Source: Planctomycetota bacterium
GTDB lineage: Bacteria; Planctomycetota; OFTM77
Assembly (NCBI GenBank): GCA_040219065.1
Contig: JAVJTD010000031.1
Coordinates: 32,236 to 96,235 of the forward strand
Reading direction: 5' to 3'
DNA: 64,000 bases
Shown here: piece by piece, positions 1 through 64,000 of the stretch
How the letters are laid out: the number at the start of each line of letters is the position of its first letter
How positions within the stretch are numbered: the first letter of the stretch is position 1
The notes under the pieces: model-generated
Told to the model about the DNA's origin: nothing
Seen by the model: the letters and a program-made list of their open reading frames with translations, nothing else
Databases searched by the model: none
Position numbers and translations under genes: made by a program

Positions 1-58
1 ACGGACGCCTCATTTATCAAATGAAGGACTTCACCCTGAGCGCCCGGCCGAATCTGTC

Positions 59-1108
59 ATGACCTACACCCGCGTCCGGCTAGGAGCGATCGGCTACGAG
101 CTCCCCCCGATCGTCGTCAGCTCAGCGGAGCTCGAAGCGCGCCTGGCGCCCGTCTACCAGGCGCTGCACCTACCCCTCGGCCAGCTCGAGCAGCTCACCG
201 GCATCCACGAGCGCCGCTATTGGGAGGAAGGCTACCCGTTGTCCTTGGGTGCCGCCGCCGCGGCGCGCCGCGCGCTCGAACGAAGCGGCGTCGAGGCCCA
301 GGACATCGAGGTCTTGATCTATGCGGGCGTCTGCCGCGAGCAGTTCGAGCCGGCGACGGCCTGCCGCGTTGCGCACGAGCTCGGCGTCTCGCGCTCGGCC
401 GCGATCTTCGATTTGAGCAACGCGTGCCTCGGTGTGATGAACGGCATCCTCGACGTCGCCAACCGCATCGAGCTCGGCCAGATTCGTGCCGGGCTGGTCG
501 TCTCCTGTGAGGCGTCCCGTGACATCATCGAGCTCTCCATCGAGAGGATGCTCGAAAGCGGCAAGGACCTCGGCCTGTTCACACGCTCGATCGCGACCCT
601 GACGGGCGGCTCGGGCGCCGTCGCGGTACTGCTCACCGACGGGAGCTTCGGCGAGGAGGATCGTCCGCGCCTCGTCGGCGGCGTCACCGAGAATGCGCCG
701 GAGCACCACGAGCTCTGCCGCTGGGGCGTGCATCCGACGGAGACGCGCGGCTTGCGCCGCGAAGAGATGGCCACCGACTCGGTCGCGGTCCTGAAGAACG
801 GCGTCGAGCTGGGCGTGCGCACTTTCGGAGCATTGCTGGCCAAGCTCGGCTGGAGTGGCCAATCGATCGACCGCGTCATCTGCCACCAGGTCGGGTCGGC
901 CCACCAGAGCACGATCCTTCAATCGCTCGGGATTTCCGTCGAGAAGGACTTCGCGACCTACCCCTTCTTGGGCAACATCGGTACGGTGTCCCTGCCCCTG
1001 ACGGCCGCCATCGCAGCCGAGCGGCGAGTGCTGAAGCACGGCGACCGCGTGGCGTGGCTGGGGATCGGGAGCGGACTCAATTGCCTGATGCTGGGCTGGG
1101 AGTGGTGA
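59..1108 (+). CDS. oleA: OleA-type thiolase / 3-oxoacyl-ACP synthase III-like condensing enzyme
   Basis: 349 aa FabH-like fold with Cys in SNACLG, His in ICHQVGSAHQ and Asn in GNIGTVS. It is the first gene of a thiolase, alpha/beta hydrolase, AMP-ligase and NAD-reductase series typical of oleABCD. Confidence 0.75.
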   Translation: MTYTRVRLGAIGYELPPIVVSSAELEARLAPVYQALHLPLGQLEQLTGIHERRYWEEGYPLSLGAAAAARRALERSGVEAQDIEVLIYAGVCREQFEPATACRVAHELGVSRSAAIFDLSNACLGVMNGILDVANRIELGQIRAGLVVSCEASRDIIELSIERMLESGKDLGLFTRSIATLTGGSGAVAVLLTDGSFGEEDRPRLVGGVTENAPEHHELCRWGVHPTETRGLRREEMATDSVAVLKNGVELGVRTFGALLAKLGWSGQSIDRVICHQVGSAHQSTILQSLGISVEKDFATYPFLGNIGTVSLPLTAAIAAERRVLKHGDRVAWLGIGSGLNCLMLGWEW

Positions 1109-2007
1109 TGGAAGCGCAGTCTCCTTTTCCCGAGCACTACTTCGAGCGGGACGGGCTGAAGCGGCACTACGTCGACGAAGGCCACGGCGATCCGGTGGTG
1201 ATGGTGCACGGCAACCCGAGCTGGTCGTTTGCATTTCGGCATCTCGTCACCGAGCTGAGCCGCGATCACCGGACGATCGTGCCCGATCACATCGGCTGCG
1301 GGTTGTCCGACAAGCCCGGCGATGACCGTTACCGATACACCGCCGAGAGCCGCGTCGCCGACCTGACCGCGCTCCTCGATCACCTGGGCATCGACTCGAA
1401 CGTCACGCTCATCGTGCACGACTGGGGCGGCATGATCGGCATGGGCTGGGCCGTGCGTCACATCGAGCGCATCGCTCGCCTCGTCGTCCTGAACACCGCC
1501 GCCTTCCGTTTGCCGAAGGCGAAGCGTCTCCCGTTCGCGCTCTGGCTCACGCGCAACACGCCCCTGGGCACGTTTCTCGTGCGCGGCTTCAATGCCTTCG
1601 CCCGCGGCACCGCTCGCATCGGGACGAAGCGCGCGCCCATGCCCCAGGGCGTGCAGGAGCAATACGTCGCGCCGTACGACTCGTGGGCGCACCGCATCGC
1701 CACCTTGCGCTTCGTGCAGGACATCCCCCTGAAGCCGGGCGATCCGTCGTGGCCGCTGCTCGAGGAAGTCGAGGCCGGTCTCGAGAAGCTCCACGATAAG
1801 CCCATGTGGATCGGCTGGGGCGAGCGCGACTTCGTCTTCGATCGCCACTTCCTCGAAGAGTGGATGCGCCGCTTCCCACGCGCCGAGGTCCATCGGTTCC
1901 CCGACTGCGGACACTATGTCTTCGAGGATGCCCGCGAGGAGATCGTGCGGGGTATTCGCGCGTTCGTCGATGCTCACCCGCTGACGGCCACGAGCATCGC
2001 GCAGTGA
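1108..2007 (+). CDS. oleB: OleB-type alpha/beta hydrolase (haloalkane dehalogenase-like)
   Basis: Nucleophile elbow VHDWGG with an Asp nucleophile and an HGNPSWSF motif. The ATG at 1108 overlaps the oleA stop (ATGA), so the ORF-track N-terminal extension from 1054 is rejected. Confidence 0.75.
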   Translation: MEAQSPFPEHYFERDGLKRHYVDEGHGDPVVMVHGNPSWSFAFRHLVTELSRDHRTIVPDHIGCGLSDKPGDDRYRYTAESRVADLTALLDHLGIDSNVTLIVHDWGGMIGMGWAVRHIERIARLVVLNTAAFRLPKAKRLPFALWLTRNTPLGTFLVRGFNAFARGTARIGTKRAPMPQGVQEQYVAPYDSWAHRIATLRFVQDIPLKPGDPSWPLLEEVEAGLEKLHDKPMWIGWGERDFVFDRHFLEEWMRRFPRAEVHRFPDCGHYVFEDAREEIVRGIRAFVDAHPLTATSIAQ

Positions 2008-3677
2008 AGGGTACCGAGCGAGCCCCGAGGGTCGATGCGCCGCCGGACGCGCCCGGCTCGGTCAACGTCGCTCAGTACCTACCCGAGCAGGCTGCCCGGC
2101 AGCCCGGCGGCATCGCGCTGCGCTTCGAGGCATTGAGAGGACCGCGCGCCGAATGGAGCTTTCGAGCGCTCGATCAGGAGTGCGACCGGCTCGCCCACGG
2201 CCTCGAAGGCATCGGCATTCGCCGCGGCGTGCGCACCGTCCTCATGGTGCCGCCCTCGCCCGAGCTCTTCGCGTTGACGTTCGCGCTCTTCAAGATCGGC
2301 GCCGTCCCGGTGCTCGTCGACCCGGGCATGGGCGTGAGGAGCCTCGGGAAATGCCTCGATGAGGCCGCGCCTCAGGCGTTCATCGGCATTCCCAAGGCCC
2401 ATGTCGCCAGGCGCCTCTTGGGTTGGGCGAAGCGCACCGTCACGATCTCGGTGACGACGGGTAGGTTGGGCGGTCAGCCGCTGAGTCGCGTGCGCCGTGA
2501 CACCGGGCGCTCCTTCGAGATGGCAGACACCACCGCGGACGACATCGCCGCGATCCTGTTCACGAGCGGCAGCACGGGCGTGCCGAAGGGAGCCGTCTAC
2601 ACCCATGGCATCTTCACGGCGCAGATCGAGATGCTGCGGGAAGCCTACGGCATCGAGCCCGGTGAGGTGGACCTGCCGACGTTTCCCTTGTTCGCGCTCT
2701 TCGATCCGGCGCTCGGCATGACGGCCGTGATTCCCAAGATGGACTTCACGCGCCCGGGACACGTCCATCCGCCGAACATCATCGGGCCGATCCAAGAGCA
2801 CGCGATCACGAACATGTTCGGCTCGCCGGCTCTGCTGGACCGCGTCGGACGCTTCGGAGTGAAGGAAGGTGTGAAGCTTCCCTCATTGCGCCGCGTGCTC
2901 TCGGCCGGAGCCCCCGCCTCACCCGCCAACCTGGCGAGGTTCCAGAGCCTGCTCGAGGAAGGCGCCGAGATCTTCACGCCTTATGGGGCGACCGAGGCCT
3001 TGCCCGTCGCCTCGATCGGCAGCCGGGCGATCCTGGAGGAGACGCGGGAGGCGACCGAGCAAGGCGCGGGCATCTGCGTCGGCCGACCGGTGAGCGGCGT
3101 CGACGTCGCGATCATCGCCATCGACGACGGTCCGATCGAGGAGTGGTCGGAGACGATGCGCCTGCCGGCCAGGGAGGTCGGTGAGATCGTCGTCCACGGC
3201 CCGATCGTGACGCAGTCCTATCATTCGCGGCTCGAGGCGGATCGACTTTCCAAGATCGAGGATCTCGGCACGGGGCGCCGGCGCCATCGCCATCGCATGG
3301 GCGACCTGGGATACCTCGACGACGCAGGTCAGCTCTGGTTCTGCGGACGCAAAGCGCATCGCGTCGAGACCGAGAGCGGTCGCCTGTACACGATCTGCCT
3401 CGAGCGGATCTTCGATGCGCACCCGGCCGTGCGTCGCTCGGCCCTGGTCGGGGTCGGGAAGCGGGGCGAGCAGAGGCCGGTCCTCTGCGTCGAGCTGGAG
3501 AAGGACGGGAGTGAGGAAGCCGTGCGACGCGAGCTGCTCGAGATGGCTCGAATGCACGAGACGACCCGCGAGGTGAAAGACATCCTCTTCCACAAAGGGT
3601 TCCCCGTCGACATCCGCCACAACGCCAAGATATTCCGCGAGAAGCTCGCGGTGTGGGCCAGGGGGAAGCTGCGTTGA
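2004..3677 (+). CDS. oleC: OleC-type AMP-dependent synthetase/ligase
   Basis: AMP-binding motif LFTSGSTGVPKGAVYTH and adenylate-forming family signatures. The likely GTG start at 2004 overlaps the oleB stop. The ORF-track extension from 1806 overlaps oleB and is unlikely to be coding. Confidence 0.75.
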   Translation: MKGTERAPRVDAPPDAPGSVNVAQYLPEQAARQPGGIALRFEALRGPRAEWSFRALDQECDRLAHGLEGIGIRRGVRTVLMVPPSPELFALTFALFKIGAVPVLVDPGMGVRSLGKCLDEAAPQAFIGIPKAHVARRLLGWAKRTVTISVTTGRLGGQPLSRVRRDTGRSFEMADTTADDIAAILFTSGSTGVPKGAVYTHGIFTAQIEMLREAYGIEPGEVDLPTFPLFALFDPALGMTAVIPKMDFTRPGHVHPPNIIGPIQEHAITNMFGSPALLDRVGRFGVKEGVKLPSLRRVLSAGAPASPANLARFQSLLEEGAEIFTPYGATEALPVASIGSRAILEETREATEQGAGICVGRPVSGVDVAIIAIDDGPIEEWSETMRLPAREVGEIVVHGPIVTQSYHSRLEADRLSKIEDLGTGRRRHRHRMGDLGYLDDAGQLWFCGRKAHRVETESGRLYTICLERIFDAHPAVRRSALVGVGKRGEQRPVLCVELEKDGSEEAVRRELLEMARMHETTREVKDILFHKGFPVDIRHNAKIFREKLAVWARGKLR

Positions 3678-4684
3678 GGGCGCTCGTCACCGGGGCCGGC
3701 GGCTTTCTCGGCGGCGCGATCACGAGGCAGCTACTCGAGCGCTCGGACGAGGTCAGAAGCTTGGCCCGCGGCGCTTATCCCGAGCTGGAGGCGCTCGGCG
3801 TCGAGACTCGGCGCGGCAGCGTGGCCGATGTCGATGACGTCTTCGAGGCGGCCGAAGGCTGCGACATCGTCTTCCATGTCGCGGCCAAAGCCGGGATCTG
3901 GGGACCAAAGGTCGACTACTTTCGCACCAATGTCGTCGGCACCCGCAACGTCCTCGCCGTGTGTCAGAAGCTGGGCATCGAGCGCCTCGTCTACACGAGC
4001 TCGCCGAGCGTCGTGTTCTCAGGCGGTGACATCGAAGGTCGCGACGAGTCCCTGCCGTATCCCGAACGCTACTTGGCCGCCTACCCCGAGACCAAGGCCC
4101 GCGCCGAGCAAGAGGTGTTGGCAGCGAATGGTCCGTCCCTGCGAACGGTGGCACTGCGCCCGCACTTGATCTGGGGCCCCGGTGACAATCACCTCGTGCC
4201 GAGACTGATCGCCCGCGCGAAGGCCGGTCAGCTCCGTCTCGTCGCCGGCGGCCGCGGCCGCGTCGACTCGGTCTACATCGACGACGCCGCTCGAGCACAC
4301 CTGCTGGCGGCCGATGCGATCGCGGCAGTGGACTCCCCTGCCGCCGGCCAAGCCTACTTTATCTCCCAAGGCGAGCCCTGGACGATGCGCGATCTCCTGA
4401 ACGGCATCCTCGAAGCGGCCGGCCTACCGCCCGAGTCCCGCTCGATCCCGGGCCCCGTCGCCTACTTCGCAGGCGCCCTGATGGAGCTGTCGTATCGGGC
4501 GCGAGGCAAGACCGAAGAGCCCCGCATGACCCGCTTCCTCGCCCACCAGCTCGCCAGGGCCCACTGGTTCGACATCACTGCCGCCCGCCGTGACCTCGGC
4601 TATGAGCCATCGATGTCGATCCACGAAGGCCTCGAGAGATTGAGAGAGTCGTTGCGGGAAACCAGAGCCCACACGGGTCCCTGA
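3653..4684 (+). CDS. oleD: OleD-type NAD(P)-dependent reductase (3-beta-hydroxysteroid dehydrogenase/epimerase family)
   Basis: Rossmann motif LVTGAGGFLGG, a YxxxK (YPETK) active site and an extended SDR/3b-HSD fold. The start may instead be TTG 3674, which overlaps the oleC stop. Confidence 0.75.
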   Translation: MGQGEAALRALVTGAGGFLGGAITRQLLERSDEVRSLARGAYPELEALGVETRRGSVADVDDVFEAAEGCDIVFHVAAKAGIWGPKVDYFRTNVVGTRNVLAVCQKLGIERLVYTSSPSVVFSGGDIEGRDESLPYPERYLAAYPETKARAEQEVLAANGPSLRTVALRPHLIWGPGDNHLVPRLIARAKAGQLRLVAGGRGRVDSVYIDDAARAHLLAADAIAAVDSPAAGQAYFISQGEPWTMRDLLNGILEAAGLPPESRSIPGPVAYFAGALMELSYRARGKTEEPRMTRFLAHQLARAHWFDITAARRDLGYEPSMSIHEGLERLRESLRETRAHTGP

Positions 4685-4924
4685 CATGGAGCCGTAGCCG
4701 GTGGGATGGCGAGGTTCACGGCGTGGACCTCATCCGGCTGGCGATGAGTAAGGGACGATCCGACCTGCCCGTCAGTCAGGTCGTCAGAACGTTCCCTCGC
4801 CTTCGCTTGCGGGATCCGGTCCCGTCGTCCCTCACGAGGCCCCTCTGAATCGGTGGCGAGCTCTGTGCGCGCCGGCGTGTTGCCAACCCCGCGCCAGGGA
4901 CCTGTTCGGGCTCCGATCGTCTGT

Positions 4925-4956
4925 CTCAGCGCCGCCGGTCCGCCGGCGGCGCTGAG
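4925..4956. terminator. perfect 14-bp stem / 4-nt loop GC hairpin between convergent oleD and transporter genes
   Basis: CTCAGCGCCGCCGG-TCCG-CCGGCGGCGCTGAG is read directly in the sequence. There is no U-tract, so any terminator function is inferred. Confidence 0.25.
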
Positions 4957-5304
4957 TTGAAGCTAATGGGAACGCCGCATTCGGACCGCCGGCTTCAGCC
5001 GGTCTCCGTGTCCTCCATCCCAGCGCCTCGGAGAGGACCCAGACCTAAGATCCGAAACTCCGTGGCCCGATGCCGCCGGGGCGATCGGAACGCCATCTTC
5101 AAAGTTGAGAGTTGGAAGTCGAGCCGTTGGACGTTCGGGAGAGCCGGGCTCGACGGGTTTCACCATCTGCATGCTCCGGAGGTCCTCCGCCAGAGCCCGC
5201 GCAACCGAAAACAGAGTCCGCGCGACCGAAACGGGAAGCGGTCACGGAAAGGTGCCGAGCAAGGGGCCGTTCGGAGCGCCGCACCTGATCACACGATCAC
5301 CTGA

Positions 5305-6681
5305 TCACACGACCTCCGCCCCTTGTACGATCTCTTTCTTCTCGTGGAAGACGAACACGAACAGCAGCATGATCACCGCGGCAAAGATGGCCGGGAACAT
5401 CCAGATGGACTTCCAATCGAGGGCGGCCCGCTCGAGGAGATCGTCTCGCCGGGCGGTGAGGTCGTCGATCTCTTCCTTCGTATCGGTGGCCTCACTGCCC
5501 CTTTGTACCTCGTACTCTTCGGCCAACGAGTCGATCGTCTGGGTCAGCTCTTCTGCTTGCGTCGAAAGCTCTTCAGCGTTTTCCGGGGTGTTCTGGGCCT
5601 CGACGACTCCGGCCACCTGTGCCCCGATCAGCATCCCGAGGCCGAGCGTGAAGAAGACGAGCATGCCCTGCGCTTGGCCACGAATCGCCTTCGTCGCGAC
5701 CTTGTCCGTGTAGATCTGGCCGGTGACGAAGAAGAAGTCGTAGCAGATGCCGTGCAGTACGATGCCGCCGATGATCATCCAGGCGACCTCGTCCGGCGCT
5801 CCGAACGCGAACAAGGCGTAGCGCACGACCCAGGCGAGCATTCCGACGAAGAGCATCCACTTCACGCCGAGGCGAGCGAAGAAGAACGGCATCACCAGCA
5901 TGAAGAAGACTTCGGACATCTGGCCGTAGGACATCGTCGCACCAGAAGTCTCTTCGAAGCCAGACTGCGACACATAGGCACCGGCGAGCTGATAGTAGAA
6001 GGCAAGCGGGATGCAGATCAGGAAAGAGCTGACCATGAACGCGAGGTAGGCGGGTCGCTTCAGGAGGATCAACGCATCCAGTCCGAGCACTTCACGCGCC
6101 GTGATCTTCTCTCCGGCCGCCGGGGGGGGCGTGTGAGGCAGGCTGAAGCTGTAGATCCCCATCACGGCAGCCGCCGCGGTCGCGACGTAGAACATTTCGA
6201 TCGTGCCGTTCCAGCTGCAGAGACTGATGAGCAGTCCCGCCGCGATCCAGCCGATCGTCCCGAACACGCGGATCACCGGGAACTGCTTCTCGGCGTCGTC
6301 CATGTTGTGGAGCGCGAGCGTGTTAGTGAGCGAGAGCGTCGGATAGTAGGTGAGCATGTACCCGAGAAAGACCAGGTTGATCAGGCCTGGAGACGGCACG
6401 TCCGCCTTCATCAGGGTCACCGCCCCGAACATGATGGCGGCGCCCGCGAGGTGCAGCACCCCCATGATCCGCTCGGTCGAGAAGAAGCGGTCGGCGATCA
6501 TGCCGACGAAGAACGGCGAGAGCATGCCCGCAATGGGCCCGACCGAGTAGGTGATGGCGATCTCGCTCGGTCCGAATCCGATCTGGCCGAGGTACACGTA
6601 CGCCAAGACGTACCAGGACCCCCACATGAAGAACTGGAAGAACATCATCACGCAGAGGCGAGCGGTCAGCGTCGGATTCAT
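5305..6681 (-). CDS. nucleoside:H+ symporter family MFS transporter (NupG/XapB-like)
   Basis: The N-terminal FFQFFMWGSWY signature and overall NupG-like topology support the call. It carries an unusual roughly 55-aa acidic helical insertion (ENAEELSTQAEELTQTIDSLAEEY...) before the last TM helix. Confidence 0.7.
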   Translation of the reverse strand: MNPTLTARLCVMMFFQFFMWGSWYVLAYVYLGQIGFGPSEIAITYSVGPIAGMLSPFFVGMIADRFFSTERIMGVLHLAGAAIMFGAVTLMKADVPSPGLINLVFLGYMLTYYPTLSLTNTLALHNMDDAEKQFPVIRVFGTIGWIAAGLLISLCSWNGTIEMFYVATAAAAVMGIYSFSLPHTPPPAAGEKITAREVLGLDALILLKRPAYLAFMVSSFLICIPLAFYYQLAGAYVSQSGFEETSGATMSYGQMSEVFFMLVMPFFFARLGVKWMLFVGMLAWVVRYALFAFGAPDEVAWMIIGGIVLHGICYDFFFVTGQIYTDKVATKAIRGQAQGMLVFFTLGLGMLIGAQVAGVVEAQNTPENAEELSTQAEELTQTIDSLAEEYEVQRGSEATDTKEEIDDLTARRDDLLERAALDWKSIWMFPAIFAAVIMLLFVFVFHEKKEIVQGAEVV

Positions 6682-6855
6682 GTGCGCTCTCGTTCGGAAG
6701 ACGGGTCGAACGGGTCAGGTGTCCCAGGAAGGTCGGGGCATTCTACGGGCGGCGCCCGGTTCAGAAAAGGCGGCTCCGGCTCAGGTTCCGGCACTCGACC
6801 CGGCCGGGAAGGCCGAAGGCGCGGACGGGGAGTCCTCCACTTGGCCGCGAGTTCT

Positions 6856-6886
6856 GGAAATAAAAAAAACTCCGTAACAAAACGCA
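6856..6886. promoter_or_regulatory. A-tract / AT-rich island in the divergent intergenic region
   Basis: GGAAATAAAAAAAACTCCGTAACAAAAC sits in a 68% GC background, upstream of both the minus-strand transporter and the plus-strand gene at 6987. A UP-element-like role is inferred. Confidence 0.2.
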
Positions 6887-6986
6887 CCTCCGCGGCGAGC
6901 CTAGGGGAATCCCCCTCGCCGTTCCGGGAAGGTGTGCACTCATCGACTCGGTGTGTCATTCCATCAACAACTGATTCAGGCGAGTC

Positions 6987-7485
6987 GATGAAGCTGAGCC
7001 GAGAACGCATTGCGGAGCTCCCCACAAAGAGTCGGGTGGCTTTTGCCGCGGCTTGTGCCAGGCGATCACTCGAGGCACTGATCCAACAGCTCGCCGATCA
7101 GGAGCAGCAAAGGGCCTTCGACAACCTGCAGACGGCCCTCTCCGTGGTCGAGAGCTACGTGACCACGAGGGAGCATCCTCAAGACCCCTTTCGCGCCAAC
7201 GGTCTCGTGACGAACATCCTCGTCAAGCTTCGCGCGGAAGAAGAGCTCGCCGGGCACGTCTGCAGTGTCATCTCCGAAGCCCTCCTGGCGCAGTCCGCCG
7301 CCATGGCGGGCCGAGACGAGGCCATCACCCAGGCCGTCTCTCAGGCCGCCCACATCGCCGCCGACACGATCCTCGGCCGCGAGGTGGTCATCGAGCTGCT
7401 CGGGCGGTGCCTCGAGATCGCTCGTGCCCGCGACTGGGCCGACGACTCCCTCGTCGATCCGGACATCCTCGACGACGCAGGGTGA
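6987..7485 (+). CDS. hypothetical protein (helical, 166 aa)
   Basis: ATG 6987 opens a coherent non-low-complexity ORF. The long ORF-track entry 5323..7485 is otherwise antisense to the transporter. Confidence 0.35.
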
Positions 7486-7526
7486 GTGCTTCTCGGCGCG
7501 GCAACCGCTCGGTAGACTCCCGGTCA

Positions 7527-7684
7527 TGAAGCTCACCACCGGTCAGACCCTCTACCTCATTGGCGCAATCGTCGTGGCGGCCCTGATCACCATTCCGTCG
7601 TGGACGGCGCGCCTCCTGATCGTCCTCGCCGTCGTGATGGGCGTCGTCTCGTGGTGGCTGCGAAGGATGTCGTCCAGGCCGTAG
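7527..7684 (+). CDS. small membrane protein (52 aa, two TM segments)
   Basis: MKLTTGQTLYLIGAIVVAALITIPSWTARLLIVLAVVMGVVSWWL. The hydrophobic pattern is the only support. Confidence 0.3.
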
Positions 7685-7863
7685 GAAGTGCTCCGATTCG
7701 CCCGCGCGGCCAAGTTGTGTCATACTGATCGCAGCCAAGAGATCAAAAGCACCATTTCCAGCCCGCCTGGCTCCGCACCGATCGCGGTCGCCTCATCCGG
7801 CAAACCGCTCGATGCCTGCTTCGCAAAGCCGCCGAAGCGACCGGGCGCGAGACCTTCCGCCAG

Positions 7864-9861
7864 ATGGACATGCGACTGCCCTCCTCGAGCCTCCTTCACA
7901 CCCGCGCGCGCGGCGAGACTCCGACCCACGGCGCGGCACCACCGATTCGAGTGCGGCCCGGGCCCGCCGTCGCTCTAGCCTTCCTTCTCCTCGTCGCGGC
8001 CTGTGGAGATGGCTCAGCGGACCAAGGTCTGGCCCGGATCCCGACGCTGACGACGGGGTCCCTTCATTTGATGTCCGCCGAGCTCCTACAGCCGATCGAG
8101 TCGTCACCGATGCGGCTGGGGCAAGAGACTCGTCAAGCTTGGGTCGATTCGGCTCCCCATCGGCACGCCGTGGACTTGATGCTCGAAGGAGACTACCGGC
8201 TGAGCCTCGCCGTGGGTGTCCCCGAGGGCCTGGAGACGGGCGCGACGTTTCGTGTGCTGTGGAAGGGCGAGGACGGACAGACGGTCGAGGTCCTGGAGAA
8301 GACGCTGGATCCGGCGGCCGGTGGCGCATGGTGCCCGGTGCGGGCGGCGTGGACGGCCAGTGGCCGAGGGCAGCTCCACTTCGAGGCCACCTCGGAGTCC
8401 GAGGAAAGTATCGCCATTTGGGGCAGTCCGGTCTTGTCGGCCGTGTCCCGCCTGAATCGGCCGAGCGTGATTCTGGTGCTCCTCGACACGCTGCGAGCCG
8501 ACCACCTGGGCTGCTACGGCTACCAGGCGCCCACCTCCCCGCGCCTCGACGCCCTCGCCGAGACGGGCGTCCGCTTCGAGCGCGTCCTGGCCCAGGCGCC
8601 GTGGACTCTGCCGGCGACGATGTCGATCCTGACGTCGAGGACACCGACCGCGCACGGCATGATCTCGGCGGAGCGGATTCTGGATCCGTCGATCGAGACG
8701 CTGGCGAGCCGATTTGCCGCGGCGGGGTATCGGACGGCCGCCATCACCGAAGGGGGCATGGTCGACGCACAGTTCGGATTCGATCGCGGCTTCGAGCTGT
8801 ATCTCGGGGACATCCTGGGCCGCAGCGCTCGAGAGACCTTCGAGGCAGCCCGCGAGTGGATCGACTCGGTGGGTGATGAGACCTTCTTCCTCGTCGTCCA
8901 CACCTATGAGATCCACGAGCCCTATGAGCCTCCCGCGGAGTACCTCGAGGTGATCTCGCCGTCCGAGTCACGAGGGCACGTCCATCCGCGACTGAAGGAC
9001 GGATTCGTGGCCGCCGAGCTGTACCGGGGCGCGCTGGCCGCGAAGTCACCGAGCGAGTTCCGGCTAGAAGAGCCGCTGACGCCGGCCGACCTCGAGCACA
9101 TCGTGAGCCTGTACGATGCCGAGATCCGCTTCACCGACGCGTGCCTCGGTGAGCTGGTGGATCACCTGAAGGCGCGCGGACGATACGAAGACACGCTGTG
9201 GGCGATCACCTCCGACCACGGCGAGGACTTCTACGACCACTTCGGCTTCGGGATCCACGCGCACTCGCTCTTCGACGAGCTGTTGCACGTCCCGTGGATC
9301 CTGACGGGACCGGGCGTCGTATCGGGTCATGTCGCGTCCACGCCGGTCGCGCAGATCGACATCGCCCCGACGCTGCTCGAGCTCGTCGGACTCGACATCC
9401 CGGCTCCGTTCATGGGGAGATCGCTCGTTCCCCTGACTCGCGGAATGCCCCTGAAGGCGATCCCGATAGCGAGCGAGCGCTCGCCGGACCTCTCTTGCGT
9501 CGAAGCCGGATCCTACAAGTTGATCGAGGCGACAGCGAGCTACGTCGAGAAGGTCAACAAGAGGAAGAAGACCCAAACCCGCGTGATGTCCAAGACGCTC
9601 GGGCTCGACGTCACGCCGTACTTCCAAGGGCTAGAGGGTGTCCCGGCGGAGACGATGCTGTTCGACCTCGAGAAGGACCCGGGTGAGCGCCGGAACATCG
9701 CCACCAGCGAGCCTGAGAGGATCCGAGACCTCACCGAAGCGCTCGAGCGGCTCCGGCGTCTGAGCGCCGAGCATGCGCCGCAATCGAATTCGACCATTCG
9801 AATGCGCCCGGAGCTCGAGCGCCGGTTGAGGAATCTCGGCTACCTCGGAGACGACGACTGA
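7864..9861 (+). CDS. sulfatase-family (alkaline phosphatase superfamily) lipoprotein
   Basis: Lipobox LLLVAAC. Sulfatase N-terminal metal-binding block VILVLLDTLRADHLGCYGY and later ITSDHGEDF / HAHS motifs. Confidence 0.75.
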   Translation: MDMRLPSSSLLHTRARGETPTHGAAPPIRVRPGPAVALAFLLLVAACGDGSADQGLARIPTLTTGSLHLMSAELLQPIESSPMRLGQETRQAWVDSAPHRHAVDLMLEGDYRLSLAVGVPEGLETGATFRVLWKGEDGQTVEVLEKTLDPAAGGAWCPVRAAWTASGRGQLHFEATSESEESIAIWGSPVLSAVSRLNRPSVILVLLDTLRADHLGCYGYQAPTSPRLDALAETGVRFERVLAQAPWTLPATMSILTSRTPTAHGMISAERILDPSIETLASRFAAAGYRTAAITEGGMVDAQFGFDRGFELYLGDILGRSARETFEAAREWIDSVGDETFFLVVHTYEIHEPYEPPAEYLEVISPSESRGHVHPRLKDGFVAAELYRGALAAKSPSEFRLEEPLTPADLEHIVSLYDAEIRFTDACLGELVDHLKARGRYEDTLWAITSDHGEDFYDHFGFGIHAHSLFDELLHVPWILTGPGVVSGHVASTPVAQIDIAPTLLELVGLDIPAPFMGRSLVPLTRGMPLKAIPIASERSPDLSCVEAGSYKLIEATASYVEKVNKRKKTQTRVMSKTLGLDVTPYFQGLEGVPAETMLFDLEKDPGERRNIATSEPERIRDLTEALERLRRLSAEHAPQSNSTIRMRPELERRLRNLGYLGDDD

Positions 9862-10061
9862 CGCACCCTGCAAATCGAGCGCGCCGCCGCAAGGAGTGCC
9901 CAAGCCGAAGCGAGCGGAAGACGACCTGGTCGAGAAGGCAACACCGAGCGAGCTTGGGCCAAGGCAGCGCAGAACGCGTCGAGCAAGGAGTGCTCACGAA
10001 CCTTCGAGCTCCCATCCTTGCGCCCGGAAAGCCCCTCTGCCTATAATCCGGCCCTCGACGT

Positions 10062-10139
10062 CGGGGCGTAGCTCAGCCTGGTTAGAGTGCCTGCTTTGGG
10101 AGCAGGAAGTCGGTGGTTCGAATCCACTCGCCCCGACCA
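10062..10139 (+). tRNA. tRNA-Pro (anticodon UGG)
   Basis: 78-nt cloverleaf. Acceptor stem CGGGGCG/CGCCCCG, anticodon stem CCTGC/GCAGG with loop TTTGGGA, T-arm GGTGG-TTCGAAT-CCACT, discriminator A and encoded CCA. Confidence 0.85.
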
Positions 10140-10258
10140 CCTTCAAGTCTTGCCGGGATCGCTGCTTGGCGTGGTGCGGCTTGGAGTCGTTCGAGAGCGC
10201 CTCGAAGCAACAGCCCGTTCGCGTCGCCTGAGGTCAGGACGACGAACCCGTCCGGAGA

Positions 10259-11032
10259 GTGAGACGGATGGAGACGGCACGGATGGATGAGAGTCCGAAC
10301 CTGCGAGGCCGGGGCGCGAGCCTGCCAAAGATGCTCTTGCTGAGCCTGCTTCCGATCGCGCATGTCTGCTTCTACGTCTCGGTCTATGGTGCCGGCCTGC
10401 GCTTTCTCTCCCTCCACGATGAGATGCCGAGAGCCCATCTCGATGAGCACTTCATTTATGAGGACTCGGCGTTGAGCTTTCTGCACTCAGTCTTCGAATG
10501 GGCAGCGACGATTTGCCTGCTCACGCTGCCCATTCTGTTTGCTCAAGGCTTCTTGATGGCGATGCCGCTTCAAGCCTCACCAGGAGCGGGACGGCGTCGA
10601 TTCGGACGGCTTCTGATCGGGATCAGCCTGGCCATTCCGCTCGCAGGCGTCTTGGGGCTCCGGCTTCCGGCCTTCGGGCCGAGCTTCCTTCACCCGATCT
10701 ACCTGTCAGCTCTGATCTTCCTGGCTGGCGTCGCTGCCACCTTCTCCCTGCCTGCGCTTGGAAGATTGGCTCGAGCTGCCGGGATCCTCCTGACGACGGC
10801 TTCCTTCTACGTTGCCTATCTCCTCATTGCTCCTCTGCCTCTTCCTCCGAGTCGATACCTCGTCATCCTGATTGCTCTCTTTCTCGTGGCCGGTCTGTTG
10901 GCCTTGGAAGGCCTCGGTCTTCAGCCAGAGCGCCGCCGGAGTGCTCTCGGCTATTTGCTCGTTTTCTTCGCGATCGCGTTTCCAGTCATGCTCCGCTCCG
11001 AAGATCCCATCATGGCATGGATGCTGGATTGA
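10259..11032 (+). CDS. integral membrane protein, function unknown
   Basis: Multiple hydrophobic helices with no recognisable catalytic motif. Confidence 0.5.
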   Translation: MRRMETARMDESPNLRGRGASLPKMLLLSLLPIAHVCFYVSVYGAGLRFLSLHDEMPRAHLDEHFIYEDSALSFLHSVFEWAATICLLTLPILFAQGFLMAMPLQASPGAGRRRFGRLLIGISLAIPLAGVLGLRLPAFGPSFLHPIYLSALIFLAGVAATFSLPALGRLARAAGILLTTASFYVAYLLIAPLPLPPSRYLVILIALFLVAGLLALEGLGLQPERRRSALGYLLVFFAIAFPVMLRSEDPIMAWMLD

Positions 11033-11393
11033 GCCCGCTCTGGCGACGTGCGTGCCGACGCAGCCTCGCTGGGAAGCGATGAGAGACCGCGATAGGCAGC
11101 GACGAAGGCGCGTCGACTGAGAGTCGATCCGTGCCGACTCTATACCGGGTCACTTCTTGGCGAAGGACGGCTGGGTGATCCCGCCGGTCTGGAGCGCTCT
11201 GTAACACGCAGGCAAAACCGTCGGCCGGACCTGCGAGACGTCGGCTCGAGCCCGTAAGTTGTCGCGTCCTCCTCACGGACTCGGAGTGAATCGGACTGCG
11301 ATCGAGCTGGCGATCCTGGGCATCTCGAGCTCGAGGCTCCGAGCACGTGCGTCGTCTTCACCCTACCGCCGGACCAATGTGAGAGCTTGCCCC

Positions 11394-12581
11394 ATGAGAA
11401 TCCCATTTGCCTTTCGCAGACGCTCGTCGAGCAGAAGGCCATTGCTTGGCAAGGGCTCGGGCCTGCCCGTCACAGCGCTGCTGTGCGTATGGACGGCTGC
11501 TTGTTCAGGTGGACAGAGAGGTGCCGACCTGGCGCGGGCCTCCTCGGCTCCCCGCGCCGATGCGAGCGTCGCGACCGGCGAGGTCGTCTCCGACATCGGC
11601 GCGAGCTGCTGGATCGTGTTCCAGGATGCCGACGACAACTACTGGTTCGGGTCCGATGGCAACGGTGTCTGCCGCTATGACGGCAAGACGATCACGCGCT
11701 TCACGACCCGGGACGGCCTGACCGGCGACCGTGTGCGCGGAATCGATCAACACGGTCCCTCGGGCGACATCCTCGTCACCTCGCTGAGCGGCATCAGCCG
11801 GTTCGACGGCGAGCGATTCCAGGAGCTGCCCAAGAAGGAGATGACTTCCCCCGACTCGCTCAACGAGCAGGGGTGGCGCCTCGATCCCGACGACGTGTGG
11901 CTTCGTGGTCCGCTGGGGCCGTGTCGGTACGACGGTCAGACGCTCTACGCACTGAGGCTCCCGAAGAGCCCGCGCGAGGACGAATACCTCGCGAGGAATC
12001 CGAATCGGCCTTGGAGTCCCTACGACGTGTGGTGCGTGTACAGGGACCGCAGTGGCCACCTGTGGCTCGGAACGGGATACGTCGGCGTCTGTCGCTACGA
12101 CGGCAAGACGTGGAATTGGATGTACGAGTCGCACATGACCGAGGTGGGCGACGCGTGGTTCGGCTTTCGCTCGGTCATCGAGGACGAGGACGGCGCGTTC
12201 TGGATCTGCAATACGAAGCATCGCTATCGTTTGACGCTGCCCGTCGGTCCCTTGGCCGAGGTAGAAAACCGCTTCGAACAGCTTGCCTACACGCGCGAGC
12301 CCGGAGTCGATCCGGCAGCGCTGGCACCCGGAGAGAGCCCGATCTACTTCCAGTCCGTCGTCGCCGATCCGGCCGGTGAACTGTGGATGGTGACCTACCA
12401 CAAGGGTGTGTGGCGCTACGACGGCCGGAACATGACGCACTATCCGATCATGGACGGCACCGAGGTCGTCCTGCTCTACTCGATCTACCGGGATCGGCAC
12501 GACGGGCTGTGGCTGGGAACGCACGAGCACGGCGTGTACAAGTTCAATGGTGAGTCGTTCGAGCGCTTCGCGCCGAGGTGA
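11394..12581 (+). CDS. lipoprotein with two-component-regulator-propeller-like (Reg_prop/Y_Y_Y-type) beta-propeller repeats
   Basis: Lipobox LLCVWTAACSG. Repeated W/Y-rich blades (GVCRYDGKT, VWRYDGRNMT, HGVYKFNGESF). ATG 11394 was chosen over the ORF-track start 11259. Confidence 0.55.
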   Translation: MRIPFAFRRRSSSRRPLLGKGSGLPVTALLCVWTAACSGGQRGADLARASSAPRADASVATGEVVSDIGASCWIVFQDADDNYWFGSDGNGVCRYDGKTITRFTTRDGLTGDRVRGIDQHGPSGDILVTSLSGISRFDGERFQELPKKEMTSPDSLNEQGWRLDPDDVWLRGPLGPCRYDGQTLYALRLPKSPREDEYLARNPNRPWSPYDVWCVYRDRSGHLWLGTGYVGVCRYDGKTWNWMYESHMTEVGDAWFGFRSVIEDEDGAFWICNTKHRYRLTLPVGPLAEVENRFEQLAYTREPGVDPAALAPGESPIYFQSVVADPAGELWMVTYHKGVWRYDGRNMTHYPIMDGTEVVLLYSIYRDRHDGLWLGTHEHGVYKFNGESFERFAPR

Positions 12582-12705
12582 GCTCGAGCAGAGGGAGGTC
12601 AGCACCGCACGACCCGACCTGGCCCTTCCGCGGGATTGCGGTGACCAGCGACTCTCGCGCACCTGAAAGGCTGACATGCTCTCCCTCCGCTGCGGCCGAG
12701 AAACC

Positions 12706-12776
12706 GGAGTCCTACCGCAGAGGAACGCAGAGAATTGGGAGCTTGCCTAATTCCGGTGGAGCGATGGAGGACCCGG
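12706..12776 (+). repeat. conserved leader element copy 1 (about 75 nt)
   Basis: GGAGTCCTACCGCAGAGG...GGGAGCTTGCCTAATTCCGGTGGAGCGATGGAGG. A second copy lies at 14696..14776 with about 90% identity. It ends with an SD-like GGTGGAG plus ATG. Confidence 0.6.
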
Positions 12777-12919
12777 TGCGGAGGAACACCTCGATGATCG
12801 AGAGAGGCAAAGACACCTCTGCGCTCTCCGCGTCCTCTGCGGTGAAGGAGAGCCCGCGCAATCGCTGTCGCGGGTACGCAACTGCCAGCCCCTCCGGTAC
12901 CGACGCGCACAGTACATGA
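12764..12919 (+). CDS. 51-aa ORF initiated by the ATG embedded in leader element copy 1
   Basis: It uses the same ATG context as the cassette A3 start but does not resemble the A proteins. It may be a leader peptide or non-coding. Confidence 0.2.
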   Translation: MEDPVRRNTSMIERGKDTSALSASSAVKESPRNRCRGYATASPSGTDAHST

Positions 12920-13123
12920 TCGGCTCGAGAGGCACCACCACGGCAGCCTCCGAGCCCGAGCCATGACGCTCCGCCCACCGGGCCCAGGTATCCTGGATCG
13001 ATCACGTGCTTGACGTCGGCGAATGTCTTCGGCACGATTCAATCTCCAAGAACCCTATTGACCACGAGCCCAACGCGTCACGAGGTGTAACGTCCTTCCA
13101 GGAGATTGACCGGAGGTTACCTG

Positions 13124-13552
13124 ATGTCCTGGTTCAAGAAACCAGTCGAGTACCGCTCCTACTCGGACGGCAGCTACGAGATCATCGAGCGCCGCTCCCT
13201 GCTCCGCATCGGCGCCGCCGCCTTGGGGCTGTCGTCTGTGATCGCAGGTGGCGCGTTCGTGGTGCCGAGGATCGTAGCACCTGAAACCGTAGACACCCCT
13301 CAGGCTTCGATCGCCGTCGAAATCATCAAGCGCCGCGATACCAAGGCTGTTTATCAGGTCCTGTCGCAGTACGACCGCCTCGATCGTATTGCCAAGACGG
13401 ATTTCTGGGGTGCCGTGCTCCTGCTCCGGATGACTGACCTCATTCCCTTCGCCAAGAGCCGATTGGAAATCGAGAACGACCGTGCAGTTCGGGATTCCAT
13501 CCAAACGGCGATCAAGGGTCTCGAGCAGCTCTCGACGAACGAAAAGCGCTGA
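13124..13552 (+). CDS. cassette protein A1 (N-terminal TM anchor plus helical domain; paralog family A)
   Basis: GGAGG lies 7 nt upstream. Shares A(V/I)Y(Q/R)(V/L)L(S/T)(Q/H)Y(D/E)(R/H)L(D/E)(R/P)I...(T/S)(D/E)FWG with the ORFs at 13950 and 14763. Confidence 0.55.
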   Translation: MSWFKKPVEYRSYSDGSYEIIERRSLLRIGAAALGLSSVIAGGAFVVPRIVAPETVDTPQASIAVEIIKRRDTKAVYQVLSQYDRLDRIAKTDFWGAVLLLRMTDLIPFAKSRLEIENDRAVRDSIQTAIKGLEQLSTNEKR

Positions 13553-13570
13553 TGGCCTGGAGGTCGAACG

Positions 13571-13879
13571 GTGACACAGTCAAGCGGTTCCGGCCAGGAT
13601 GCGGTCTCCGTCAAGACGATTGGTGATGCAACCGAAGGAGCTGAGTTTTGTGTGCTGGTTTCCGGACCACCCAACGCCCAGCTCCAGATCAGCGTGCTCA
13701 TGACGGCTCCGGGACAATCCGACAACGAGATCAAGGAGCCGGTCAGCGCTGGGGAGTACTGCTTCGACATCCCCGCGGGTTACGGTGGTGGTTCCATGTT
13801 GATCTCCGCCACTTTGCTACCGAAGTCCGAACCTCCGGTGCGGTCACCGTCGAAGACCGTGTTGATCGGCACCTCTTGA
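13571..13879 (+). CDS. cassette protein B1 (about 100 aa, two Cys; paralog family B)
   Basis: GTG start with GGAGG upstream, 19 nt after the A1 stop. Shares CVL(V/I)S.P and E(Y/I)CF motifs with the ORF at 15134. Confidence 0.45.
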   Translation: MTQSSGSGQDAVSVKTIGDATEGAEFCVLVSGPPNAQLQISVLMTAPGQSDNEIKEPVSAGEYCFDIPAGYGGGSMLISATLLPKSEPPVRSPSKTVLIGTS

Positions 13880-13949
13880 GCTTTCAAGAGTGCCTAATCA
13901 TGTCTCAAGGCCACGACGCTGAGGTCCGATCGAGCCAGGCGATAACGCG

Positions 13950-14315
13950 ATGAGCAGAAGCCATATTGCGATCTCCCTAATTGGCCTGGTTGCAGTTGTA
14001 GCCGGTAGCACCTTTGTGCTTCCCAAGATTCCTACAAAGGAGGACTGGAAGCGCGGAGCCCCTCCAGCGATCGCTGTTTTGGCCATCATCGAGAATGGCG
14101 ACCGGGCAGCGATCTACCGACTCCTGACGCAGTACGAGCACCTTGAACGAATCGGTCGCTCCGACTTTTGGGCAGCTGTCACTGCCCTGGGAATGGTTGA
14201 TCTGCTTTCCTTTGCCGAACATCAGCAACTTCACGAGAGCGATTCTATCGTTCTGGAGAATCTGGAACTCGCCATCACTACGCTGAGTGCCATGCAGCGG
14301 ATCGAGGAACGCTGA
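13950..14315 (+). CDS. cassette protein A2 (paralog of A1 and A3)
   Basis: N-terminal TM helix, then the AIYRLLTQYEHLERIGRSDFWAAV motif. Confidence 0.5.
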   Translation: MSRSHIAISLIGLVAVVAGSTFVLPKIPTKEDWKRGAPPAIAVLAIIENGDRAAIYRLLTQYEHLERIGRSDFWAAVTALGMVDLLSFAEHQQLHESDSIVLENLELAITTLSAMQRIEER

Positions 14316-14371
14316 TACGACTGGAGGACACTCGATGCTCCCGAGTGTACCGCCATCGTCAGCCTCTCGCC

Positions 14372-14398
14372 GTCGAAGTCGAAGTCGAAGTCGAAGTC
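14372..14398. repeat. (GTCGAA)4.5 hexanucleotide microsatellite
   Basis: Direct tandem repeat read in the sequence. It occupies the position where a B-type gene would follow A2. Confidence 0.8.
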
Positions 14399-14695
14399 AT
14401 TCGGTGCCGACGGGGCCGCGGATTGCCGAAGAAGCCGAGTATCACGGACATAGGATTCGGAGACGCCTTTCCCGTAGAAGCTCGTTGAATGGGCGATTCG
14501 AGGCACTCGCTCGATTGAGGAGTCGTCGGTGCAAGGAAATGGCTAGGTTTCGGTGCCTCTCCTCATTCACGGCAGGGCCTCGAGGTATGGGCGCATGACT
14601 CTCTCGACTCGGCACACGATCATGCAGTCGCTCCTTTGGCAAGCGCCCGTTCGCCTCGGCGCTCATGGAGTCCCGGCAAGCTGTGCCAGAGGTAC

Positions 14696-14776
14696 GGAGT
14701 CCTACCGCAGAGGTCGCGGAGGAACGCAGAGACATGGGAGCTTGCCTAATTCCGGTGGAGCGATGGAGGGCCCGGG
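14696..14776 (+). repeat. conserved leader element copy 2 (with an 8-nt insertion)
   Basis: Aligns with 12706..12776. It supplies the SD and ATG (14763) of cassette gene A3. Confidence 0.6.
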
Positions 14777-15107
14777 GCTGTTGGGAGTCGCCGCCGGCAC
14801 GGCAGCGGTCGTGAAGACCAAGAGCCCGATGGCGCAATCACCCCAGAATCAAGAAGACCTCAATCGAGCGCCTGGGCTCACTCAGGAGATCGCGACCAAG
14901 ATCCTGGTCGAGCAAGACAGAGACGCCGTGTACCGGATTCTCGGCCACTACGACCGACTTGATCCCATCGAGCGGAGCGAGTTCTGGGGCCTAGCACTCG
15001 CCTTCGAGCTGAAGGACCTCAGGACCTTCGCCGAGATCCCTGCTCGTGACGAGACGAATCCTCTGGTGAAAGCTCGGCTCGAGACGTTTTTCCAGCTGAG
15101 TCGGTAA
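14763..15107 (+). CDS. cassette protein A3 (paralog of A1 and A2)
   Basis: DAVYRILGHYDRLDPIERSEFWGLALAF motif. The start at the leader ATG is a guess; the ORF-track start 14553 is less likely. Confidence 0.5.
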   Translation: MEGPGLLGVAAGTAAVVKTKSPMAQSPQNQEDLNRAPGLTQEIATKILVEQDRDAVYRILGHYDRLDPIERSEFWGLALAFELKDLRTFAEIPARDETNPLVKARLETFFQLSR

Positions 15108-15133
15108 CGAGCCCTTGAGCTGGAGCCAGCACG

Positions 15134-15424
15134 ATGCAACCAGCGAACGGAATCCACTTGATCAGGGTAGAAATCTACCCGGGATCCCCTGAAGCCGGAG
15201 AGGAAGTTTGCGTCCTGATCTCTTCGCCACTCCCAGGTGGATCATTGACCGTACGCGTCACGATCGGAAGCAATCTCGTCCATAATGGCCCACCTCCTCC
15301 AAACAACGAGATTTGCTTCAACACTTCCCCAGACGATCAGGGAAAGGCCTTGGTAGTCTCAGTGAGCGGCTCACCCAGCTCCGGCCTCACGGCCTACGGA
15401 GGAGCCGTCGCGATCCTTCAGTAG
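15134..15424 (+). CDS. cassette protein B3 (paralog of B1)
   Basis: Begins 27 nt after the A3 stop with GGAG upstream. Shares CVLIS.P...EICF motifs with B1. Confidence 0.45.
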   Translation: MQPANGIHLIRVEIYPGSPEAGEEVCVLISSPLPGGSLTVRVTIGSNLVHNGPPPPNNEICFNTSPDDQGKALVVSVSGSPSSGLTAYGGAVAILQ

Positions 15425-15480
15425 CGATTCAAGTCTTCCTGAGGGGTCAACCGGAGTTCGATCCTTGCACGGTGACCCAC

Positions 15481-18021
15481 TCAGCGTCGACTCTGATTGA
15501 AGAGGATCGAGAGGTCATCCGAGTCGACGTTCGGGACGACGAGGTCGGGCAATCCGTCGAGATTGATATCTGAGACAGCGACCGCCGAGCAGCCACGTCC
15601 AGTCGCGAAGACCCGTGCCGAGTTGAAGCTGGCGTCTCCGCGGCCCTTCAAGAAGTTTACGCCGTCCTTCTCTTCGCCGGCCGCAGCGACATCCAAGAAC
15701 CCGTCGGAGTCGAAATCCGCGACGACGACCTGCCCACGCCCTCCGCGATAATGAACGGCGTTACTGAACGTGCCGTCCGCGCGTCCTTTAAGGATCGAGA
15801 GCCAGTCGCTGGACCAGCAGCAGACGGCCAGGTCCAGAATTCCATCGGAATTCAAGTCGGCGACCGCGAGCGCGCGCGGTCCGGTTTGGGTCCAGAAGAA
15901 TCCCTTAGACTTGAAGTTGCCATCTCCCTCACTCAAGAGGATGGATACGCTGGAACGACCCGAATTGACGACAGCCAGATCAGGATGACCATCGCGGTTG
16001 AAGTCGGCGATGGCGACGGCACGCGGGCCCGTTTCGACACTGTATCTCCGCTCGGGCTCGAAAGTCCCATCGCCCAGCCCCAGGAGGACCGCCACTTCGT
16101 CCGACTCCCAAAGCGGTGTCACCAAGTCCGGAATCTGATCTCCATTCAGGTCCTCGGCGGCAATTGCAGACGGGCCACCGCTGAGAGGAATTACCTTCTG
16201 TGGCTCGAACGTCCCGTCACCTCTTCCCAGCAAGAGCGAGATGTTCTCCGTCCACTGATTGGAGACCGCGATGTCGAGAACCCCGTCGCCACTGAAGTCC
16301 GCGAACGCCGCAGCTTTCGGGTCGCCGCCAACCCGATAGGGAACTGACTCACCGAAGGTCCCCTTCTCGAGACCCAAAGAGACCGCGATCTCGTTGGAAT
16401 CCTCGTGAGTGGTGATCAAGTCCGAGAAGCCGTCTCCATCGAGATCCGCGATCGAAAGCCCGGTCGGATTAAGGTGGGCCAGAAGGCGATCCTCAGCCAC
16501 GCAAGTGCCATCCCCGATCCCGATGGAGACCATCATGGATACACCCGAAGTGGTCTGAGAGCAGAGAATGACGAGGTCGGGCGACTCGTCGCCGTTCAGG
16601 TCCGTGCTCGCAACGAAGTGCGGGTTCGGCTTGGCGGAGATCCGCTGCCGAAGAGCGAAGGAGCGATTTCCTTTCGCGAGTAGGATGAACACCTCCTCCT
16701 GGCCCTGCATGGCGACTACGAGGTCGAGCTTGCCATCGCCATTCATGTCCGCCACGGTCAATGACCGTGGACCGTTTCCGACCAGGTAGCGTCTTTGGCT
16801 CTCGAACTCGCCATGACCCAGCCCGTACAGGACGCTGACGCTTTGGGACAAGCGGTTGGCGACCGCTATGTCAGGGAAGCCATCACCGTCCAGATCGCTG
16901 ACGACGACGAAGCTGGGCAGCACCTCGGTCGGTAGGCGGCGCTCCCTCTCGAAGGTGCCGTCTCCGCGGTTCATCAAGACGGACACGTCGTCGGAGTCTT
17001 CATTGGCCGTCACGATGTCGGGAGCCCCATCGGCATCGAGGTCCGCAACGGCGAGGGACAGCGGGTCTACGCCGACGGCATACCGCTGCTGCTCTTCGAA
17101 GCTGCCATCCCCTCGGCCGAACAGGATGGAGACGTCGTCCGAGCCCAGATTGCCGACGGCGAGGTCGGGAACACCGTCGGCGTCGAAGTCCGAGATCGCC
17201 ACGGCGCGAGGGCTTCCGCCAGTCGTGTACCGCACTTCGGGCGCGAAGGTCCGGTCACCGCGACTGAGAAGAATGGACACACTCTTGGAGAGCGCATTGG
17301 CGACGGCGAGGTCGGGATGATGATCACCGTTCAGATCACCTATGGCGACCGAGTAAGGAGCGTATCCGACGTCGTAGAATACTGGATCGGCGAGTGTGCC
17401 ATCGCCCAGACCATAGTAGACAGCGACCTCGTGGGCGGTCTCCAAGGCAACGGCCAAGTCCAAGCGGCCGTCCAGGTCGAGGTCGGCACTCGCCGCGGCG
17501 CGTGGCTGCCCCTTGGTGTAGTACTGTGCTCCAGGGAACAATGGCGCTCCGCCCAATGGCACTGGCCCCACCTCCAGACGGTGACCCGGCGTGAAGGCCA
17601 CTTGCCCTTGCGCACTGGGATCTTGAATGATGGCCTGAATGATAAGGCGCTTACCGCAATGCTTCGGGTCGAGAGCCTCGAAGGAGACGAGGGTGCGCTC
17701 TCCGACCACATTCAGGCGAAACGGTATGCGCTTCTTCGGGCCACTGGGATACAGCATCGCTCCGAAGCGGGGTAGCCAAACGGGATCGACGTCATACCCG
17801 ATCAGGAGCTCGCCTTTTGCGGCCGGAAGATTGTGTCGCACGGTGACCGACAGGAAGCCGTGAATGGCCGGCGTGCCGCCGACGACGATCCGCGGAACAC
17901 CCGAGACGCCGGGAGTTCCCTTGCCGAAGCTCTCTTGCACGGGCTTGCCGGGGCAATCCGCGCGGAGCTCGGTCGTGAGTCCACTCAGGATCGACAAGCC
18001 AAGAAGAAAGAAGCCTCTCAC
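15481..18021 (-). CDS. secreted FG-GAP / VCBS-type repeat beta-propeller protein
   Basis: More than ten DxNGDGxxDL FG-GAP-like calcium-binding repeats. The chosen GTG start (18021) has an AAGGAG RBS and gives a signal peptide RGFFLLGLSILSGLTTELRA. Confidence 0.7.
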   Translation of the reverse strand: MRGFFLLGLSILSGLTTELRADCPGKPVQESFGKGTPGVSGVPRIVVGGTPAIHGFLSVTVRHNLPAAKGELLIGYDVDPVWLPRFGAMLYPSGPKKRIPFRLNVVGERTLVSFEALDPKHCGKRLIIQAIIQDPSAQGQVAFTPGHRLEVGPVPLGGAPLFPGAQYYTKGQPRAAASADLDLDGRLDLAVALETAHEVAVYYGLGDGTLADPVFYDVGYAPYSVAIGDLNGDHHPDLAVANALSKSVSILLSRGDRTFAPEVRYTTGGSPRAVAISDFDADGVPDLAVGNLGSDDVSILFGRGDGSFEEQQRYAVGVDPLSLAVADLDADGAPDIVTANEDSDDVSVLMNRGDGTFERERRLPTEVLPSFVVVSDLDGDGFPDIAVANRLSQSVSVLYGLGHGEFESQRRYLVGNGPRSLTVADMNGDGKLDLVVAMQGQEEVFILLAKGNRSFALRQRISAKPNPHFVASTDLNGDESPDLVILCSQTTSGVSMMVSIGIGDGTCVAEDRLLAHLNPTGLSIADLDGDGFSDLITTHEDSNEIAVSLGLEKGTFGESVPYRVGGDPKAAAFADFSGDGVLDIAVSNQWTENISLLLGRGDGTFEPQKVIPLSGGPSAIAAEDLNGDQIPDLVTPLWESDEVAVLLGLGDGTFEPERRYSVETGPRAVAIADFNRDGHPDLAVVNSGRSSVSILLSEGDGNFKSKGFFWTQTGPRALAVADLNSDGILDLAVCCWSSDWLSILKGRADGTFSNAVHYRGGRGQVVVADFDSDGFLDVAAAGEEKDGVNFLKGRGDASFNSARVFATGRGCSAVAVSDINLDGLPDLVVPNVDSDDLSILFNQSRR

Positions 18022-18328
18022 GATGATCTCCTTCGACGTTCCACCGGCCAGAGTGCCTGGCCTGGCGGAGACTCCCCCACCCGGTCGCGGCTGTCTTCCG
18101 AGGCGAGGTCGAAACAAGGAGACTCAGCCTCGCACAGCCTGCCCTCGGCCGGCAAGGGGGCTCAACGTCGTCCTTCGCTCTCACCTCAGCGCCTTGAACC
18201 GGCTGGCCCCTTCGCGGTGCGGCGGATAGAATGCCCGGTCTTCGACGGCCCCCCTGACCGGGTGCCTCCTGACCGCGCGCGGCGGACGGGGTGCGCCTCC
18301 AACCGAGAGATAACGAGGAGATTGCCGC

Positions 18329-19525
18329 ATGGCCCGGCGGATGGATACCTACCTGGCCTCACTCGTCGACGAGGATCGCCTGACCTTCTACGAGGCCGCT
18401 TGTGACTTCGCCGGCTCCGAGATCGCGCCCCACCTCCTGGGCTGGGAGCGTGAGCACATCCACGTACCCGACGACGCGATTCGCGCGATGGCCGGGCTGG
18501 GGCTCTTCGGCTTGACCGTCGAGGACGAGTACGGCGGTCAAGGCGGCGGCCTGACCGACCTGGTGATCATGGGTCTCGCCCTCGGGTACCACAGCCAGAG
18601 CGTCGCGATCACGCCCGGCGCGGCAGCCAGCCTGGGCACCAAGCCTCTCCAGCTCTTCGGCAATGACGCCCAGAAGAAGGCCCACCTCCCCGACCTCGCC
18701 GAAGGCAAGCGCATGTTCGTCTTCGGGCTGTCCGAGCCCGGACGCGGCTCCGATGCCGCCAACCCCGAGGTCACGGCGACGCCCGACGGTGATGGCGGAT
18801 GGACGATCAAGGGCGAGAAGTGCTGGTCGACGAATGCGAAGTGGGCGAGTCATGTGATCGTGCACGCGCTCACGGATCCGAGCGGACGACCCGGTCACCG
18901 CTCGACCTGCTTCATCGTTCCGATGGACGCCGAGGGCGTGCACTACCAGGAGATGGCGGGCAAGGAGGTCTGGCACCAATCCTCGACGGGCTCGATCGCC
19001 TTCGAGAACGTGAAGGTCGGTGACGACGCAATCCTCGGCGAGCGCAACGAGGGCTTCAAGGTGATGGTGACGACCCTCAACGGCGGTCGCCTCTTCATCG
19101 CGGGCCTGTCGCTGGCGTCTCTGGCGTTCGCGCTCGACAAGTGCCGCATCTATGCGCAGGAGCGGATCCAGTTCGACGAGCTGCCCATCGGCCGATTCCA
19201 GCGTGTCCAGGACGTCATCTTGGACATGGACATCGCGCTGCATCAGAACCTCACTTGGCTGTTCAAGTCCCTCGAGCAGTACGAGGCCGGCACGATGCTG
19301 CGCGAGACGGCTGCCAAGGTGAAGATCGAGTGCTCCCGTCGCGCCTCCGACCTGTTGACGATGGCGATGGAGATCTGCGGCGGTGTCGCCTGCTTCGACG
19401 AGTTCGAGCTCATCCGTCACCACCGCGACCTCTTCGTCTGCCGCGTCGGTGAAGGCAGCAACTTCGCGCTCAAGACCATGTCGGTGCGACCGCTCATGCC
19501 CGACATCGGCAACGTGCTCCAATGA
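18329..19525 (+). CDS. acyl-CoA dehydrogenase family protein
   Basis: ACAD N-terminal, middle and C-terminal domain pattern (LFGLTVEDEYGGQGG, GLSEPGRGSDAANPEVTA, C-terminal catalytic-base region). Confidence 0.8.
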   Translation: MARRMDTYLASLVDEDRLTFYEAACDFAGSEIAPHLLGWEREHIHVPDDAIRAMAGLGLFGLTVEDEYGGQGGGLTDLVIMGLALGYHSQSVAITPGAAASLGTKPLQLFGNDAQKKAHLPDLAEGKRMFVFGLSEPGRGSDAANPEVTATPDGDGGWTIKGEKCWSTNAKWASHVIVHALTDPSGRPGHRSTCFIVPMDAEGVHYQEMAGKEVWHQSSTGSIAFENVKVGDDAILGERNEGFKVMVTTLNGGRLFIAGLSLASLAFALDKCRIYAQERIQFDELPIGRFQRVQDVILDMDIALHQNLTWLFKSLEQYEAGTMLRETAAKVKIECSRRASDLLTMAMEICGGVACFDEFELIRHHRDLFVCRVGEGSNFALKTMSVRPLMPDIGNVLQ

Positions 19526-19592
19526 GGGCGTCTCGGCGAGTCGGCACCGTCCGGGTCGCCGCTGAGCTCGATCGACCGGCTGGGGAGAGATC

Positions 19593-20795
19593 ATGACCGC
19601 GTCCCGCGTCGCCGCGACCAGCGAGCACGCTGCTCACTGGCAGCTCGAAGAGGGCATCGAGTTCCTCAACCACGGCTCCTTCGGTGCCTGCCCCACCAAG
19701 ATCCTCGAGGCACAGGACCGGTGGCGAAAGCGCATCGAGCTCGAGCCCGTCCGCTTCTTCGTCCATGAGCTCGAGCCGGCACTCGACGAGACGCGCCGAG
19801 AGCTCGGGAGCTTCCTCGGTGCGAGTCCCGACTGCCTCGCCTTCGTGCCGAACGCGACCTACGGCGTCAACTCGATCCTGCGCTCCCTCGAGCTCGGACC
19901 GCAGGACGAGCTGCTGGTGAGCAACCACGAGTACAATGCGAGCCGCAACGCTCTCGACTTCGTCGCGGCGCGGACCGGCGCCCGTGTGCAGGTCGTCGAG
20001 ATCCCCTTCCCACTGAAGAGCGCCGATGAGGTCGTCGAGCGCGTGCTGGGCGCGGTCAACGCGCGGACGCGCCTGCTCCTGATCGACCACGTCACCAGCC
20101 AGACCGGGTTGGTCTTGCCGATCGAGCCGATCGTCCAAGAGCTCAACCGCCGCGGCATCGACACGTTGATCGACGGCGCCCATGCGCCAGGCATGGTGCC
20201 CCTCGAGCTCGACCGACTGGGAGCCACCTACTACACCGGCAACTGCCACAAGTGGCTGTGCACGCCGAAGGGCTCCGCCTTGCTCTACGTGCGCGAGGAC
20301 CGCCAAGCGCGCATTCGCCCCCTCGCCATCAGCCACGGCGCGAACTCGCCGCGCAGCGATCGCTCGAAGTACCTGATCGAGTTCGATTGGACGGGCACCA
20401 TCGATCCGACACCCTGGCTGGTCATCCCCGAATCGATCCGATTCCTGGGATCCCTCCTGCCCGGTGGATTCGAGGCGCTTCGCAAGCACAACCGCGACCT
20501 CGCCCTCGCCGCGCGCCCGATCGTCGCCGACGCGCTCGGGATCGAGCTGCCCTGTCCCGACACGATGATCGGCCACCTCGCCTCGTTCCCGCTGCCGCCG
20601 GGCAAGGACGAAGCGCCCAAGTCCTCTCTGTACGTCGACCCGCTCCAAGACGACCTGATGTCGCGCTGGGGCATCGAGATCCCGATCATGCCGTGGCCCG
20701 CTCCGCCGAAGCGGATCATCCGCTTCTCGGCGCAGCTCTACAACTCGCTCGAGCAATACAAGCGCCTCGCCGGGGCACTCAAAGAGCTGCTCTGA
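19593..20795 (+). CDS. class V aminotransferase-fold PLP enzyme (isopenicillin-N epimerase-like)
   Basis: EFLNHGSFGACP N-terminus and TGNCHKWLCTPKG lysine region typical of class V PLP enzymes. Confidence 0.7.
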   Translation: MTASRVAATSEHAAHWQLEEGIEFLNHGSFGACPTKILEAQDRWRKRIELEPVRFFVHELEPALDETRRELGSFLGASPDCLAFVPNATYGVNSILRSLELGPQDELLVSNHEYNASRNALDFVAARTGARVQVVEIPFPLKSADEVVERVLGAVNARTRLLLIDHVTSQTGLVLPIEPIVQELNRRGIDTLIDGAHAPGMVPLELDRLGATYYTGNCHKWLCTPKGSALLYVREDRQARIRPLAISHGANSPRSDRSKYLIEFDWTGTIDPTPWLVIPESIRFLGSLLPGGFEALRKHNRDLALAARPIVADALGIELPCPDTMIGHLASFPLPPGKDEAPKSSLYVDPLQDDLMSRWGIEIPIMPWPAPPKRIIRFSAQLYNSLEQYKRLAGALKELL

Positions 20796-21328
20796 TGGCG
20801 AAGAACATCGAGATCAAGGCGAAGGCGCGCGATTGGGACGCGCAGCTCGAGGCGGCGCGCCGGCGCGGCGATCACGAGGAGATCCTCGAGCAGAAGGACG
20901 TCTTCTTTCGTTGTCCGGAGTCTGCCGGAAGCGAGAGCCCGGCACGACTGAAGCTGCGCCGCGTCAATGGACGCTCCGAGCTGATCGCTTACCACCGTCC
21001 GGACCACGCGACGGCCAAGACGAGTGACTATGAGCGTTGTGCCGTGGAAGACCCTGAGGCGCTGGGCCGGGCGTTGACCAAGGCGCTCGGCGCGATCGGT
21101 GTCGTCCAGAAGACTCGGACGCTGGTGATGGTCGGACAGACGCGCATCCACTTCGACGAGGTCGAAGGGCTCGGCCGCTACCTCGAGCTCGAGGTCGTGC
21201 TCCGAGAGGGACAGTCCGAGGCAGAAGGCCAAGCCATCGCCGATGAGCTCTGTGAGTATTTGAGCATCACCGGCGACGACCTCGTCGAAGGCGCCTACCT
21301 CGACCACCTCACTTGCAGCACGAAGTGA
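20795..21328 (+). CDS. CYTH-domain protein (class IV adenylate cyclase / CyaB-like)
   Basis: MAKNIEIKAKARDW opening typical of CYTH triphosphate tunnel proteins. The ATG overlaps the upstream stop (ATGA). Confidence 0.6.
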   Translation: MAKNIEIKAKARDWDAQLEAARRRGDHEEILEQKDVFFRCPESAGSESPARLKLRRVNGRSELIAYHRPDHATAKTSDYERCAVEDPEALGRALTKALGAIGVVQKTRTLVMVGQTRIHFDEVEGLGRYLELEVVLREGQSEAEGQAIADELCEYLSITGDDLVEGAYLDHLTCSTK

Positions 21329-21350
21329 GTCTCGACGGGCCGTGGCCCCG

Positions 21351-21995
21351 TCACACCTTCAGCTCGGCCAAGCTGCCGATCGGCGCTCGCCCCGGCAGGC
21401 CTTCGAAGTGCTCCGGTGGCGTGACGCCCGTCAGGACGGGCTGAAAGTGAGTGCCTGCACCCTGGGCCGTCTCGGCGTCGATGCGGCTGTCGCCGACGTA
21501 GAGCGTCGCGCTCGGCGCCACGGACAATCGATCGAGGCACAAGAGCAACCCCTCGGGATCGGGCTTGTGGGTCATCACGTCCTCGCCGCCGATCACCGTC
21601 TCGAAGAATGCTGACAGCTCATCGCGCTCGAGGACGTCCTCGATGCGGCGCCGCGTCTTGGTCGAGACGATGGCGCACTTCGATCCCCCATCACGTAACC
21701 TCTCGAGACACGGGACCACCGTCTCGAAGACCCGGGTCTTCGCGAGCATTACCGCGCTCGCCTGCGCGTGATAAATGTCCATGAAGCGTTGGGCCGCATC
21801 AGGATCCCCGACGCCGGAGAGCTCGCGGAAGGCGTGCGGCAGGCTCATGCCGATCGTGCGGCGGACCCGGTCCGGCTCGGGCGCGACAAGCTTCATCACT
21901 TCAAATGTAGCCCGGAAGGAATGCACGATACCGGGCGATGCATCGGCGAGGGTGTAGTCGAAGTCGAAGACGACGGCTTGAATCGTCGGTGTCAT
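21351..21995 (-). CDS. HAD-superfamily hydrolase (phosphoglycolate phosphatase-like)
   Basis: DFDYTLAD motif I, a VSTKT-type motif II, K...GD motif III/IV (YVGDSRID). The start is set at MTPTIQ rather than the longer ORF. Confidence 0.7.
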   Translation of the reverse strand: MTPTIQAVVFDFDYTLADASPGIVHSFRATFEVMKLVAPEPDRVRRTIGMSLPHAFRELSGVGDPDAAQRFMDIYHAQASAVMLAKTRVFETVVPCLERLRDGGSKCAIVSTKTRRRIEDVLERDELSAFFETVIGGEDVMTHKPDPEGLLLCLDRLSVAPSATLYVGDSRIDAETAQGAGTHFQPVLTGVTPPEHFEGLPGRAPIGSLAELKV

Positions 21996-22052
21996 CGAAG
22001 TGAAGATGCCGGCGTTGACGACGATTGTCCACTGAAGGATCGGGTAGGCACC

Positions 22053-22607
22053 ATGACGTTCGAGGCGCGCTCCCTCACTCGAGACACCCTCTCGGACTTC
22101 TTCGAGCTGCACTCGGCCGCGAACGGCGGCGGGTGGTGCCATTGCGTCGCTTGGGCCGTGCCGACCTGGGACGGCTGGGGTGATCGGACCGCCGAGGAGA
22201 ACCGCGCCTTGCGCGAGGAGCGCTTCCGAGACGGCGACCTCGACCAGATCCTGCTGTACGAGGACGAGCGGCCCGTCGCGTCTTGCCAGATCGGGCCGCG
22301 AGACCGCTTTCCCAAGATCCTGGCGCAGTTCGGCCTGGAAAAGGACGCCAATTGCTGGGCCATCACGTGCTTCTTCGTCGCTCCCGATCGCAGGGGCCGC
22401 GGAGCAGCGCGCGCGCTCCTCGAAGCGGCGATCGAGAAGGCGAAGTCCGCGTCGGCGACGCGCCTCCAAGCCTTCCCGCGGCGCGGCGAGGGCCTCGACG
22501 CGGGCGAGGTGTGGAACGGGCCGGAGGCGATGTTCGCCGCGGCGAGGTTTCGTGTGTATCGGGACGACCCGGTCCGGCCCGTCCTCCAGCTCGACCTCGG
22601 CGCATGA
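22053..22607 (+). CDS. GNAT-family N-acetyltransferase
   Basis: Acetyl-CoA-binding-like segment APDRRGRGAARALLEAAIEKA. Size and position fit a GNAT. Confidence 0.6.
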   Translation: MTFEARSLTRDTLSDFFELHSAANGGGWCHCVAWAVPTWDGWGDRTAEENRALREERFRDGDLDQILLYEDERPVASCQIGPRDRFPKILAQFGLEKDANCWAITCFFVAPDRRGRGAARALLEAAIEKAKSASATRLQAFPRRGEGLDAGEVWNGPEAMFAAARFRVYRDDPVRPVLQLDLGA

Positions 22608-23377
22608 GGGTGACGGTCTCGCCCAGTCGGCTCTGGCCGATCGGTGTCTTGCTGGGGATCACGGTGATGGCACTTTGGATCGTGGGCCCGATCGAGCAAT
22701 CTGCGGAGTACCACGACTTCGCCGATCAGCGCCCTCTCGGCAGCCTCCCTCACGCGCAGAACGTGCTCTCGAATCTCCCGTTCCTGCTCGTCGGCGTCTT
22801 CGGCTTTCTGACATTGGCCCGGCGAAGGCGAGATGCGAGCACGCTCGACGACGCCCCGATCGCCGCTGCCTTGTTCATGGGCATCTTCCTGACGGGCTCA
22901 GGCTCGGCCTACTACCATGGGTCCCCGGCTCACGCGACGCTCGTCTGGGATCGGCTCCCGATGACGATCACCTTCATGGCCACGGTGGCTCTCGTCCTGC
23001 AAGACCACTTCGGGGACCGCACCGGGCGCCGCGCACTCCTGCCTCTCCTCGCGATCGGCCTGTCGAGCGCCTTGATCTGGGCCGGGACCGGCGATCTGCG
23101 GCTGTACGCTCTGGTGCAGTTCTTTCCGCTAGTCGCGATCCCTTTGCTCTGGTGGCGAGTGCCCCGGCTGACCGCCGGGCTGGAGCCGCTCATCGCGGCC
23201 CTGGTGCTCTACGGACTGGCCAAGGGCCTCGAGAGCCTGGACGATCCGATCTACCGGGCGAGCGGGCATTGGGTGAGCGGTCATGCGCTCAAGCATCTGG
23301 TCGCGGCGTGGGCTTCCTTCGAGCTGCTTCGCTACTGGCGCGACCGCCGGCGGCTCGGAATCTCGGGTTCGACTTGA
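22604..23377 (+). CDS. polytopic membrane protein, ceramidase-like (uncertain)
   Basis: Seven hydrophobic helices with conserved His residues (YYHGS, SGHALKH) reminiscent of alkaline ceramidase/CREST-type hydrolases. The ATG overlaps the GNAT stop. Confidence 0.4.
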   Translation: MRVTVSPSRLWPIGVLLGITVMALWIVGPIEQSAEYHDFADQRPLGSLPHAQNVLSNLPFLLVGVFGFLTLARRRRDASTLDDAPIAAALFMGIFLTGSGSAYYHGSPAHATLVWDRLPMTITFMATVALVLQDHFGDRTGRRALLPLLAIGLSSALIWAGTGDLRLYALVQFFPLVAIPLLWWRVPRLTAGLEPLIAALVLYGLAKGLESLDDPIYRASGHWVSGHALKHLVAAWASFELLRYWRDRRRLGISGST

Positions 23378-23446
23378 TGTCGAGCCTCCGAGGCGGAATG
23401 CTGGTGGTCGAATCGACCTCCCAACGTCCCACCCTGGAGCCCACCC

Positions 23447-24691
23447 GTGATCGAGCCGCAGCCCGCGCCTCTCGTGGATCGAGATGCCATCCGAAGCCTG
23501 TTTCCCGCGCTGCAAGGTGCGGACGTCTTCCTGGACAATGCGGGCGGCTCGCAGGTTCCCGAGACCGTGGTGAACCGGATCCGGGACTATCTCCTCTGCA
23601 GCTACGCCCAGCTCGGCGCGGACTACGAGACCTCGAAGCGAGCGACCGAGACCGTCGCGCAAGCGCACCGCTTCCTCAAGGCCTTCATGAATGCCGACGG
23701 CGTCGGCGAAGTGGTGATCGGTCCGTCGACCTCGGCCTTGTGCTCGATGCTCGCCGATTGCCTGGCTCGCTCCTTCGACCCGCAAAGGGACGAGATCATC
23801 GTCTGCGAGCTCGGACACGAGGCCAACATCGGCCCTTGGCGGCGGCTCGAGGGCAGCTACACGATCCGCACCTGGAAGCTCGACCGCGAGAGCGGGACGC
23901 TCAGGATGCCGGACCTCGAGTCGCTGCTCAGCTCGCGAACCCGCCTGGTCGCCATCCCCCATGTCTCCAACCTGCTCGGTCGGATCGAGGACATCGAGAC
24001 GGTGACCCACCTCGTCCATGGCAACGGCGCACGCGTCGTGGTCGACGGCGTCGCCTTTGCCCCGCACCGGGCGATGGACGTGACTGCCTGGAAGGCGGAC
24101 TGGTACGTGTTCTCGACCTACAAGGCTTACGGTCCCCATCAAGCCGCGCTCTTCGGAACGCACGAGGCCTTCGCCGAGCTCGAGGGACCGAATCATTTCT
24201 TCATTCCCCCATATGAGGTTCCCTACAAGTTCGAGCTGGGCGGCGTGAATCACGAGGCCTGCGCCGGGATCCTCGGGATCTGGGACTACCTGTGCCAGCT
24301 CACCGGTCAGGAGCCGCCAAAAGACTTCGAGCGCAACGTGGTCACGAAGGCCTTCGAGGTCATGACCTCCTGTGAGGCGCCTCTGCAGGAAGCGCTCCTG
24401 AGCTACTTGGCGAAAAAGCCTCAGGTGAAGATCTTGGGGCCCCAGTCCGCCGACCCGGCCACCCGAGTCAGCACGATCAGCTTCGTGCACGAGTCCAAGC
24501 CTTCCAAGGCGATCGCACAGTCGGCCAACCGCCATCACTTGGGGATCCGCTACGGACACTTCTACGCCTGGTCGCTCTGCGAAGCGCTCGGGCTAGACCC
24601 CGAGGACGGCGTCGTCCGCGTCAGCCTGGTCCATTACAACGACCTCCAGGAGGTCGAGCGGCTGATCGACTGCTTCGAGCACATCCTGTAG
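23447..24691 (+). CDS. class V aminotransferase / cysteine-desulfurase-like PLP enzyme
   Basis: LDNAGGSQVPETV N-terminus, VFSTYKAYGPH lysine region and SufS/CsdA-like length. Confidence 0.7.
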   Translation: MIEPQPAPLVDRDAIRSLFPALQGADVFLDNAGGSQVPETVVNRIRDYLLCSYAQLGADYETSKRATETVAQAHRFLKAFMNADGVGEVVIGPSTSALCSMLADCLARSFDPQRDEIIVCELGHEANIGPWRRLEGSYTIRTWKLDRESGTLRMPDLESLLSSRTRLVAIPHVSNLLGRIEDIETVTHLVHGNGARVVVDGVAFAPHRAMDVTAWKADWYVFSTYKAYGPHQAALFGTHEAFAELEGPNHFFIPPYEVPYKFELGGVNHEACAGILGIWDYLCQLTGQEPPKDFERNVVTKAFEVMTSCEAPLQEALLSYLAKKPQVKILGPQSADPATRVSTISFVHESKPSKAIAQSANRHHLGIRYGHFYAWSLCEALGLDPEDGVVRVSLVHYNDLQEVERLIDCFEHIL

Positions 24692-24710
24692 TCTCCGCGA
24701 GGTCACGGTC

Positions 24711-25547
24711 ATGCCCGGCGATTGGAATCCGGATCAGTACCATCGCTTTCGGGACGAGCGGAGCCGGCCCTTCTTCGACCTGATGGAATGCGTCGGCGAA
24801 GGCCGGGGCCGGACCTGCCTGGATCTCGGCTGCGGGACGGGCGAGCTGACGGCGGAGCTGCACCGCGAGAAGTCGTTCGAGCTCACCCTCGGCATCGACC
24901 GATCGCCTGCCATGCTCGGTCGAGCGCGGGAGCATGAAGAGGCGGGGCTTCGTTTCGAGGCCGGGGACATCGCCACCTACGAGCCGCGCTCCACGGTCGA
25001 CGTCGTCTTCTCGAACGCGGCGCTGCATTGGGTCGATGATCACCCGGCACTCTTGACGCGGCTGCGCACCTGGCTGCATCCCGGCGGTGAGATCGCGGTC
25101 CAGGTGCCGGCCAACCACGACACCGCGACTCACGAGGTGGCGAACGAGGTCGCTGGCGAGGAGCCGTTTCGGAGCGAGCTGAAGGGCCACGTGCGCGAGT
25201 CCCCGGTCCTGAAGCCGGACGAGTACGCCCGGCTGCTGCATCGACTCGGCTTTCGGCAGCCGACCGTGCGACTCGAGGTGTATCCCCATGTGCTCGACCG
25301 GCGCGACGACGTCATCGAGTGGGTCCGAGGCACGCTCCTGACCGCCTACCAAGTGCGCCTCTCGGGTCCGACCTACGAGCGATTCCTCGAGCGCTACCAA
25401 GAGAGGCTCTTCGAGGTCCTGCCCGATGAAGAGCCGTTCTTCTACCCCTTCAAGCGCATCCTGATGTGGGGGAAGCTGATTCAGGGGACGACGACGGTCC
25501 ACACCGTCCGGGGCGAAATCGAAGACGACGGACCCGGCCGCTCTTGA
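24711..25547 (+). CDS. tam: trans-aconitate 2-methyltransferase
   Basis: WNPDQYHRFRDERSRP N-terminus and SAM motif LDLGCGTGELT co-linear with Tam. Confidence 0.8.
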   Translation: MPGDWNPDQYHRFRDERSRPFFDLMECVGEGRGRTCLDLGCGTGELTAELHREKSFELTLGIDRSPAMLGRAREHEEAGLRFEAGDIATYEPRSTVDVVFSNAALHWVDDHPALLTRLRTWLHPGGEIAVQVPANHDTATHEVANEVAGEEPFRSELKGHVRESPVLKPDEYARLLHRLGFRQPTVRLEVYPHVLDRRDDVIEWVRGTLLTAYQVRLSGPTYERFLERYQERLFEVLPDEEPFFYPFKRILMWGKLIQGTTTVHTVRGEIEDDGPGRS

Positions 25548-25558
25548 CCGTCTCGAAT

Positions 25559-25800
25559 GGAGTGCCCAAGCCGAGCGAGTCAGTGACCGAGTCTGCCGGT
25601 GAGCGCTTTGCGCAAGCGAGCTTGGACCCTCCAGTTGCGCCGGGCCACGACGTTGCAGCGAGAGCGTCTACTCAAAAGGCACCCTTGCTCGGAGCCTCAC
25701 AGCTCGGTCGTCAGCGCTGTCGAGGAAGCGACATCCAGCTCGGTGACCGCTCCCCGTTTCGGTCGCGCGGGCTCTGGTTTTGGTCGCCCGCGCTCCCAGT
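25559..25800. repeat. about 240-nt repeated intergenic element, copy 1 (candidate structured sRNA or MITE-like repeat)
   Basis: Shares GGAGTGCCCAAGCCGAGCGAG.C.GTGACCG, GCGAGCTTGG.CCC and GTCGAGGAAGC..CCAGCTCGGTGAC.GCT.CCCGTTTCGGTCG.GCGGGCTCTGGTTT blocks with 48596..48815. The central part is variable. Confidence 0.6.
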
Positions 25801-25808
25801 GGCTCCGA

Positions 25809-26900
25809 TCACACGGGGGGCCGCCCCTTTTGGCGATGGCTGGCGCCGAGCTGGGTGGCGAGCTCGATGACGCGGGAGCGGATGGCCTGACCCAGGTCGT
25901 CGAGCGGGTGGACCTCATCGGCGACACCGTTGTCGATCACGGCCTGTGGCATCGACGTCGCCACGCAGGTCGCAGGATCCTGCACGAGGATTCGGCCCCC
26001 GCTCCTCTTGATCGAGACGGCTCCACTCGCCCCGTCGCGCCCCATCCCGGTCAGGACGACTCCGATCCCGAAGCTGCCCCAGGTGTCGGCCACGCTTCGG
26101 AAGAGAGGGTCGGCGGCGGGCCGCACGAAGTTCTCCGTCGGACCGTCGTTCAGTGCCAGCTTGGGGCTCTTGCTGGATTCGAGCACGAGGTGTCGATCTC
26201 CCGGAGCGAGGTAGAGCTTGCCCGGCGCGCACTCTTCGCCCTTCTCGGCCAAGCGGACCTCGAGCTCGGTGTCCCTCTGGAGCCGCTCGGCGAAGTTCGA
26301 GAGCATCCAAGCCGGGCCGTGCTGGACCAAGAAGAAGGCGGCAGGGAGGTTGCCACTGAGGCGCGGCAGGATTGCCGAGAGAGCGCCTGGGCCCCCCGTG
26401 CTCGATGCGATGCAGACACCGAGGAAGCTCGGAACGTCGGCGCGTGGAAGACCCGAGGCCGCGTTCTCGAGGCGGCGGCCTGACGAGGGAGGCCGGTCCT
26501 CGAAGGAAGCCGCAGTCGGTTGCGGCAGGCCGAGCTGGTCGGCCAATCGGCGAGCGATCTGATCGGGGGAGCAAGGCTTGGCGATGAAGTCGTTGGCGCC
26601 GGCATCGAGCGCGTGGGTCCTGGCCTCGGCCGAGTCCAAGGACGTCAGCACGGTGAGCCACGGGACCGGATCGATCTCGGCGCGGATGCGCCGGAGCAAC
26701 CGCATGCCGTTGACGCGAGGTAGGATCCAGTCGGTGAGCACGGCGTCGAATCGACCGCGGCGGAGGATCTCCCAGGCCTCGACTCCGTCTTCGGCGACGG
26801 ACACATCGAACCCGGCCCGGCCCAGTCCTCGCTCCAGGATCAAGGCGACGGTGCGATCATCCTCGACGATCAAGATGCGAGCTCTTGAAGACGCCTTCAC
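25809..26900 (-). CDS. cheB: chemotaxis response regulator protein-glutamate methylesterase CheB (copy 1)
   Basis: N-terminal receiver (ILIVEDD...D...K) and C-terminal methylesterase with the GMGRDG motif. Confidence 0.85.
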   Translation of the reverse strand: MKASSRARILIVEDDRTVALILERGLGRAGFDVSVAEDGVEAWEILRRGRFDAVLTDWILPRVNGMRLLRRIRAEIDPVPWLTVLTSLDSAEARTHALDAGANDFIAKPCSPDQIARRLADQLGLPQPTAASFEDRPPSSGRRLENAASGLPRADVPSFLGVCIASSTGGPGALSAILPRLSGNLPAAFFLVQHGPAWMLSNFAERLQRDTELEVRLAEKGEECAPGKLYLAPGDRHLVLESSKSPKLALNDGPTENFVRPAADPLFRSVADTWGSFGIGVVLTGMGRDGASGAVSIKRSGGRILVQDPATCVATSMPQAVIDNGVADEVHPLDDLGQAIRSRVIELATQLGASHRQKGRPPV

Positions 26901-27046
26901 TTTTGCCTTCCGAATCTTCGAATCGGGGACTTCGAGCCGTGAGCGGCCCTGCCGGAACGGTCACTGTCACCGAGTGCCCGGGCCGCCGCCGCCCGGTCGT
27001 CTTGCTCGAGGGCAAGACCTCCAACAAAGAGGGAGGGAGGAGCCGA

Positions 27047-27547
27047 TCACCCGTTGTAGCTTTGTCGAATGATGTGGAGCTGAGCATCCACCGGACCCAG
27101 GCTCATCTGGGTGACCGAATGCTCGTAGGAGCCGTTGAGCTCGATGCGACCGTGCAGGAACACGGGCAGACCTAGCCGGATGCTCGGCTCGCGCTCGATC
27201 AGGCGACCCTTGACGACGCCGGCGAGGATGTTGACGATCTCACCCAAGGCATCGACCATGTCGCTCGGATCGAGCTCGCCGTCCTCGGGCTCCATGCACA
27301 GGAGCGCCCTTGCGATCTCCTCGCAACCCTGGCTTCGAGCGATCACGCCGATCTGGACGGAGACGCCCTCACTGACCATCGGGATGTAGGCACCCGAGAC
27401 CCCATCGGGGAGCTGGTCCTGGTCGTAGACGCGGAACTCCACGTCGGAGTAGCCGAGAGCCGTCGTGGCGAACTCCTCGACGGCCGCCCGAGTGGCATCG
27501 GTCCAGTCCTGGATGGTGACTGGTGTCAGTTCCTGGGGCTCACTCAT
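27047..27547 (-). CDS. cheX: CheX/CheC-family chemotaxis phosphatase
   Basis: CheC-like consensus DALGEIVNILAG. Its 167-aa size and position next to cheY support the call. Its start overlaps the cheY stop. Confidence 0.6.
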   Translation of the reverse strand: MSEPQELTPVTIQDWTDATRAAVEEFATTALGYSDVEFRVYDQDQLPDGVSGAYIPMVSEGVSVQIGVIARSQGCEEIARALLCMEPEDGELDPSDMVDALGEIVNILAGVVKGRLIEREPSIRLGLPVFLHGRIELNGSYEHSVTQMSLGPVDAQLHIIRQSYNG

Positions 27548-27906
27548 GACATCACCGAGTTGAGAGCTTCCTGGAAGGTCTCGACCGTGAACGGCTTGGT
27601 GATGAAGAACATCGCCCCATTGTCGGACGCCAGCTTGTGCATCGCGGGCGTGCCCTCGGAGGTGACGAAGCCGAACTTCACGGTCGTGCCGGCCTCGTTG
27701 AGGTTGCGCAGGAGATCGATGCCGTTCATCTCCGGCATGTTCCAGTCGCACAGGATGAGATCCGGCGTACCATTCTGCACCAGGCCGAGCGCCTCCTTGC
27801 CGTTGGCAGCCTCTTCGACCGAGTGCTCGCCGAAGCCCGCCTGACGCAGGGTCCGCCTGACGATCATTCGCATGGCCTTGCTGTCGTCGACGATCAGGAT
27901 CTTCAT
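27544..27906 (-). CDS. cheY: chemotaxis response regulator CheY
   Basis: 120-aa single receiver domain: MKILIVDDS, phospho-acceptor D in LILCDWNMPEMNG and a conserved K in TKP. Confidence 0.85.
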   Translation of the reverse strand: MKILIVDDSKAMRMIVRRTLRQAGFGEHSVEEAANGKEALGLVQNGTPDLILCDWNMPEMNGIDLLRNLNEAGTTVKFGFVTSEGTPAMHKLASDNGAMFFITKPFTVETFQEALNSVMS

Positions 27907-28039
27907 CGTTCTTCCCCTCGATGATGGGTCTTGGATGTTCGGGCCGAAGCTCGGCCCCGGCGTAGAAGGCCGCCCGAAGGGCGGACCGTGGCATTTTCGA
28001 GTGATCGGATCGCACCTCGGGTGGCGACCCGCGCAATGA

Positions 28040-28864
28040 TCATTCCTTCAAACGAAAACAGGCCGTCTTGACCTCCGGGACGGTCTCGAAGGCCTCTCCC
28101 GCCGCCAGCGTCATCTCTGGTGCCCCCAGGAACAAGAACCCGTCCGGCCGGAGCCGGGGTCGAATGGCCTGCAGGACGTTCCTCTTGGTCTCCGGGCTGA
28201 AGTAGATGAGCACGTTGCGCAAGAAGATGAGATCGAAGGGCTCACCCCGCACCGGGAGATTCAACAGGTTCAAGGACCGGAACGTGACGAGCTCGGTGAC
28301 CTCCGGGTGCAGCGCCCAATCGTTGCCGTCCTTGACGAAATACTTCTGCAGGTACATCGACGGCAGACCACGCCCCACCTCGAGGCTGGAGAAGCGACCG
28401 CGACGAGCACGCTCGATGACCAGCTCCGAGATGTCGGTGGCCAGGATCGAGATGTCCCAGCTCGCAAGGTCATTGAACTTCTCGAGGATCGTCATCGCGA
28501 TGCTGAAGGGCTCTTGTCCCGTCGAGCAGGCCGCGCTCCAGATGCGGATCCTCTTGTCCTCCCGGCGCGACCTTCGCAGCATCGGGAGGATGACCTCGTT
28601 CAAGGCATCGAAGGGCGTTTGGTCGCGAAAGAACGACGTCTCGTGCGTCGCCATCGCATGAACGATGCGATCGGTGACCGGCGAGCTCGGCGTCGATTCG
28701 GCGGCACTCAGCAGCGCATGGGCCGAGTCTTGTCCCGAGGCTCTCGCCAGCTCCGAGAGTCGGAACTCGATCAGGTAGTTCTTCCCCTCGTCGAGCACGA
28801 TTCCCGAGCGCTTTCGAACCAGATCGCGAACGAACTGGTACTGTTGAGCGGACAAAGAGCTCAT
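28040..28864 (-). CDS. cheR: chemotaxis protein methyltransferase CheR (copy 1)
   Basis: CheR N-terminal helical domain plus SAM-MTase core (IWSAACSTGQEPFSIAM, LRNVLIYF). The start is set at MSSLSAQQ; upstream extensions in the ORF track are rejected. Confidence 0.85.
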   Translation of the reverse strand: MSSLSAQQYQFVRDLVRKRSGIVLDEGKNYLIEFRLSELARASGQDSAHALLSAAESTPSSPVTDRIVHAMATHETSFFRDQTPFDALNEVILPMLRRSRREDKRIRIWSAACSTGQEPFSIAMTILEKFNDLASWDISILATDISELVIERARRGRFSSLEVGRGLPSMYLQKYFVKDGNDWALHPEVTELVTFRSLNLLNLPVRGEPFDLIFLRNVLIYFSPETKRNVLQAIRPRLRPDGFLFLGAPEMTLAAGEAFETVPEVKTACFRLKE

Positions 28865-29967
28865 GTGACGGGTCTCGAGGTCGGGTCGATGCGGGGCGCG
28901 GGGCTCGCTCCTCGTCCGGCCTGCGCCGCCCGTGTGAGGCGCGGGGCAACCTGGCCGAGGGGCACGACGTCGTCGGCGAGGCCGGCTTGGGCAACGGCGC
29001 CTGGCATCCCCCACACGATCGAGGTCGCCCGGTCTTGCACGAGGACTCTCGCTCCGGCGGCCTTGAGCGTTTGCGCTCCGAGGAGACCATCCTGTCCCAT
29101 GCCCGTGAGCACGACGCCCAGGACACGGTTTCCGAACACCTCCACCGCCGACTGGAAGAGCACGTCGGCCGCCGGGCGGCAGGAGTTCACCGGCTCGGTG
29201 TCGGTGAGAGCCGTCTCGATCTGGATTCCTTGACGCCGCACCGTCAGGTGCCGTCCGCCGGGCGCGATCCAGATCTGGTTCGGTCCCAGCACCTCGCCGC
29301 CTTGGGACTCCCGCACCTCGAGCGGCGTCTGGGCATCGAGCCTCTGCGCCAGGAGTTGAGTAAAGGTCGGCGGCATGTGCTGCACGATCAGGATCGGGAT
29401 CGGCAGCGTGGCCGGGAATTGGGAGACGATGTCCGCCAGAGCGTTCGGGCCACCGGTGGACACGGCGACGACGATCGCGTCGACCTTCTGCGACGGTGCT
29501 GCCGCCGGGGAAGTCGCATTGAGCGTGGTAGCGGCAACCGCGAGGCCCACTGGACGCAGTCGTCCGCACAGCGCCTTGATCTTGGGAATCAGGTCTTGGC
29601 GGATGCGGTCCATCGCCGTGCTCACGCTGCCGACGTTGGCGGGTTTGGCGACGTAGTCGGAGGCACCGCGCGAGAGCGCCTCGAGCGTGGCAGCGGCACC
29701 GCGCTCGGTGCGCGTGCTGAACATGATCACGGGAAGCCGCGGCCATTTCTTGCGGATCTCGGAGACCGTCTCGAGACCGTCGAGCACCGGCATCTCGACA
29801 TCGAGGATCACGACGTCCGGCTGCACCTGCTCGATACGGGTCAAGCCGACTCTTCCGTTCGGTGCGGTTCCCGCGACCAACAGCTCTGGATCATCCGAGA
29901 GCACGTTGGTCAGCATGCGCCGCACGACGATCGCGTCATCGACGATGAGGACACGCAGCTTGTTCAT
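28861..29967 (-). CDS. cheB: CheB methylesterase (copy 2)
   Basis: Receiver domain (VLIVDDA...VILDVEMPVLDG) plus methylesterase with GMGQDG. Confidence 0.85.
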   Translation of the reverse strand: MNKLRVLIVDDAIVVRRMLTNVLSDDPELLVAGTAPNGRVGLTRIEQVQPDVVILDVEMPVLDGLETVSEIRKKWPRLPVIMFSTRTERGAAATLEALSRGASDYVAKPANVGSVSTAMDRIRQDLIPKIKALCGRLRPVGLAVAATTLNATSPAAAPSQKVDAIVVAVSTGGPNALADIVSQFPATLPIPILIVQHMPPTFTQLLAQRLDAQTPLEVRESQGGEVLGPNQIWIAPGGRHLTVRRQGIQIETALTDTEPVNSCRPAADVLFQSAVEVFGNRVLGVVLTGMGQDGLLGAQTLKAAGARVLVQDRATSIVWGMPGAVAQAGLADDVVPLGQVAPRLTRAAQAGRGASPAPRIDPTSRPVT

Positions 29968-30115
29968 GTCGGATCCTTGCCTGGCTGCACTCGATCTCGC
30001 GCCGCCGGCTGGGCGGTCGCCCCCAGAGACACTGGCGCCGAACCGCGAAGACGACTCGGCACCTGGACCAGCTCCTGGTCTCGAAGAGCCGGCCGGAGCA
30101 GAGCCCTTTTCGCGA

Positions 30116-30598
30116 TCACTTCAAGTAGAGCGAGATCCGACCATCGCTGTATCCGGGCACCGACACCCGGAAGTGGTCGTTGACCTCGGAATCGTCGCAG
30201 AAGTCGACGGTGCGCTCATCGGCCGGATTGCCCGGCGACAGCACCTTCGAGAGGCGGATGCGGGACGGGCCGTGGAACAGGTTCACGCACACGTTGAGCA
30301 CTTCGCTCACGTTCTCGAAGATGTTCTCGGGGATCTGCGAAGTGCGAATGCAGTCTTCCGCCACGCCCGGCGGGATGAGCGCCAGGGCGGCGCCCATGCT
30401 GCTGCTGAGCGGCAGATCGATGACGCAAACGGCCACCGTGTTCTCTTCCGCATCCTGATAGACGGCGACGGTCAGCGGCTGCGCGCAGTCGGGCTCGAGG
30501 GCCGAGCCGCCCGCGTTGACCGTGACCTCCTTGCCCAGGAGGCTGGTCAGCGTCTTACGGACGTCATCCTGATCCGGCAAGCTGTACGAGTCGGACAT
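30116..30598 (-). CDS. hypothetical 160-aa protein within the che operon (weak CheC/CheX-like E-x2-N signature)
   Basis: ENIFENVSEVLNVCVNLF resembles the CheC-family E..N motif. It is not a CheD or CheW match, so function is unassigned. Confidence 0.35.
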   Translation of the reverse strand: MSDSYSLPDQDDVRKTLTSLLGKEVTVNAGGSALEPDCAQPLTVAVYQDAEENTVAVCVIDLPLSSSMGAALALIPPGVAEDCIRTSQIPENIFENVSEVLNVCVNLFHGPSRIRLSKVLSPGNPADERTVDFCDDSEVNDHFRVSVPGYSDGRISLYLK

Positions 30599-30724
30599 GT
30601 TCTGTGTTGCTCCGTTCTCATTCCTGTGCCGAGCAGCCTGAGAGAGGCAGTCTCTGTCCCCCGTCTCGCGCGAGGGGGCGTTCGTCCAAGCTGATCCCTA
30701 CATCGGCCAAGCCAGAAGCCCGGC

Positions 30725-31579
30725 TCAAAGTGGAATCGTCTTCCGTCCTCCGGGAGGTGGCGTCGGCCCCGAGCGCTGGAAGTACCCGGCCTTTCCCAAT
30801 CCGCGCCGCTCGATGGTCGTGTCGAAGCCCTGCAAGCTCTCTCCGTTTCCCAGGAAGAGGGCTCCGTCGGGCCGCAGCACGCTCTCGACCTCGCTCACGA
30901 CTCGGCGCTTCGTATCGATGTCGAAGTAGATCAGCACATTGCGAATGAAGACGATGTCGAACGGTTCGAGCGGAGGAAGCTTCTGCACGAGGTTCATCTG
31001 TCGAAACTCCACCGCCTGGCGCAGGCTCGGCTCGATGCGGAAGCCCCGTCCATCCGGGTGGAAGTACTGTTCCACTTGTTTCTGAGTCAGCCCGCGATGG
31101 ACCTCGACCGCGGTGTACCAGCCTTCGCGCGCCCGCTCGAGGGCACGCTGCGACAGGTCGGTCGCCAGGACCTCGAGCTCCCATCCGAGTAGCTCGGGGC
31201 AGCTCTCGCGAATCGCGATCACCAGGCTGTAGGGCTCCTGTCCCGTCGAGCAGGCCGCGCTCCAGATCCGCAAGCGCCGACGATCCTGACGAGCGCGGAT
31301 CAGGGCGGGAAGCACTTCGTGAGTGAGGACCTGGAAAGGGAACACGTCGCGAAAGAAGAAGGTCTCGTTCGTCGTCATCGCGTCGACGACCCGGCTCTGC
31401 ATGGCGGCCCAGCCGGCATGCAGCCCGTCGAGGATCTCCTCGAGTGAGCGCCCCTCGTCTCGTGCCAAGCGCTCCAGGCGCATCTCGACGAGGTAACTCT
31501 TGTCGGTCGGCAGGAGGATCCCTGAATCCGACTCGACGAGGCGACGGATCACCTCGAAATCGCGTGGCTGGATCGGCAT
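30725..31579 (-). CDS. cheR: CheR methyltransferase (copy 2)
   Basis: IWSAACSTGQEPYSLVIA and IRNVLIYF motifs. The start is set at MPIQPRDFE. Confidence 0.85.
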   Translation of the reverse strand: MPIQPRDFEVIRRLVESDSGILLPTDKSYLVEMRLERLARDEGRSLEEILDGLHAGWAAMQSRVVDAMTTNETFFFRDVFPFQVLTHEVLPALIRARQDRRRLRIWSAACSTGQEPYSLVIAIRESCPELLGWELEVLATDLSQRALERAREGWYTAVEVHRGLTQKQVEQYFHPDGRGFRIEPSLRQAVEFRQMNLVQKLPPLEPFDIVFIRNVLIYFDIDTKRRVVSEVESVLRPDGALFLGNGESLQGFDTTIERRGLGKAGYFQRSGPTPPPGGRKTIPL

Positions 31580-31640
31580 GGTAGACTCCCCTCGGGCACG
31601 CATCCGGCTCGGACGCAGGCCCTCCCCAAGGACACCCGGC

Positions 31641-34217
31641 TCAGATTCGGAACTGATCGACCAGCATTTGCAGCTCGCCGGCGAGGCGTGACAGCTCGGA
31701 GGCGGCTGTCCGATTGGACTCGACTCCCGCGCTCGTGCTCTGCGCCACCCGCGCGACCGCCGTGACGTTCTGCGCGATCTCACCACTTCCGGAAGCCGCC
31801 TCGGAGATGTTGCGGCTGATCTCGTTGGTCGTGGCCGTCTGCTCCTCGACCGCGCTGGCGATCGTGTTGGAGATGTCGTTGATGCGATCGATGACCGAGC
31901 TGATCTCCTCGATCGCCTCGACGGCGCTCTTGGTATCGCCCTGGATCGTCTCGATCTTCTGGCTGATGTCCTCGGTCGCCTTGGCCGTCTCCTTGGCGAG
32001 CTCCTTGACCTCGTTCGCGACGACGGCGAACCCCTTGCCGGCTTCACCGGCGCGGGCGGCCTCGATCGTCGCGTTGAGGGCGAGCAGGTTGGTCTGCTCC
32101 GCGATCGAAGTGATCACCTTGATGACGTTGCCGATCTCGGTGCTGCTCTCGCCCAGCTTGGCCACGGTCATGTTGGTGGTCTGGGCGACGCGCACGGCGG
32201 CCGTCGCGACGCGAGCGGCCTCGTTCGAGTTCTCGGCGATCTCGCGGATGCTCGCCGACATCTCCTCGACACCGGTCGCCACCGACTGCACGTTGTGCGA
32301 CACCTGGCTCGCCGCGCCCGAGACGAGCTCGGCCTGGCTGCAGGTCTCGTTCGCGTTGTCGCCGATCTGAGCGCTCACCTGCTCGAGGGAGCTTCCCGCC
32401 GCCGCCAAGGCGCCCGAGTTCTGAGCGATGGAGCCCAGGCTGGCGCGCAGCCTTTGGAAGAAGCGTCCGAGCGCCGCCCCGATCTGACCGATCGCATCGT
32501 CGCCATCCATCGGCACGGTCTGGGTCAAGTCACCCGACTCGGCCGCATTGACGACATCGAGGATGCTGTCGACTCGTCGGTGCAACGCCTCGGCCGCTAT
32601 GCGCTCACGCTCGCTGGCCGTGCGCAGCTCTTCTTGGCGGCGCAGCTCGTCAGTGACCTCCTGCCAGATCAACATCCGGCCAAGGTCGCGACCCTCCCGG
32701 TCGGTGACCGTCGAACCGAAGACACGGAAGGCATCGTGGTCGAGCTGAATGACGGTGTCCAAGCTGTCGTCGCCGTCGCCCGCGACCCAGGCCTCGAGGC
32801 TTCCGGCGCGATGGCAGAAGTCGTCGAAGCTCGCCCGCCCCGACTGCAGCGCGCTCGCGGTGAACATCGATCCGTGAGCATCGGCGAGCTGACGGAGTGC
32901 CCGGTTCGAGAAGCGAATGCGTCCCGAGGAGTCGAGCAGCAGAGTCGGCGTCGGCGAGAACTGCACCATCGCCGAGACGCGCTCGACCTCTTGGCGCTGG
33001 CCGGCGAGCTCGGACCAGTCGACCCGCTCGGAGCCGAGGGCCGAGCGAATATCGGTGAGCGCCTCGTCCAGCGCGCTCGCCATCGAGCCGATCTCGTTCG
33101 AGCTCTTCTTCGAGAGGCGGCTGCTCAGGTCACCGCCCCGGAGGCGGTCGACGGCCTCGCGAATCTCGCGCACCGGCTGGGTGATTCCGTTCGAGACGAA
33201 TACACCGGCGCCGACGAGCAAGACGAGCAGGACAAGGCCCACCGTGGCGAGCGACGACCGCAGGGAAGAGATGGAGGCGAAGGCCTCCTCGGCGTCCTGC
33301 CGGACGAGGACCGACCAGCCGAGGCCATCGAAGTCGCCGAAGCCCTCGGAGTGGGCAAAGCCGACGATGTGCTGCGATCCTCCCGGTGCGTCCTCGAGCT
33401 TGAAGCCGGCCTTGCCCTGCACCGCGAGCTGGGCCGCTTCGATGCCGAGACGGGTCGGGTTCACGTCACCGAGGATCATCGCGGCATCGAGATCATCGAC
33501 GACGAAGCCCTCGCGATTCAGCACTTGAGTGTGCGCCGACCCGAATCCGTGCGAGGCGAGCTGCTTGCGGAAGTCGGCCGCGATGTCGCGCACGACAACC
33601 GCCTGTGAGGCGCAGGCGAGCCAGACGCGCGAGACGGCGCCACCGGGGGCGTAGACCGGAGCGGCGATCTGGACCACCAGGCCCCGACCACCCGTCGCTC
33701 GCGCGACCGCCTTGTCGGCGACCAGATCCGACATCCACCAGCCAGCGCTTCGCGGCAAGCGAAGCCCTTTCTCGAACCACTCTTGGCCTTGGACGCTCGT
33801 GCCGACCAAAGAGGCCGCATCGAGCGGACGGCCATCGTGGTCGAGCTCGCTGGTCGCGAGGACCTTGCCGTCGCGGTCGGCGACCAGCACGAGGTCATAG
33901 CTCGGATCGAGGAGCGACAGCTCTGCCGCGGCCGCGGACAGCTCCTGCGGAGTCTCCAGGCCGGTAGAATGGGCCGCCAAGGACTCGACGAGCCGGGCGC
34001 GGTCCCTGAGCCCGCGATCCATCAGATCGAGCATTGAGACCGCCAATCCCTCGAGGCGCTCGCCCGAGTCCTCGATCAGCGCCTCCCGGGCCCGGCCCAT
34101 GGAGAGCACGGCGACGACGACCGCCGGCACCATCCCCAGGACCAGGAACGAGAAGATCAGCCTCGAGCGCAAGCTCGTCAGGATCGACCCGGAAACACCT
34201 TCACTCGACTTGATCAT
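31641..34217 (-). CDS. methyl-accepting chemotaxis protein with a large periplasmic sensor, HAMP and additional cytoplasmic modules
   Basis: N-terminal TM, a roughly 300-aa extracytoplasmic region and a second TM. HAMP ([18 protein letters not shown]) and a canonical MCP signalling domain ([31 protein letters not shown]). Confidence 0.85.
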
Positions 34218-34309
34218 TGCCCTCGCGACCTTCCTCGCTACTTCGTTCCCGCACCCATGGGGGGCAACTCGTGAATCGTGTCTTCTTCTCTTCGTCCGAT
34301 GGACTGCTG

Positions 34310-34756
34310 TCACCCGAGAAACGAGCCGGCACCGCAGAGGATCGCCCGCTCGACATCGAGGATCAGGAGTAGTCGACCGTCGAGCTTGTAAGCTCCTCGG
34401 ATCAGGTCCCTCGCCTCGCCTTGCAGGGTCTCCGGCGGCCTCTCGAAGGCCTCCTCCTCGACCTCGAGCACGTCGCCGATCTCATCGACGAGAAAGCTCA
34501 CGGCGCTGTCGCCGGTTCGGATCACGACGTTCATCGGAAGCTGGCCTTGGGGGCGGGGCGACAGGCCGAGGCGTCTCCGAAGATCGATCGCGGTCACGAT
34601 CTGGCCCCGCAGGTTGATCAGCCCCTCGACGACCCCGGGTGCCAAGGGCACGTGAGTCATCTGCTGGTAGCGGATCACCTCCTGGACCTTCAGCACCTCG
34701 ACGCCAAAGAACAGGCCGTCGAGGCAGAACGTGCAGAACTGCTGGGCTTCGGTCAT
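34310..34756 (-). CDS. cheW: CheW coupling protein
   Basis: 148-aa single CheW-like domain ([21 protein letters not shown]). Confidence 0.85.
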
Positions 34757-34757
34757 C

Positions 34758-37205
34758 TCAGAGCTCCATTGGGGCGGTGTCGAGGAGGCCCGGATCGACG
34801 CAGCGAATCACCGTCTCGAGGTCGAGGATGTCGGTGACCGTCCCGTGGATCACGGCCGCGCCTCCCACTCCCGGTCGGCCCGATCGCTTCTCGATGCGGA
34901 TACGCTCGTCGACGATGTCATCGATCTGATCCACGATGAGCCCGATGCACTGCTCGTCGCGGGAGTACACGATGATCTGGACCACGTCCTGCTCGGCTTC
35001 GATCGGTGCGCCGTAGCCACCGCCCACGGCATGCGCCAATGAGATCAGAGGCATGATGCGGCCGCGATACTGCACGACGAGGCGATCGCCGCTGTTCTCG
35101 ACCCGCGAGGCGTCGAACTCCTCGAGCCGGTTGACCAGTCCGAGCGGGATCGCGAAGCGGCCTTGCTCTCCGACCGTGACCAGAAGCAACGTGTGGCGCT
35201 CGAGCGCCTCCTCCTCGGCCGGTGGCTTGGCGACGACCAAACGCTTGTCGCCGACCTCGGAGACGACCTTGCCTTGCTGAGCGACACCGAGCACATCGAG
35301 GATGAGCGAGACCGAGCCATCCCCGAGGATCGTCGCGCCTGCGAAGACCGGGATGTCCTTGAGCGTCTTGTCGAGCGGCTTGACGACGATCTCCTGCGTG
35401 TCATTGATCGTGTCGACGATCATGCCGAACTGCCGATCGTCCGCCCGCAAGACCACCATGTTGATGGAAGTCGACTCCTTATCTTCGGGCAGCCTGAGGA
35501 GCTGGTTCAGGTAGACGAGCGGCAAGAGCGTGCCGCGGAGCCGGTAGACCGGCGTGCCGTGAATGCGCTCGATCGCGGTGCGCGCTTGCTCGCCGTCGAG
35601 ACGAACGAGCTCGAGGAGACTCACCTGCGGGATCGCGAAGCGCTCGCCGCCACTGGTCACCATCAAGGCCGGGATGATGGCCAGGGTCAGTGGGATCTTG
35701 ATCTTGAGCGTCGTGCCGCGGCCCACCTCCGAAGAGATGTCGAGCGAGCCACCGATCTTCTCGATGTTCGTGCGGACGACGTCCATGCCGACGCCGCGCC
35801 CGGAGACCTTCGTCACCGCCTCGGCGGTCGAGAAGCCGGGACGGAAGATCAGGTGGATCAGCTCGCGATCGGTCATCGTGCTGGCCTGATCCGGAGTGAT
35901 CAGCCCCTTCGAGAGCCCCTTCTCCCGCATCTTCGCCGGATTGATGCCGCCGCCGTCGTCGACGATCTCGATGTTGACCTGGCCTCCCTCGTGGAAGGCG
36001 TTCAGGCGAAGCACGCCCTCGGCGGGCTTGCTGTTCTCGACCCTTACCTCGGGCTTCTCGATGCCGTGGTCCACCGAGTTCCGCACGATGTGCGTCAGGG
36101 GGTCCTTGATCGCCTCGATGATCGTTCGGTCGAGCTCGGTCTCCTTGCCCTCCATCTCGACGCGCACTTGCTTGCCGCACATCACCGCGAGGTCGCGGAC
36201 GACGCGCGGAAACTTGCCCCAGACATTGCCGATCGGCTGCATGCGCGTCTTCATCACGCCCTCTTGCAGCTCGGTGGTGATCAGGTTCAATCGCTGCGAC
36301 GTGGCGAGCAGCTCCGGCTCGCTGGTGTCGCTCGCGTACTGGAGGACCTGGTTGCGGGCGAGCACGAGCTCCCCGACCTGGTTCATGAGCTTGTCGAGCA
36401 ACCCGACGTCGACGCGGATGCTGGCCTCGGACATTCCCGGGCCGCCGGCCTTGGTCGGCTTGACGGGAGCGGGCTCTGCAGCGGCCGGCTTTACCGGCGG
36501 CGGTGGCGTCGGCGCATCGGGCACCGAAGCTTCTCTGGCGGGCGCACTCGAAGAGGTACCAGCGGTGGATGCCGCGGGCTTGTTCTGGTTGAACATCACC
36601 AAAGAGCTCGCCGGGCCGCCAGCCGTCGCGGCCGGCTCCGCTTGTGGCTTCGGCTTGTTCTGATGGAACATCACCAAGGAGCTCGAAGGCGCAGAGCTCG
36701 GGGCCGGCTCGTCGGTGGGGGTGACCTCGGCGACGGGCTCCGGCTCGGCCGCAGGAAGAGCGGACGCCGCGGGCTCGGGCGAAGCCTCCGCAGCAGGAAC
36801 GGGAGCAGCCGGTTGATCGGCGTTGAGACGCGTGAGCTCGGTGACGAGCTCGGCATACTCGGCGTCACCGTCGGTGCTGGTCTCCTCGATGTTGCCGAGC
36901 ATCTCTCGTACGGCATCGACCATGCCGAGCAGCGCGGTCGTGATCTCGGGAGTCAAGGTCAGCTCGCCGTCGCGCAGCTTGCTCAGCAAGTTCTCTCCGA
37001 CATGGGTCACCCGCTCGAGGTTCTCGAAGGCGAGGAAGCCGGCAGTTCCCTTGATCGTGTGGATCGTCCGGAAGACGGCCGCCAGCGTGTCCCGATGAGT
37101 CGGATCCTGCTCCAACGCGACGAAGTCGGCGTCGAGCTGATCGAGGTTCTCGTAGCTCTCGACCAGGAACTCCTTGAGGACATCATCCATGTCGCTCAGG
37201 CTCAT
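34758..37205 (-). CDS. cheA: CheA histidine kinase (Hpt, P/A-rich linker, dimerisation, HATPase, two C-terminal CheW-like domains)
   Basis: Hpt His in FRTIHTIKGTAGFL. HATPase G-boxes (DDGGGI, GRGVGMDVV). Two CheW-like P5 modules. Confidence 0.9.
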   Translation of the reverse strand: MSLSDMDDVLKEFLVESYENLDQLDADFVALEQDPTHRDTLAAVFRTIHTIKGTAGFLAFENLERVTHVGENLLSKLRDGELTLTPEITTALLGMVDAVREMLGNIEETSTDGDAEYAELVTELTRLNADQPAAPVPAAEASPEPAASALPAAEPEPVAEVTPTDEPAPSSAPSSSLVMFHQNKPKPQAEPAATAGGPASSLVMFNQNKPAASTAGTSSSAPAREASVPDAPTPPPPVKPAAAEPAPVKPTKAGGPGMSEASIRVDVGLLDKLMNQVGELVLARNQVLQYASDTSEPELLATSQRLNLITTELQEGVMKTRMQPIGNVWGKFPRVVRDLAVMCGKQVRVEMEGKETELDRTIIEAIKDPLTHIVRNSVDHGIEKPEVRVENSKPAEGVLRLNAFHEGGQVNIEIVDDGGGINPAKMREKGLSKGLITPDQASTMTDRELIHLIFRPGFSTAEAVTKVSGRGVGMDVVRTNIEKIGGSLDISSEVGRGTTLKIKIPLTLAIIPALMVTSGGERFAIPQVSLLELVRLDGEQARTAIERIHGTPVYRLRGTLLPLVYLNQLLRLPEDKESTSINMVVLRADDRQFGMIVDTINDTQEIVVKPLDKTLKDIPVFAGATILGDGSVSLILDVLGVAQQGKVVSEVGDKRLVVAKPPAEEEALERHTLLLVTVGEQGRFAIPLGLVNRLEEFDASRVENSGDRLVVQYRGRIMPLISLAHAVGGGYGAPIEAEQDVVQIIVYSRDEQCIGLIVDQIDDIVDERIRIEKRSGRPGVGGAAVIHGTVTDILDLETVIRCVDPGLLDTAPMEL

Positions 37206-37632
37206 CGGTGCTCTCTCTCCGTCAAAGCTGGGCGCGACGCAACGCGACCCAGGCCTTCCTCACCCGCGGTGACCACCTCGGCTCGTTTCGACTCGAGACG
37301 TGGGAAGAAGAGAGACCACCCCCTCCAGGGAGAGTTTCCCGGCTGCCCACACCCTTGGCCTTATCGGCCAAACTCGCCGCGGACTTTGCCCTTTGTTCGC
37401 AACCTGTCGAAACCCTGCGGCAACCACGGACGACGGTGCCTGCGGATCTTCTGCGACCTCCGAGAGCTTCTCGCCGAGAGCACGGCGCGGGTGTGGAGTG
37501 CACGGTTGAGGTTTTGGGGTTTTGAAGTTCTTGGAGATTGTCTGTCGCAACTCCGCGAGTCGGGTCGTTCTCTCCAGTGGGTAAACGGAATGGCGGCGAG
37601 AGCCGCCGGGAAATCAGATTGGAGAGAGTCTG

Positions 37633-37974
37633 ATGAACTGGATCGCATTCTGTCTGTTGTCCCTGCTGCCCCTGTCGGCGCCGACGCCTCGGCCGGTGGA
37701 CAATCAGCCCTGCATTCTGAAGCTGAACCTGACCACTGGCGCGTTCATGTGCTTCGATGCCGACTGCACGCCGTGCGACGAGCTCGAGGTGACGATGGAG
37801 GGCACGACGATCACACGCTGCTCGTGTAGCGGCGGCGGCTCCTACGACGGGACCTGCTGGGGCAAAGGTGAGACGGTCGCCGGACAGTCGACGCTCATCT
37901 GCATCGCAGGCACGAGCTGCAACGACTGTGACTTCGACGCGGATGGCACTTGGAAGTGGTGCATCTGCCAATGA
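37633..37974 (+). CDS. secreted Cys-rich mini-protein (113 aa, 13 Cys)
   Basis: Signal peptide MNWIAFCLLSLLPLSAPTP followed by a Cys-dense mature region (CSCSGGGSYDGTCWG...CNDCDFDADGTWKWCICQ). Confidence 0.45.
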   Translation: MNWIAFCLLSLLPLSAPTPRPVDNQPCILKLNLTTGAFMCFDADCTPCDELEVTMEGTTITRCSCSGGGSYDGTCWGKGETVAGQSTLICIAGTSCNDCDFDADGTWKWCICQ

Positions 37975-37999
37975 CTTTGGGAAGAAGGAGAGAGCAACG

Positions 38000-38653
38000 A
38001 TGACCAAGTTGATGATCGTGACGGCGGCAATGTTGGCCGCTCTCGGATCGAGTGGACCACTCTTCATCGAAGAAGAGCCGCCCGCTCCCGACCCTTCGGA
38101 GTTCGTCGAGTTTCGCTACGACGCCGACCCGAGCCTTGGCTTCCTCGGAGAGTGGCAAGGTGAGGACCTTCGCGAGGTGACTTCGGTCGAAGAGGAACCG
38201 GGACGAGTTCGGGTCCATTGGATTCAACTCGACCGAGCCCGATTCGTGGTCGACTCGGCGTTGGTCGGAGAGCGATTTCAGCGTGGACAGAGAGTCGAAG
38301 TCGACGTTCCCTCATCACTCCGTCTCGCGTTGACAGTGAATCCCGAGGGCGAGGTCGCGCCGAGGATCGACTACCGGGCGGAAGCGGACCTCGCGTCTCC
38401 GGAAGGTCATCCCGCCGCCCTCGGGACGCGGAAGTCGAGGCAGGTCGACGGGAGCACCCATCGAATCTCGAAGGCGGTCTACATCTCCGATCGGGAGAAG
38501 GTGGTCGGCTACCAAGCCTCGCCCGGCACCCTGACCATCGAGGAGAACGCCGTGCGCTTTGGGGTCGAGCTCGAGGTGACCGAGCCCTACGGCCTATTGA
38601 TGGCACGCCGGGCCAACGGTGACCTCTACTTCTGGCTCGTGCCTGGCAACTGA
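38000..38653 (+). CDS. secreted hypothetical protein (217 aa)
   Basis: GAAGGAG RBS upstream and signal peptide MTKLMIVTAAMLAALGSSG. No recognisable domain. Confidence 0.45.
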   Translation: MTKLMIVTAAMLAALGSSGPLFIEEEPPAPDPSEFVEFRYDADPSLGFLGEWQGEDLREVTSVEEEPGRVRVHWIQLDRARFVVDSALVGERFQRGQRVEVDVPSSLRLALTVNPEGEVAPRIDYRAEADLASPEGHPAALGTRKSRQVDGSTHRISKAVYISDREKVVGYQASPGTLTIEENAVRFGVELEVTEPYGLLMARRANGDLYFWLVPGN

Positions 38654-38737
38654 GCTTTCGCTTCCAGGGAAGAAGGAAAAGGGCCCGAGTGCCTCAGCAC
38701 TCGGGCCCTCGCTTTCCTGGTTCCGAGCCCGACCGAT

Positions 38738-41074
38738 TCAGAACGGCAGGCTGACCTCGATGTCGTCCGAGCCGACGCCGAGCGGTTGCTCTTGAACCTC
38801 TCCGTTCGATTCCCAACGAAGCAGGTACGAGCCCGCGGCGAGAGTCCGAGCGACCGTATGGAGCTTGTTCCTCGGAATGAACGGGACCGACGCACAGACG
38901 ACGTCGTCCGAAGATCGGACGATGAAGAGCCGGCCCGGCTCCGCGGAGACCGGGAGGTCTGCCACGAACTTCACCGTGTGGAACTGACTGGGGATCTCGA
39001 GATCGATCGCCGCTGGCAAGGGTCCCCCCTCGAGCTTGCCGACGGGCATGGCGAGGTGATCGGCTCCAGCCTCGGCCGGAGAAGGTGCCCAGTAAAGAGT
39101 CCCCAAGGCGTTCTGCTCGAGTGCCAGCTTACCTCCGGACTCCGCAACGATTCGCTGCGGGTTATTGCTCCGCTCGAAGTACACCGAGCCATCGGAGACA
39201 GGGATACCGGCCATGCGCTTGGTGATTGGAACCGAAAGCATCTGAGCCTGCAGCGAGATCGTCCCGAGATCCTGGCCCAAGGAGCTTTCCAAATTCAAGG
39301 CGCACGTGGTGACCTCGTATCCGGGAGCTCGGATCTCCAGCTTGCTCTCTCCGAGCGGGACATCGGACAGAGTGAAGAGACCGTTGCTGACGCCGAGGAG
39401 CTCGCTCACCTCTCGGCCCCGATTGCGGTCCCAGATCAGCTCAACCTCGGGTACCGTCGTGATCGGAGTATTGGATTCGGAGTCGATGAGCTCGAAGGTC
39501 ACCGGACCGAAGCCATCGGTGAGGTATTGAGTCGGAAGGACGAAGCTCAGCGTGGCCCCCGGCAACGAGCTCAGCGGCTGTGAGCGAACGATCCGGCTCT
39601 TGAACATCGCGAATAGCGTGATCGGCGGAAGCTGATGAAGCTCCAGCACCCGTCCGCCAGCCGTCGGTGAATACGTGTATCGACTGGAATCGCCGACGAT
39701 GAGGCTCTCCGCAGAGGATTCCATCGAGGAGCGCCAAGTCCCGGGCTGCGGCTCCGCCGGCGAGGCGAGGAAGCCGATGCTCGCGATGTGGTCCCGGAGA
39801 TACGGACTCGCTCCGATCTGGTCCAGGTAGCTGGTCCAGAGCTGACCGGACTCGGTCACGAGCTGCACCGAGAATGAATGGATCGCATCGAATCGGATTC
39901 GAATTCGGCCGGGATCCGCGGGATCCGAAACGGTCCACTGGACGCTCGATTGCAGGTAACCAGCGCTCGTCTCGAGCGTCCCCGTGGTACCCACGACATT
40001 CTCGAAGACCACGACGCCGGACTTGTCGGTCACACCCGACATCGATTCCCCTTCCGGCGACTCGAGCTGAACCTGCAGTCCCGCCACCCGGCGCCGAGTA
40101 TTCGCCCGATCGACCAAGATGAACTCCAGGCGCATCGGATCATGACTCGCAGCCATGGTGCCACCGCCCGGAAGATCGCTACGACCCGGCACCGAGGCGG
40201 CATCCGTGGAGGAGACGGAGGGAGCGCTCGGCTCGGGCACCAGTGTCGCGCTCGAGAAGGGCCCAGAGCTCGTCACGTCGGGCTCGGGGGCTAGAGTATC
40301 GCGAGAGGAGCCACTTCCGAGCTCAATGGGCTCGCCCGGCTGTTCGAGGACCTTCGAACTGATCGCGACGATCGAAACGATGCCCAAGACGCTCGCCGCG
40401 ACCCAGCCCACGATCTTCGGGATCGAAGTCGAGGTCGAGCTGGCGACGCCCAGCCCTTTGGAGATCCTTCGGATCGCGACCAGATCGCCCGGCGCGAGCA
40501 GCGGCACCAGGGCCGACAACCAGACCTGCCGGTCTCCATTCGATCGATCGTCCAACCGCCGACGGAATTCCTTGAGTCCTCGATCGAGCCGAGACTTGAT
40601 CGCCTCTCGGCCGACTCCCTCCCGATTCGCGATCTCTTGGAGCGAGAGTCCTTCGAAGAAGCGGGCGACCAAGGTCCGCTGATAGATCTCCCCCATGGCG
40701 TCGAGCTGATCGAGCAGCAACCGATGCGTCTCGAGCTGCTCCTGCGCCGAGACGACTCGATCCTCCTCTTCGGACCTCTCGGCCACCAACAGGAATTGGG
40801 ACCGATGCTTCTTGGCACGCATCTGGTCCCGAAGGTGTCTCAAGAAGACTCGATACAGCACCTTGCGCAACCAGGCCCGCAACTGACTCTGGTTCTCGAT
40901 CGATGGCGGCGACTTCAGTGCCCGCAGGTACGTGTCTTGAAGGATCTCCTCAGCACTTTCCACGTCCCCCACGAGATGGATCGCGAATCGACGCAGGGCC
41001 TCCTGATGATCCTCGAGCATTTGGGCTTCGAAGCCGACTGCTCTGGCCAGCCCGGCCTTTCGACTGTGCACCAT
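38738..41074 (-). CDS. ECF sigma-70 factor fused to a TM segment and a roughly 500-aa extracytoplasmic domain (sigma/anti-sigma-like fusion)
   Basis: The N-terminal roughly 190 aa carry sigma-70 region 2 (AEEILQDTYLRAL) and region 4 (LSLQEIANREGVGREAIKSRLDRG). A single TM (IVGWVAASVLGIVSIVAI) is followed by a large beta-rich C-terminal domain. Confidence 0.6.
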   Translation of the reverse strand: MVHSRKAGLARAVGFEAQMLEDHQEALRRFAIHLVGDVESAEEILQDTYLRALKSPPSIENQSQLRAWLRKVLYRVFLRHLRDQMRAKKHRSQFLLVAERSEEEDRVVSAQEQLETHRLLLDQLDAMGEIYQRTLVARFFEGLSLQEIANREGVGREAIKSRLDRGLKEFRRRLDDRSNGDRQVWLSALVPLLAPGDLVAIRRISKGLGVASSTSTSIPKIVGWVAASVLGIVSIVAISSKVLEQPGEPIELGSGSSRDTLAPEPDVTSSGPFSSATLVPEPSAPSVSSTDAASVPGRSDLPGGGTMAASHDPMRLEFILVDRANTRRRVAGLQVQLESPEGESMSGVTDKSGVVVFENVVGTTGTLETSAGYLQSSVQWTVSDPADPGRIRIRFDAIHSFSVQLVTESGQLWTSYLDQIGASPYLRDHIASIGFLASPAEPQPGTWRSSMESSAESLIVGDSSRYTYSPTAGGRVLELHQLPPITLFAMFKSRIVRSQPLSSLPGATLSFVLPTQYLTDGFGPVTFELIDSESNTPITTVPEVELIWDRNRGREVSELLGVSNGLFTLSDVPLGESKLEIRAPGYEVTTCALNLESSLGQDLGTISLQAQMLSVPITKRMAGIPVSDGSVYFERSNNPQRIVAESGGKLALEQNALGTLYWAPSPAEAGADHLAMPVGKLEGGPLPAAIDLEIPSQFHTVKFVADLPVSAEPGRLFIVRSSDDVVCASVPFIPRNKLHTVARTLAAGSYLLRWESNGEVQEQPLGVGSDDIEVSLPF

Positions 41075-41300
41075 GTGTCTCCTCCTCCTCGATGGACAGG
41101 AGCCAACGACTCTCCAACTTCCCCCTCTCGGTGAAGCTCTCCCATACTCCCTGGAATCCCGATGGCGAGGAAACGGGGGCAGAGAATCGAGCGGGGGCGA
41201 TCGTCCCGTCTCTGAAGTCTACTCAAAGGCCCGGACCGAGGAGCTCCCTTTTCCCTCCACCCGCGGTCGCACGGGCGCCGAAGAGAGAAAAACTTCTCTC

Positions 41301-41786
41301 ATGAGAAAATTTTCTCTCGCGCTCTCGCCCGTTCCCACGTCTCATCGAGCGACGGAAGCGAATGGACCGAGACCACAGGAGCCTCTCGTGACCGATCCTC
41401 AAAACCTCAGTCGCCGCGAGCGACAGATCATGGACATCGTCTACGAGCTCGGCCAGGCGACCTCCGCCGAGATCCTCGAGCGCCTCCCCGATCCCCCCAG
41501 CGCCGCTTCCGTCCGGACGCTGCTCCGCATCCTCGAAGAGCGCGGGCACCTCCGCCACACCCCGGACGGACCGCGCTACGTCTATCACCCCACCGTCCCG
41601 CGCAACCGCGCCAGCCGCTCCGCGCTGCGCCACGTCTTGCGGACATTCTTCGAGAATCGCGTCACGGGCGTCGTCGAGACCCTCCTCGACATCGAGGGCA
41701 AGAACCTCTCTCAAGAGGAGGTCGCCCGGCTCGCCGAGCTCATCGAGCACATCCAGGAGACCGAGGAGCAGGAGGACGATCGATGA
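41301..41786 (+). CDS. BlaI/MecI/CopY-family transcriptional repressor
   Basis: Winged-helix LSRRERQIMDIVYELGQATSAEILERL...SVRTLLRILEERGHL. The start is uncertain, with an alternative GTG at 41388. Its stop overlaps the downstream BlaR1-like gene. Confidence 0.7.
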   Translation: MRKFSLALSPVPTSHRATEANGPRPQEPLVTDPQNLSRRERQIMDIVYELGQATSAEILERLPDPPSAASVRTLLRILEERGHLRHTPDGPRYVYHPTVPRNRASRSALRHVLRTFFENRVTGVVETLLDIEGKNLSQEEVARLAELIEHIQETEEQEDDR

Positions 41787-44242
41787 CCTTCGATGGCGCC
41801 CTTGCTTGGACACCGCTCGTTCTTGCCCTGAAGGTCAGCCTCCTCGTCTCGGTCCTGTGGCTCCTTCACCCTTGGCTTCGCCGCAGCACCGCCCGCACCC
41901 GCGCCCTCGCGACCACGGCCACCCTCGCCGGTGCCCTCCTCGTCCCCATGACCGGTTGGCTGCCTCGCTGGGAGCTCCCCCTCGTCACGCTCGAGAGCCC
42001 GGCTCCTGACCCGCTCCCCATCGCGATACTTCCTGAGGAGGTCTTCACGGAGGGCGCCATCGAGCCGATCGGGCCACAGGTCGCGCCGCAAGTCTCGTCA
42101 GAAGGCCCTGCCTCGAGCCTCTCACTCGGCGTCGGCCTCGAGACCATCTGGTGGCTCGGCTCCAGCCTCTCACTCCTGCTCATCGCTTCGGGGCTGCTGC
42201 TCGCGACGCGTTGGAAACACCGAGCGACTCCGGTCCGCTGCCCGCTCTGGCTCGCGGACCTCGAGCGGCTGCGCCTCCGGCTGGGAGTCCGCCGGGCGGT
42301 CGACCTGCGGTCCGGCACTCACGTTCCCGGACCGCTCACGTTCGGTCACCTCCGCCCGACGATCCTCGTTCCGACTGACCATCACGAGTGGTCGCCCGAG
42401 CGCCGGGAGATCGTCCTCCTCCACGAGCTCGCTCACGTGCGTCACGGTGACTGGCTCGCCCAGCTCATCGCCCGCGCCGCCCGCGCTCTCTACTGGTTCC
42501 ACCCGCTCGTCCGACGTGCCGCTGCGCAGTGGCAAGTCGATCGCGAGCTCGCCTGCGACGCCGCCGTCGTCGCCGCCGGCATCCGACCCTCGCGCTACGC
42601 CTCCGAGCTCCTCGCGTTGGCTCAAATCGAGCCGCCGCGAGCGAACGCCCGAACACTGGGCCTGTGGATGGCCCATCCTCGAAAGCTGGAAGGAAGAATC
42701 ATGGCACTCCGACACGCAGTCGGTGCACCGCGCCGCTCGCGAGCGCTCTACTGGCTCGCCTTCACGGGTCTCTTCGCCATCGGCATCGGAACGCTCCAGC
42801 CGTGGGCGGCCGCCCAGGACGATGACCACCGCGTCGTCTGGGAAAGCGCCTCCGGTGAGCAGGTCGTCCTGGATACCTCGGACGGGAACACCGTCATCTT
42901 GATCCGCCGTGACGGGGAGGACCTGCGGCGCATCGAGCTGAAGGGAGACCCTGCCGAGATCGAAGGGGACGCGAGATACGCCATGCGCACTCGCAAGAGT
43001 GACGACGGGCACACCGTCCACGAATGGATCGTCCCCGAAGCCGACGACGGCCGAGCCGTCCGAGAGTGGCTCGTTCCCGACTCCGAGGACGGTCAGACGG
43101 TCTGGCGTTTGGCGAGGCCAAGAGCCGTTGGCGAGCAGGATCGATTCCCGTCCTCCGGCGAGGTGCAAATCGATGGAGAGACCATGCGCTACCGGAGTCG
43201 CCCGACTGAGTGGCCCTCGGGGCAAGTTCGCTCCGACCAAGAGGTCATCGAGTATCGCTCGGTTCCCCGGCCTTCGAGCCCCGACGGGTCCAACGACGTC
43301 TACTGGTACGACGACCAGTGGCGGACGATGCAAGACTCCGAGCGATACGAGGTGATCATCGAGAGCTCTGGTGAGTCGGGCCGGACCCGTCGCTACGTCG
43401 TCGACGAGAAGGGGCGCCCCGTACCCGCGCCGAAAGCCGCCCCCCGCGCTCGCCGCGCCATTCGCGACTCCGACGGGCCCTCCTCGAATGAGCCACAGCC
43501 GCGGAGCCGCGTGCGCTTCCAGGATCGCGATGAGGCCTGGCGGCCCCGTTTGCGAACGGATCTCTGGGAAGAGGCCCCGCAACCCAACCCCCAAGAGTCT
43601 CCGCGCATCGAGCGAGCCCCGCGGATAAACAGAGCTCCGCGTGTCGAAAGGGCCCCGCGTATCGAGCGTGCCCCGCGGATAAATAGAGCGCCTCGCATCG
43701 AGCGAGCCCCGCGTGTCGAGCGTGCCCCGCAGATCAATAGAGCGCCTCGCATCGAGCGAGCCCCGCGTCGTGCCCCGTCTCGCGAGGCCGTTCGGTCGTC
43801 GCAGCAGGACATGGGCATCAATAGGCGTCAGCCGAGCGCGATCCGTCGACCGGCGATCATTCCGGACACCGAGCCCGAGCCACGCGCTCTGCGCCTTCCA
43901 TCTTCTGCTCCTCGCGCCCGCTCAATCTACCGCACCCAGCCTCCGCAGCCATCACCCTCGCCTCGCCCGCAAGTCTACTTCCGTAGTCCGGCACCCTCGA
44001 TTGACACGGCTCCTGCGCCACCTCGCGTCATGCGCTTTCAAGCGCCGCCGGTCGAGACGCCCTCGGCGCCTCGGAGCCGCTACTTCCGCAACTCGGAGAC
44101 GCTTCCCGAGCCGGCTCCGGTCCAGCCCCGCGCATTGCGCCGCGGTGTGCCGGGCGCTCCTGAGCGCATTCGCGAGGATCGCCCCGAGCCGACTCCAGTA
44201 AAGCCGAAGGGCAAGATCGTTCGCGCCAACACGATGCGCTGA
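41783..44242 (+). CDS. BlaR1/MecR1-like M56 peptidase-domain membrane sensor with a long repetitive C-terminal region
   Basis: HEXXH in LLHELAHVRHGDW within a polytopic N-terminal region. The C-terminal half is low-complexity, with about 10 tandem RAPR(I/V)(E/N) hexapeptides. Confidence 0.7.
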   Translation: MTFDGALAWTPLVLALKVSLLVSVLWLLHPWLRRSTARTRALATTATLAGALLVPMTGWLPRWELPLVTLESPAPDPLPIAILPEEVFTEGAIEPIGPQVAPQVSSEGPASSLSLGVGLETIWWLGSSLSLLLIASGLLLATRWKHRATPVRCPLWLADLERLRLRLGVRRAVDLRSGTHVPGPLTFGHLRPTILVPTDHHEWSPERREIVLLHELAHVRHGDWLAQLIARAARALYWFHPLVRRAAAQWQVDRELACDAAVVAAGIRPSRYASELLALAQIEPPRANARTLGLWMAHPRKLEGRIMALRHAVGAPRRSRALYWLAFTGLFAIGIGTLQPWAAAQDDDHRVVWESASGEQVVLDTSDGNTVILIRRDGEDLRRIELKGDPAEIEGDARYAMRTRKSDDGHTVHEWIVPEADDGRAVREWLVPDSEDGQTVWRLARPRAVGEQDRFPSSGEVQIDGETMRYRSRPTEWPSGQVRSDQEVIEYRSVPRPSSPDGSNDVYWYDDQWRTMQDSERYEVIIESSGESGRTRRYVVDEKGRPVPAPKAAPRARRAIRDSDGPSSNEPQPRSRVRFQDRDEAWRPRLRTDLWEEAPQPNPQESPRIERAPRINRAPRVERAPRIERAPRINRAPRIERAPRVERAPQINRAPRIERAPRRAPSREAVRSSQQDMGINRRQPSAIRRPAIIPDTEPEPRALRLPSSAPRARSIYRTQPPQPSPSPRPQVYFRSPAPSIDTAPAPPRVMRFQAPPVETPSAPRSRYFRNSETLPEPAPVQPRALRRGVPGAPERIREDRPEPTPVKPKGKIVRANTMR
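43601..43785 (+). repeat. tandem 18-bp in-frame repeats encoding (E/N)RAPR(I/V) units
   Basis: ATCGAGCGAGCCCCGCGG-like units are reiterated about 10 times in the nucleotide sequence. Confidence 0.75.
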
Positions 44243-44340
44243 TCACCTCTTTCCACTCACCTCCGAGCGTCTGACAGAGGCGGAGCACCCGCAAGAGTGC
44301 TCCGCTTTCTCTTTGGCTCCGCTTCAACTGGGAGAGCGCA

Positions 44341-45348
44341 ATGAACTGGCTCCTCGCAATGAGCCTCACCTGGATCCCCGTCCCACAAGAACACATTCGC
44401 CACATCGACCTCTACGGACGCCGCACGGTGGAGGCTTCCGCGGTGAACGCAGCCCTCGGAGTGATGCCGGGCGTCCCGGCCGACTTCGATCGAGATGCGG
44501 CTCGCGAGCGTTTGTGCGCGATCGACGGAATCGAAGACGCCAAGCTGATCCTGATGCTGATTCCTGGGAACGAGATCTTGCTCGTCGGTTTGAAAGAGAC
44601 GGGAGCGCCCGAGGCGAGCTACCGAACCGAGCCGAGCGGAGAGGCCCGGCTGCCCGAGGACATCATTCGACTGTATGACGAGATCCAGGCCGAATCCCTG
44701 AATGGCATCCGCAAAGGCATCTCCGCCGAGGATCGAACGGATGGCTACGCGCTGTCCCGCTACGAGCCCGCTCGAAAAAGGGAGCAGGAGCTCCGCGATC
44801 GATCGCGGGCGATGGGCCCGTTGCTTCATGAAGTCCTGCGCGACTCGGGCGACGCACGGCATCGCGCCGTCGCGGCCAAGGCAATCGCGTACCTGCCCAA
44901 CAAGGCCGAGACCGTGCCTTCGCTTGCGGCTGCTATTCGAGACTCCGACGCGACCGTCCGCAACAACGCGATTCGATCGCTCATGGTCCTCGCCGATTGG
45001 GCGAACGGACGAGAGGACTTCGCGGTGGAGCTCGACTTCGCGCCCCTGATCACCCTGCTCGAGTCCTTGGAATGGACCGACCGCAACAAGGCAGCCGCCC
45101 TGCTCCATGCTTTGACCCTCTCCCGAGACTCGAAGCTATTGAGCGCCTTGAGATCCCGGTCGATTCCCGCGCTGACGGAGATGGCGCGTTGGCATTCTTC
45201 CGGACACGCCTTCACCTCCACGATGATCCTCGGCCGCCTGGCCGGCCTCGAAGACGAGCAGATCCAGAAAGAGCTGCGCGAGGTCAAGTCGGATGATACG
45301 GCGCGTCAGCGCTGGATCACCGAGCTTGCCAGACGGGCGCACGGGTAA
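44341..45348 (+). CDS. HEAT/PBS-lyase-like repeat protein
   Basis: Repeated helical units (ARHRAVAAKAIAYL, DATVRNNAIRSLMVLA, DRNKAAALLHAL). Function unknown. Confidence 0.5.
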   Translation: MNWLLAMSLTWIPVPQEHIRHIDLYGRRTVEASAVNAALGVMPGVPADFDRDAARERLCAIDGIEDAKLILMLIPGNEILLVGLKETGAPEASYRTEPSGEARLPEDIIRLYDEIQAESLNGIRKGISAEDRTDGYALSRYEPARKREQELRDRSRAMGPLLHEVLRDSGDARHRAVAAKAIAYLPNKAETVPSLAAAIRDSDATVRNNAIRSLMVLADWANGREDFAVELDFAPLITLLESLEWTDRNKAAALLHALTLSRDSKLLSALRSRSIPALTEMARWHSSGHAFTSTMILGRLAGLEDEQIQKELREVKSDDTARQRWITELARRAHG

Positions 45349-45505
45349 GCTCATTTGAAACAATGATTCCACTCGCGTTCTCGCGGCTCCCGTTCGAGAG
45401 TCGACTCAGGAGATGAAGCGCCCTAACGATGGACGCTGGCTGGGTCGACAGGACCGGTACAAGTGACCGGTTCCCGAACCGACCGGCAAGAATGGGAGAC
45501 GTTCA

Positions 45506-46308
45506 ATGATGGCGATCCAAAATACTGTTCGCCTGGCGAGCATGCTCCTCGCGATGACGGGATGGGCGGCGGCCGGCACCCTCCACGTCGATGCGAATTA
45601 CCCTGGCTGTCCGGGCACCGGGGTACCCGGAGACTCCTTCTGTCTCATTCAAGACGCGATCAATGTCGCCAGTAACGGGGACGTGATCCTCGTTCGGCCG
45701 GGCACGTACTTCGAGTCCTCGGACTATCTCGGGAAGACGATCGAGGTCCGGAGCACGCTCGGGGCCACGATGACGCGCATCCAAGGCAACCCGGGCGGCG
45801 CGGTCGTCAGCATCATCATCAGTGGCGAAGGACCCCAGACGCTCCTCCAAGGCTTCGAGATCACCGGAGGCCGCTCCGGGATCGTGATCCTGGGCAGCTC
45901 CCCGAGGATCCGACTCAACTGGATCCACGGAAACAGTCCTTCATAGGCAACCCTGTTCCGGGCGGTGCCCCCGTTTACTTCGAGGCCTCGGCTCTGGGCC
46001 AAACCGGTTGCGCTTCCGAGGTCGTCGTGAGCCTCGGCAACGGAGGATCCGGTGGGATTCTCGTCCCGGGCTCGGCCGGTCGCCGGCTGGACCTCGACGC
46101 CGATGTCGTCGCAGGCATTTGGCTGGGCCTTCCCCAACCCGTGCGTCGCGCAACGCTATCGGGCTGCATGCCCGCCTCGACGAGCGCGTTCGCGATCCCG
46201 GCGAGCGTGCCGGTCGGGGTGACGATTCACTACGCCGGCTTCAGTTGGGATCCGTTCACCACGACCATCTACTCCCTGTCGGAGACGCGCGCGATCACGA
46301 CACGCTGA
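45506..46308 (+). pseudogene. possible frameshifted right-handed beta-helix (pectate-lyase-like) secreted protein
   Basis: ORF 45506..45946 has a signal peptide and beta-helix N-terminus and stops abruptly. A plausible continuation (GNGGSGGILVPGSAG...) is in another frame at 46027..46308. Confidence 0.3.
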
Positions 46309-46366
46309 GAATGACGGCCGGCTCGAGAGATCGCTCTCCCGAGCCGGCCGCCTTCCGTTCGAGGAT

Positions 46367-47680
46367 CTAGTTCTCGAAGACGACGTTCGTGACGATGGCC
46401 TGGCCGATGCAACGGCCCTGATCCACGCCCAGCTCGCAAGCGGGCCGATAATGGATACCGCCATAGAGCCTCGAGATGGCCGCCTCGTTCGCGGCTTGCT
46501 CGAAGGACACGTAGGTCTCGGGATCGAAGCCGCGGTCGACGTGCGTGTCATCCTCGAAAGGGAGGAACGCCCCGAACTGATCGGTCAGCACGGTCGACGC
46601 GGCGCCCGATTGCACCGAGTGCCCGGAGGTGTATTCGGGGAACGGCGGCGTACCGACCGGAGACACCCAGGCGCCATCGATGAAGTTCTGAATGTAGGTG
46701 ACCGGACGCAGCAGGTTGATGTCGTACTTCGAGTACCAGCACGCGACGAACGCGTCATGGACCGCGAGACCGACGCGTGCGTAAGCTTCCGCAGCGACGG
46801 CAAGCGAATAGTCGTACTGCGTGACGACGTCGTCGACGATCGCCATCCAATGCCCCGGCGGCGTACCGGTCTGGCCCGGATTGTCCGCCCAATATTCGGC
46901 GATCAACATTTGCTCCGGCGTCGCATTGTTGACGGTCTCGTACACCTCGAGCGAGTCCTGATAGAAGCGAGACGACGGCGACTCGGAGTACAGGCTGGGG
47001 ATGGGAGCCTCGCAGGCATTGGCCGCGCCGAGCACGAAGGTTCGGATCTGTCCCCAGCACGGCTGGAGGGCCGGCGCGAATGCGGGTGGCGTGGGCTCCC
47101 AGAGGCCCGGTCCGACGGGCGGCGTATAGTCACAGTTGTTGAACTCGTCGTAACCGTCGGTGGCCGCCCAGGCGAGGATCGCGTCGCCGAGGGCGCGGCC
47201 GTACTCCCGGGACCGATCCGCGACACCCGCATCGACGTCGTCACGGTCGGACTCGATCTGCGTCTCGAGCGCAGCGATGGAGTCCGACGAAGTGGCCGGG
47301 AAGAGACCCGAGAGGATGCGAGCCAGAGCCGCGTTGGCGACCAGCTCCCATTGGTAGGTCTGACCGTCCTCGGGACGCGGAAGCGACGTCAGCTCGTTGA
47401 GCTGCCCGACCAGCGAGCGATGCTTGGGCATTCCTGCAACGACGGCTTCGTAGAGCCCCACGCCTGCGTAGCCGAAGATGCGCGCCGCGACCGGAGGCGT
47501 GAGCCCCTCTTCGCGAACACGATCGTACTGAAGGTTGCCCCAAGCCGTGGCCACGACTCCGTTATACTCGCTGGTACGCGTGGAGCTGGCCGGAACGAAG
47601 GAGCTCGAAGACGAGCCCGAGCACGCTTGGAAGAGAACAACAGCCAGGACGAGCCCGGCGAGTCGGATGCTGCGATGCAT
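46367..47680 (-). CDS. PAP2-superfamily / vanadium-haloperoxidase-like lipoprotein
   Basis: Lipobox VLFQACSGS. PAP2 motifs KYDINLLRP, PEYTSGHS and SRLYGGIHYR. Confidence 0.65.
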   Translation of the reverse strand: MHRSIRLAGLVLAVVLFQACSGSSSSSFVPASSTRTSEYNGVVATAWGNLQYDRVREEGLTPPVAARIFGYAGVGLYEAVVAGMPKHRSLVGQLNELTSLPRPEDGQTYQWELVANAALARILSGLFPATSSDSIAALETQIESDRDDVDAGVADRSREYGRALGDAILAWAATDGYDEFNNCDYTPPVGPGLWEPTPPAFAPALQPCWGQIRTFVLGAANACEAPIPSLYSESPSSRFYQDSLEVYETVNNATPEQMLIAEYWADNPGQTGTPPGHWMAIVDDVVTQYDYSLAVAAEAYARVGLAVHDAFVACWYSKYDINLLRPVTYIQNFIDGAWVSPVGTPPFPEYTSGHSVQSGAASTVLTDQFGAFLPFEDDTHVDRGFDPETYVSFEQAANEAAISRLYGGIHYRPACELGVDQGRCIGQAIVTNVVFEN

Positions 47681-47942
47681 GTGTGAGTGATCCTCGAATA
47701 ACTGGAGACCTTTTCGCCGGGCACACGCCTAGGGGGGACGGCTGGTGTTTCCTGGACCCGGCCGGACGGCAAGCAGCGCCCGGTGGCAACCGACACCTCA
47801 AACGGAGGACCATTCGCTCGAGCGCGTGTAAGTCGAAGAAAACCGAAGGGTGAGAGGCGGCCCGCTCGCAAGAGTCACGACCGGTGTCGTTCCCGCCATG
47901 AGCCGAGGAGCACTTCCAGACTGAGGAATCGGGAGTCGAACT

Positions 47943-48545
47943 TCAGCCGCCATCTTGGGCGAGTCGCCCCTCCAAACGCCGCTTCGCCTCTGGCCACTCG
48001 TCGTCGAGGAGGCTGTAGTAGACGGTGTCTCGCATGCGGCCTCTCTCAGTGAGCATGTGCTTTCGGAGGATGCCTTCCTCTTTCGCACCCAGCCGCTGGA
48101 TGGCGCGGCGAGACTTGTCATTGAGGGCGTCGGTCTTGAGCTCGACGCGGGTGCAGCCGAGCACTTCGATGGCATGAGTGAGCATCAGGAGCTTGGCCTC
48201 GGTGTTCACCGCGGTGCGTTGCCAAGGCGGCGCGATCCAGGTCCAGCCGATCTCGACGCGGCGATGCTCGAGGGCGATCGCCCCGAATCGCGTGGAGCCG
48301 ACGACCTGGCCGGTCTCTGTGAGAGTCGTCGCGAACGGCAAGGCACTGCCAGCGGCGCGGCTCCGCAAGGCTTCAGCGACATAGGCCTGCATGTCCTCGC
48401 GCGTTCGCAGGGTCTTGCCCGTCCAGCGCCAGATCTCGGGATCACTCCCGACCTCCCACAAGGCGTCCACATGACCTTCGGTCAATGGCACCAGGGTCAC
48501 GATCCGGCCGGCGAGGGTGACGGGCTCTGGGGTGGTCCCTTTCAT
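47943..48545 (-). CDS. GNAT-family N-acetyltransferase (RimJ/RimL-like)
   Basis: EIGWTWIAPPWQRTAVNTEAKLLMLTHAIEVLGCTRVELKTDALNDKSRRAIQRLGA. Confidence 0.7.
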   Translation of the reverse strand: MKGTTPEPVTLAGRIVTLVPLTEGHVDALWEVGSDPEIWRWTGKTLRTREDMQAYVAEALRSRAAGSALPFATTLTETGQVVGSTRFGAIALEHRRVEIGWTWIAPPWQRTAVNTEAKLLMLTHAIEVLGCTRVELKTDALNDKSRRAIQRLGAKEEGILRKHMLTERGRMRDTVYYSLLDDEWPEAKRRLEGRLAQDGG

Positions 48546-48595
48546 GTCAACAGCGCCCCCGGCGCGGCTGGTGGTGAAACGTGCTCGATTGCATC

Positions 48596-48815
48596 GGAGT
48601 GCCCAAGCCGAGCGAGCCGGTGACCGCGTCCGAGCGAGCTTGGGCCCGGGCGCACCGAGCCGGCAAGAAGTGCATTCCGAATGGCCCCTCGCTCGGCACC
48701 TTTCCGCTCGATCGGTGGCACCGTCGAGGAAGCCGCTCCCAGCTCGGTGACTGCTACCCGTTTCGGTCGTGCGGGCTCTGGTTTCGTTCGCGCGGGATTT
48801 GGTCTCATCTCAGCT
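48596..48815. repeat. about 240-nt repeated intergenic element, copy 2
   Basis: Aligns block-wise with 25559..25800 in the same orientation. Its 3' end abuts or overlaps the decarboxylase stop. Confidence 0.6.
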
Positions 48816-50312
48816 CTTCTCCTGCTCGAGCTCGGTCGCGATCCGATCTCCGGTCTCTTCGAGGGCGTCTGTGAACACGTCGAAGTCCTCGAGCCGGCTC
48901 CGGTGATTGCAGATGCAGATACGGATCGTGAACCGGCCGTGCAGCTTCGTCGACGACGGAATTGCGAGACCACTCTCCTGGATCCTCATCAGCAGCTCCA
49001 GGTTGATCGCATCCGATCGCTCGCCGTCGAGATTCCCCGGATCGTAACGGAACGCCACGACGTTCAGCCCCACTGGCGCCACTCGCCGCAGCTTCCTTGA
49101 TCGATCGACGCGGTCCGCGAAGTACCTCGCCTGACGCGAGTTCTGGGTGACGATTCGGCCCAGCGTCTCGAAGCCCTGCTCCTTGATGAGGAGCCACACC
49201 TTGAGCGCCTTGAACGCACGCGAGAGCTGAAGCCCCCGCTCGTGGGCGACCTCCGACCAGGCCCCCGTGCCGCGCGTGAGTATTTGAAGATAGTTGGCAT
49301 CGGTCGCAAATGAGTGGACGTGCGCGGCGCGATCGCGTATCAGCACGCAGCCCGCCTCGTAGGGGATGTTCATCCACTTGTGGAAATCGAAGGCCAAGGA
49401 ATCGGCCCGCTCCATCCCCGAGACCGCGTCCTTCAGCTCGGGCGAGAGCGCGGCCATCGCACCGAAGGCCCCGTCGACATGCAGCCAGAGGCGCTCTGAC
49501 CTGGCGTGGTCGGCGAGGGCGTTCAGGTCGTCGACGGCACCGGTGTTGATGGTGCCGGCATTGCCGACGATGGCCACCGGGCGCATTCCCGCCGCTCGGT
49601 CCGCGGCCAGGCGATCCCTCAGATCCCGAAGGTCGATCCGAAACTGCTCGTCGACCGCGATCCACCGCAAGGCCTCTCGCCCCATCCCCAGCATTCGCAC
49701 GGCCTTCATCACGGACGAGTGCGTCTCCCTCGAGGCGTAGACCGTCAAGAGGCCCGGCTCGGCGCCGATCCCGTGCTCGGCGACGTCGTAACCGGCCATC
49801 TGATCGCGCGCGCAGGTCAGCCCCACGAGGTTCGCGACCGACCCGCCGCTCGTCAACGTGCCCGAGACCTCCGCGGGGAAGCCAAAGGCATCCTTCATCC
49901 AATCGACGACCTGACGGTCGACCCGAGAAGAAGCGTCATTGAAGTGGCCGGTCATCGCGTTGAGCCCGCCCGAGAGCATCTCGGCGACGAGCGTGAGCGG
50001 CGTGCCGGCGCCTCCGGCCCAACCCCAGAATCGCGGATGGCGATTGCCGGTCGGGTAAGGCCACACCCATTCGAGAAAGTCCTCGTAAGCGGCTTCGGCG
50101 CCCTGGCCTTTCATCGGCCGCTCGGTGCGGAGCGCCGCCTCGACGCTCTTCGGAATCGGCCGCCAGGCCGGTTGGTCCCGAACGAATTGCTGCCCGTCGA
50201 TCATCTGGTCGAGGGCCCGATGGGCGAGGGCTCGGAAGGCATCCCAGTCCTTCGGGTCGAGATCGACCTCGTCACAGGACGGCTCAGGGACTCGGGGCGG
50301 AAGGATCGACAT
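48810..50312 (-). CDS. group II pyridoxal-dependent decarboxylase (aromatic amino acid / diaminobutyrate decarboxylase family)
   Basis: PLP-lysine region SLAFDFHKWMNIPYEAGCV and N-terminal DDC-type domain. The start is set at MSILPP, rejecting the 42-aa upstream extension. Confidence 0.8.
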   Translation of the reverse strand: MSILPPRVPEPSCDEVDLDPKDWDAFRALAHRALDQMIDGQQFVRDQPAWRPIPKSVEAALRTERPMKGQGAEAAYEDFLEWVWPYPTGNRHPRFWGWAGGAGTPLTLVAEMLSGGLNAMTGHFNDASSRVDRQVVDWMKDAFGFPAEVSGTLTSGGSVANLVGLTCARDQMAGYDVAEHGIGAEPGLLTVYASRETHSSVMKAVRMLGMGREALRWIAVDEQFRIDLRDLRDRLAADRAAGMRPVAIVGNAGTINTGAVDDLNALADHARSERLWLHVDGAFGAMAALSPELKDAVSGMERADSLAFDFHKWMNIPYEAGCVLIRDRAAHVHSFATDANYLQILTRGTGAWSEVAHERGLQLSRAFKALKVWLLIKEQGFETLGRIVTQNSRQARYFADRVDRSRKLRRVAPVGLNVVAFRYDPGNLDGERSDAINLELLMRIQESGLAIPSSTKLHGRFTIRICICNHRSRLEDFDVFTDALEETGDRIATELEQEKS

Positions 50313-50437
50313 GGGAAAGCTCCTGGCGAGGCTCGATTGAGTTGCTACAATCCGAGCGATTGAGAGAGGTCGGAAGTGATCAATGCCACTTCTATCGCTT
50401 GATCTCACGCCGTCAACAGAAACATTGGATCGATACA

Positions 50438-51832
50438 ATGTGGACCCCTGATCTCGAATCCTCTGCTGGACCTCGGTACCTCGCCTTGGCCGATGCCATC
50501 GCCCGCGACATCGCCTCCGGTACGCTTCGCCACGGTGAGCGGCTGCCGACCCACCGAGAGCTCGCCGACCGGCTGGGTATCACCGTCGGCACCGTGACCC
50601 GCGGCTTCGCCGAGGCCGAGCGCCGAGGTCTGACCGTCGGTGAGGTCGGACGAGGTACCTTCGTTCGCGAGGCCGAGGAGAGCATCGCCTGGTTCGGGTC
50701 CGACGAGTCCCGGCGCGAGGGCTTGCTGGAGATGAGCCTGGCAATGCCCTGGCGGCTAGAGGGCGGCGCCGAAGATCGGGCGCTCGCCGAGTCCCTGGCG
50801 ACATTGTCTCGGTGCCGGGATCTCGGACGGCTGCTCCAATACGACCCGGATACCGCGAATCTCGAGCAACGGCGCCGGGCCAGCGAGTGGCTGCGTGGGA
50901 TGCAGGTGCCGGCGAGCCCAGAGAGCCTGATCGTGACGAGCGGCGTGCAGCACGGATTGACCGTCCTCCTCTGCACCATTCTCCGCCCCGGCGACACGCT
51001 CCTGGCCGAAGAGGTGACCTACCCGGCGGTGAAGTCCTTGTCCCAAGCACTGGGCCTGTCGATCCGAGGCGTTGCGATGGACGAGGGCGGGATGATTCCG
51101 GATGCGCTGGATCGGGCCTGCCGCGAGGGCTCTCCGCGTGCGGTCTACCTGATGCCCAACCTGCAGAACCCGACCGGGATCCGCCTCGGCGAGGAGCGTC
51201 GCGAAGCGATCGCCGACATCGCGCGCGAGCATGGTATTTGGATCATCGAGGACGAGGTGCATCGCACGGCCGCGGGTCCGAAGGAAGTGCCGATCGCGGC
51301 CCGCGCGCCGGAGCGGACGTTTCACCTGACCAGCCTCTCGAAGTCGGTCGCCTTCGGCCTGCGAGTCGGGTTCCTCGTCGCGCCCGAGTCGATGGTCGAT
51401 CGCCTGCGCGCCGGTGTGCGCACGACGCTCTGGATGCCGCCGCCGCTGATGGTCGAGATCGCGACGCGCTGGCTGGCCGACGGAACGGCCCTGTCGCTCG
51501 GCGAGCGGCGGGATGAGGAGATGGCGGCGCGGCACGAGATTCTCAGGCGAGAGCTGGGAGAGATCGCGAGCACACCCACAGGTGAGCCGTCGATCTACGT
51601 GTGGATGCGCCTCCCCGAGCCCTGGCGCGGCGAGGAGTTCGTCGCACAGGCGAAGCAGCGAGGCGTCCGGCTGGCCGGCTCCGAGACGTTCGCGGTCGGC
51701 CAAAGGAACGTGCCCCACGCCGTGCGCATCAGCGTCTCGTCGATCGAGAAGCGCGACGACTTCGAGCGCGCCGTCTCGGTCATCGCCGAGCTACTCCAAG
51801 GCCGCGCCGACGCCTGCCTCGACATCGTGTGA
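50438..51832 (+). CDS. MocR/GabR-family regulator (GntR wHTH fused to aminotransferase-like domain)
   Basis: GERLPTHRELADRLGITVGTVTRGF wHTH followed by a class I aminotransferase fold with the PLP-lysine region SLSKSV. It lies divergent from the decarboxylase. Confidence 0.8.
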   Translation: MWTPDLESSAGPRYLALADAIARDIASGTLRHGERLPTHRELADRLGITVGTVTRGFAEAERRGLTVGEVGRGTFVREAEESIAWFGSDESRREGLLEMSLAMPWRLEGGAEDRALAESLATLSRCRDLGRLLQYDPDTANLEQRRRASEWLRGMQVPASPESLIVTSGVQHGLTVLLCTILRPGDTLLAEEVTYPAVKSLSQALGLSIRGVAMDEGGMIPDALDRACREGSPRAVYLMPNLQNPTGIRLGEERREAIADIAREHGIWIIEDEVHRTAAGPKEVPIAARAPERTFHLTSLSKSVAFGLRVGFLVAPESMVDRLRAGVRTTLWMPPPLMVEIATRWLADGTALSLGERRDEEMAARHEILRRELGEIASTPTGEPSIYVWMRLPEPWRGEEFVAQAKQRGVRLAGSETFAVGQRNVPHAVRISVSSIEKRDDFERAVSVIAELLQGRADACLDIV

Positions 51833-51834
51833 GT

Positions 51835-52135
51835 TGGCAATCCGTTCCCGGCACAAATGGCCCACTTTGGCGATCGAGCGCCTGCAATGTTGGCAATCCG
51901 TTCCCGGCACAAATGGCCCACTTTGGCGATCGAGCGCCACCATTGCCCCTGCCTGACCACTTGGCATTTGCGAGAACAAAGGCACCAAGGACCCTCCTCG
52001 ATGTCCCACTCTGTCCAGCAAAGTGGGCCATTCGTGCCGGGAACAAAGTGCTCACTTTAAAAAGTGGGCCATTCGTGCCGGGAACAAAGTGCTCACTTTC
52101 AAAAGTGGGCCATTCGTGCCGGGAACAGAGTGCTC
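51835..52135. repeat. intergenic repeat array: 2 direct 50-nt units plus 3 inverted 41-nt units sharing a roughly 25-nt core
   Basis: GTTGGCAATCCGTTCCCGGCACAAATGGCCCACTTTGGCGATCGAGCGCC twice (51835..51884 and 51891..51940), then AAAGTGGGCCATTCGTGCCGGGAACAAAGTGCTCACTTT three times (52019..52135). The cores are reverse complements. Confidence 0.8.
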
Positions 52136-55100
52136 ACTCGCCGCCGGTGGCGCCTAGCTCGTGAAGGGCGACGTAGTCGAGGCCGAACATGTAGGCCTTC
52201 ACGGCGTCGGGGTGCGCGCCGGTGATCTCGACCACCAGGCGGTGCTCGCCTTCAGTCAGCTCGATCCCCTTGAAGGTCAGGACGCCAGTCGTGATGACAT
52301 CGGGGTCGTTGTACAGATCGATCGGGCCGCCTAGCCTTTGATCGTCGATCGCGAGCTGCACGATGCCGTAATCGCGCGCCCGCGTCATGACCAGGTCGAC
52401 GTCGTACGTGCCGCTCTTCGAGACGGGCACCGCCAGCTCGAGACGATCGCCCGGCTTCGCGCCCGTCCACCACAGATGATCGGCATGGCTCCACTTGTCG
52501 GCCGGGAACCCACCCATCGCCTGGCTCGTGGCCTTGCCCGCCGACTTCGAAAGCACCTTCATCGACTCGCCTTCGATCGCTCCCTTCACGATGCCCGTCT
52601 TCGGGTCGATCGGTGACCGCGCGCCTCGGACGGGCACTTGGACGGGCCTGCGGAGGTAGGCGACCAGGTCAACGACGTCGCGGTCGGAGAGGGGCTCGAG
52701 CAATCCTTCGGGCATGACCGAGATGTTCTGGAGCTGCCGATCCTCGATCTCGCTCTTCGGCACGACGACGGTGTCATTGAGCGTTCGCAGCGTCAACGCG
52801 CTGTCGGTCTCCTTGCGGAGCAAGCCCGAGACGATGCGGCCGTCCTCCAGCCAAGCGACGGTCGAGCGATAGTCATTGCCGAGCACCGCGCTCGGATCGA
52901 ACACGTTCTCGAGCAGGTAATCGAGGTCCGAGCGGTTCGAGCCCGTGATGTCGGGGCCGACGTCCTCGCCCTCCCCGAACAGCATGTGGCAAGTCGAGCA
53001 TGTCTCCTGGAAGAGCATCCGGCCGTGGCTCGGATCGGCGTCCTTCGCCTTCGCGACCAGCGCCTTCACCCGCTCGATGCCCGCCTTCTTCTCCTCCGAC
53101 GTCTCACGCACCTCGCCCCAGACCTTCGTGATGCGCTGATCGAGCTTCGCGTCGTTGAAGCTGCGGAGCTGACGCACATGATAGGCATGCAGATCACGGC
53201 TCGGGATCGTGCCCGCCTGAACAGCATCCAGCAGTGCGCCCGCATAGGCCGGGCGAGTCGTCAGGGCCGAGATCGCGTCGCGCTTTTCCGTCTGCGAGAG
53301 ATTGGCGTAATTGTCCAAGATCGCCTGCGGCGTCCCTGGATCCGACAATTGCGCGAGCGCCTTGAGCGCCGAGCCCCGCAATTGCCCGTTCCCCAGCACC
53401 TGCTGGAACGCCTTCGCCGCCTCGGGATCGCGCGCCTGCACCAGGAACTCGAGCGCCTGCTGACGCTTCTTCATGCCGGCCGACGCATCGGTCAAGACCG
53501 AGCGCAACCGCGGCAGGATCCTCTTGTCGCCGAAGGCGATCGCCACCTGATCGGCACGGTCCCGCACTTCGGCATCGGGATTGGCGAGGAGCGCCGCATA
53601 CGCCTTCTCCCAAGCTGGCGGCATCTCGAGATCCGCTCGTCCTTCGAACGCTTGCAGCATCTCGCCGAGGATCATCTTCCGCCGCGCATCATCCTTAGCC
53701 TCACCGAGGATCGCGACCACCGCATCGATCGCCCTGGGATCGGCTGCCGCCCGGCGAGTGATGAAGCGCGTCAGCAAAGGAATCTCGGAGCGCGTCGCCA
53801 GGCGCATCGCCCGGGCCGTGTCCTTCAAGACCAAAGGCTCGATGCCGTACCAGATCATCAGGGGAAGGTTGTGGTCCTCGGCGTCCTCGCCGTGCCCCGA
53901 CAGTGCCTCCGCGATCGTCCACCGCTGCTCGAGCGGCAAGCGCTGCAGCGCGCTGGTCAGCGCCAAGCGCACGACGGGAGAAGCGTCCTGAGCGGCCATC
54001 TTCTCGAGCTGCGCGAGGCCCTTCTCGTCGATTGTCCGATCCTCGAGATCGAGCTGGATCGCCCAAGCCCGCACGTCGGGCTCTGTGTCACCCCGCAGCT
54101 TTGCAAAGTCGCCGGCCGTCAGCTTCCCGATCGTATGCAGCGTCCAGATGGCCCGCAGTCTCAGCGGTACCGCGTTCGACGCATCGGCGATCTTCCAGAG
54201 CGCCGCCACGACCTCACCCGACAAGTTGCCCTGAGCCGCGCGCTGCTGCAGCTCCTTACGGCTCATGCGCGCGTGCCACTCGTTGGTGTGCTTCTGCAGC
54301 TCGGCGAGGGCGATGTCGTCCATCTTGGCGAGGTCGACCCTGCGCCTTTTCACGTCGCCATAGGTGACGTTGTAGACGCGCCCATTGGAGCGATCCCAGA
54401 TCTCGGGCGAGTTCCGGTGGCAGGCGTTCTTGTCGTACCAGTCGATCAGGTACACGCTGCCATCGGGTCCCGCTCGCAGGTTGATGCCGCGGAACCAGTG
54501 GTCATTGGCCATGAGGAAGTCCGGCGAATGCGTGCCGACGTAGCCGGATCCTTCGGGCACGAGCGCATCGCAGTTGATGCGATTGCCATGGATGTTCGAG
54601 AAGTAGAGCTGATTGCGATACTTCTCCGGCCAATTGTCGCCGAGGTAGATCATGGCGCCGCAATGCGCGTGACCACCGCCCGCGTCCGAGGTATTGGTCG
54701 GAATGCTTTCGGGCTCCTGCCCCCACCACGCGTGGTCGCCGATGTTGCCGGCGTAGTGTGCGTGATCGGCGATCGTCTTGATGTCGTCGAAGACGTACTG
54801 GTTGAAGTGCGTGCCGCCCTGCCTCTGATACCGCGCGCCTTGGATCACGTGGAAGAGGTGCGGAATCACGCAGGCCGTGATGAAGGCGTGCCCGCGGTCG
54901 TTGAAGTCGACGCCCCACGGATTGCTCGAGCCCCAGGCGAAGACCTCGAACTCATGTTTGATGGGATGATAACGCCACACTGCGGCATTCATCGGCGTGC
55001 GATCGGCGTCCTTCGTGCCCGGCTTACCCACCTTCGAATGCGTGAACACCCCGTGGCAGCCGTACAGCCAGCCGTCGGGGCCCCAATTGAACGCGTTCAG

Positions 55101-56768
55101 CGTCTCGTGCGTGTCCTGGTACCCGAAGCCGTCGAGTAGGATCTGCGGCTCACCATCGGGACGGTCATCGCCGTCGGCGTCGGGAATGAACAGGAAGTAC
55201 GGCGCCGCGCCGACCCAAACACCGCCGAACCCGACCTCGAGCCCGCTGACCAGGTTGAGGCCCTCGATGAAGACCTTCCTCTGATCGAGAGCGCCATCAC
55301 CGGTCGTGTCCTCGAGGATCACGATCTTGTCGCGCCCTTTTCCTTCCGGCGCGCGCTGCGGATAGGTGTACGCCTCGGCGACCCAGACACGGCCTTTGCC
55401 GTCGATCGCCATCGCGATCGGCTGATGCACCTGCGGCTCGCCCGCCGCCAGCTTCACGTCGAAGCCCGCCGGCACGGTCATGTGCGCCGCGGCTTCTTCG
55501 GGCAAGAGGCCCGATCGCATCTCGGCCGGCACCTTGGGCTGCGCGTCCTGCCACTCCTCGGCGCTGACCTTCTTCCGCGTATGCGTGATGACGTGGCAGC
55601 CCTTCATCCCGCCCAAGATGATGTCCGGCTGTCCGTTCCCCGTCACGTCGGCGACGTTGACCTGTCGCCCGATGCCCGAGTCGTCGTCCGCCTGATACGG
55701 GATCCACTGCACACCCGCCTCGCCGCGCACCAGCTTGAACCAGTACACGACCGCGCCGGCGTCCCACATCGGGCTCTGCTCGTGGTGGGACCAATACGTC
55801 TTGCCCGTGACGATGTCCTTCAGGCCGTCACCGTCCATGTCGGCGAGGGCGACGCTGTGCAGCTCGGTGAAGAGGACGCCGTAGGGATTGTCCTCGGGCT
55901 TCCAGCCCATGATGACGTGCCGCTCGAAGTCGGTGCCGTCGCCCTTGTTCTCGAACCAGGCCAGCCCGTACTCGTGCGCCTCGAGGCTGGTGATGACGTC
56001 CTGGTCGCCGTCCCCGTCGACATCGTAGGCGTACATCTCCGCGCCGCCCTTGGGCGCGAACACGTACTGGTGCAGCGTCCACATCGGGTCGCCGTCCAGG
56101 CTCTTCGGCTGCTCGAACCAGCCGTGCTGCATCAGGACGTCGTGGCGCCCGTCCCCATTGACATCGCCCACGCCCAGCCCGTGCCCGAACTGCCTCGCCG
56201 CAATCGGCTCCGACAAGGGATGGAACGTCCAACGCTCGAACGGCTGCTTCGGATCCCAGGTCGCGTAGCCGAACCGACCGCCGCGCGTGCACACCAGCTC
56301 CGGCCGCTCGTCGCCGGCGATCTGCGTGAAGTGCGGCGACTCGTTCGAGACCGAGTTGAACACCTCGTGCTTCGGCCAGTGCTCGCCCTGCCCGTCCTTC
56401 CCCGGGTTCTCGTACACGTACGCCGGCTTCGACGGGAAGCCCACCACGAAGACGTCTCGCCAGCCATCCCCGTCGAAGTCGTACACCCACGCGAAGAAGT
56501 TATCGGCGTAGGCGTGGACGTTCTGCGCGACGGGCTCGTAGATCTCGTGAGCCGTCTTCCAGTCGGGCCCCTCGTACCAGTACGGCCCGTAGACGACATC
56601 GACGTGCCCGTCGTTGTTCAAATCTCCATAGCCGGCCCCTTCGGAGAAGTAGGTCCCGGTGAGCTCATGTCTCTCGAACTCGTGGAGGAAGTGGTCGTCG
56701 TCAGCGAAGCCCAGAGGAGACAGAACGGCGGCGAAGGACAGGCCGAGGAGAGTGCGAGTGATCAACAC
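52134..56768 (-). CDS. giant secreted multidomain protein: FG-GAP repeats, SGL-like beta-propeller dehydrogenase-like region, HEAT repeats, c-type cytochrome module, C-terminal beta domain
   Basis: Signal peptide, DxDGDG repeats, a GFGYQDTHETLNAFNWGPDGWLYGCHG propeller region, a HEAT-like ARM array, CSTCH heme-binding motif with downstream Met, and a C-terminal beta-sandwich-like domain. Confidence 0.7.
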   Translation of the reverse strand: MLITRTLLGLSFAAVLSPLGFADDDHFLHEFERHELTGTYFSEGAGYGDLNNDGHVDVVYGPYWYEGPDWKTAHEIYEPVAQNVHAYADNFFAWVYDFDGDGWRDVFVVGFPSKPAYVYENPGKDGQGEHWPKHEVFNSVSNESPHFTQIAGDERPELVCTRGGRFGYATWDPKQPFERWTFHPLSEPIAARQFGHGLGVGDVNGDGRHDVLMQHGWFEQPKSLDGDPMWTLHQYVFAPKGGAEMYAYDVDGDGDQDVITSLEAHEYGLAWFENKGDGTDFERHVIMGWKPEDNPYGVLFTELHSVALADMDGDGLKDIVTGKTYWSHHEQSPMWDAGAVVYWFKLVRGEAGVQWIPYQADDDSGIGRQVNVADVTGNGQPDIILGGMKGCHVITHTRKKVSAEEWQDAQPKVPAEMRSGLLPEEAAAHMTVPAGFDVKLAAGEPQVHQPIAMAIDGKGRVWVAEAYTYPQRAPEGKGRDKIVILEDTTGDGALDQRKVFIEGLNLVSGLEVGFGGVWVGAAPYFLFIPDADGDDRPDGEPQILLDGFGYQDTHETLNAFNWGPDGWLYGCHGVFTHSKVGKPGTKDADRTPMNAAVWRYHPIKHEFEVFAWGSSNPWGVDFNDRGHAFITACVIPHLFHVIQGARYQRQGGTHFNQYVFDDIKTIADHAHYAGNIGDHAWWGQEPESIPTNTSDAGGGHAHCGAMIYLGDNWPEKYRNQLYFSNIHGNRINCDALVPEGSGYVGTHSPDFLMANDHWFRGINLRAGPDGSVYLIDWYDKNACHRNSPEIWDRSNGRVYNVTYGDVKRRRVDLAKMDDIALAELQKHTNEWHARMSRKELQQRAAQGNLSGEVVAALWKIADASNAVPLRLRAIWTLHTIGKLTAGDFAKLRGDTEPDVRAWAIQLDLEDRTIDEKGLAQLEKMAAQDASPVVRLALTSALQRLPLEQRWTIAEALSGHGEDAEDHNLPLMIWYGIEPLVLKDTARAMRLATRSEIPLLTRFITRRAAADPRAIDAVVAILGEAKDDARRKMILGEMLQAFEGRADLEMPPAWEKAYAALLANPDAEVRDRADQVAIAFGDKRILPRLRSVLTDASAGMKKRQQALEFLVQARDPEAAKAFQQVLGNGQLRGSALKALAQLSDPGTPQAILDNYANLSQTEKRDAISALTTRPAYAGALLDAVQAGTIPSRDLHAYHVRQLRSFNDAKLDQRITKVWGEVRETSEEKKAGIERVKALVAKAKDADPSHGRMLFQETCSTCHMLFGEGEDVGPDITGSNRSDLDYLLENVFDPSAVLGNDYRSTVAWLEDGRIVSGLLRKETDSALTLRTLNDTVVVPKSEIEDRQLQNISVMPEGLLEPLSDRDVVDLVAYLRRPVQVPVRGARSPIDPKTGIVKGAIEGESMKVLSKSAGKATSQAMGGFPADKWSHADHLWWTGAKPGDRLELAVPVSKSGTYDVDLVMTRARDYGIVQLAIDDQRLGGPIDLYNDPDVITTGVLTFKGIELTEGEHRLVVEITGAHPDAVKAYMFGLDYVALHELGATGGE

Positions 56769-56984
56769 GATAGGGCTCTTCCTGGAGAAATGGGCCGGGC
56801 TGGAAGTGGGGCGAGCTTCGTGCCGCTCAGGCTACGGCAGACGGCTGGAAGGGGCAAGCCTGGAGGGAGGGTTGGGCGCCAGGAGTGCCTGAGCCGAATG
56901 AGCCTGTGGCCGCGAATCGAAGCCGACGCCACCGAGCGAGCGAGCTGTCCGACTGCCGGAGCTGCTCGAGGATCTTCAGATTGA

Positions 56985-57150
56985 AGTCCTGCGAGGCGAC
57001 CATGTTCCTTCGCGCATACCACACCTCCACACCCGCCGCGTCGTAGTAGGGCGCGATGGTCTGCTCGACCAGGTCCTGGTCGACGTAGGAGCAGCTGACG
57101 AACAGACGCGGCACAGCATCACCCAGTGAAGGCGCGATTCCTCGGAACAC
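56985..57150 (-). pseudogene. 5' fragment of a TIR-domain gene
   Basis: MFRGIAPSLGDAVPRLFVSCSYVDQDLVEQTIAPYYDAAGVEVWYARRNMVASQDFNLKILEQLRQSD matches the first roughly 55 aa of bacterial TIR domains ((D/K)(V/L)F(V/I)S(Y/C)...). The reading frame then degenerates. Confidence 0.3.
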
Positions 57151-57255
57151 CCAGGGATCTTACTGCCGGCGTGCCAGCGCCGCCACCTCGCGGCGCGCGG
57201 CCTGGCAATCGAGACCGGCCTCCGATAAAAGCGGAGCAGATCAGGAGGATCCCCG

Positions 57256-58578
57256 ATGCTCAAACCGCTCTGTTTCGTGCTCATGCCTTTCGGTGTGAAG
57301 CCAGGTCCCGATGGCCGGGACATCGACTTCGACGAGGTGTATCGCGAGCTGCTGAAGCCCGCCATCGAGGAGGCGGACCTCGAGCCGATCCGCGCTGACG
57401 AGGAGAGTGTCGGCGGCGTCATCCACAAGCCGATGCTCGAGCGACTCGCGATGTGTGACTACGCGCTCGCCGATCTCACCGCGGCCAATGCCAACGTGTT
57501 CTACGAGCTCGGCGTGCGGCACGCGATCCGGCCGTCACGCACGCTGCTCGTGTTCGCCGAGGAGTACCCGCTCCCCTTCGACGTCAGCCTGCTGCGCGCC
57601 GTGCCCTATCACCTCGGGCAGAAGGGACTCATCAAGGTTCCCCAGACGATCCACGCGATCGCGAGACAGCTCGAAGAGGCGCGCCAAGCCAAGATCGACA
57701 GTCCCGTCTTCCAGTTCCTCGATGACCTGCAGCCGCAGTTCCTCCCTCACGAGAAGACCGACGTCTTTCAGGATCGCGTCGAGTATGCCGAAGACCGCAA
57801 GCGCGAGCTCGCCCGAGCCCGTGAGGACAAGAACCTCGCCGCGGTCCAGCAGATCGAGCGTGAGCTCGGCCCGGTCGAGGATGTCGAAGCCGGCATCGCG
57901 ATCGACCTGATGCTCACCTATCGCGCCATCAAGAATTGGGACGAGATGATCCGCTGGATCGAGTCGCTCCCCAGGCCCCTTCGAGAGCGCCGCATGGTCC
58001 AGGAGCAGCTCGGCTTCGCCTACAATCGCGCCGGGAAGAAGGGCGATGCGATCCGCACTCTCGAGGCCGTCGTCGAGCAGCACGGCCCGAGCAGCGAGAC
58101 GCTCGGCATCCTCGGCCGAGTCTACAAGGACAAGTGGGACGAATCCGACAAGGGCTCGGCAGAGGCGAACGGCCTTCTGGACAAGGCGATCGATGCCTAC
58201 CGCCGAGGCTTCGAAGCCGACTGGCGAGACGCCTATCCGGGTGTCAATGCCGTAACGCTGATGGAGCTGGCCGACCCACCGCGGAAAGAGCGCGATGAGC
58301 TGCTACCAGTCGTGACGTACGCCGTCGAGAGAAAGGTCGCCAAAGGCAGCCCCGACTATTGGGACTGGGCCACCCTCCTCGAGCTCGCCGTCATCGGCAA
58401 TGACAAGAACCTCGCCAAAGAGCTCCTCCCCCTGTGCCTAGCCAACGTCCGAGAGCCCTGGGAGCCCGAAACCACGGCTAACAACCTCGAGATGATTCGC
58501 CAGGCGAGGAAGAGGCGGGGCAAGAATCAAGGCTGGCTGAAGAAGATCATCGCGGGGTTGGTGGAGAAGGGGAATTGA
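57256..58578 (+). CDS. nucleoside 2-deoxyribosyltransferase-like (SLOG/flavodoxin-like) N-terminal domain fused to a TPR-like helical C-terminal domain
   Basis: CFVLMPFG and NVFYELGVRHA motifs mirror the NDT (L/I)AGPxF and FE(L/I)G(Y/F)A motifs. The C-terminal roughly 250 aa are alpha-helical repeats (YPGVNAVTLMELAD). Confidence 0.55.
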   Translation: MLKPLCFVLMPFGVKPGPDGRDIDFDEVYRELLKPAIEEADLEPIRADEESVGGVIHKPMLERLAMCDYALADLTAANANVFYELGVRHAIRPSRTLLVFAEEYPLPFDVSLLRAVPYHLGQKGLIKVPQTIHAIARQLEEARQAKIDSPVFQFLDDLQPQFLPHEKTDVFQDRVEYAEDRKRELARAREDKNLAAVQQIERELGPVEDVEAGIAIDLMLTYRAIKNWDEMIRWIESLPRPLRERRMVQEQLGFAYNRAGKKGDAIRTLEAVVEQHGPSSETLGILGRVYKDKWDESDKGSAEANGLLDKAIDAYRRGFEADWRDAYPGVNAVTLMELADPPRKERDELLPVVTYAVERKVAKGSPDYWDWATLLELAVIGNDKNLAKELLPLCLANVREPWEPETTANNLEMIRQARKRRGKNQGWLKKIIAGLVEKGN

Positions 58579-58627
58579 ACACGGAGGACACGGGGAGATT
58601 CATACGACAGGAGCACGGGGTCCTTCA

Positions 58628-61600
58628 TCACTGCTCACTGTCCTTCGGTGACGCGGCTTCGAGTAGGGTTTGGAGTTGGCCGACGTGGTTGCGGATGGTC
58701 GAGAGTCTCTTTGACCGGGTGGATTGGAGGATGTCGTTCACGGCTTTTTGGATAATCTCCTTCGCGGCGCTTTGCTGGGCGTCATCGAGGGTGATTTGGC
58801 CGCCTTGCAGCTTCAGTGCTTGGATGAGGGCTTCGAGTGATTCGCGCTCTTCTCGGAGGCTCTCGAGCTCGGTCTCGAGCCTCTCGAGGTCGGCACGGAG
58901 GGAGGCATCGCTGAGCTTCTCGACTTCCGCTTCTTGCTCGTGGATGTTCCCTTCGGCGGCAGTCACTTGTCCCTTCGCCTGTTCGAGACTCTCCTCCGCC
59001 GCCTCGATTGCCTGACGCCGGTCCTCGATGTCCTCGTTCAACGCCTCGAGATCCGCTTCTCTCTCCTGCAGCTCAGCGGTCACCTCATTCAGCTCTTGCT
59101 CGAGGGCCGCTCGCTCCTCTTCGTCCTCTGTCTCGGCGATCTGGTTCGTCAGCTCTCCTTGGCGCTGCCTCAATGCCGTGATCGCTTCCGCGAGGGGGTC
59201 GACCTTGCTCTCCTCTTCCAACAATTGAGTGCGGAGATCCGACAAGGCAGCTTCATGCCTCGTGACCTCCGTCTCCTTCTTGGCCTTCTCGTCCTGGAGC
59301 CCCTTCAGCGCGTCGCGGGCATCCTTCTGCCTAGCTTCTTGATCTTGCTCGAGCTGCTCCCTGTTCGACTCGATCGCCTCCTCGTGCTCAGCGATATCAC
59401 CTTCGACCTGCTCGAGGGTGGGTCCTGAAGCAAAGTCGTCTCCGGCCTCGTTCAGCTCATGATCGAGGGCGTCCTTCTCGGACAGGAAGTCGTAGGCGGC
59501 GTTCTTCACGACCGGCTCCGAGATGGCCCGGACGTACGCTTCGCCGCGACTCTTCAGCTCCTCCAATGCGGCTCGGAGCTTCTCGGGTGCCTCCTCGGCA
59601 GAGATCTCCTCGGGCAACGCCGTCACTTCGGCGGTGTCCAGTGCAGTCCGAAGCCAGGCCAAGTTGTCCGTCCTCTCGGCGGGTGTGTCGCCCAGCCGCT
59701 CGTCCTCGCGAAGCTTTGTGAGCAGCTCGGCTTCGAGCTTCGAGGCCTCCTCGCGAAGAGCGTCGTACGCTTGCTTTGCCGCCTTCTCGGACGTCGACCG
59801 CTCGTTCTTCAGCAAGGTCTGCATGAGCTGAACGTCTTCGACCTGATTCGACTGGAGCTCCGGCATCGGGTCGCCGGGCTGCATGGCGAGGATCTTCTGC
59901 GCGTCGACCAGCGCCACGGGACTGATCGAGCCAGCCGCAGCGAACATCGCCAGGTTCTTGGCGGTCTCGATGATCTTCTCGGTCGTGGCCTTGTAGCTCT
60001 TGACGTACCAGTTGCCGATGTCGTCCTTGACGACGACGTAGCTCGAGCTGCCGGGACCGCCCAGTTTGACCGTATTCACGGTCTGCCAGAACTGCTCGTC
60101 GATGTCCTCGAGTGTCCGAGCCTTCGCCTCGACCTCGGGATCCGGAATGCGCCCGCTGTGTGCCTGGGCCTCACCGATCGGCCGCAGGCCGACGCGGTCC
60201 CTGGGAGACTGATCCGATTCGTCGGCGCCGGTCGTGACGTAACTGTTACGCAAGAAGGCGACCGCAGGTCGGACGAAGATCATTCCGCTGCGCTCGGCGT
60301 AAGCGACATCGAGCGCCTCTCGGTACTTCTTGGCCTCCTGGGAGTCCTGCCCCTCTCTCTCGACGCAGCGGATGAACTCGTGCCGCAGGCGCGCAATGAC
60401 TGCGTCCATCACCTGACGTGGACTCTCGAAAGTCGGCTCACCTGCTTTGTCTACCTGATCGCAAACAAGGCACTTACAAGCCTGGTCCTGTCCGCTCCAC
60501 TCGAGGCGCGCCCGCTCCTTCTGCTGCTCGGCGAATCGATCGCTCGCCGCGATCGCATCCACCTGACTGAGGATCGAGTTCGCCACCGCGGACAGCACGT
60601 CGCTGTTCTTGGTCAGGATCTGGTCGGCGCTCTCATAGTCCTTCCACTCGTAGAGCAATGATTGGAAGCCGGCCAAGAAGCGCAGCTTCTCGGCGAAGCG
60701 CACCAACCCATCGAGCAAGCGCCGCTTCTCATTCAGGCTGGTCGGGTTGCCTGGAGACTCGTAGGCCGCATCGACATAGTTCTCGATCAGGGACTCGAGG
60801 CCGATGAGCAGACGACCACCGTCGAGACCTTGAAGTGCTGTGACGCTTCGATCCAGCTCTCGAAACGCTTCCTCCGAGAAACGGGAGGTGATTCGCTGCG
60901 CCTCTTCATCGTCGACGCTGGCCGGACCGATGACGGTACCGTACTGACGACGCGCTGCCCTCAGAGCCTCTGAGTCGCGCTTCGAGTATCCCTCGATCCG
61001 CTCGCTATCGAGGTACTCGTCATACTCCGACCTCATACCTTCCGGAAGGGCCAAGCCGTTCCGAAAGGCCTCGTCGATCACCAGGAGCCAGGTGCTGACA
61101 CGAACAGGAGCCTTCTCGAGCTCGAGCTCCATGTCATCGAAATAGGCGCGATACGTCGACTCCAGATCCTGCGCTCCCGGCGAGCCTTTTCCCTCGTCAG
61201 GGGCTGGCTCGCTCGTCTTGCCTGAGTCCTGGCGAGTATTCTGCACTTTCTGAAGCTGGTCGCTGACACGCCGGATGGCATCGGGCTGGTTGGCTTCCGT
61301 CTGACCGTCCGATGCAACGAGTCGAAGACTTTCGGGGAGGTTGCTGTTGTGAGCCGCAGCCCAGAGCAAGTCGGGCGAGGCCAGACGAGCGACCGCGCGC
61401 CGTGCCGCAAATCGCAATGCGGGTGCCTGAGGAATGTCGAGATCGGAATCCGTGGCGAGGAATAGTGCGGCGCTTCTCCAGACTTCGGCGAGGTCGGAGC
61501 GCGACTCACCGAAGGCCGCACTGATGGCCTCGACCCTGCTGACGAACCTCTCGGCGAGCGATCTCTGCCGGCCTTTCGGCTCGGCGAACAACAATCGGGC

Positions 61601-62458
61601 ATGGGCCGTGGCGACGGCCGGATCAGCCAATGCCTCGAAGATCACATTGGCGCCCAGCTCATCCACCGTCTTGGAGGCCATGATCGGAACTCCACTGACG
61701 ATGGGGATCTCTGGCTTGCTCAGCCGCCGCAGCACCTCGTCATTGGTCGCGGCTTCGAGGAGGGAGAGGTGAGCCTTCAGGAGTGCGTTCTGATCGCGGA
61801 AGGAGTACCGTCCGTCCTTCCTCTTGCCAGGAAGGAGGAAGCCCCGGTAGGCCTCTCGAAGCGCCCGCCGTTGCTGAGAGATGCCCGGGCTCTTTTCCGC
61901 CAACTCCTCGAAGTGACCCTCGGACTCTTCGTACGCGACAACGACTTCTCGCCAGAGCTCCGCGTCGATCTCGGGATCGACCAACACCAACGCCCGCGCC
62001 CTCTCGAATGACTCGAAGGCCGCAAGCCCCGTCACCACCGTCTCGGGAACTTCACCTTGATGTTGGTCCTCGTAGAGGCTCAGCAGCGAGTTCACACGCC
62101 GCGCATGCGGGTTCTTGAAGAACGGATAGCGGTCACTGGAGATCGTCTCCGGCGAATCACTCGGCTTCGGCACATAGTCATCCGCAAGCCAACCTTGCTC
62201 GCGAAGGAGCGCGCCGGAGTTGGCTCGTCCGGGAAATCGCTCTCGCCCCTCCAGCTCATCTCGCAGCTCGATCAGCAGTGGCTTGGCGCCGATGGCCATC
62301 GCGGCGATCTGCTCGATCTGGACGGTCTCGTCGTTGGCCAACGGCCCCTTGTAGACGTCGACATCGATGCGCAGCTTGGCACAGGAGGCGAGGAGGAGAG
62401 TCGGGACGAGGAGCCAGGGCGTGGCTTGTTGGATTCCGCTGGGTCGCTGGTGACGCAT
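58628..62458 (-). CDS. giant coiled-coil lipoprotein (1276 aa)
   Basis: The start is set at MRHQRP (lipobox LLLASC), overlapping the upstream gene stop (ATGA). The 181-aa Arg/Pro-rich extension in the ORF track is rejected. The C-terminal roughly 400 aa are E/A/L/Q-rich heptad coiled coil. Confidence 0.55.
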   Translation of the reverse strand: MRHQRPSGIQQATPWLLVPTLLLASCAKLRIDVDVYKGPLANDETVQIEQIAAMAIGAKPLLIELRDELEGRERFPGRANSGALLREQGWLADDYVPKPSDSPETISSDRYPFFKNPHARRVNSLLSLYEDQHQGEVPETVVTGLAAFESFERARALVLVDPEIDAELWREVVVAYEESEGHFEELAEKSPGISQQRRALREAYRGFLLPGKRKDGRYSFRDQNALLKAHLSLLEAATNDEVLRRLSKPEIPIVSGVPIMASKTVDELGANVIFEALADPAVATAHARLLFAEPKGRQRSLAERFVSRVEAISAAFGESRSDLAEVWRSAALFLATDSDLDIPQAPALRFAARRAVARLASPDLLWAAAHNSNLPESLRLVASDGQTEANQPDAIRRVSDQLQKVQNTRQDSGKTSEPAPDEGKGSPGAQDLESTYRAYFDDMELELEKAPVRVSTWLLVIDEAFRNGLALPEGMRSEYDEYLDSERIEGYSKRDSEALRAARRQYGTVIGPASVDDEEAQRITSRFSEEAFRELDRSVTALQGLDGGRLLIGLESLIENYVDAAYESPGNPTSLNEKRRLLDGLVRFAEKLRFLAGFQSLLYEWKDYESADQILTKNSDVLSAVANSILSQVDAIAASDRFAEQQKERARLEWSGQDQACKCLVCDQVDKAGEPTFESPRQVMDAVIARLRHEFIRCVEREGQDSQEAKKYREALDVAYAERSGMIFVRPAVAFLRNSYVTTGADESDQSPRDRVGLRPIGEAQAHSGRIPDPEVEAKARTLEDIDEQFWQTVNTVKLGGPGSSSYVVVKDDIGNWYVKSYKATTEKIIETAKNLAMFAAAGSISPVALVDAQKILAMQPGDPMPELQSNQVEDVQLMQTLLKNERSTSEKAAKQAYDALREEASKLEAELLTKLREDERLGDTPAERTDNLAWLRTALDTAEVTALPEEISAEEAPEKLRAALEELKSRGEAYVRAISEPVVKNAAYDFLSEKDALDHELNEAGDDFASGPTLEQVEGDIAEHEEAIESNREQLEQDQEARQKDARDALKGLQDEKAKKETEVTRHEAALSDLRTQLLEEESKVDPLAEAITALRQRQGELTNQIAETEDEEERAALEQELNEVTAELQEREADLEALNEDIEDRRQAIEAAEESLEQAKGQVTAAEGNIHEQEAEVEKLSDASLRADLERLETELESLREERESLEALIQALKLQGGQITLDDAQQSAAKEIIQKAVNDILQSTRSKRLSTIRNHVGQLQTLLEAASPKDSEQ

Positions 62459-63069
62459 CACTGTCCCTCCTCCTTCGAATCGTCCAAGAGATCGATCGAT
62501 TCGAGCTGCTCGGTCTCCTCGACGAGCTCGACGATACGCTCGAGGATCTTGCCGCTCTGGCTGCTGACGGTTTGCTCCTGGAGAGCCTTTGCGGCCGAGA
62601 GCTGTCCGAGCGCCGTGTCGATCGCTTCGAAGAAGGCCGAGGGGTCGGAGTCCATGATGATCGCCAGGCGATGATCTCGCGGCGCTTCGCGGAACCCTTC
62701 GGGTCCGAAGAGCATCAGGCCGCGGCCTGTCTTCAGACCGAAGTTCTGACTCTCTCCGTCGTGGCCGAACTGCAGCTCGCCCTTCTCCCGGTCGAACGTG
62801 ATCCGCGAGCCGAGCGAATCGATCAGGTCCGCCGGAACCCAGCCGGCGGCGTAATTGACCGTGCTGAAGAAGTCCGAGGTCCCGGTGACGCGCACGCGGT
62901 AGATCGTCGGCGGCACCTGCTCGATGGGATCGAACACCCCGAGGTAATACGTCTGCTCGATCTGGTGCGATCGGCAGCTCGCGGCGAGGAAGACCGTCCA
63001 CAACCCGGCAATCAGGAAAGCGCCCTGGCCAAAGCGTCCGACCCGCCGGCTCCGTCCACGATGAATCAT
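62458..63069 (-). CDS. small lipoprotein (203 aa)
   Basis: Signal peptide plus lipobox FLAASC. Translationally coupled to the giant coiled-coil gene. Confidence 0.45.
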   Translation of the reverse strand: MIHRGRSRRVGRFGQGAFLIAGLWTVFLAASCRSHQIEQTYYLGVFDPIEQVPPTIYRVRVTGTSDFFSTVNYAAGWVPADLIDSLGSRITFDREKGELQFGHDGESQNFGLKTGRGLMLFGPEGFREAPRDHRLAIIMDSDPSAFFEAIDTALGQLSAAKALQEQTVSSQSGKILERIVELVEETEQLESIDLLDDSKEEGQ

Positions 63070-63206
63070 GACGCGCGGTCTCCTCGCTGATGTCTGGGAC
63101 CTACCCGGGCGAAGCTTACCTCATCGCTTCATTCCGGGAGCCTCACTATACTGCCCGTCCATTGGAATGCACCGATCAGTTCGAATTCGCCCCCGGCAAT
63201 CGCCCA

Positions 63207-63863
63207 TCAAGTACGAGGCACGTCTCGCTCGCTCTTGCTCCCAGTATTCAACGGCGGGCGCTTCTCCAACGCGTCCGACTCTCGCTTCTCGCCGCCGCCA
63301 TTCGGCGGACGCTCACCGCTCGACTCCTCCTTCCACCAGCGGTCGATCTTGCCCCGCTTCAGGAACAACCGATCGAAGACCAGCAGATGTACGAGAGCCA
63401 AGATCCATCCGACGGTGGCGAGCCCGACTCCGAGGAGCACACGGCTGAGCAAGTTGCGGGGCCGTAGCAGTGCTTCGATGTACTTCGAGAACTGGCCGAA
63501 GAGCTTCATGCCGACGTAGGTGATCAGAGCGCCGCCCGCGATCGAGAGGATCAGCCAAAAGGCCCCGCCGTAAGTGAGGATCGCCCGCTCTCCCTCGCTG
63601 AACAGGAACCAGAGGGCAGCGCTGACAGCCAGGACGCACGCGGCCATGCCTGTCCACTTCAGCGCAGGAATGGCGTGCCAGATCTTGAACGCGCGCTTCT
63701 CACCGATGTCGAGGAGCTCGGTGACCTCGGCGTTGGCGGCGTCCTTTCCGATGAGGCGACGCATCCGCAGGAACGGCCAATCCGCTTCGGCGACGGGCTC
63801 CCGCGAGAGCTGCGCGACTCCCGCTCGAAGCTTCGCCTTGGTCATCTCGTAGCCGCTCAGCAT
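63207..63863 (-). CDS. membrane protein (four predicted TM helices), function unknown
   Basis: Hydrophobic segments ACVLAVSAALWFLF, GGAFWLILSIAGGALITYVG and LLGVGLATVGWILALVHLLV. The N-terminus may continue beyond the ORF-track start. Confidence 0.45.
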   Translation of the reverse strand: MLSGYEMTKAKLRAGVAQLSREPVAEADWPFLRMRRLIGKDAANAEVTELLDIGEKRAFKIWHAIPALKWTGMAACVLAVSAALWFLFSEGERAILTYGGAFWLILSIAGGALITYVGMKLFGQFSKYIEALLRPRNLLSRVLLGVGLATVGWILALVHLLVFDRLFLKRGKIDRWWKEESSGERPPNGGGEKRESDALEKRPPLNTGSKSERDVPRT

Positions 63864-64000
63864 CAGGCCGTAGCACTCGATCTCGCTGAACGAGTCGAGA
63901 TCCGTACGCAGCTTGGAGAGGCATTTCTGAATGCCCGGATCGATCTGGAAGCCGCCCTCGTCGCCTGACTCCGCCGCAAGCGGAATCGTCGACTTGCGTT

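Follow-up and report, generated by a model that had tools for sequence, protein, structure and literature searches.

We conclude that an uncultured planctomycete very likely carries a complete oleABCD pathway for head-to-head hydrocarbon synthesis, located at the distal end of a pfa operon and making a polyunsaturated hydrocarbon of the C31:9 type. The organism is a probable producer of a C31 polyunsaturated hydrocarbon, which is a chemotaxonomic lipid of its phylum. The original prediction had recognized an oleABCD cluster for long-chain olefins, and that reading is supported; however, it was incomplete, as the cluster forms the 3' end of a pfa plus ole operon. Because of this operon, we narrow the prediction: instead of long-chain olefins in general, we expect a polyunsaturated hydrocarbon of the C31:9 type. 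The locus is an ordinary example of an arrangement that is already known, the published Type I combination of pfa-like and ole genes, and it raises no new biological question. The four proteins carry generic names from NCBI automatic annotation rather than Ole names, and we correct these to OleA, OleB, OleC, and OleD.

Gene calls and organization of the locus

We analyzed a window of 64,000 nucleotides (the whole stretch of DNA under study), which begins 58 nt 5' of oleA. Four co-directional open reading frames (ORFs) in the ORF listing fill positions 59 to 4684 (Table 1). Both the ORFs and the NCBI gene calls, made on the contig with MEQ8762579.1 to MEQ8762582.1, match what had been predicted, namely four genes over this interval in the order OleA-OleB-OleC-OleD. 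In a profile search, the four proteins matched Ole-type profiles with E values of 1e-124 to 1e-223, and ORFs arising by chance in this sequence of 67% GC are therefore excluded. The motifs named in the original prediction (the OleA triad, HDWGG in OleB, and LFTSGSTGVPKG in OleC) were all located in the proteins, as was the NAD-binding motif of OleD.

Every internal junction of the cluster is a 4-nt overlap of start and stop codons: GTGA at 1105 to 1108 between oleA and oleB, GTGA at 2004 to 2007 between oleB and oleC, and TTGA at 3674 to 3677 between oleC and oleD. The overlaps had been predicted correctly but counted as three of four junctions, whereas the cluster has just three internal junctions, each of them overlapping. 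The ATGA noticed earlier (59 to 62) is the junction with the upstream gene, pfaBC, whose stop codon at 60 to 62 overlaps the ATG of oleA at 59 to 61.

Longer forms of OleB (GTG 1054), OleC (GTG 1806), and OleD (GTG 3653) were rejected because neither the profile alignments nor the related proteins extend upstream of the short starts; the NCBI calls also use the short forms. An antisense ORF with raised GC3 (958 to 2061, minus strand) was dismissed because oleB has strong homologues; in DNA of such high GC content, we read this ORF as a shadow of that gene.

Table 1. Features of the ole locus, with positions in the window
Feature	Position	Strand	Description
pfaBC 3' end	3-62	+	Last 19 codons and TGA; rest of the 2265-aa gene lies outside the window
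oleA	59-1108	+	349 aa, ATG 59; NCBI call on the identical MAG contig agrees
oleB	1105-2007	+	300 aa from GTG 1105 (NCBI call), or 299 aa from ATG 1108
oleC	2004-3677	+	557 aa, GTG 2004; same protein in NCBI call
oleD	3674-4684	+	336 aa, TTG 3674; same protein in NCBI call
Inverted repeat	4925-4956	.	Perfect 14-nt GC-rich repeat, CTCAGCGCCGCCGG / CCGGCGGCGCTGAG, 4-nt loop

Linkage to pfa genes and its conservation

To follow the genes upstream of oleA, we used an independent assembly, Logan contig SRR26147846_25130 (here, L001), which is 100% identical to positions 1 to 1441 of the window (1441 nt). The full pfaBC fusion gene lies at 2558 to 9355 on L001, and its product contains KS, KS/CLF, and PfaB-family AT domains (TIGR02816, 99 bits) as well as FabA-type dehydratase stretches. 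On its 5' side is the C-terminal KR-DH part of PfaA only (829 aa; TIGR02813, 373 bits). The L001 sequence of this genome reaches upstream just to that C-terminus; the PfaA N-terminus, PfaD, and a PPTase would lie beyond it. The two metagenome relatives with sufficient upstream sequence (L150 and L113) show the complete order pfaD-pfaA-pfaBC-oleA-oleB-oleC-oleD, with a full-length PfaA carrying two to four ACPs and a PfaD-like gene 5' of pfaA. We found no PPTase gene (pfaE) and no PfaT hot-dog thioesterase in the 59 kb downstream of the cluster (window 4.7 to 64 kb).

In Shewanella CP080417.1, oleABCD is apart from the pfa genes, and in Shewanella pfaB and pfaC are separate; in the present locus, the two are joined in a single gene that shares 4 nt with oleA. 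Because of this overlap, we read the pfa and ole genes as a single operon in which oleABCD would be the promoter-distal end, presumably co-transcribed with the genes before it. Type I pfa-like clusters, in which pfaB and pfaC are fused, are known from Deltaproteobacteria and Gemmata, often with linked ole genes (PMC3098273), and the fusion that defines them is present here. As in loci of Geomonas, Pelotalea, Geomobilimonas, Singulisphaera, and Aquisphaera, the ole genes directly follow pfaBC, although the proteins are only 40 to 67% identical to those encoded by these Type I loci.

Across the related genome loci surveyed, PfaBC is encoded directly 5' of oleA (ending within 1 kb of it) in 67 of 76, and in 39 of 54 loci OleB, OleC, and OleD come after OleA in the same order. 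A second uncultured Planctomycetota MAG is the nearest genome, its OleA being 83% identical. Beyond Planctomycetota, relatives occur in Geobacterales/Desulfuromonadales, gammaproteobacterial MAGs, Limisphaerales, Elusimicrobiota, and KSB3, a scatter that upholds the earlier description of the cluster as patchily distributed. Across at least six phyla in our survey, members of this OleA clade are predominantly encoded in a pfaBC-oleABCD linkage. A survey of this linkage aids annotation as well as the choice of compact clusters for heterologous hydrocarbon production.

Predicted product

By analogy with characterized producers, the product of the locus is most probably n-C31:9, a very-long-chain polyunsaturated membrane hydrocarbon. 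The oleABCD and pfaA-E genes of Shewanella oneidensis and Shewanella pealeana, which form the known C31:9 pathway, include the same four Ole enzymes in the same A-B-C-D order. Over their full length, the proteins studied here are identical to those of the Shewanella cluster CP080417.1 at 56% (OleA), 62% (OleB), 48% (OleC), and 51% (OleD) of positions. The role of the Pfa synthase as acyl donor is experimental in Shewanella, where OleA takes 16:4n-3 from it (PMC6463001); here, the same role is suggested by gene linkage. Geobacter bemidjiensis, which has a Type I cluster, produces C31:9 (PMC3098273), and n-C31:9 is a characteristic lipid of planctomycetes (PMC3327967, PMC6995999). The presence of ole and pfa genes is no guarantee of the product, since no hydrocarbon was detectable from Photobacterium profundum, in which pfa and ole operons are adjacent (PMC6463001).

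The main competing explanation, which we consider quite unlikely, is a cluster of the Xanthomonas or Micrococcus type, in which acyl-CoAs from type II fatty acid synthesis (FAS) would be converted to C27-C31 mono- or di-unsaturated or branched olefins and the pfa product would be separate. Its enzyme set would be identical to the one found here, Xanthomonas campestris OleA is a clear homologue, substrate choice is unreadable from sequence, and what Type I pfa-like synthases make is formally uncharacterized (PMC3098273). Xanthomonas uses C10-C16 acyl-CoAs from ordinary fatty acid metabolism, and its ole genes are unlinked to pfa. Against this alternative, the start of oleA in this cluster is overlapped by the stop of pfaBC, and the pfa linkage is retained across phyla. 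The OleA identity of only 35% to Xanthomonas, lower than that to Shewanella, and the C31:9 found in G. bemidjiensis and in planctomycetes also argue against an FAS-derived product.

Identity of the Ole proteins

OleB is a predicted beta-lactone decarboxylase with the fold of haloalkane dehalogenase subfamily III (HLD-III). Numbering from ATG 1108, its HDWGG motif spans residues 104 to 108 (window 1417 to 1431), and the pentad N36, D105, W106, D241, and H269 aligns with N63, D129, W130, D258, and H286 of DhmeA (DhmeA residues from PMC10503415). OleB matches Abhydrolase_1 (104 bits), and its best PDB match is DhmeA (8CKP/8OOH), an HLD-III enzyme. OleB of X. campestris (XcOleB) has been assigned to this same subfamily (PMC10503415). 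Homologues 63 to 65% identical to our OleB are named "cis-3-alkyl-4-acyloxetan-2-one decarboxylase" by JGI, which is the name of the OleB enzyme. The identification is based on the fold, the pentad, the similarity to Shewanella OleB, and these JGI names.

The state of oleB bears on a second alternative, a natural-product cluster resembling the oleACD clusters for lipstatin or nocardiolactone. On that reading, the pathway would end in a beta-lactone, and the hydrolase gene would have no relation to it. Homologues of OleA, OleC, and OleD yield beta-lactones in Actinobacteria, where the lipstatin (lst) and nocardiolactone (nlt) clusters have the thiolase, reductase, and beta-lactone synthetase steps in common with the present pathway (PMC7064751). 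Those clusters are defined by the absence of oleB and end at the lactone, whereas oleB here encodes an intact Asn/Asp/Trp/Asp/His pentad and overlaps both of its neighbours. The flanks of the ole cluster also contain no P450 or glycosyltransferase tailoring genes. We therefore regard a beta-lactone end product as highly improbable, and the hydrocarbon pathway as the preferred reading.

OleC is predicted to be an ATP-dependent olefin beta-lactone synthetase of the ANL adenylate-forming superfamily. The segment LFTSGSTGVPKG corresponds to residues 185 to 196 (window 2556 to 2591) and includes the motif TSGSTGVPKG (187 to 196); YGATE (327 to 331) and K542 are also present. OleC matches NF006754 over its full length (742 bits; cut-off, 478 bits), and the best model for an ordinary acyl-CoA ligase scores more than 450 bits lower. 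Two OleC-specific models, NF045786 and NF045785, score 686 and 654 bits, compared to 179 bits for the next family. These two are narrow clade models of the Xanthomonas and Shewanella types; both alignments run end to end, and both scores are below the equivalog cut-offs (900 bits for NF045786 and 850 bits for NF045785).

OleD is a predicted NAD(P)H-dependent 2-alkyl-3-oxoalkanoate reductase, an extended SDR of the 3-beta-HSD family (PF01073, 178 bits). It contains the NAD-binding motif TGAGGFLGG (6 to 14), S109/S110, and Y137xxxK141. Its best families are NF042423 (429 bits) and NF042422 (416 bits), each under a cut-off of 580 bits, and the next is HpnA (153 bits). OleC and OleD match Ole-specific NCBIfam profiles over their full length, as a check on the original prediction had called for, and because they score below the equivalog cut-offs they fall outside the Xanthomonas and Shewanella clades on which those models were trained. 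A PDB sequence search with OleB, OleC, and OleD returned no Ole structures among the matches, which were generic haloalkane dehalogenases, NRPS or acyl-CoA ligases, and sterol or sugar SDRs, respectively; this search is therefore informative only about fold and catalytic residues.

OleA is predicted to be a thiolase that condenses two acyl chains head to head by a non-decarboxylative Claisen condensation. Its catalytic residues E97, C123, H276, and N306 (a Cys/His/Asn triad plus the OleA-specific Glu, which in OleA enzymes is contributed across the dimer) align with E117, C143, H285, and N315 of X. campestris OleA, for which the residue roles have been described (PMC8180931), and they are invariant among 13 relatives. 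Residue E97 lies in the context FEPATA, and its X. campestris counterpart in LEPSTA. X. campestris OleABCD is the biochemical and structural model for this pathway, and we expect the same chemistry here. OleA passes NF006720/PRK09258, a family that contains OleA, with 472 bits against a cut-off of 285, and its best PDB match is X. campestris OleA (3ROW; E value 2.6e-56, 195 bits), compared to 76 bits or less for any FabH. A housekeeping FabH with a dehalogenase, an acyl-CoA ligase, and a sugar epimerase adjacent by chance, as the automatic names would have it, is refuted by these matches, by fabH models that reach only 79 to 104 bits against cut-offs of 249 to 292, by the Glu in its FEP context, by a locus with no fabD-fabG context, and by the same four-gene order in dozens of distant genomes.

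Proposed pathway

The steps proposed here are modeled on the characterized Xanthomonas and Shewanella systems. The Pfa synthase would supply a polyunsaturated acyl chain (16:4n-3 in Shewanella). One chain would be loaded on C123 of OleA and lose a proton from its alpha-carbon to E97; joined to a second chain by Claisen condensation, it would give a 2-alkyl-3-oxo acid. OleD would reduce the 3-keto group, and OleC would use ATP to convert the resulting 3-hydroxy acid to a beta-lactone. The lactone would then be opened via D105 of OleB and decarboxylated to yield a cis-olefin.

The unbroken series of 4-nt overlaps from pfaBC to oleD could also reflect a physically coupled Pfa-OleA-OleBCD assembly, in which acyl chains would move directly from the Pfa ACP domains to OleA, bypassing any thioesterase or CoA intermediate. 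The lineage is deep-branching and uncultured, and in it such an assembly might make a hydrocarbon that differs from C31:9 in chain length or unsaturation. We offer this as a speculative extension of the pathway and consider it rather unlikely.

Downstream region and regulatory scans

We scanned positions 1 to 5400 for promoters and terminators. Matches were at or near the expectation from shuffled sequence, with no evidence of an internal promoter and no canonical terminator 3' of oleD. In the whole window, Rfam reported only a tRNA-Pro and no RNA element inside or beside the ole cluster. The genes downstream of the cluster are unrelated to it and include a nucleoside symporter gene, a sulfatase gene, a chemotaxis cluster, and others. 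The symporter gene is convergent with oleD, and the 620-nt gap between them contains the inverted repeat listed in Table 1. The consensus terminator scan did not report this repeat, and its stem is not followed by a T-run; it may be a candidate bidirectional transcription stop.

Organization of the ole genes and their upstream region

The four ole genes at the 5′ end of the window belong to a pfa-ole operon, of which they make up the distal half. The original prediction, a complete oleABCD olefin cluster, was right in both observation and interpretation, and the pfa-ole context is our addition. All four co-directional ORFs are present on the + strand, every motif quoted for them was found, and the overlapping junctions reported there are 4-nt overlaps at every internal junction when the NCBI starts are used (Table). 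The NCBI records list identical proteins, with the source, a contig of 127,331 bp, labelled "MAG: Planctomycetota bacterium." The GC content of the window is ~67%.

The 5′ edge of the window lies 58 nt ahead of oleA. An exact look-up of the OleA protein led to an independent Logan assembly contig (SRR26147846_25130, L001) that is 100% identical to positions 1-1441 and reaches further upstream. On this contig, a 2265-aa gene stands ahead of oleA; its last 19 codons occupy window positions 3-62, and its TGA overlaps the oleA ATG (ATGA, 59-62). Because this gene encodes two KS-type domains (KS and chain-length factor), a PfaB-family acyltransferase (TIGR02816), and three FabA-like stretches, we identify it, on domain content, as a pfaB-pfaC fusion (pfaBC). 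Upstream of PfaBC is the C-terminal 829 aa of a PfaA homologue (KR and PS-DH; TIGR02813, 373 bits). With 4-nt overlaps all the way from pfaBC to oleD, these genes are probably co-transcribed and translationally coupled, and a signal scan inside the cluster detected no promoter-like or terminator-like signals exceeding shuffled expectation. A perfect, GC-rich 14-nt inverted repeat (4925-4956) lies in the gap separating oleD from the convergent symporter gene and may, speculatively, be the transcription end point.

Table. Coordinates of the ole genes, their junctions, and other features of the window
Feature	Position	Strand	Details
oleA	59-1108	+	349 aa, MEQ8762579.1
oleB	starts 1054/1105/1108, end 2007	+	NCBI: 300 aa, N-terminus MMEAQ (GTG 1105)
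oleC	starts 1806/2004, end 3677	+	NCBI: 557 aa from GTG 2004, MEQ8762581.1
oleD	starts 3653/3674, end 4684	+	NCBI: 336 aa from TTG 3674, MEQ8762582.1
oleA/oleB overlap	1105-1108		GTGA
oleB/oleC overlap	2004-2007		GTGA
oleC/oleD overlap	3674-3677		TTGA
tRNA-Pro	10062-10139	+	anticodon TGG; sole RNA gene detected in 64 kb
Small-molecule enzyme group	18314-25547		five genes below
Acyl-CoA dehydrogenase	18314-19525
Class-V aminotransferase	19566-20795
HAD hydrolase	21351-22658		opposite strand within group
Class-V aminotransferase	23378-24691
SAM methyltransferase	24666-25547		overlaps second aminotransferase
Chemotaxis cluster	25809-37259	-
CheB-type methylesterase/response regulators	25809-26960, 28861-30120	-	two separate genes
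MCP	31641-34481	-	dCache/HAMP domains
CheA-CheW fusion	34758-37259	-
PAP2-domain protein	46367-47728	-	same strand as next two
GNAT acetyltransferase	47943-48809	-	abuts decarboxylase
PLP-dependent decarboxylase	48810-50579	-

Conservation of the pfa-ole linkage

We scanned for OleA by alignment, retaining one genome per species, and obtained 80 loci. Of the 76 loci with upstream room, 67 have a PfaBC C-terminus <1 kb from oleA (median 18 nt); of the 54 with >4.2 kb downstream, 39 continue with oleB, oleC, and oleD in that order. Hosts include Planctomycetota (Singulisphaera sp. GP187, Aquisphaera insulae, Gemmataceae, Isosphaeraceae, Phycisphaeraceae), Geobacterales and Desulfuromonadales (Geomonas, Pelotalea, Geomobilimonas), MAGs labelled Gammaproteobacteria or Thiotrichaceae, Limisphaerales, Elusimicrobiota, and KSB3. 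A second scan, of the PfaA C-terminus against metagenomes, yielded loci long enough to span the whole unit; two relatives (L150 and L113) have the order PfaD-like enoyl reductase, PfaA (KS-AT-ACP x2-4-KR-DH), PfaBC, OleA, OleB, OleC.

Fourteen loci (L003-L008, L014, L019, L023, L030-L032, L036, L043), in MAGs labelled Gammaproteobacteria, Thiotrichaceae, Phycisphaeraceae, or "Enterobacteriaceae," encode 399-aa OleA homologues that exceed the window OleA by ~50 residues through an internal insertion. PfaBC is upstream in 13 of them, and in several an insertion of 1.3-8.6 kb separates oleA from oleB. The pfa region of L057 (MAG Desulfobacteraceae 4572_35.1) is rearranged, unlike the common order: a PfaBC-like N-terminal part (1235-4156) stands ahead of a PfaA C-terminal homologue (4763-7321), and the PfaBC C-terminus is missing directly upstream of oleA.

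"Type I" pfa-like clusters, defined by a pfaBC fusion like that upstream of oleA here, occur in Geobacter, Pelobacter, Desulfuromonas, and the planctomycete Gemmata obscuriglobus, and Shulse and Allen proposed that they feed olefin synthesis (PMC3098273). In Shewanella, the chain that OleA condenses is a 16:4n-3 product of the Pfa synthase, probably picked up straight from the ACP domains of that enzyme (Allemann et al., PMC6463001). A Shewanella oleABCD locus (CP080417.1, L083) shares the gene order of the window, with OleA, OleB, OleC, and OleD 56, 62, 48, and 51% identical over approximately their full length, whereas OleA identity to the Xanthomonas campestris enzyme is 35%. This far greater similarity to Shewanella OleA, together with the conserved pfa linkage, disfavours a FAS-fed pathway of the Xanthomonas type.

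Identity of the four Ole proteins

OleB is an alpha/beta-hydrolase by profile match, and among solved structures its best hit is DhmeA (8CKP/8OOH), a haloalkane-dehalogenase-like enzyme of subfamily III. X. campestris OleB was assigned to the same subfamily (PMC10503415), and in our alignment OleB N36, D105, W106, D241, and H269 occupy the positions of the DhmeA pentad (N63, D129, W130, D258, H286; PMC10503415). A protein search returned Shewanella homologues at ~61% identity. Many homologues at 63-65% identity are named by JGI "cis-3-alkyl-4-acyloxetan-2-one decarboxylase," the enzyme name of OleB. An intact oleB excludes a beta-lactone cluster of the oleACD type.

OleA passes NF006720/PRK09258 (472 bits, cut-off 285), while fabH models score 79-104 bits (cut-offs 249-292). 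Among all solved structures, the 12 top-scoring distinct sequences all belong to X. campestris OleA (3ROW, 4KU5, and others; top match E 2.6e-56, 195 bits), compared to 76 bits for the best FabH. OleA E97, C123, H276, and N306, unchanged across 13 relatives, align with X. campestris E117 (catalytic base from the partner subunit), C143 (acyl-accepting cysteine), and H285/N315 (oxyanion-hole pair; PMC8180931). Gene 1 therefore encodes OleA rather than FabH, as originally proposed.

For OleC and OleD, Ole-specific models are far ahead of the next family, though under their cut-offs. OleC passes NF006754 (742 bits, cut-off 478). Its alignments to two "olefin beta-lactone synthetase" equivalogs, narrow models with cut-offs of 900 and 850, run from end to end and score 686 and 654 bits; the next-best family scores 179 bits. 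The top two families for OleD are "2-alkyl-3-oxoalkanoate reductase" models (429 and 416 bits, both under the cut-off of 580), followed by HpnA (153 bits), and OleD carries the SDR signatures TGAGGFLGG, S109/S110, and Y137xxxK141. The generic NCBI names imply a FabH plus unrelated genes, a reading excluded by these profile and structure-database margins and by synteny.

Proposed pathway and product

By analogy with model systems, the Pfa synthase would supply a polyunsaturated C16 acyl chain. OleA, acylated at C123 and with E97 as the deprotonating residue, would join two chains into a 2-alkyl-3-oxo acid, which OleD would reduce; OleC would then adenylate the OleD product and close the beta-lactone, and OleB, with D105 as nucleophile, would decarboxylate it to a cis-alkene. 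[quoted passage not shown] Given this and the published Type I arrangement, we regard the locus as a further instance of that arrangement, in a phylum from which the predicted product is already known. Its distal position in a pfa-ole operon sharpens the predicted product to a C31:9-type polyunsaturated hydrocarbon.

Other features of the window

In the remaining 59 kb, we found nothing belonging to the pfa-ole system, including neither a PPTase nor a thioesterase. This region includes a nucleoside:H+ symporter (-), a sulfatase, FG-GAP proteins, a chemotaxis cluster, and an ECF sigma factor. The enzyme group at 18314-25547 may be a small biosynthetic unit. A very long ORF (58628-63100, -; 1490 aa, GC3 0.72) has no Pfam-A match at E <= 1e-5. 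An 826-aa protein (38738-41218, -) begins with an ECF-type sigma-70 domain (r2 and r4), beyond which a long extension contains a CarboxypepD_reg-like domain; the neighbour of this protein has a BlaI/Penicillinase_R-type repressor domain (41010-41786, +). The 449-aa protein at 57229-58578 (+) combines MAP3K_TRAF_bd (PF13281, 150 bits) with a TPR-S sensor repeat (PF20308, 102 bits), a signalling-type architecture unusual for a bacterium; no domain was assigned to its N-terminal ~90 residues. Two large FG-GAP/VCBS-repeat proteins are encoded at 15481-18123 (-) and 52134-56831 (-), the latter (1565 aa) also containing DUF7133 and HEAT repeats; such proteins are typical of planctomycetes, consistent with the taxonomic label of the MAG.

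Follow-up and report, generated by a model that had tools for sequence, protein, structure and literature searches.

The gene array that follows tRNA-Pro(UGG) in this 64-kb stretch of DNA (hereafter the window) is composed of cassettes of two small genes, A and then B. The A/B pair is real and restricted to a planctomycete lineage, and it is the whole cassette that evolves as a unit, both genes duplicating and diverging together. To account for this arrangement, it is tentatively proposed that A and B might form heterodimers that use the Tat pathway for export, B travelling as a hitchhiker on A, a mechanism that we regard as possible rather than probable. The features of the locus, by position in the window, are as follows.

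10062..10139, + strand: tRNA-Pro(UGG), anticodon tgg (ARAGORN; Rfam RF00005, 65.7 bits)
10259..11032, + strand: M, a multi-pass membrane protein of a family unplaced by sequence
11259..12581, + strand: Reg_prop beta-propeller gene (PF07494, E 1.8e-14)
12705..12779, + strand: intergenic repeat of ~85 nt, copy 1, inside a long hairpin (12710-12845)
13124..13552, + strand: A1, a type-I A of full length (142 aa, in agreement with the NCBI record)
13571..13879, + strand: B1, a type-I B, 18 nt past A1 and with its own GGAGG
13950..14315, + strand: A2, an A subtype with a short N-terminus and a plain hydrophobic anchor
14695..14778, + strand: intergenic repeat of ~85 nt, copy 2, which contributes the annotated ATG and first five codons of A3
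14763..15107, + strand: A3, a type-II A truncated at its 5' end, with the helical domain intact
15134..15424, + strand: B2, a type-II B, 26 nt past A3

The order given in a preliminary description of this DNA (tRNA-Pro, a membrane-protein gene and a propeller gene, then the array) is confirmed by ARAGORN, Rfam and PF07494, and three A and two B paralogs lie 3' of these genes. The three A proteins align pairwise at 36-38% identity across about 100 aa, and the motifs quoted in that description are invariant columns of this alignment. The two B proteins share 25% identity (BLASTP E 6e-4), which is weak on its own, but a family profile matches both of them (E 2e-41 and 6e-31) and additional B relatives bridge the two sequences. 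The relationship of the two B proteins is thereby confirmed. A profile search revealed no further copy of either gene in the 64-kb window. As first noted, A and B both resist placement by sequence, with no matches in Pfam, NCBIfam, PADLOC or PHROG. Both are very narrow families, with 14 representatives of A in 1.84 billion proteins and 8 clusters of B in 5.8 billion, and all the named sources are Planctomycetota MAGs. For B2, the protein database lists no NCBI source.

Six related loci, together with the window, provide nine cassettes holding both genes, and the order is A then B in all nine, with B starting 12-96 nt past A or overlapping it. Pairwise identities of A and B co-vary (Mantel r=0.65, p=1e-4), so that the tandem array of paralogous two-gene cassettes first described here is well supported. 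This covariation is not uniform along A. B identity follows that of the A helical domain, with r=0.61 in a set of 15 pairs and 0.77 in a set of 36, and does not follow that of the n-region (r=0.26). Between subtypes, the n-region of A is 73% identical, in contrast to 33% for the helical domain and 20-27% for B. The co-divergence of the two proteins may nevertheless reflect a shared duplication history alone, with no need for physical contact. In the window, A copies 1 and 3 are indeed each followed by B, but the translational coupling previously ascribed to them is not borne out, as the genes do not overlap, being separated by 18 and 26 nt, and each B has its own GGAG(G). The A and B genes are tightly operonic, which does not imply coupling.

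Comparison with related genomes has shown that the array is syntenic in a second MAG, OFTM77, where a nucleoside symporter, a sulfatase, an M-family membrane protein and an A/B array are found together in the absence of the tRNA. Window cassette 3 and the OFTM77 cassette are 66/61% identical in A/B, while window cassette 1 and that of locus L003 are 57/53% identical. Orthologous cassettes are overall 50-66% identical, inside the 45-79% range of the flanking housekeeping genes, which argues against rapid turnover. According to these identities, the subtypes are old orthologous lineages across genomes and not fast-turnover variants.

These data bear on the initial suggestion that the pairs are toxin/effector-immunity or surface-variation cassettes in a tRNA-linked variable island. 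Like polymorphic toxin/immunity arrays (CDI, Rhs, T6SS orphan immunity), the locus contains tandem diverged small pairs and truncated orphans. Unlike them, it has no toxin domain, delivery system or mobile-element signature, and its subtypes are orthologous between genomes. Searches of Pfam, NCBIfam, PADLOC and PHROGs detected no toxin or enzyme domain in A or B, nor is there any conserved residue of catalytic type. Rhs, VgrG, CdiA/B, T6SS and T7SS components are absent from the scanned window ORFs and from the related loci, and no invertase was found among those window ORFs. A tRNA-integrated genomic island is likewise unsupported: the scanned ORFs include no integrase, as was first noted, and the last 16-25 nt of tRNA-Pro have no second copy in the 64 kb that could represent an att repeat. 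The window ORFs covered by the Pfam scan belong to metabolism, chemotaxis and regulation, and the array is flanked by housekeeping genes. Together with the synteny in OFTM77, the lack of an integrase, an att repeat and a toxin domain leaves the effector/immunity idea unsupported. We consider it very unlikely, the tRNA-linked variable region included, and the tRNA is a mere landmark outside the cassette system.

One basis for the proposed Tat export is the N-terminus of A. Full-length A proteins present a 22-residue N-terminal extension, an RRS[F/L]L[R/K] motif, a segment of 19-23 residues and a HEAT-like alpha-solenoid of ~80 residues. The extension is unusually conserved and the hydrophobic segment is only moderately hydrophobic. 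In A1, this layout corresponds to the conserved n-region MSWFKKPVEYRSYSDGSYEIIE, the motif RRSLLR, the hydrophobic segment and a five-helix HEAT-like domain; its start is most likely the ATG at 13124 (MSWF..., with GGAGG 7 nt upstream) rather than the TTG at 13106. In 10 of the 11 full-length A proteins, xRRS[FL]L precedes a stretch of 19-23 uncharged residues. A1 reads ERRSLLR at the n/h boundary, in agreement with the Tat consensus (S/T)-R-R-x-F-L-K, and distant members carry RRRSFLKL, a textbook Tat motif, while A2 and A3 lack it. The 19-23 residues that follow have Kyte-Doolittle 19-mer means of 1.5-2.4 and also agree with a Tat h-region, which requires at least 13 uncharged, moderately hydrophobic residues. 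In several members, the Pfam TAT_signal, TIGR01409 and Rieske Tat-anchor models align to this segment (residues 18-45), always below their cut-offs. The best scores are 19.5 for PF10518 (P0004; cut-off 22.7 bits) and 15.6 for TIGR01409 (cut-off 16.7 bits), while UCR_Fe-S_N matches two A proteins weakly (17.8 and 10.6 bits; cut-off 24). A1 is matched by none of the Tat models, no member of the family attains a gathering score, and no Tat genes were detected in the window ORFs that the Pfam scan covered.

These sub-threshold matches are also what would be expected if A were an ordinary Sec/YidC signal-anchor, in which the arginine pair is the usual positive charge preceding the helix and B is a co-expressed cytoplasmic protein that has its operon and its function in common with A but is not co-exported. 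This interpretation, which we consider rather unlikely, is also consistent with the A2-type copies, which manage without the arginine pair, and with the absence of a cofactor signature. It does not readily explain why RRS[FL]L[RK] persists in 10 of the 11 full-length A proteins despite their deep divergence, the exact RRSFLK included, or why the divergence of B parallels that of the predicted exterior part of A and not that of its sole cytoplasmic part. Moreover, B occurs only alongside A proteins of the twin-arginine type, A3 having lost its motif by truncation. The three A copies whose architecture omits the extension (A2, P0017 and P0019) are all without a B.

The confident AF2 models of both proteins suggest folds without enzymatic features. 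A is modelled as paired antiparallel helices forming a HEAT-like alpha-solenoid; by sequence, Pfam HEAT-family models give no match even at E up to 10 and a profile search of PDB sequences returned nothing. PBS-lyase-type HEAT-like proteins (deoxyhypusine hydroxylase, bilin lyases, alphaRep binders) are the closest in architecture, but the modelled A domain lacks their metal-binding His-Glu pairs, is much shorter and would stand behind an export-type signal. B is modelled as an FN3/macroglobulin-like (MG) beta sandwich of ~100 residues, with seven strands in B1. By sequence it is unmatched to any FN3, MG or Ig-like family, and it differs from these domains in being a free-standing single domain without a signal peptide and in carrying its two invariant cysteines (Cys27 and Cys64 in B1) on the second and fifth strands of the model instead of the Ig B-F position. 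The invariant residues of both proteins are only structural, and the folds are predicted to be generic, non-enzymatic binder scaffolds. HEAT-like and FN3-like scaffolds are those that have been engineered as alphaReps and monobodies. It is assumed here that the cysteines form a disulfide, which would place B outside the cytoplasm. B1 has no signal peptide, and neither a hydrophobic N-terminus nor a longer in-frame upstream ORF that could supply an export signal was found for the B proteins.

A signal-less B could alternatively be a cytoplasmic chaperone of the NapD/TorD kind, which binds the N-terminal extension of A, proofreading A or retaining it until export, and stays inside. In favor of this role, B is confined to A copies of the extension-bearing type, and conservation of the extension greatly exceeds that of a normal signal n-region. 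However, the subtypes share 73% identity in that extension, while B falls to 20-27% and follows the helical domain. A common binding site should be matched by a conserved B surface, and the divergence of B therefore counts against a chaperone. The invariant paired cysteines of an FN3-like sandwich also suit an oxidizing compartment better. A chaperone function for B thus seems distinctly unlikely.

According to the hitchhiking model, A and B would fold and pair in the cytoplasm through the A helical domain. The Tat translocase would carry the pair across the cytoplasmic membrane using the signal of A, with B as the signal-less hitchhiker, and the probably uncleaved signal-anchor would tether the pair at the outer face of that membrane, where the two binder scaffolds together would function in recognition or as an adaptor. 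The near-invariant n-region would be recognized by one factor that serves every cassette, either the translocase or a dedicated escort. A2-type copies, with a plain anchor and no arginine pair, would be inserted by Sec/YidC, which presumably explains why they have no B, since this route cannot carry a partner.

Known Tat hitchhiker pairs are nearly all large cofactor-bearing redox enzymes. A and B, in contrast, are binder-type scaffolds of 100-140 aa with no sign of a cofactor motif. In addition, the n-region of A is long and near-invariant, the pair occurs in several diverged paralogous cassettes, and its export is putative. The genetic arrangement is nonetheless the same. Hitchhiker export is established, as are Tat-dependent membrane proteins anchored at the N- or C-terminus, and in pairs such as E. 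coli HybO/HybC (hydrogenase-2), DmsA/DmsB and PaoABC one subunit holds the twin-arginine signal, as A would, while an adjacent, co-transcribed partner without a signal is exported through the complex, as B would be (PMC10924467, PMC4273604). B is indeed a signal-less protein encoded beside a signal-bearing one. The Rieske Fe-S subunit (UCR_Fe-S_N) also resembles A in its arginine pair and hydrophobic segment, possibly an uncleaved signal anchor, although A lacks the Rieske domain and the Fe-S ligands. In a broader version of the model, the n-region and the arginine pair would define a dedicated export and anchoring route by which this lineage displays a small set of exchangeable binders, each made of two scaffolds, on the outer face of the cytoplasmic membrane, diversified by paralogy for different ligands, and this would be the first cofactor-free family of Tat hitchhikers; we regard this extension as highly doubtful.

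If the mechanism holds, Tat hitchhiking, known from cofactor-bearing redox enzymes, would extend to small binding modules without a cofactor, the n-region of a signal peptide would itself carry information (given its conservation relative to the mature domains), and two protein families that lack annotation could be defined. If it does not, what is left is a pair of hypothetical proteins specific to a lineage of uncultured Planctomycetota, and the interest is purely local.

Not all copies in the window appear to be functional. The N-terminal transmembrane anchor attributed to every A is present in A1 and A2, but in A3 the hydrophobic segment is truncated to 13 residues (best Kyte-Doolittle 19-mer 0.98, versus 1.5-2.5 in other A proteins). 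A3 lacks the n-region, the arginine motif and half of that segment; its homology to the family begins at profile position 30 (about nt 14772), the sequence upstream having been replaced, whereas its orthologs P0005 and P0014 are full length and carry RRS[FL]L. As the targeting region has been lost, A3/B2 is probably disabled, and A1-B1 would be the only intact cassette. It could further be argued that the array is largely a graveyard, in which only A1-B1 works, A2 and A3/B2 being duplicates in decay that have no role, and the tandem layout results merely from duplication and drift. The loss of the A3 N-terminus to the repeat fits this idea, as do the GC3 values of A2 (0.60, the minimum of the array) and B2 (0.62) and the OFTM77 array, which contains a B remnant cut to 30 aa and one A running into repeat-derived sequence. 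Nevertheless, another genome encodes intact A2-type ORFs, one as a solo gene (P0019) and one within an A-B-A'-A-B array of the same order (P0017), and the A3 and B2 domains are intact, with the 66/61% identity to their orthologs already mentioned. An array composed mostly of decaying copies is thus unlikely.

Regarding the remaining elements, M has no matches in Pfam, NCBIfam, PADLOC or PHROG, and it is homologous to the 284-aa membrane protein that adjoins the A/B array in OFTM77 (BLASTP E 1e-11), an association that may represent a functional link or plain synteny. The two copies of the intergenic repeat are 92-100% identical, with a 9-nt indel, and the hairpin around copy 1 has a fold z of -2.2. 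The beta-propeller lipoprotein of the preliminary description is a propeller by PF07494; it is probably a secreted protein or a lipoprotein, the latter being plausible with a non-canonical candidate lipobox (…VWTAAC…), and its true start is likely an internal ATG near 11394. The recurring GVCRYDG motif of this protein gives rise to DNA repeat family D2. The propeller gene is not conserved beside the OFTM77 array, and at locus L001 its position is occupied by Spherulin4.

The source of the window is a 127-kb contig of a Planctomycetota MAG carrying the NCBI locus tags RL885_01595-01610. The region of interest contains a run of five small genes, separated from an upstream Reg_prop propeller gene by 524 nt of non-coding DNA, and its far end is occupied by a convergent gene for an 878-aa FG-GAP/VCBS protein. 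Three of the small genes encode a protein with a helical domain (A), and two encode its putative partner (B); an A gene followed by a B gene is referred to here as a cassette.

Features of the region (positions within the window)
10062-10139, plus strand: tRNA-Pro(tgg)
10259-11032, plus strand: M, multi-pass membrane protein, no family match
11259-12581, plus strand: Reg_prop beta-propeller (PF07494, E 1.8e-14)
12705-12779 (upstream of A1) and 14695-14778: copies 1 and 2 of an 85-nt repeat, 92-100% identical with one 9-nt indel, two copies in 64 kb
13124-13552, plus strand: A1, small gene of the array
13571-13879, plus strand: B1, small gene of the array
13950-14315, plus strand: A2, small gene of the array
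14763-15107, plus strand: A3, small gene of the array
15134-15424, plus strand: B2, small gene of the array

The start of A1 is most likely the ATG at 13124 (MSWF...), which has a GGAGG 7 nt upstream and agrees with the NCBI call and with all relatives. Both B genes are operonic with A without overlap in the window, starting 18 nt (B1) and 26 nt (B2) past the A stop codon, each with its own GGAG(G). Of the translational coupling proposed in the preliminary description, the tight operonic order stands. The array shows a real drop in GC (0.58-0.60 versus about 0.65) and in GC3 (0.60-0.76 versus 0.80-0.88). An Rfam scan of the region matched the tRNA alone, and a promoter/terminator scan gave no signal exceeding shuffles. 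B2 (P0008) has a Logan assembly as its one listed source and no NCBI source, whereas A1, B1, A2 and A3 are present in the NCBI MAG record, in which B2 is probably a gene left unannotated. Further along the window, a chemotaxis cluster (25809-37205; two CheB methylesterase/receiver genes, a CheX-domain protein, a dCache-domain MCP and CheA) is ordinary chromosomal context.

The three A proteins share 36-38% pairwise identity, and the motifs by which they had been recognized as paralogs are invariant columns of the alignment. Direct identity between B1 and B2 is just 25% (BLASTP E 6e-4); with a profile of eleven family sequences, both are recovered (E 2e-41 and 6e-31) and the region gives no other hit. 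When every family member was used as a tblastn query on the 64 kb, the only matches were these five genes. According to these data, the original observation of A and B paralogs is correct. That neither family could be placed also holds, since Pfam, NCBIfam, PADLOC and PHROGs give no match for A, B or M, and A and B profile searches against PDB sequences give none either. When 1.84 billion representative proteins were searched exhaustively by HMMER, using an A profile of six sequences, 14 proteins were returned, and word-indexed searches of 5.8 billion clusters returned 6 A clusters and 8 B clusters; all stay within the same narrow lineage and offer no bridge to an annotated family. Among GTDB species-representative genomes, the MAG OFTM77, which originates from an Oslofjord subsea-tunnel biofilm (PMC10732223), is the only one with matches. 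Three further copies lie on other contigs of the window's own MAG (RL885_22525, _33230, _03800), and the remaining sources are short contigs, a handful in all, belonging to three further samples. A and B therefore constitute a real, lineage-restricted and unannotated two-gene cassette family.

Wherever a related contig carries an A gene of the long N-terminus type, a B gene comes next, after a spacer of 12-96 nt or with a 16-nt overlap. OFTM77 holds two arrays, one reading ...A-B-A-B-A-(B remnant) and another, on a separate contig, A-B-A'-A-B-A..., where A' is a copy with a short N-terminus; the latter order is that of the window. The A-A and B-B identity matrices of nine cassettes are correlated (Mantel r=0.65, p=1e-4), a co-divergence that may reflect shared duplication history alone. 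Two B subtypes (GEYCF..PAGYGGG and MQPANGIH..NGPPP) accompany two A subtypes. The closest relative of window cassette 3 (A3-B2) is in OFTM77 (A 66%, B 61%) and that of cassette 1 (A1-B1) is on contig L003 (A 57%, B 53%); therefore, the subtypes are older than the split of the genomes.

The surroundings are also shared, with identities between the two MAGs of 79% for a nucleoside symporter, 45% for a sulfatase and 34% for M. Despite its low GC and GC3, the locus is ancestral. In OFTM77, symporter, sulfatase, M-family protein and A/B array occur together, in an order rearranged by inversions and with no tRNA. The idea of a tRNA-linked variable region is not borne out, as no att repeat was found and OFTM77 has the locus without the tRNA. 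It is likewise very improbable that these are effector/immunity or surface-variation cassettes, as the tandem paralogs had first been read: the proteins hold no toxin or enzymatic domain, the window ORFs scanned include no delivery system, invertase or integrase (the last as already reported), and the subtypes persist as orthologs between genomes.

M-family proteins adjoin the array in both MAGs (window 10259-11032; L001 2025-2879 and 1518-1958) and share the motif V(Y/W)GAGLRF..(L/I)H...P, duplicated inside the OFTM77 protein; the family could be a third component or mere synteny. In all three type-I cassettes (window 13550-13573; L003 2725-2748; L010 489-590), B lies in the frame of A past a single TGA, and the spacers (18, 18 and 96 nt) hold no second stop, so readthrough would yield an A-B fusion. 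This candidate was rejected because 4 of 9 cassettes are in frame where chance expects 3, which is not significant.

The most unusual single feature of the family is the strongly conserved N-terminal stretch of A (n-region) that precedes its twin-arginine (RR) motif. Full-length members start with MSWFKKPVxYRSYSDGxYEIIERRS(F/L)LRIG and distant ones with MSWEYRRWADGRVEI(I/V)RRRSFLKL; 10 of 11 full-length members show xRRS[FL]L with a run of 19-23 uncharged residues after it, which is the twin-arginine consensus. Average identity between subtypes is 73% in the n-region, 33% in the helical domain and 27% in the B partners. B identity tracks that of the helical domain (r=0.61 over 15 pairs, 0.77 over 36 pairs), not that of the n-region (r=0.26). 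The RR segment is matched by Pfam TAT_signal in 4 of 8 tested members (best 19.5 bits, below the cut-off of 22.7), by TIGR01409 in three (best 15.6, cut-off 16.7) and by a Rieske Tat-anchor model in two, below threshold. As all these scores are sub-threshold and A1 is matched by none of the three models, it is the motif, not a model score, that places A among the Tat signals. A carries a probable Tat-type signal, and B carries none.

A JGI metagenome scan yielded only three low-GC phage-like loci, in which the match to A is confined to its first 48 residues; they were set aside as pre-selected by the search pattern (YSDG[TS]YEI). They encode a 108-aa protein (L004 6068-6394, L006 9986-10312, L005 2627-2767) with the N-terminus DWLKKPVRAHTYSDGSYEIQENRP, which has 14 of 21 residues in common with the n-region of A (SWFKKPVAYRSYSDGTYEIIERRS); an additional W.KKPV match lay outside the pattern and is thus unexplained by selection. 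The protein matches PHROG 24554 (unknown function) and no Pfam family.

Three A copies with a short N-terminus lack the RR and have a plain, more hydrophobic anchor: A2, P0017 inside an OFTM77 array, and P0019, a solo gene of OFTM77. No B gene follows any of them. A3, with a B gene and no RR of its own, is an apparent exception; its orthologs P0005 and P0014 keep the full RR extension, which in A3 has been replaced by other sequence, repeat included. In the stretch L012 8246-10378 (contig JAJDCO010000133.1), P0019 is the sole copy observed beside mobile-element genes. It adjoins a recombinase/type I restriction island, with three neighbouring genes on the minus strand (a weak Phage_integrase match in the closest) and a type I restriction-modification system, and is followed by a heparinase.

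AlphaFold2 with the family alignment predicts the C-terminal domain of A as five helices (pLDDT > 90 across roughly residues 70-140); the model of B is a seven-strand sandwich (mean pLDDT 83). On these models, the cassette family is made from two common binder folds (HEAT/FN3). B has two invariant cysteines, an invariant glycine and, two positions ahead of the second cysteine, a glutamate that is nearly invariant; its N-terminus is not hydrophobic, and it has no in-frame start further upstream. As the likeliest of several readings, though still a tentative one, we propose that B pairs with the helical domain of A, that the folded pair would be exported by the Tat pathway on the signal of A with B as a hitchhiker, and that it would stay tethered by this signal-anchor to the outer face of the cytoplasmic membrane. 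The near-invariant n-region might then be read by some factor common to all cassettes. The pair is best regarded as a form of a familiar arrangement in which one subunit carries a signal and the other does not. Among redox enzymes, both export by hitchhiking and Tat-dependent membrane proteins with a single helix are established (PMC10924467, PMC4273604). The main weaknesses of the Tat reading are the sub-threshold model scores, the lack of a cofactor rationale, the possible origin of the co-divergence in duplication history alone, and the putative status of a disulfide between the B cysteines. A plain Sec/YidC anchor for A, with B in the cytoplasm, is somewhat unlikely; the chief argument against it is that RRSFL[KR] is deeply conserved and that B is tied to the presence of RR. 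B could also be a cytoplasmic escort of the signal peptide of A, which fits its presence and absence; however, the n-region is constant while B diverges along with the helical domain, and this function appears distinctly unlikely.

A3 is truncated at its 5' end, homology to the family profile beginning at profile position 30 (about nt 14772). Its hydrophobic segment retains 13 residues (best Kyte-Doolittle 19-mer 0.98, versus 1.5-2.5 in other A proteins), and thus the N-terminal anchor initially ascribed to every copy is missing from A3. The annotated ATG and first five codons of A3 fall within copy 2 of the 85-nt repeat. Decay is thus partly true of A3; that the array is mostly decayed is nevertheless unlikely, as intact A2-type copies are conserved elsewhere. 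Searches at E < 1 found no N-terminal A remnants upstream of A2 or A3 and no decayed B remnant downstream of A2. Copy 1 of the repeat lies within a long hairpin (12710-12845) with the inverted arm ACCGCAGAGG..GCGGAG at 12826-12843. A different repeat of ~300 nt flanks one cassette in OFTM77 (L011, about 1150-1450 and 2284-2707). Finally, A2 and A3 are separated by 447 nt that hold a hexanucleotide microsatellite, (GTCGAA) x 4.5 at 14367-14395; a probably spurious ORF on the minus strand reads it as DFDFDFDFD.

Follow-up and report, generated by a model that had tools for sequence, protein, structure and literature searches.

The 64-kb stretch of an uncultured Planctomycetota genome analysed here (the window) carries five copies or fragments of a short repeated element, 5/5 of them located in intergenic DNA. 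We consider that these sequences probably constitute a lineage-specific, modular and non-coding family of intergenic repeats, similar in kind to the BOX, BIME, REP and PATE elements of other bacteria. The element is repeated, modular, non-coding and intergenic, the hairpins of both of its modules (denoted L and R) are conserved, and the structure of the R hairpin is specific to the + strand. The family represents an ordinary kind of bacterial repeat, with no demonstrably new RNA gene; it falls outside any Rfam family, is not a classical MITE, as judged from the failed inverted-repeat test, and is not a canonical REP.

Two full-length copies of the element

Two full elements, each consisting of an L module, a divergent centre and an R module, lie on the + strand at positions 25559..25804 (copy A; nhmmer E = 1e-78, A being one of the two copies used to build the model) and 48596..48802 (copy B; delineated by alignment and nhmmer). 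An earlier note on this DNA, made from the letters alone, had proposed a two-copy repeat at these loci. Both copies are indeed real and homologous and begin where the note placed them, but the similarity of copy B stops at ~48802 rather than at 48815. The two copies are ~200-245 nt long and share ~75% column identity in a MAFFT alignment, which contains six perfectly conserved blocks (21, 12, 11, 13, 13 and 14 nt) and, between them, a divergent centre in which indels of 19, 3 and 11 nt occur; the alignment bears out the pattern of conserved blocks around a divergent core described in the note. Diagnostic patterns of 31 nt and 21 nt occur twice each in the 64-kb window and 0 times in 100 dinucleotide-preserving shuffles of the window, and the 3' 109 nt of the element match between the copies in the window with a BLASTN E of 3e-23.

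The element almost fills the spacers of 261 nt and 264 nt in which copies A and B, respectively, reside. Their common orientation and intergenic position, both pointed out in the earlier note, hold: both copies are on the + strand and inside spacers. The statement that they sit at the 3' ends of genes applies fully to copy A, which is flanked by the convergent 3' ends of a SAM-methyltransferase gene (24711-25547, +) and a CheB gene (25809-26900, -), but not to copy B, which has one 3' end and one 5' start as neighbours, namely the stop of a PLP-dependent decarboxylase gene (48810, -) and the start of a GNAT acetyltransferase gene (48545, -). Being a + strand element between two - strand genes, copy B is antisense to the GNAT/decarboxylase pair. 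The CheB gene next to copy A opens a chemotaxis cluster (25809-30120) that includes two genes for CheB-type methylesterase/response regulators (25809-26900 and 28861-30120) as well as CheY, a CheX-domain protein, an MCP, CheW and CheA.

Partial copies and modular organization

Searching the 64-kb window with a profile built from A and B (nhmmer) and by pairwise alignment revealed three partial copies, C, D and E. Thus, the family is not restricted to two copies; such a restriction is what the earlier note had envisaged as speaking against its own reading. Copy C (5190-5275, -; nhmmer E = 1.3e-9) consists of the R module only and is located ~30 nt past the stop of a nucleoside symporter gene (5305-6681, -), with which it is co-oriented; compared to B, it is missing a 42-nt internal hairpin segment. 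Copy D (9893-9993, +; nhmmer and pairwise alignment) is an L module only, extending from GGAGTGCC to the central GCAAGGAGTGC, and lies between the end of a sulfatase gene (9861) and the promoter and gene of tRNA-Pro (10062-10139). Copy E (56882-56946, +; E = 3.7e-17 with a model that included E itself) is a degenerate L module in the divergent promoter spacer between a large FG-GAP/DUF7133 gene (-) and a MAP3K_TRAF_bd/TPR-S gene (+).

The L module, ~100 nt long, is accordingly present in A, B, D and E, and the R module, of ~90-125 nt, in A, B and C. In the pairwise alignment, copy C starts at TCCGAAyGGCCCC, the sequence which in B comes after GCAAGGAGTGC. Because copy D ends about where copy C begins when both are aligned to B, copies A and B are composites of L and R: the modules are joined in A and B, whereas R stands alone in C and L stands alone in D and E. 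The left boundary of the element is sharp, with 4/4 L copies beginning at GGAGTGCC and the upstream flanks being unrelated. A covariance model of the R hairpin, run over the window with filters off, recovered the three known R copies and a weak fragment at 4657..4711 (-), a possible remnant of the R tail, GTGGGCTCTGGTTTCC, that scored 14 bits (E ~0.2) and gave an 18-nt BLAST match; this R-like tail is a weak match which may have arisen by chance. In the 9-kb extension to the right of the window, 0 further copies were found.

The surroundings of the partial copies display several features of their own. Copy C adjoins an unusually long non-coding spacer of ~500 nt (4685-5190), for which Rfam returned nothing and which includes a strong 13-bp hairpin, TCAGCGCCGCCGG-CGGA-CCGGCGGCGCTGA, at ~4925-4957. 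Directly downstream of copy D is the tRNA-Pro(TGG) gene with its upstream sigma-70-like promoter, TTGCGC-N18-TATAAT (10019-10139). To the right of copy E, positions 57256-63069 of the window and positions 1-9900 of the right extension encode TIR_2, bpMoxR/AAA_5, patatin+TPR-S and MAP3K_TRAF_bd/TPR-S proteins along with large unannotated ORFs, and this region looks like an anti-phage defence island.

Other repeats are also present in the window. About 11 tandem copies of the 18-nt unit CCGCG[T/C][A/G]TCGAGCG[A/T]GCC occupy 43583-43785; this unit contains CGAGCGAGC, which recurs in the element. A second repeat family is found at 51830-52142, in the spacer between a GntR/aminotransferase gene and an FG-GAP/DUF7133 gene, where two 56-nt direct repeats are inverted relative to three 41-nt tandem repeats (~82% complementary) and where one end of a contig from the Logan assemblies falls. 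Finally, a 64-nt direct repeat (92% identical) occurs twice, 2 kb apart, at 12716-12779 and 14715-14778, and may reflect duplication of a regulatory region or constitute a third family of small repeats.

The arrangement of copies A and B, in the same orientation and 23 kb apart, is what one would see if they were attL/attR-like direct repeats bordering an island, or remnants of a segmental or gene duplication. However, we regard this as extremely improbable: the copies are only ~75% identical over 200-245 nt, three more copies are found beyond the 23-kb interval, and the interval itself has a uniform GC content (0.63-0.67) and is made up of the chemotaxis operon and an ECF-sigma fusion gene, with no integrase or mobility gene among the genes scanned. 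The genes flanking the copies are mutually unrelated, and the copies themselves show no coding signal. With copies present on the outside and no mobility genes on the inside, the island variant in particular is effectively refuted.

Conserved hairpins in the L and R modules

The L module comprises the GGAGTGCC head followed by an 8-bp stem, GCCCAAGC/GCTTGGGC, enclosing a variable interior of 24-42 nt, so that the hairpin spans 45-65 nt overall. In copy B (48601..48645, +), its predicted energy is -25.2 kcal/mol, well below that of shuffled sequences (z = -4.1). The same stem is found with one mismatch in copy A (~25564-25627, +; z = -0.2) and in copy D (9898-9959, +; z = -1.6), where the stem and the CCGAGCGAG that flanks it on either side are unchanged but the interior has been swapped wholesale. 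In copy E, the pairing is lost (z = +0.65), and with a stem unable to pair this copy appears to be decaying.

The 3' part of the R module forms a bulged hairpin of ~15 pairs, after which come U3-4 and, next, a second, related unit of ~20 nt. The layout of the hairpin is CCAGCUCG-GUGACyG-(10-nt loop CUnCCCGUUU)-CGGUCGy-G-CGGGC-UC-UGG, and the sequence immediately after it is UUUU, UUUCGUU or UUUUCGG among the three R copies. In copy A (25735..25781, +), the hairpin has 15 pairs and the 10-nt loop CUCCCCGUUU, folds at -19.9 kcal/mol and is followed by UUUU. In copy B (48739..48784, +; -14.1 kcal/mol, followed by UUU), two G-C pairs are changed to G-U, and in copy C (5207..5253, -; -14.3 kcal/mol, followed by UUUU), one C-G pair is replaced by U-A and another by A-U. 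The hairpin is formed in 3/3 copies, with two compensatory pairs in C and two GC-to-GU changes in B. In the three-way alignment, 93% of the cells fall into standard pairs, compared to 27-42% after displacing the 3' partner by 1-3 columns; with three sequences only, the covariation is not convincingly above that of shuffles, 59/500 of which reached the observed value.

The R hairpin carries two to four G-U pairs, and for this reason the complementary strand of the element folds worse, with energies of -14.6 (A), -9.4 (B) and -11.9 (C) kcal/mol and with folds that are inconsistent across the copies. It follows that the R structure is one specific to the element's + strand, be it RNA or single-stranded DNA. 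A role at the RNA level is conceivable, considering that two local hairpins are conserved and that the 3' one has strand-specific G-U pairs and compensatory changes.

With energies of -14 to -20 kcal/mol and U3-4 at its end, the R hairpin follows a co-oriented gene in copies A and C but not in B. In A and C, the hairpin and its U tract would probably serve as a terminator or a stabiliser of the 3' end of the transcript. Because B is oriented against its flanking genes, a terminator role cannot account for every copy. Having a 10-nt loop and only 3-4 T after it, the R hairpin was passed over by a simple terminator scan that requires >= 5 T and a loop of <= 8 nt.

These observations could also be explained if the copies were cis-acting terminator or 3'-UTR modules duplicated on account of their function, with no mobility implied, as suggested by the position of A after the methyltransferase gene and of C after the nucleoside symporter gene, each in the orientation of the gene, and by a conserved, + strand-specific hairpin with a U tract. 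Nevertheless, we find this explanation quite unlikely, since no co-oriented gene precedes copy B, the L module, which occurs without R in D and E, is left unexplained, and the U tract is short, with no terminator called by the scan. Furthermore, the small hairpin followed by TTTT at 25815-25833, 30 nt downstream of A, means that a separate candidate terminator is already present near this copy.

Distribution outside the window

Beyond their own database entries, the decarboxylase and CheB of the window have next-best homologues that are only 60% and 56% identical. In the nearest available relative, GCA_029260795.1, the neighbourhood of the aminotransferase, methyltransferase and CheB genes is kept (71, 61 and 56% amino-acid identity, respectively). 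The orthologous spacer in that genome is ~140 nt long and unrelated, and the 21-kb locus contains no L or R module. The methyltransferase gene (24711-25547) is inverted with respect to its counterpart in the relative (locus 11249-12013), the aminotransferase and CheB genes keep their places, and copy A lies at one junction of this inversion.

Wider searches provided chance matches or none. Among 185,579 species-representative genomes, the R pattern GGTGACNGCTNCCCGTTTCGG, which would also miss copy C, gave 18 loci that match the pattern itself only; these chance loci are mostly from Paraburkholderia and Stenotrophomonas. In JGI metagenomes, the L pattern GAGTGCCCAAGCCGAN{0,1}GCGAG gave 3 matches, about the number expected by chance; two of these fall within coding sequence, and the third is located upstream of a small zinc-ribbon ORF. 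Searches of IMG/VR viral contigs with both module patterns yielded 0 matches, and BLASTN of the whole elements against plasmids and phages yielded no match. Divergent relatives may escape such searches because they rely on short exact patterns or on BLAST. Within their reach, the family appears to be confined to this lineage.

A Logan contig, SRR26147846_8043, matches window positions 48760-51859 exactly; one of its ends falls inside the R hairpin of copy B and the other inside the 56-nt tandem repeat. Both ends are suggestive of assembly-graph breaks at repeats, although contig ends can have other causes. At the break in copy B, B shares no 30-mer with A or C. Should a repeat also lie behind the hairpin-side break, SRR26147846 would contain either a further B-like R copy or a strain variant.

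Coding potential, known RNA families and whole-element folding

Several lines of evidence indicate that the element does not encode a protein. Substitutions in the 3' block lack codon periodicity, GC3 in every frame of the element is 0.62-0.78 compared to 0.80-0.88 in the window genes, and Pfam gave no match to the spurious ORFs overlapping the copies. A small-protein gene was ruled out on these grounds (no 3-nt substitution periodicity, GC3, Pfam) together with the indel lengths of 19, 3 and 11 nt. A protein-database search with translations of the open frame +1 of A, B and C, aimed at ORFs miscalled over other copies, returned 20 word candidates, none of which scored.

The earlier note could not match the element to tRNA, tmRNA, SRP, RNase P or 6S RNA, and the Rfam check that we ran likewise found no relevant family. 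At the gathering threshold, Rfam 15 detected only tRNA-Pro in the whole window, as did ARAGORN. At E <= 10, copies A and B matched only spurious eukaryotic miRNA and IRES models (13-18 bits), and at E <= 5-10 nothing relevant was detected in the region of copy C; the families without a match include 6S, tmRNA, SRP, RNase P, riboswitches, HEARO and other omega RNAs. The copies also have no common promoter, since conservation stops at the GGAGTGCC boundary: ahead of it, A, B, D and E cannot be aligned with one another, and inspection of the 5' block for sigma-70 or sigma-54 promoters, by scan and by eye, revealed nothing convincing.

Folded as a whole, the element is no more stable than shuffled sequences (z = -0.67 and -1.03). 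Within the element, CGAGC is confined to the 5' half and GCTCG to the 3' half (2 and 3 occurrences, respectively, in A, and 5 and 3 in B), the window average being ~6 per kb for each. In the RNAalifold consensus of A and B, the 5' block AAGCCGAGC pairs with the 3' block GCUCUGGUU, and the L segment GUGACCG pairs with CGGUCGC of the local R hairpin, so that the long-range and local pairings compete. Many alternative pairings are possible, because this consensus is derived from two sequences rich in CGAGC/GCTCG. Considering that both the global fold and the inverted alignment (see below) match shuffled sequences, we do not take long-range pairing or terminal inverted repeats as established.

We also considered whether A and B might be paralogous small-RNA genes or 3' UTR-derived RNAs, a possible though unlikely reading, in which the two copies would correspond to + strand transcripts of ~200-245 nt, with C, D and E as their truncated or decayed paralogues. 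In such RNAs, a 5' hairpin domain and a 3' end forming an intrinsic terminator would be conserved on either side of a variable centre, and discrete transcripts starting at GGAGUGCC from their own promoter would be expected. Consistent with this, the conserved ends and variable centre recall known pairs of small-RNA paralogues, the R hairpin is + strand-specific, with G-U pairs, compensatory changes and a following U3-4, and copy B runs antisense to the genes around it, as might a free-standing small-RNA gene. The RNAalifold pairing of AAGCCGAGC with GCUCUGGUU, in competition with the local R hairpin, could be taken in the same sense, but the two-sequence consensus, rich in CGAGC/GCTCG, admits many other pairings. 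Against small RNAs argue, moreover, the global folds that are no better than shuffles (z = -0.67, -1.03), the lack of anything conserved upstream of GGAGTGCC and of a sigma-70-like promoter, and the lack of an Rfam match even at E <= 10. In addition, some copies are half-elements and one has decayed, the syntenic spacer of the nearest relative lacks the element, and the genome, metagenome, viral, plasmid and phage searches gave only chance matches or none.

It is very unlikely that A and B represent an undescribed class of structured regulatory RNA, or orphan guide or scaffold RNAs of a hairpin-recognising mobile element. As a regulatory RNA, the element would work as a switch: the L segment GUGACCG and the R segment GUGACyG would compete for CGGUCG, and the terminator hairpin would either form or be pre-empted by a long-range helix.

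The earlier note had concluded that the pattern is more like a structured RNA or a MITE family than a gene duplication. A non-coding repeat family is what we recovered, but neither of the two specific labels could be established. In the case of structured RNA, two local hairpins are conserved, but there is no Rfam family and no common promoter, and the global fold resembles that of shuffles.

Mobility hallmarks and proposed mode of spread

The label of MITE fits the element insofar as it is short, non-coding and present in several copies, but its inverted repeats are no better than those of shuffles, and no consistent target-site duplication was seen. Specifically, alignment of the 5' half with the reverse-complemented 3' half scores 16-17, compared to a shuffle mean of 16, with 273/500 and 178/500 shuffles scoring at least as well; terminal inverted repeats are thus absent by this measure, and a seed-based inverted-repeat search also detected no terminal inverted repeats. 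No direct repeat recurs consistently in the flanks that were inspected; with a right boundary that is fuzzy, a duplication of 2-4 nt is still compatible with the data. The left flanks end in ...GAAT, ...CATC, ...GCAA and ...GCCA, that is, without a conserved target motif. No transposase, integrase or RAYT was identified among the ~34 Pfam-annotated genes of the window or the called genes of the 9-kb right extension.

We favour the interpretation as a modular intergenic repeat family, in which the copies would have spread by the action of a trans-acting enzyme (RAYT or IS200/IS605-type) recognising the conserved hairpins and the head, or else by recombination. The invariant stems, enclosing interiors that vary freely, suggest recognition by a protein. 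Y1 transposases that recognise single-strand hairpins leave neither terminal inverted repeats nor target-site duplications. The lack of both in our copies would fit a hairpin-recognising single-strand transposase, although the target motif of IS200/IS605 elements is absent. Judging from the identities of ~75-90% and the broken stem of E, most copies are probably old and decaying by now.

Comparison with known systems

To our knowledge, interspersed intergenic repeats are poorly catalogued in Planctomycetota, and a literature search, which located reviews of classical MITEs (PMC10969869, PMC3184786), yielded nothing on such repeats specific to this phylum. The family leaves current concepts unchanged, and its use is chiefly practical. 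The two-module definition provides an annotation mask, so that the spacers are no longer mistaken for genes or novel RNAs; the repeats would explain assembly breaks in short-read metagenomes of this organism; and they offer markers of rearrangement, as exemplified by copy A at the junction of the methyltransferase inversion. Should the R hairpin prove to be a terminator, the family would be a case of selfish repeats supplying terminators in a phylum in which terminators have been little studied.

Like classical MITEs such as Correia/NEMIS and ERIC/IRU, the family described here consists of intergenic elements of 100-250 nt in multiple diverged copies, which can carry terminator-like hairpins; unlike them, it has no significant inverted repeats, and no target-site duplication was seen. 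With regard to regulatory RNAs, OmrA and OmrB are small-RNA paralogues with conserved ends and a variable centre. The resemblance to OmrA/OmrB and to 6S-like RNAs lies in the conserved 5' and 3' blocks, the divergent core, the terminator-like 3' hairpin and the possibility of pairing between the 5' and 3' ends, whereas the lack of a conserved promoter and of an Rfam match (6S included), the existence of half-copies and the absence from the nearest relative set our elements apart.

A closer parallel in architecture is offered by the REP/RAYT and PATE systems, with which the family shares a short head (GGAGTGCC here, GTAG in REPs) placed just before an imperfect palindrome, as well as strand-specific hairpins near both ends without terminal inverted repeats or a visible target-site duplication. 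REPs, however, are 20-40 nt long and have a GTAG-type head, whereas the L hairpin spans 45-65 nt, so that the architecture is analogous but not the same. The IS200/IS605-derived PATE elements have subterminal hairpins at both ends and no inverted repeats, an arrangement that L and R reproduce, but the conserved target of 4-5 nt located 5' of their left end is absent here.

The BOX elements of Streptococcus pneumoniae are modular repeats of the boxA-boxB-boxC type, and BIMEs are enterobacterial mosaics. Both are short, non-coding and intergenic, are composed of separable modules with stable hairpins, lack a transposase of their own, and can affect termination or stability of neighbouring transcripts. 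Our family differs from them in that it has no sequence similarity to either, belongs to another phylum, is built from two modules, with five copies in 64 kb, and has module hairpins with long variable interiors. In its general organization, however, it is of the same kind: hairpin-forming, non-coding intergenic modules, either joined or solo, with no transposase of their own.

Follow-up and report, generated by a model that had tools for sequence, protein, structure and literature searches.

Gene content and organisation of the chemotaxis cluster

The window, which is the whole stretch of 64,000 nucleotides that was analysed, originates from a metagenome-assembled genome of a Planctomycetota bacterium. 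Between positions 25809 and 37205 it contains ten open reading frames, all co-directional on the minus strand, in the order cheA-cheW-mcp-cheR1-hyp-cheB1-cheR2-cheY-cheX-cheB2. Their coordinates, number and order, as given in the preliminary description, were confirmed by the open reading frames and their Pfam domains. Furthermore, the seven distal genes (cheR1 through cheB2) were found with identical lengths on one 6.3-kb contig of an independent Logan assembly (run SRR26147846).

34758..37205, minus strand: cheA, 815 aa; Pfam Hpt, H-kinase_dim, HATPase_c and two CheW stretches
34310..34756, minus strand: cheW, 148 aa; Pfam CheW (E=5e-35)
31641..34217, minus strand: mcp, 858 aa; Pfam weak dCache_1, two HAMP, MCPsignal
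30725..31579, minus strand: cheR1, 284 aa; Pfam CheR
30116..30598, minus strand: hyp, CheX-like open reading frame, 160 aa; no Pfam match
28861..29967, minus strand: cheB1, 368 aa; Pfam REC and CheB_methylest
28040..28864, minus strand: cheR2, 274 aa; Pfam CheR
27544..27906, minus strand: cheY, 120 aa; single-domain response regulator
27047..27547, minus strand: cheX, 166 aa; Pfam CheX
25809..26900, minus strand: cheB2, 363 aa; Pfam REC and CheB_methylest

An alternative GTG start codon at 34313 would extend the mcp product from 858 aa (ATG at 34217) to 890 aa. In the NCBI call cheB2 has a length of 354 aa.

Several of the genes abut or overlap: the start codon of cheW lies 1 nt past the stop codon of cheA, and cheB1/cheR2 as well as cheY/cheX overlap by 4 bp (ATGA). 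The genes mcp and cheR1 are separated by 61 bp, and four larger gaps of 126-148 bp lie between cheR1 and hyp, hyp and cheB1, cheR2 and cheY, and cheX and cheB2 (the last of 146 bp). These four gaps were searched for terminators, sigma-70 promoters, repeats and significant RNA structures, and none was detected. We infer that the ten genes form one operon. The four gaps could hold promoters, and cheB2 especially could be an independent gene, as it is in its relatives.

The cluster is flanked upstream by the following features:

37206..37692, no strand assigned: intergenic region ahead of cheA (487 bp, divergent); presumed promoter region
37693-37968 and 38006-38644, plus strand: two small divergent open reading frames, homologues of the 111-aa and 227-aa open reading frames of the related locus L130; synteny anchors
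38679..38710, minus strand: strong terminator-like hairpin (stem of 14 pairs, then a T-rich run) past the end of the upstream ECF-sigma fusion gene

The intergenic region contains neither a convincing open reading frame nor a sigma-70 consensus site. The hairpin suggests that the che cluster is a transcription unit separate from the ECF-sigma fusion gene.

One syntenic relative was found (L130/L131). Its upstream flank comprises BlaR1, BlaI, ECF sigma, 227-aa and 111-aa genes and its downstream flank methyltransferase and aminotransferase genes, as at the present locus, while between the flanks there is only a cheR-cheB pair. The two small divergent open reading frames share 35% and 37% identity with their L130 counterparts (tblastn), and there is also a match at the DNA level. 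In comparison with L130, the methyltransferase gene next to the cluster has the opposite orientation, and additional genes totalling about 8 kb are located nearby.

Predicted assignment of the core to the F5 class

The predicted CheA begins with an Hpt domain carrying the phosphorylatable residue H49. Dimerisation and ATPase domains follow, and then a pair of CheW-like (P5) domains, for which Pfam reports two CheW stretches (E=6.8e-41). Its linker is Ala/Pro-rich and disordered and lacks a P2 domain. [quoted passage not shown] Such proteins account for about 8% of all CheAs and belong nearly all to class F5 (PMC10782961), which is defined by the additional CheW domain, an AW...BR gene order and cognate 38H receptors (PMC10746217).

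The receptor has a first transmembrane helix at about residues 20-42 and a periplasmic dCache-like region at about 43-320 (about 280 aa), followed by a second transmembrane helix, a HAMP domain, a linker of about 150 aa, a second HAMP domain and the signalling domain. According to a manual heptad count the latter is of the 38H type with 133 residues (19 heptads) per arm, the first arm extending from the end of the second HAMP domain (about residue 590) to the tip at E725 and the second from there to the C-terminal residue 858. EE pairs are present at 651, 770 and 791, and a C-terminal pentapeptide is absent. Because of the dCache-sized periplasmic region, the HAMP-linker-HAMP arrangement and the 19+19 heptads the receptor is regarded as ordinary, in contrast to the earlier view that its large periplasmic sensor is atypical.

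The gene order cheA-cheW...cheB-cheR is kept and merely broken by two extra genes, i.e. cheA-cheW-mcp-[cheR1-hyp]-cheB1-cheR2, so that all three F5 hallmarks are present. The two-CheW CheA, which had also been described as atypical, is thus a class hallmark rather than an oddity and, together with gene order and receptor type, is no sign of a pathway unrelated to motility. The core of the cluster is therefore predicted to be of the F5, flagellar-type class, an assignment that is based on these three hallmarks.

Among 49 related loci in which the sequence continues for at least 8 kb past cheA, the arrangement cheA-cheW-(mcp)-(cheY)-cheB-cheR with one copy of each gene was observed in 40, and none of the 49 encodes two CheB or two CheR. 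The characterisation of two CheB and two CheR in one putative operon as atypical hence holds with respect to rarity.

In the classification of Wuichet & Zhulin the F5 systems include Che1 of Azospirillum brasilense, Che1 of Rhodospirillum centenum and CheAI of Caulobacter crescentus. The present cluster resembles them in the additional CheW domain of CheA, the cheA-cheW...cheB-cheR order, the 38H receptor without pentapeptide and the single-domain CheY output. It differs from them in that its CheA lacks a C-terminal receiver, mcp and cheB are separated by cheR1 and the CheX-like gene, and the cluster ends with the additional genes cheX and a second cheB of the orphan type.

Two CheB/CheR pairs of different lineage

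Truncation or inactivity of one of the CheB or CheR copies was looked for and not found, in agreement with the preliminary description of two complete copies of each. Both CheB proteins share with Salmonella CheB (1A2O; S164/H190/D286) the REC and catalytic domains, the Ser/His/Asp triad and the receiver residues: in the alignment these are S170/H197/D293 and D10/D11/D56/K108 in CheB1, and S167/H194/D289 and E13/D14/D57/K108 in CheB2. The two CheR proteins cover 185-189 of the 195 positions of the Pfam CheR model (E=5e-56 and 8e-56) and retain the motifs TxET-FFRD, WSAACSTGQEP, ATDxS and RNVLIYF, so that SAM binding is conserved at the motif level. For the N-terminal helical domain (CheR_N), CheR2 scores above the cut-off (29.4 vs 27) and CheR1 just below it (24.3). 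Both align over their full length with CheR1 of P. aeruginosa (5XLY), and they resemble this enzyme, which is pentapeptide-independent.

CheB1 carries the segment QHMPPTFT after the catalytic His, exceeds the NCBIfam CheB cut-off (387.5 vs 293) and nests among the CheBs of F5 clusters in a neighbour-joining tree of a small sample. CheB1-CheR2 is the canonical BR pair of the F5 system.

CheB2 differs from canonical CheB, which has QHMPPxFT after the catalytic His, by the motif QHGPAWML. The corresponding QHGPxWML was found in about 110 of the top 120 CheB2 homologues, whereas the CheBs of F5 clusters carry QHMPPxFT. CheB2 passes the Pfam CheB_methylest model (193 bits) but remains below both NCBIfam CheB cut-offs (235.1 vs 293; 225.1 vs 342). 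Twelve genomic contexts of its clade outside the window were inspected: ten are without che genes within 6-10 kb, and in the other two (L092, L130/L131) an upstream cheR is the sole che gene. In one case (L082) the CheB2-clade gene directly follows a GAF-PAS-HisKA-REC hybrid kinase gene. CheB2 belongs to a CheB subfamily distinct from the canonical one and usually encoded away from cheA, cheW and mcp.

The nearest CheB2 homologue (56% identity) is encoded in L130/L131. In neighbour-joining trees of small samples, 182 of 200 bootstraps join the CheR encoded next to it to CheR1, and 7 of 200 join CheR1 to CheR2. CheR1 and CheB2 are accordingly the predicted orthologues of the lone overlapping cheR-cheB bicistron in L130. 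This orthology and the low identity between the copies (34% for CheB1 and CheB2, 44% for CheR1 and CheR2) suggest that the two CheBs and the two CheRs are old paralogues of separate lineages and not duplicates.

Rhodobacter sphaeroides, Pseudomonas aeruginosa and Geobacter spp. likewise possess several intact CheB and CheR per organism; each pair is there normally associated with its own cheA cluster or dispersed. In contrast, at the present locus a single cheA, cheW and mcp precede two interleaved pairs that differ in lineage. In Geobacter genomes cheR and cheB outnumber cheA, and some copies are located outside of che clusters (PMC2577667).

CheY, CheX and a second CheX-like protein

The single-domain CheY contains D7/D8/D54/T82/K104 with an E. 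coli-like DWNMP site. CheX was identified with a Pfam score of 38 bits (cut-off 27), its D-x3-E-x2-N motif beginning at residue 99. A gene for CheZ is not present in the cluster.

No Pfam or NCBIfam match and, by profile, no PDB sequence match was obtained for the 160-aa Hyp protein. It carries the motif E95-x3-E99-x2-N102 on a long helix (residues 91-107). In its family N96, E99 and N102 are invariant (E99 and N102 in all 41 sequences), and position 95 is D in most homologues. The phosphatase consensus of CheC, CheX and FliY is D/S-x3-E-x2-N-x21-P (PMC12887009); Hyp deviates from it in having E instead of D/S at position -4 and a displaced Pro (+20 or +23 rather than +22). The AF2 model (pLDDT 94.8) predicts a CheC-like alpha/beta fold, and the top structural matches of the family are FliM middle domains, which bind CheY-P and are not phosphatases. 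An hhalign comparison places the Hyp motif on the CheX motif, with a weak profile similarity to the CheX of the window (probability 11-14%).

Compared with CheX of T. maritima (1XKO), B. burgdorferi (3HZH) and V. vulnificus (6VPW), Hyp is equal in size and predicted fold, has one D/E-x3-E-x2-N motif that is likewise carried by the long helix and coincides in position with E96/N99 of CheX, and is also linked genomically to CheY. The family comprises 2,041 representative clusters (E<=1e-3). Its usual position is behind cheY: in Myxococcota, Competibacter and further loci a member is encoded directly after a CheY of 120 aa, and fusions of a receiver with Hyp are known (P0324, P0263). In a relative with 68% identity in Hyp, the gene is also followed by a cheB1-like gene. 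Hyp is thus a putative second protein of CheX type, and its family is an unannotated one within the CheC/CheX/FliY/FliM-middle superfamily.

Origin of the arrangement

We consider it reasonably probable that the locus is a composite chemotaxis cluster, consisting of an F5-class core, namely cheA, cheW, mcp, cheB1-cheR2 and cheY-cheX, with which three extras, cheR1, cheB2 and hyp, are interleaved. The preliminary description had instead proposed a specialised, possibly non-motility pathway with duplicated CheB and CheR and two adaptation modules; on this reading the copies would have been duplicated in place and both modules would act on one 859-aa receptor. Both pairs are indeed intact and run in the same direction as a single set of CheA, CheW and MCP genes, the arrangement is unique among the 49 related loci, and the window is devoid of flagellar genes. 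However, the features taken as atypical are F5 hallmarks, and a plain CheY (DWNMP) with presumed CheX-type phosphatases is encoded without any non-motor output regulator (e.g. REC-GGDEF or a transcription regulator) in the cluster. The low identities argue against duplication in place, and so does the fact that CheR1 and CheB2 group with a free-standing cheR-cheB pair and with a CheB subfamily distinct from the canonical one. This explanation therefore seems improbable. Even more doubtful, to the point of being hardly credible, is a chimeric contig of two chemotaxis loci from different organisms due to an assembly or binning artefact. The source is metagenome-assembled and paralogous che genes can draw mis-joins, but the Logan contig repeats cheR1 through cheB2 exactly, the Hyp-CheB1 junction was also found in a second sample, GC and codon-position GC are even over all ten genes, and synteny with L130 exists on both flanks. 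Moreover, the DNA of the paralogues shares 73-82% identity in short stretches only, too short for mis-assembly.

More serious, if still rather unlikely in our view, is that CheR1 and especially CheB2 are mere neighbours of the F5 genes and functionally independent of the F5 pathway, an already existing orphan pair having been interleaved by local rearrangement. CheB2 would then be expressed from its own promoter, receive its phosphoryl group from a different kinase and have other receptors or substrates as targets. The stand-alone position of its subfamily in 10 of 12 contexts, the hybrid kinase gene adjoining it in L082, the gap ahead of cheB2, the scores below the NCBIfam cut-offs and the plasticity of the locus (inverted methyltransferase gene, extra genes) are in line with this. 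On the other hand, cheR1 lies in the middle of the cluster shortly past mcp without a terminator, the gap between cheX and cheB2 is free of terminators and significant structure, and strand and composition are common to all ten genes. Furthermore, none of the phospho-acceptor residues is missing from the CheB2 receiver, which shares 36% identity with the CheY of the cluster. As to the origin of the composite cluster, the other eight genes may have accreted around an original cheR1-cheB2 pair, or they may have been lost in the relative.

Proposed signalling pathway

The domains and catalytic residues of a standard pathway are all present in the core. The receptor, CheW and CheA would assemble into arrays, and CheA phosphorylated at H49 would transfer the phosphoryl group to CheY, which presumably acts on the flagellar switch, as well as to CheB1. 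CheR2 is expected to methylate the 38H receptor and CheB1 to demethylate it, both without being tethered by a pentapeptide. Since CheZ is absent, CheY-P is probably removed by CheX-type phosphatases, and both CheX and Hyp would shorten its lifetime.

Flagellar, pilus and further MCP genes were not detected within the 64-kb window, so that we infer the output of the pathway and the substrates of the second pair. The most likely function of CheR1 and CheB2 is that of a second adaptation module under transcriptional control shared with the F5 core. Its targets could be receptors of a different class whose genes lie elsewhere; alternatively, it could modify the array of the F5 core itself, at other sites or with other kinetics. 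The cluster would thus represent a modest variant of a known system and not a new kind of pathway.

Composition of the cluster and integrity of its adaptation enzymes

The chemosensory cluster comprises ten co-directional ORFs on the minus strand (25809-37205) of a window with a GC content of 59-68%. Pfam searches with all ten proteins agree with the gene list of the preliminary description.

Genes of the cluster at 25809-37205 (all minus strand) and their Pfam assignments
cheA: Hpt, dimerisation domain, ATPase domain and two CheW stretches
cheW: CheW
mcp: weak dCache_1 match, two HAMP domains, MCPsignal
cheR1: CheR
hyp (30116..30598): 160-aa ORF without Pfam match
cheB1: REC and methylesterase domain
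cheR2: CheR
cheY: CheY
cheX: CheX
cheB2: second CheB

The stretch from cheR1 to cheB2 was also found on a single contig in the Logan assembly of run SRR26147846, with identical gene lengths. Alignment to the Salmonella CheB (1A2O), whose reference residues S164/H190/D286 were counted off the alignment, revealed the catalytic triad and the receiver residues in both CheB1 (S170/H197/D293; D10/D11/D56/K108) and CheB2 (S167/H194/D289; E13/D14/D57/K108). CheR1 and CheR2 align over their full length to CheR1 of P. aeruginosa (5XLY) and retain the conserved motifs. Since both CheB and both CheR proteins keep their catalytic or SAM motifs, none appears to be truncated or inactive, and the presence of two complete copies of each enzyme, as proposed in the preliminary description, is supported at the sequence level.

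Gene junctions are coupled at cheA/cheW, cheB1/cheR2 and cheY/cheX. In the four gaps of 126-148 bp (cheR1/hyp, hyp/cheB1, cheR2/cheY and cheX/cheB2) neither repeats nor sigma-70 sites were detected, terminator-like matches occurred at chance level, and the fold z-scores (-1.4 to +0.3) gave no significant indication of structured RNA. The upstream ECF-sigma gene ends in a strong hairpin (38710-38679). Between cheA and two small divergent ORFs at 37693-38644 there are 487 bp, where the promoter is probably located. Judged from the sequence, the ten genes may plausibly be transcribed together.

The cheA gene contains a 34-nt direct repeat (36577-36610 and 36652-36685, minus strand; 91% identical, 75 nt apart) encoding SSLVMF(H/N)QNKP twice in the P1-P3 linker, which is otherwise Ala/Pro-rich and apparently disordered in this CheA lacking a P2 domain. 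The repeat could represent a short docking motif, or it may merely have arisen by a recent slippage event; in a loose pattern search the linkers of related CheA proteins contained no motif of this type.

Probable assignment to the F5 class

Two CheW domains occur in about 8% of CheA proteins, nearly all of which belong to the widely distributed F5 class (Berry et al., PMC10782961). The second CheW-like domain, which had been regarded as atypical, belongs to the definition of this flagellar-type class, as do the AW...BR gene order and the 38H receptors (PMC10746217). In the cluster the order is cheA-cheW-mcp-...-cheB1-cheR2, and the signalling hairpin of the MCP comprises 133 residues (19 heptads) per arm and lacks the C-terminal pentapeptide. 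The MCP is unexceptional: with its two transmembrane helices, a periplasmic region that has the size of a dCache domain (about 280 aa) and a HAMP-linker-HAMP layout it does not justify its earlier classification as unusual on account of a large sensor.

The CheY protein is a plain single-domain regulator with the active-site loop DWNMP, and no gene for an alternative output was found in the cluster. Together with the F5 features this speaks against the non-motility pathway that had been considered possible. No flagellar or pilus genes were detected within the 64-kb window, in whose flanks metabolic and typical Planctomycetota genes are located, so that we can only infer the link to the motor. 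The full parts list for a standard F5 pathway is present; the pathway itself is standard, and none of the findings at this locus overturns the current understanding.

A further neighbourhood in the window contains the following genes:
56827-57150, minus strand: small ORF, weakly matching TIR_2
57256-58578, plus strand: MAP3K_TRAF_bd and TPR-S protein, adjoining the TIR_2-like ORF
58628-63001, minus strand: 1,457-aa protein without Pfam match, with a weak PADLOC match to LmuB
This TIR/TPR-S neighbourhood may be defence-related, though its matches are weak throughout, those of the PADLOC scan included.

Gene content in related clusters

A genome scan identified more than 500 relatives of the CheA protein with alignments that span all of it, the second CheW domain included. 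Among these, the best 80 share 51-57% identity and originate from Acidobacteriota, Planctomycetota, Verrucomicrobiota, Nitrospinota, Gemmatimonadota and Competibacteraceae; none among the matches listed exceeds 57%, and closer genomes may exist beyond them. The ten cluster proteins were mapped on these 80 loci by tblastn, and CheB and CheR were counted wherever the sequence extended 8 kb or more beyond cheA on its downstream side, which applied to 49 loci. Of these, 40 encode a single copy of each enzyme, five a single CheB alone and four neither enzyme. Since two copies of either enzyme were found in 0/49 loci, the double set is rare among the relatives and in this respect the cluster is indeed atypical, as had been suggested. 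A homologue of the Pfam-type CheX was likewise absent from the 49 loci (tblastn, E<=1e-5), and in four related loci a homologue of Hyp directly follows a second cheY.

Many of the relatives with two CheW domains (L011, L015, L019, L020, L063, L067 and L069) have a CheA in which P2, expected between P1 and the dimerisation domain, is replaced by an insert of about 60 aa with two repeats of LG(E/D)xLVxxGxV...Q. This insert may resemble the c-di-GMP-binding motif of MshEN/T2SSE_N. In Pfam the inserts gave DUF4388 matches below threshold only (E 0.002-0.02), and the insert domain is not mentioned in a 2023 survey of CheA architectures.

Two CheR/CheB pairs of different lineage

The cheB1 and cheR2 genes overlap by 4 bp (ATGA). 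The best match of the CheB proteins of related clusters is always CheB1 (48-54% identity), which is nested among them in a neighbour-joining tree and passes the NCBIfam cut-off for CheB; CheB2 remains below both models. CheB1 and CheR2 are the “BR” pair of F5.

The nearest homologue of CheB2 (P0122, 56% identity) is encoded in GCA_029260795.1, at a locus (L130; also recovered from Logan as L131) which shares its flanks with the window: upstream the genes for DUF7133, BlaR1, BlaI (76% identity), an ECF-sigma fusion and two small ORFs, downstream those for a methyltransferase (61%) and an aminotransferase (71%). Between these flanks L130 contains solely an overlapping cheR-cheB pair. Its CheB is 56% identical to CheB2 versus 33% to CheB1, and its CheR scores 214 bits against CheR1 versus 141 bits against CheR2, grouping with CheR1 in 182 of 200 bootstraps (CheR1 with CheR2 in 7/200). 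Since both proteins match CheR1 and CheB2 better than CheR2 and CheB1, the former two represent one evolutionary module.

The order R1-X'-B1 / R2-Y-X-B2 suggested a tandem duplication of an R-X-B module in place. This was rejected because CheB2 is closer to orphan CheB proteins (up to 56%) than to CheB1 (34%), CheR1 groups with the lone CheR of the syntenic locus, and no sequence similarity exists between Hyp and CheX. With identities of 34% (CheB1/CheB2) and 44% (CheR1/CheR2), and with CheB2 and CheR1 siding with other lineages, the enzymes are not duplicated in the sense of the preliminary description; the second intact pair is of a different lineage from the F5 pair.

A single insertion cannot explain the arrangement in the window, because the CheR1/CheB2 module is split by hyp-cheB1-cheR2-cheY-cheX and cheA-cheW-mcp are additionally located upstream of cheR1. 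Either the cluster accreted around an ancestral cheR-cheB pair or the relative has lost eight genes; both are possible. The junction of Hyp and CheB1 is not confined to this MAG, since a closer relative from a different run encodes a Hyp with 68% identity followed by a CheB1-like gene.

Compared with L130, the methyltransferase gene next to cheB2 (window 24711-25547, plus strand; L130 11210-12019) is inverted while the orientation of both its neighbours is unchanged, and in the window additional genes, about 8 kb in total, separate those for DUF7133 and BlaR1; both differences point to local rearrangement around the che locus. The following upstream genes were observed:
38738-41074, minus strand: 778-aa protein with an ECF sigma factor (regions 2 and 4) at the N-terminus and a long C-terminal extension containing a CarboxypepD_reg-like stretch
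41073-41786 and 41783-44242, plus strand: BlaI/BlaR1-type repressor and M56 sensor-peptidase pair, divergent from the sigma-fusion gene
This arrangement is kept in L130, where the sigma-fusion protein is just 27% identical.

The CheB2 subfamily

Queries with CheB2 in a metagenome scan and a protein search return a separate clade, in which about 110 of the best 120 matches carry QHGPxWML right after the catalytic His; the CheB proteins of F5 clusters have QHMPPxFT at the same place. In ten of the 12 contexts read outside the window (L082, L083/L084, L086, L091, L094/L095, L101, L132, L134, L135 and L136) cheA, cheW, mcp and cheR are absent within 6-10 kb, and a cheR upstream of the CheB2-type gene was detected solely in L092 and L130/L131. 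Neighbours of the lone genes include those for a glycosyl hydrolase, NfeD, a P-type ATPase and a beta-lactamase, and in L082 the CheB2-type gene is located directly 3' of a gene encoding a GAF-PAS-HisKA-REC hybrid kinase. The hosts have GC contents of 34-70%, the named ones being Kapabacteria/Ignavibacteria, Nitrospinales, Fibrobacterota and Planctomycetota. The QHGPxWML CheB proteins thus appear to form a large subfamily whose members are nearly always encoded by lone genes among unrelated neighbours. A literature search for orphan CheB or CheR gave no result.

It seems rather unlikely, albeit conceivable, that the QHGPxWML CheB, with a partner CheR where present, constitutes a separate protein-glutamate modification module that normally lacks a dedicated CheA/CheW/MCP cluster and is perhaps fed by other kinases (as in L082) or acts on non-canonical substrates, and that the Planctomycetota locus represents the incorporation of such a module into an F5 flagellar pathway, beside a hitherto unrecognised family of CheX-like CheY-P phosphatases. 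If true, a single array would have two mechanistically different adaptation branches.

Hyp as a CheX-like protein

Hyp is 100% identical to the NCBI entry [quoted passage not shown] on a 127-kb MAG contig and has no match in NCBIfam either. A word-based search returned itself and one homologue; an alignment seeded from the weak tblastn matches after cheY in the four related loci brought back 250 proteins, every one annotated as hypothetical. BLASTP detected no similarity to the CheX of the window, the profile had zero matches among PDB sequences, and hhalign aligned the motif helix alone to D-x3-E-x2-N of CheX with low probability, so that a fold prediction was needed. The AlphaFold2 model (41 sequences) reached a pLDDT of 94.8, and the 37 best-ranked Foldseek matches were all FliM middle domain, CheX, FliY or CheC, 34 of them at E<=1e-3.

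Three residues are invariant within the family (N96, E99, N102), and position 95 is occupied by D or E; the motif is located on helix 91-107, where CheX has E96/N99. These residues largely agree with the D/S-x3-E-x2-N part of the consensus of the CheC/CheX/FliY phosphatases, whose Glu and Asn, located on the long helix, reach into the active site of CheY (PMC12887009). In Myxococcota and further genomes a family member is encoded directly 3' of a 120-aa CheY beside a cheA cluster, and REC-Hyp fusions exist (P0324, P0263). Hyp is a CheY-associated, CheX-like protein. It is most likely a CheY-P phosphatase, the alternative being a non-catalytic CheY-P binder like FliM, whose middle domain is among the matched folds. 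According to an exhaustive profile search the family comprises 2,041 representative clusters, 1,614 of them at E<=1e-10.

In some family members (P0241-P0249, P0253 and P0279; 516-944 aa) the 160-aa domain is repeated in tandem, with two to four copies per polypeptide. Pfam detected no CheC/CheX/FliY-family domain in the four tandem-copy proteins checked, and one of these (P0244) has an unrelated weak Xpo1 match.

Proposed model and implications

A second intact CheR/CheB pair and two CheX-type proteins accompany the F5 set. In the proposed model MCP, CheW and CheA would signal to CheY and from there to the motor, CheR2 and CheB1 would adapt the 38H receptor, and CheX and Hyp would remove CheY-P. 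CheR1 and CheB2 would form a second adaptation branch, either acting on other receptors or with different kinetics, and either fed by this CheA or not.

At this locus two CheR/CheB pairs of distinct evolutionary origin occur naturally behind one F5 CheA, CheW and 38H receptor, a case which may be useful for asking how adaptation enzymes match receptor classes. The interleaved second pair is of modest interest, the two under-described families which it exposes are of somewhat more. Modest leads for chemotaxis specialists are this case, the large, usually lone QHGPxWML CheB subfamily and the CheX-like family. The latter, with its about 2,000 sequence clusters, is missed by current domain databases, and a CheY-P phosphatase may be present in genomes currently considered to lack one.
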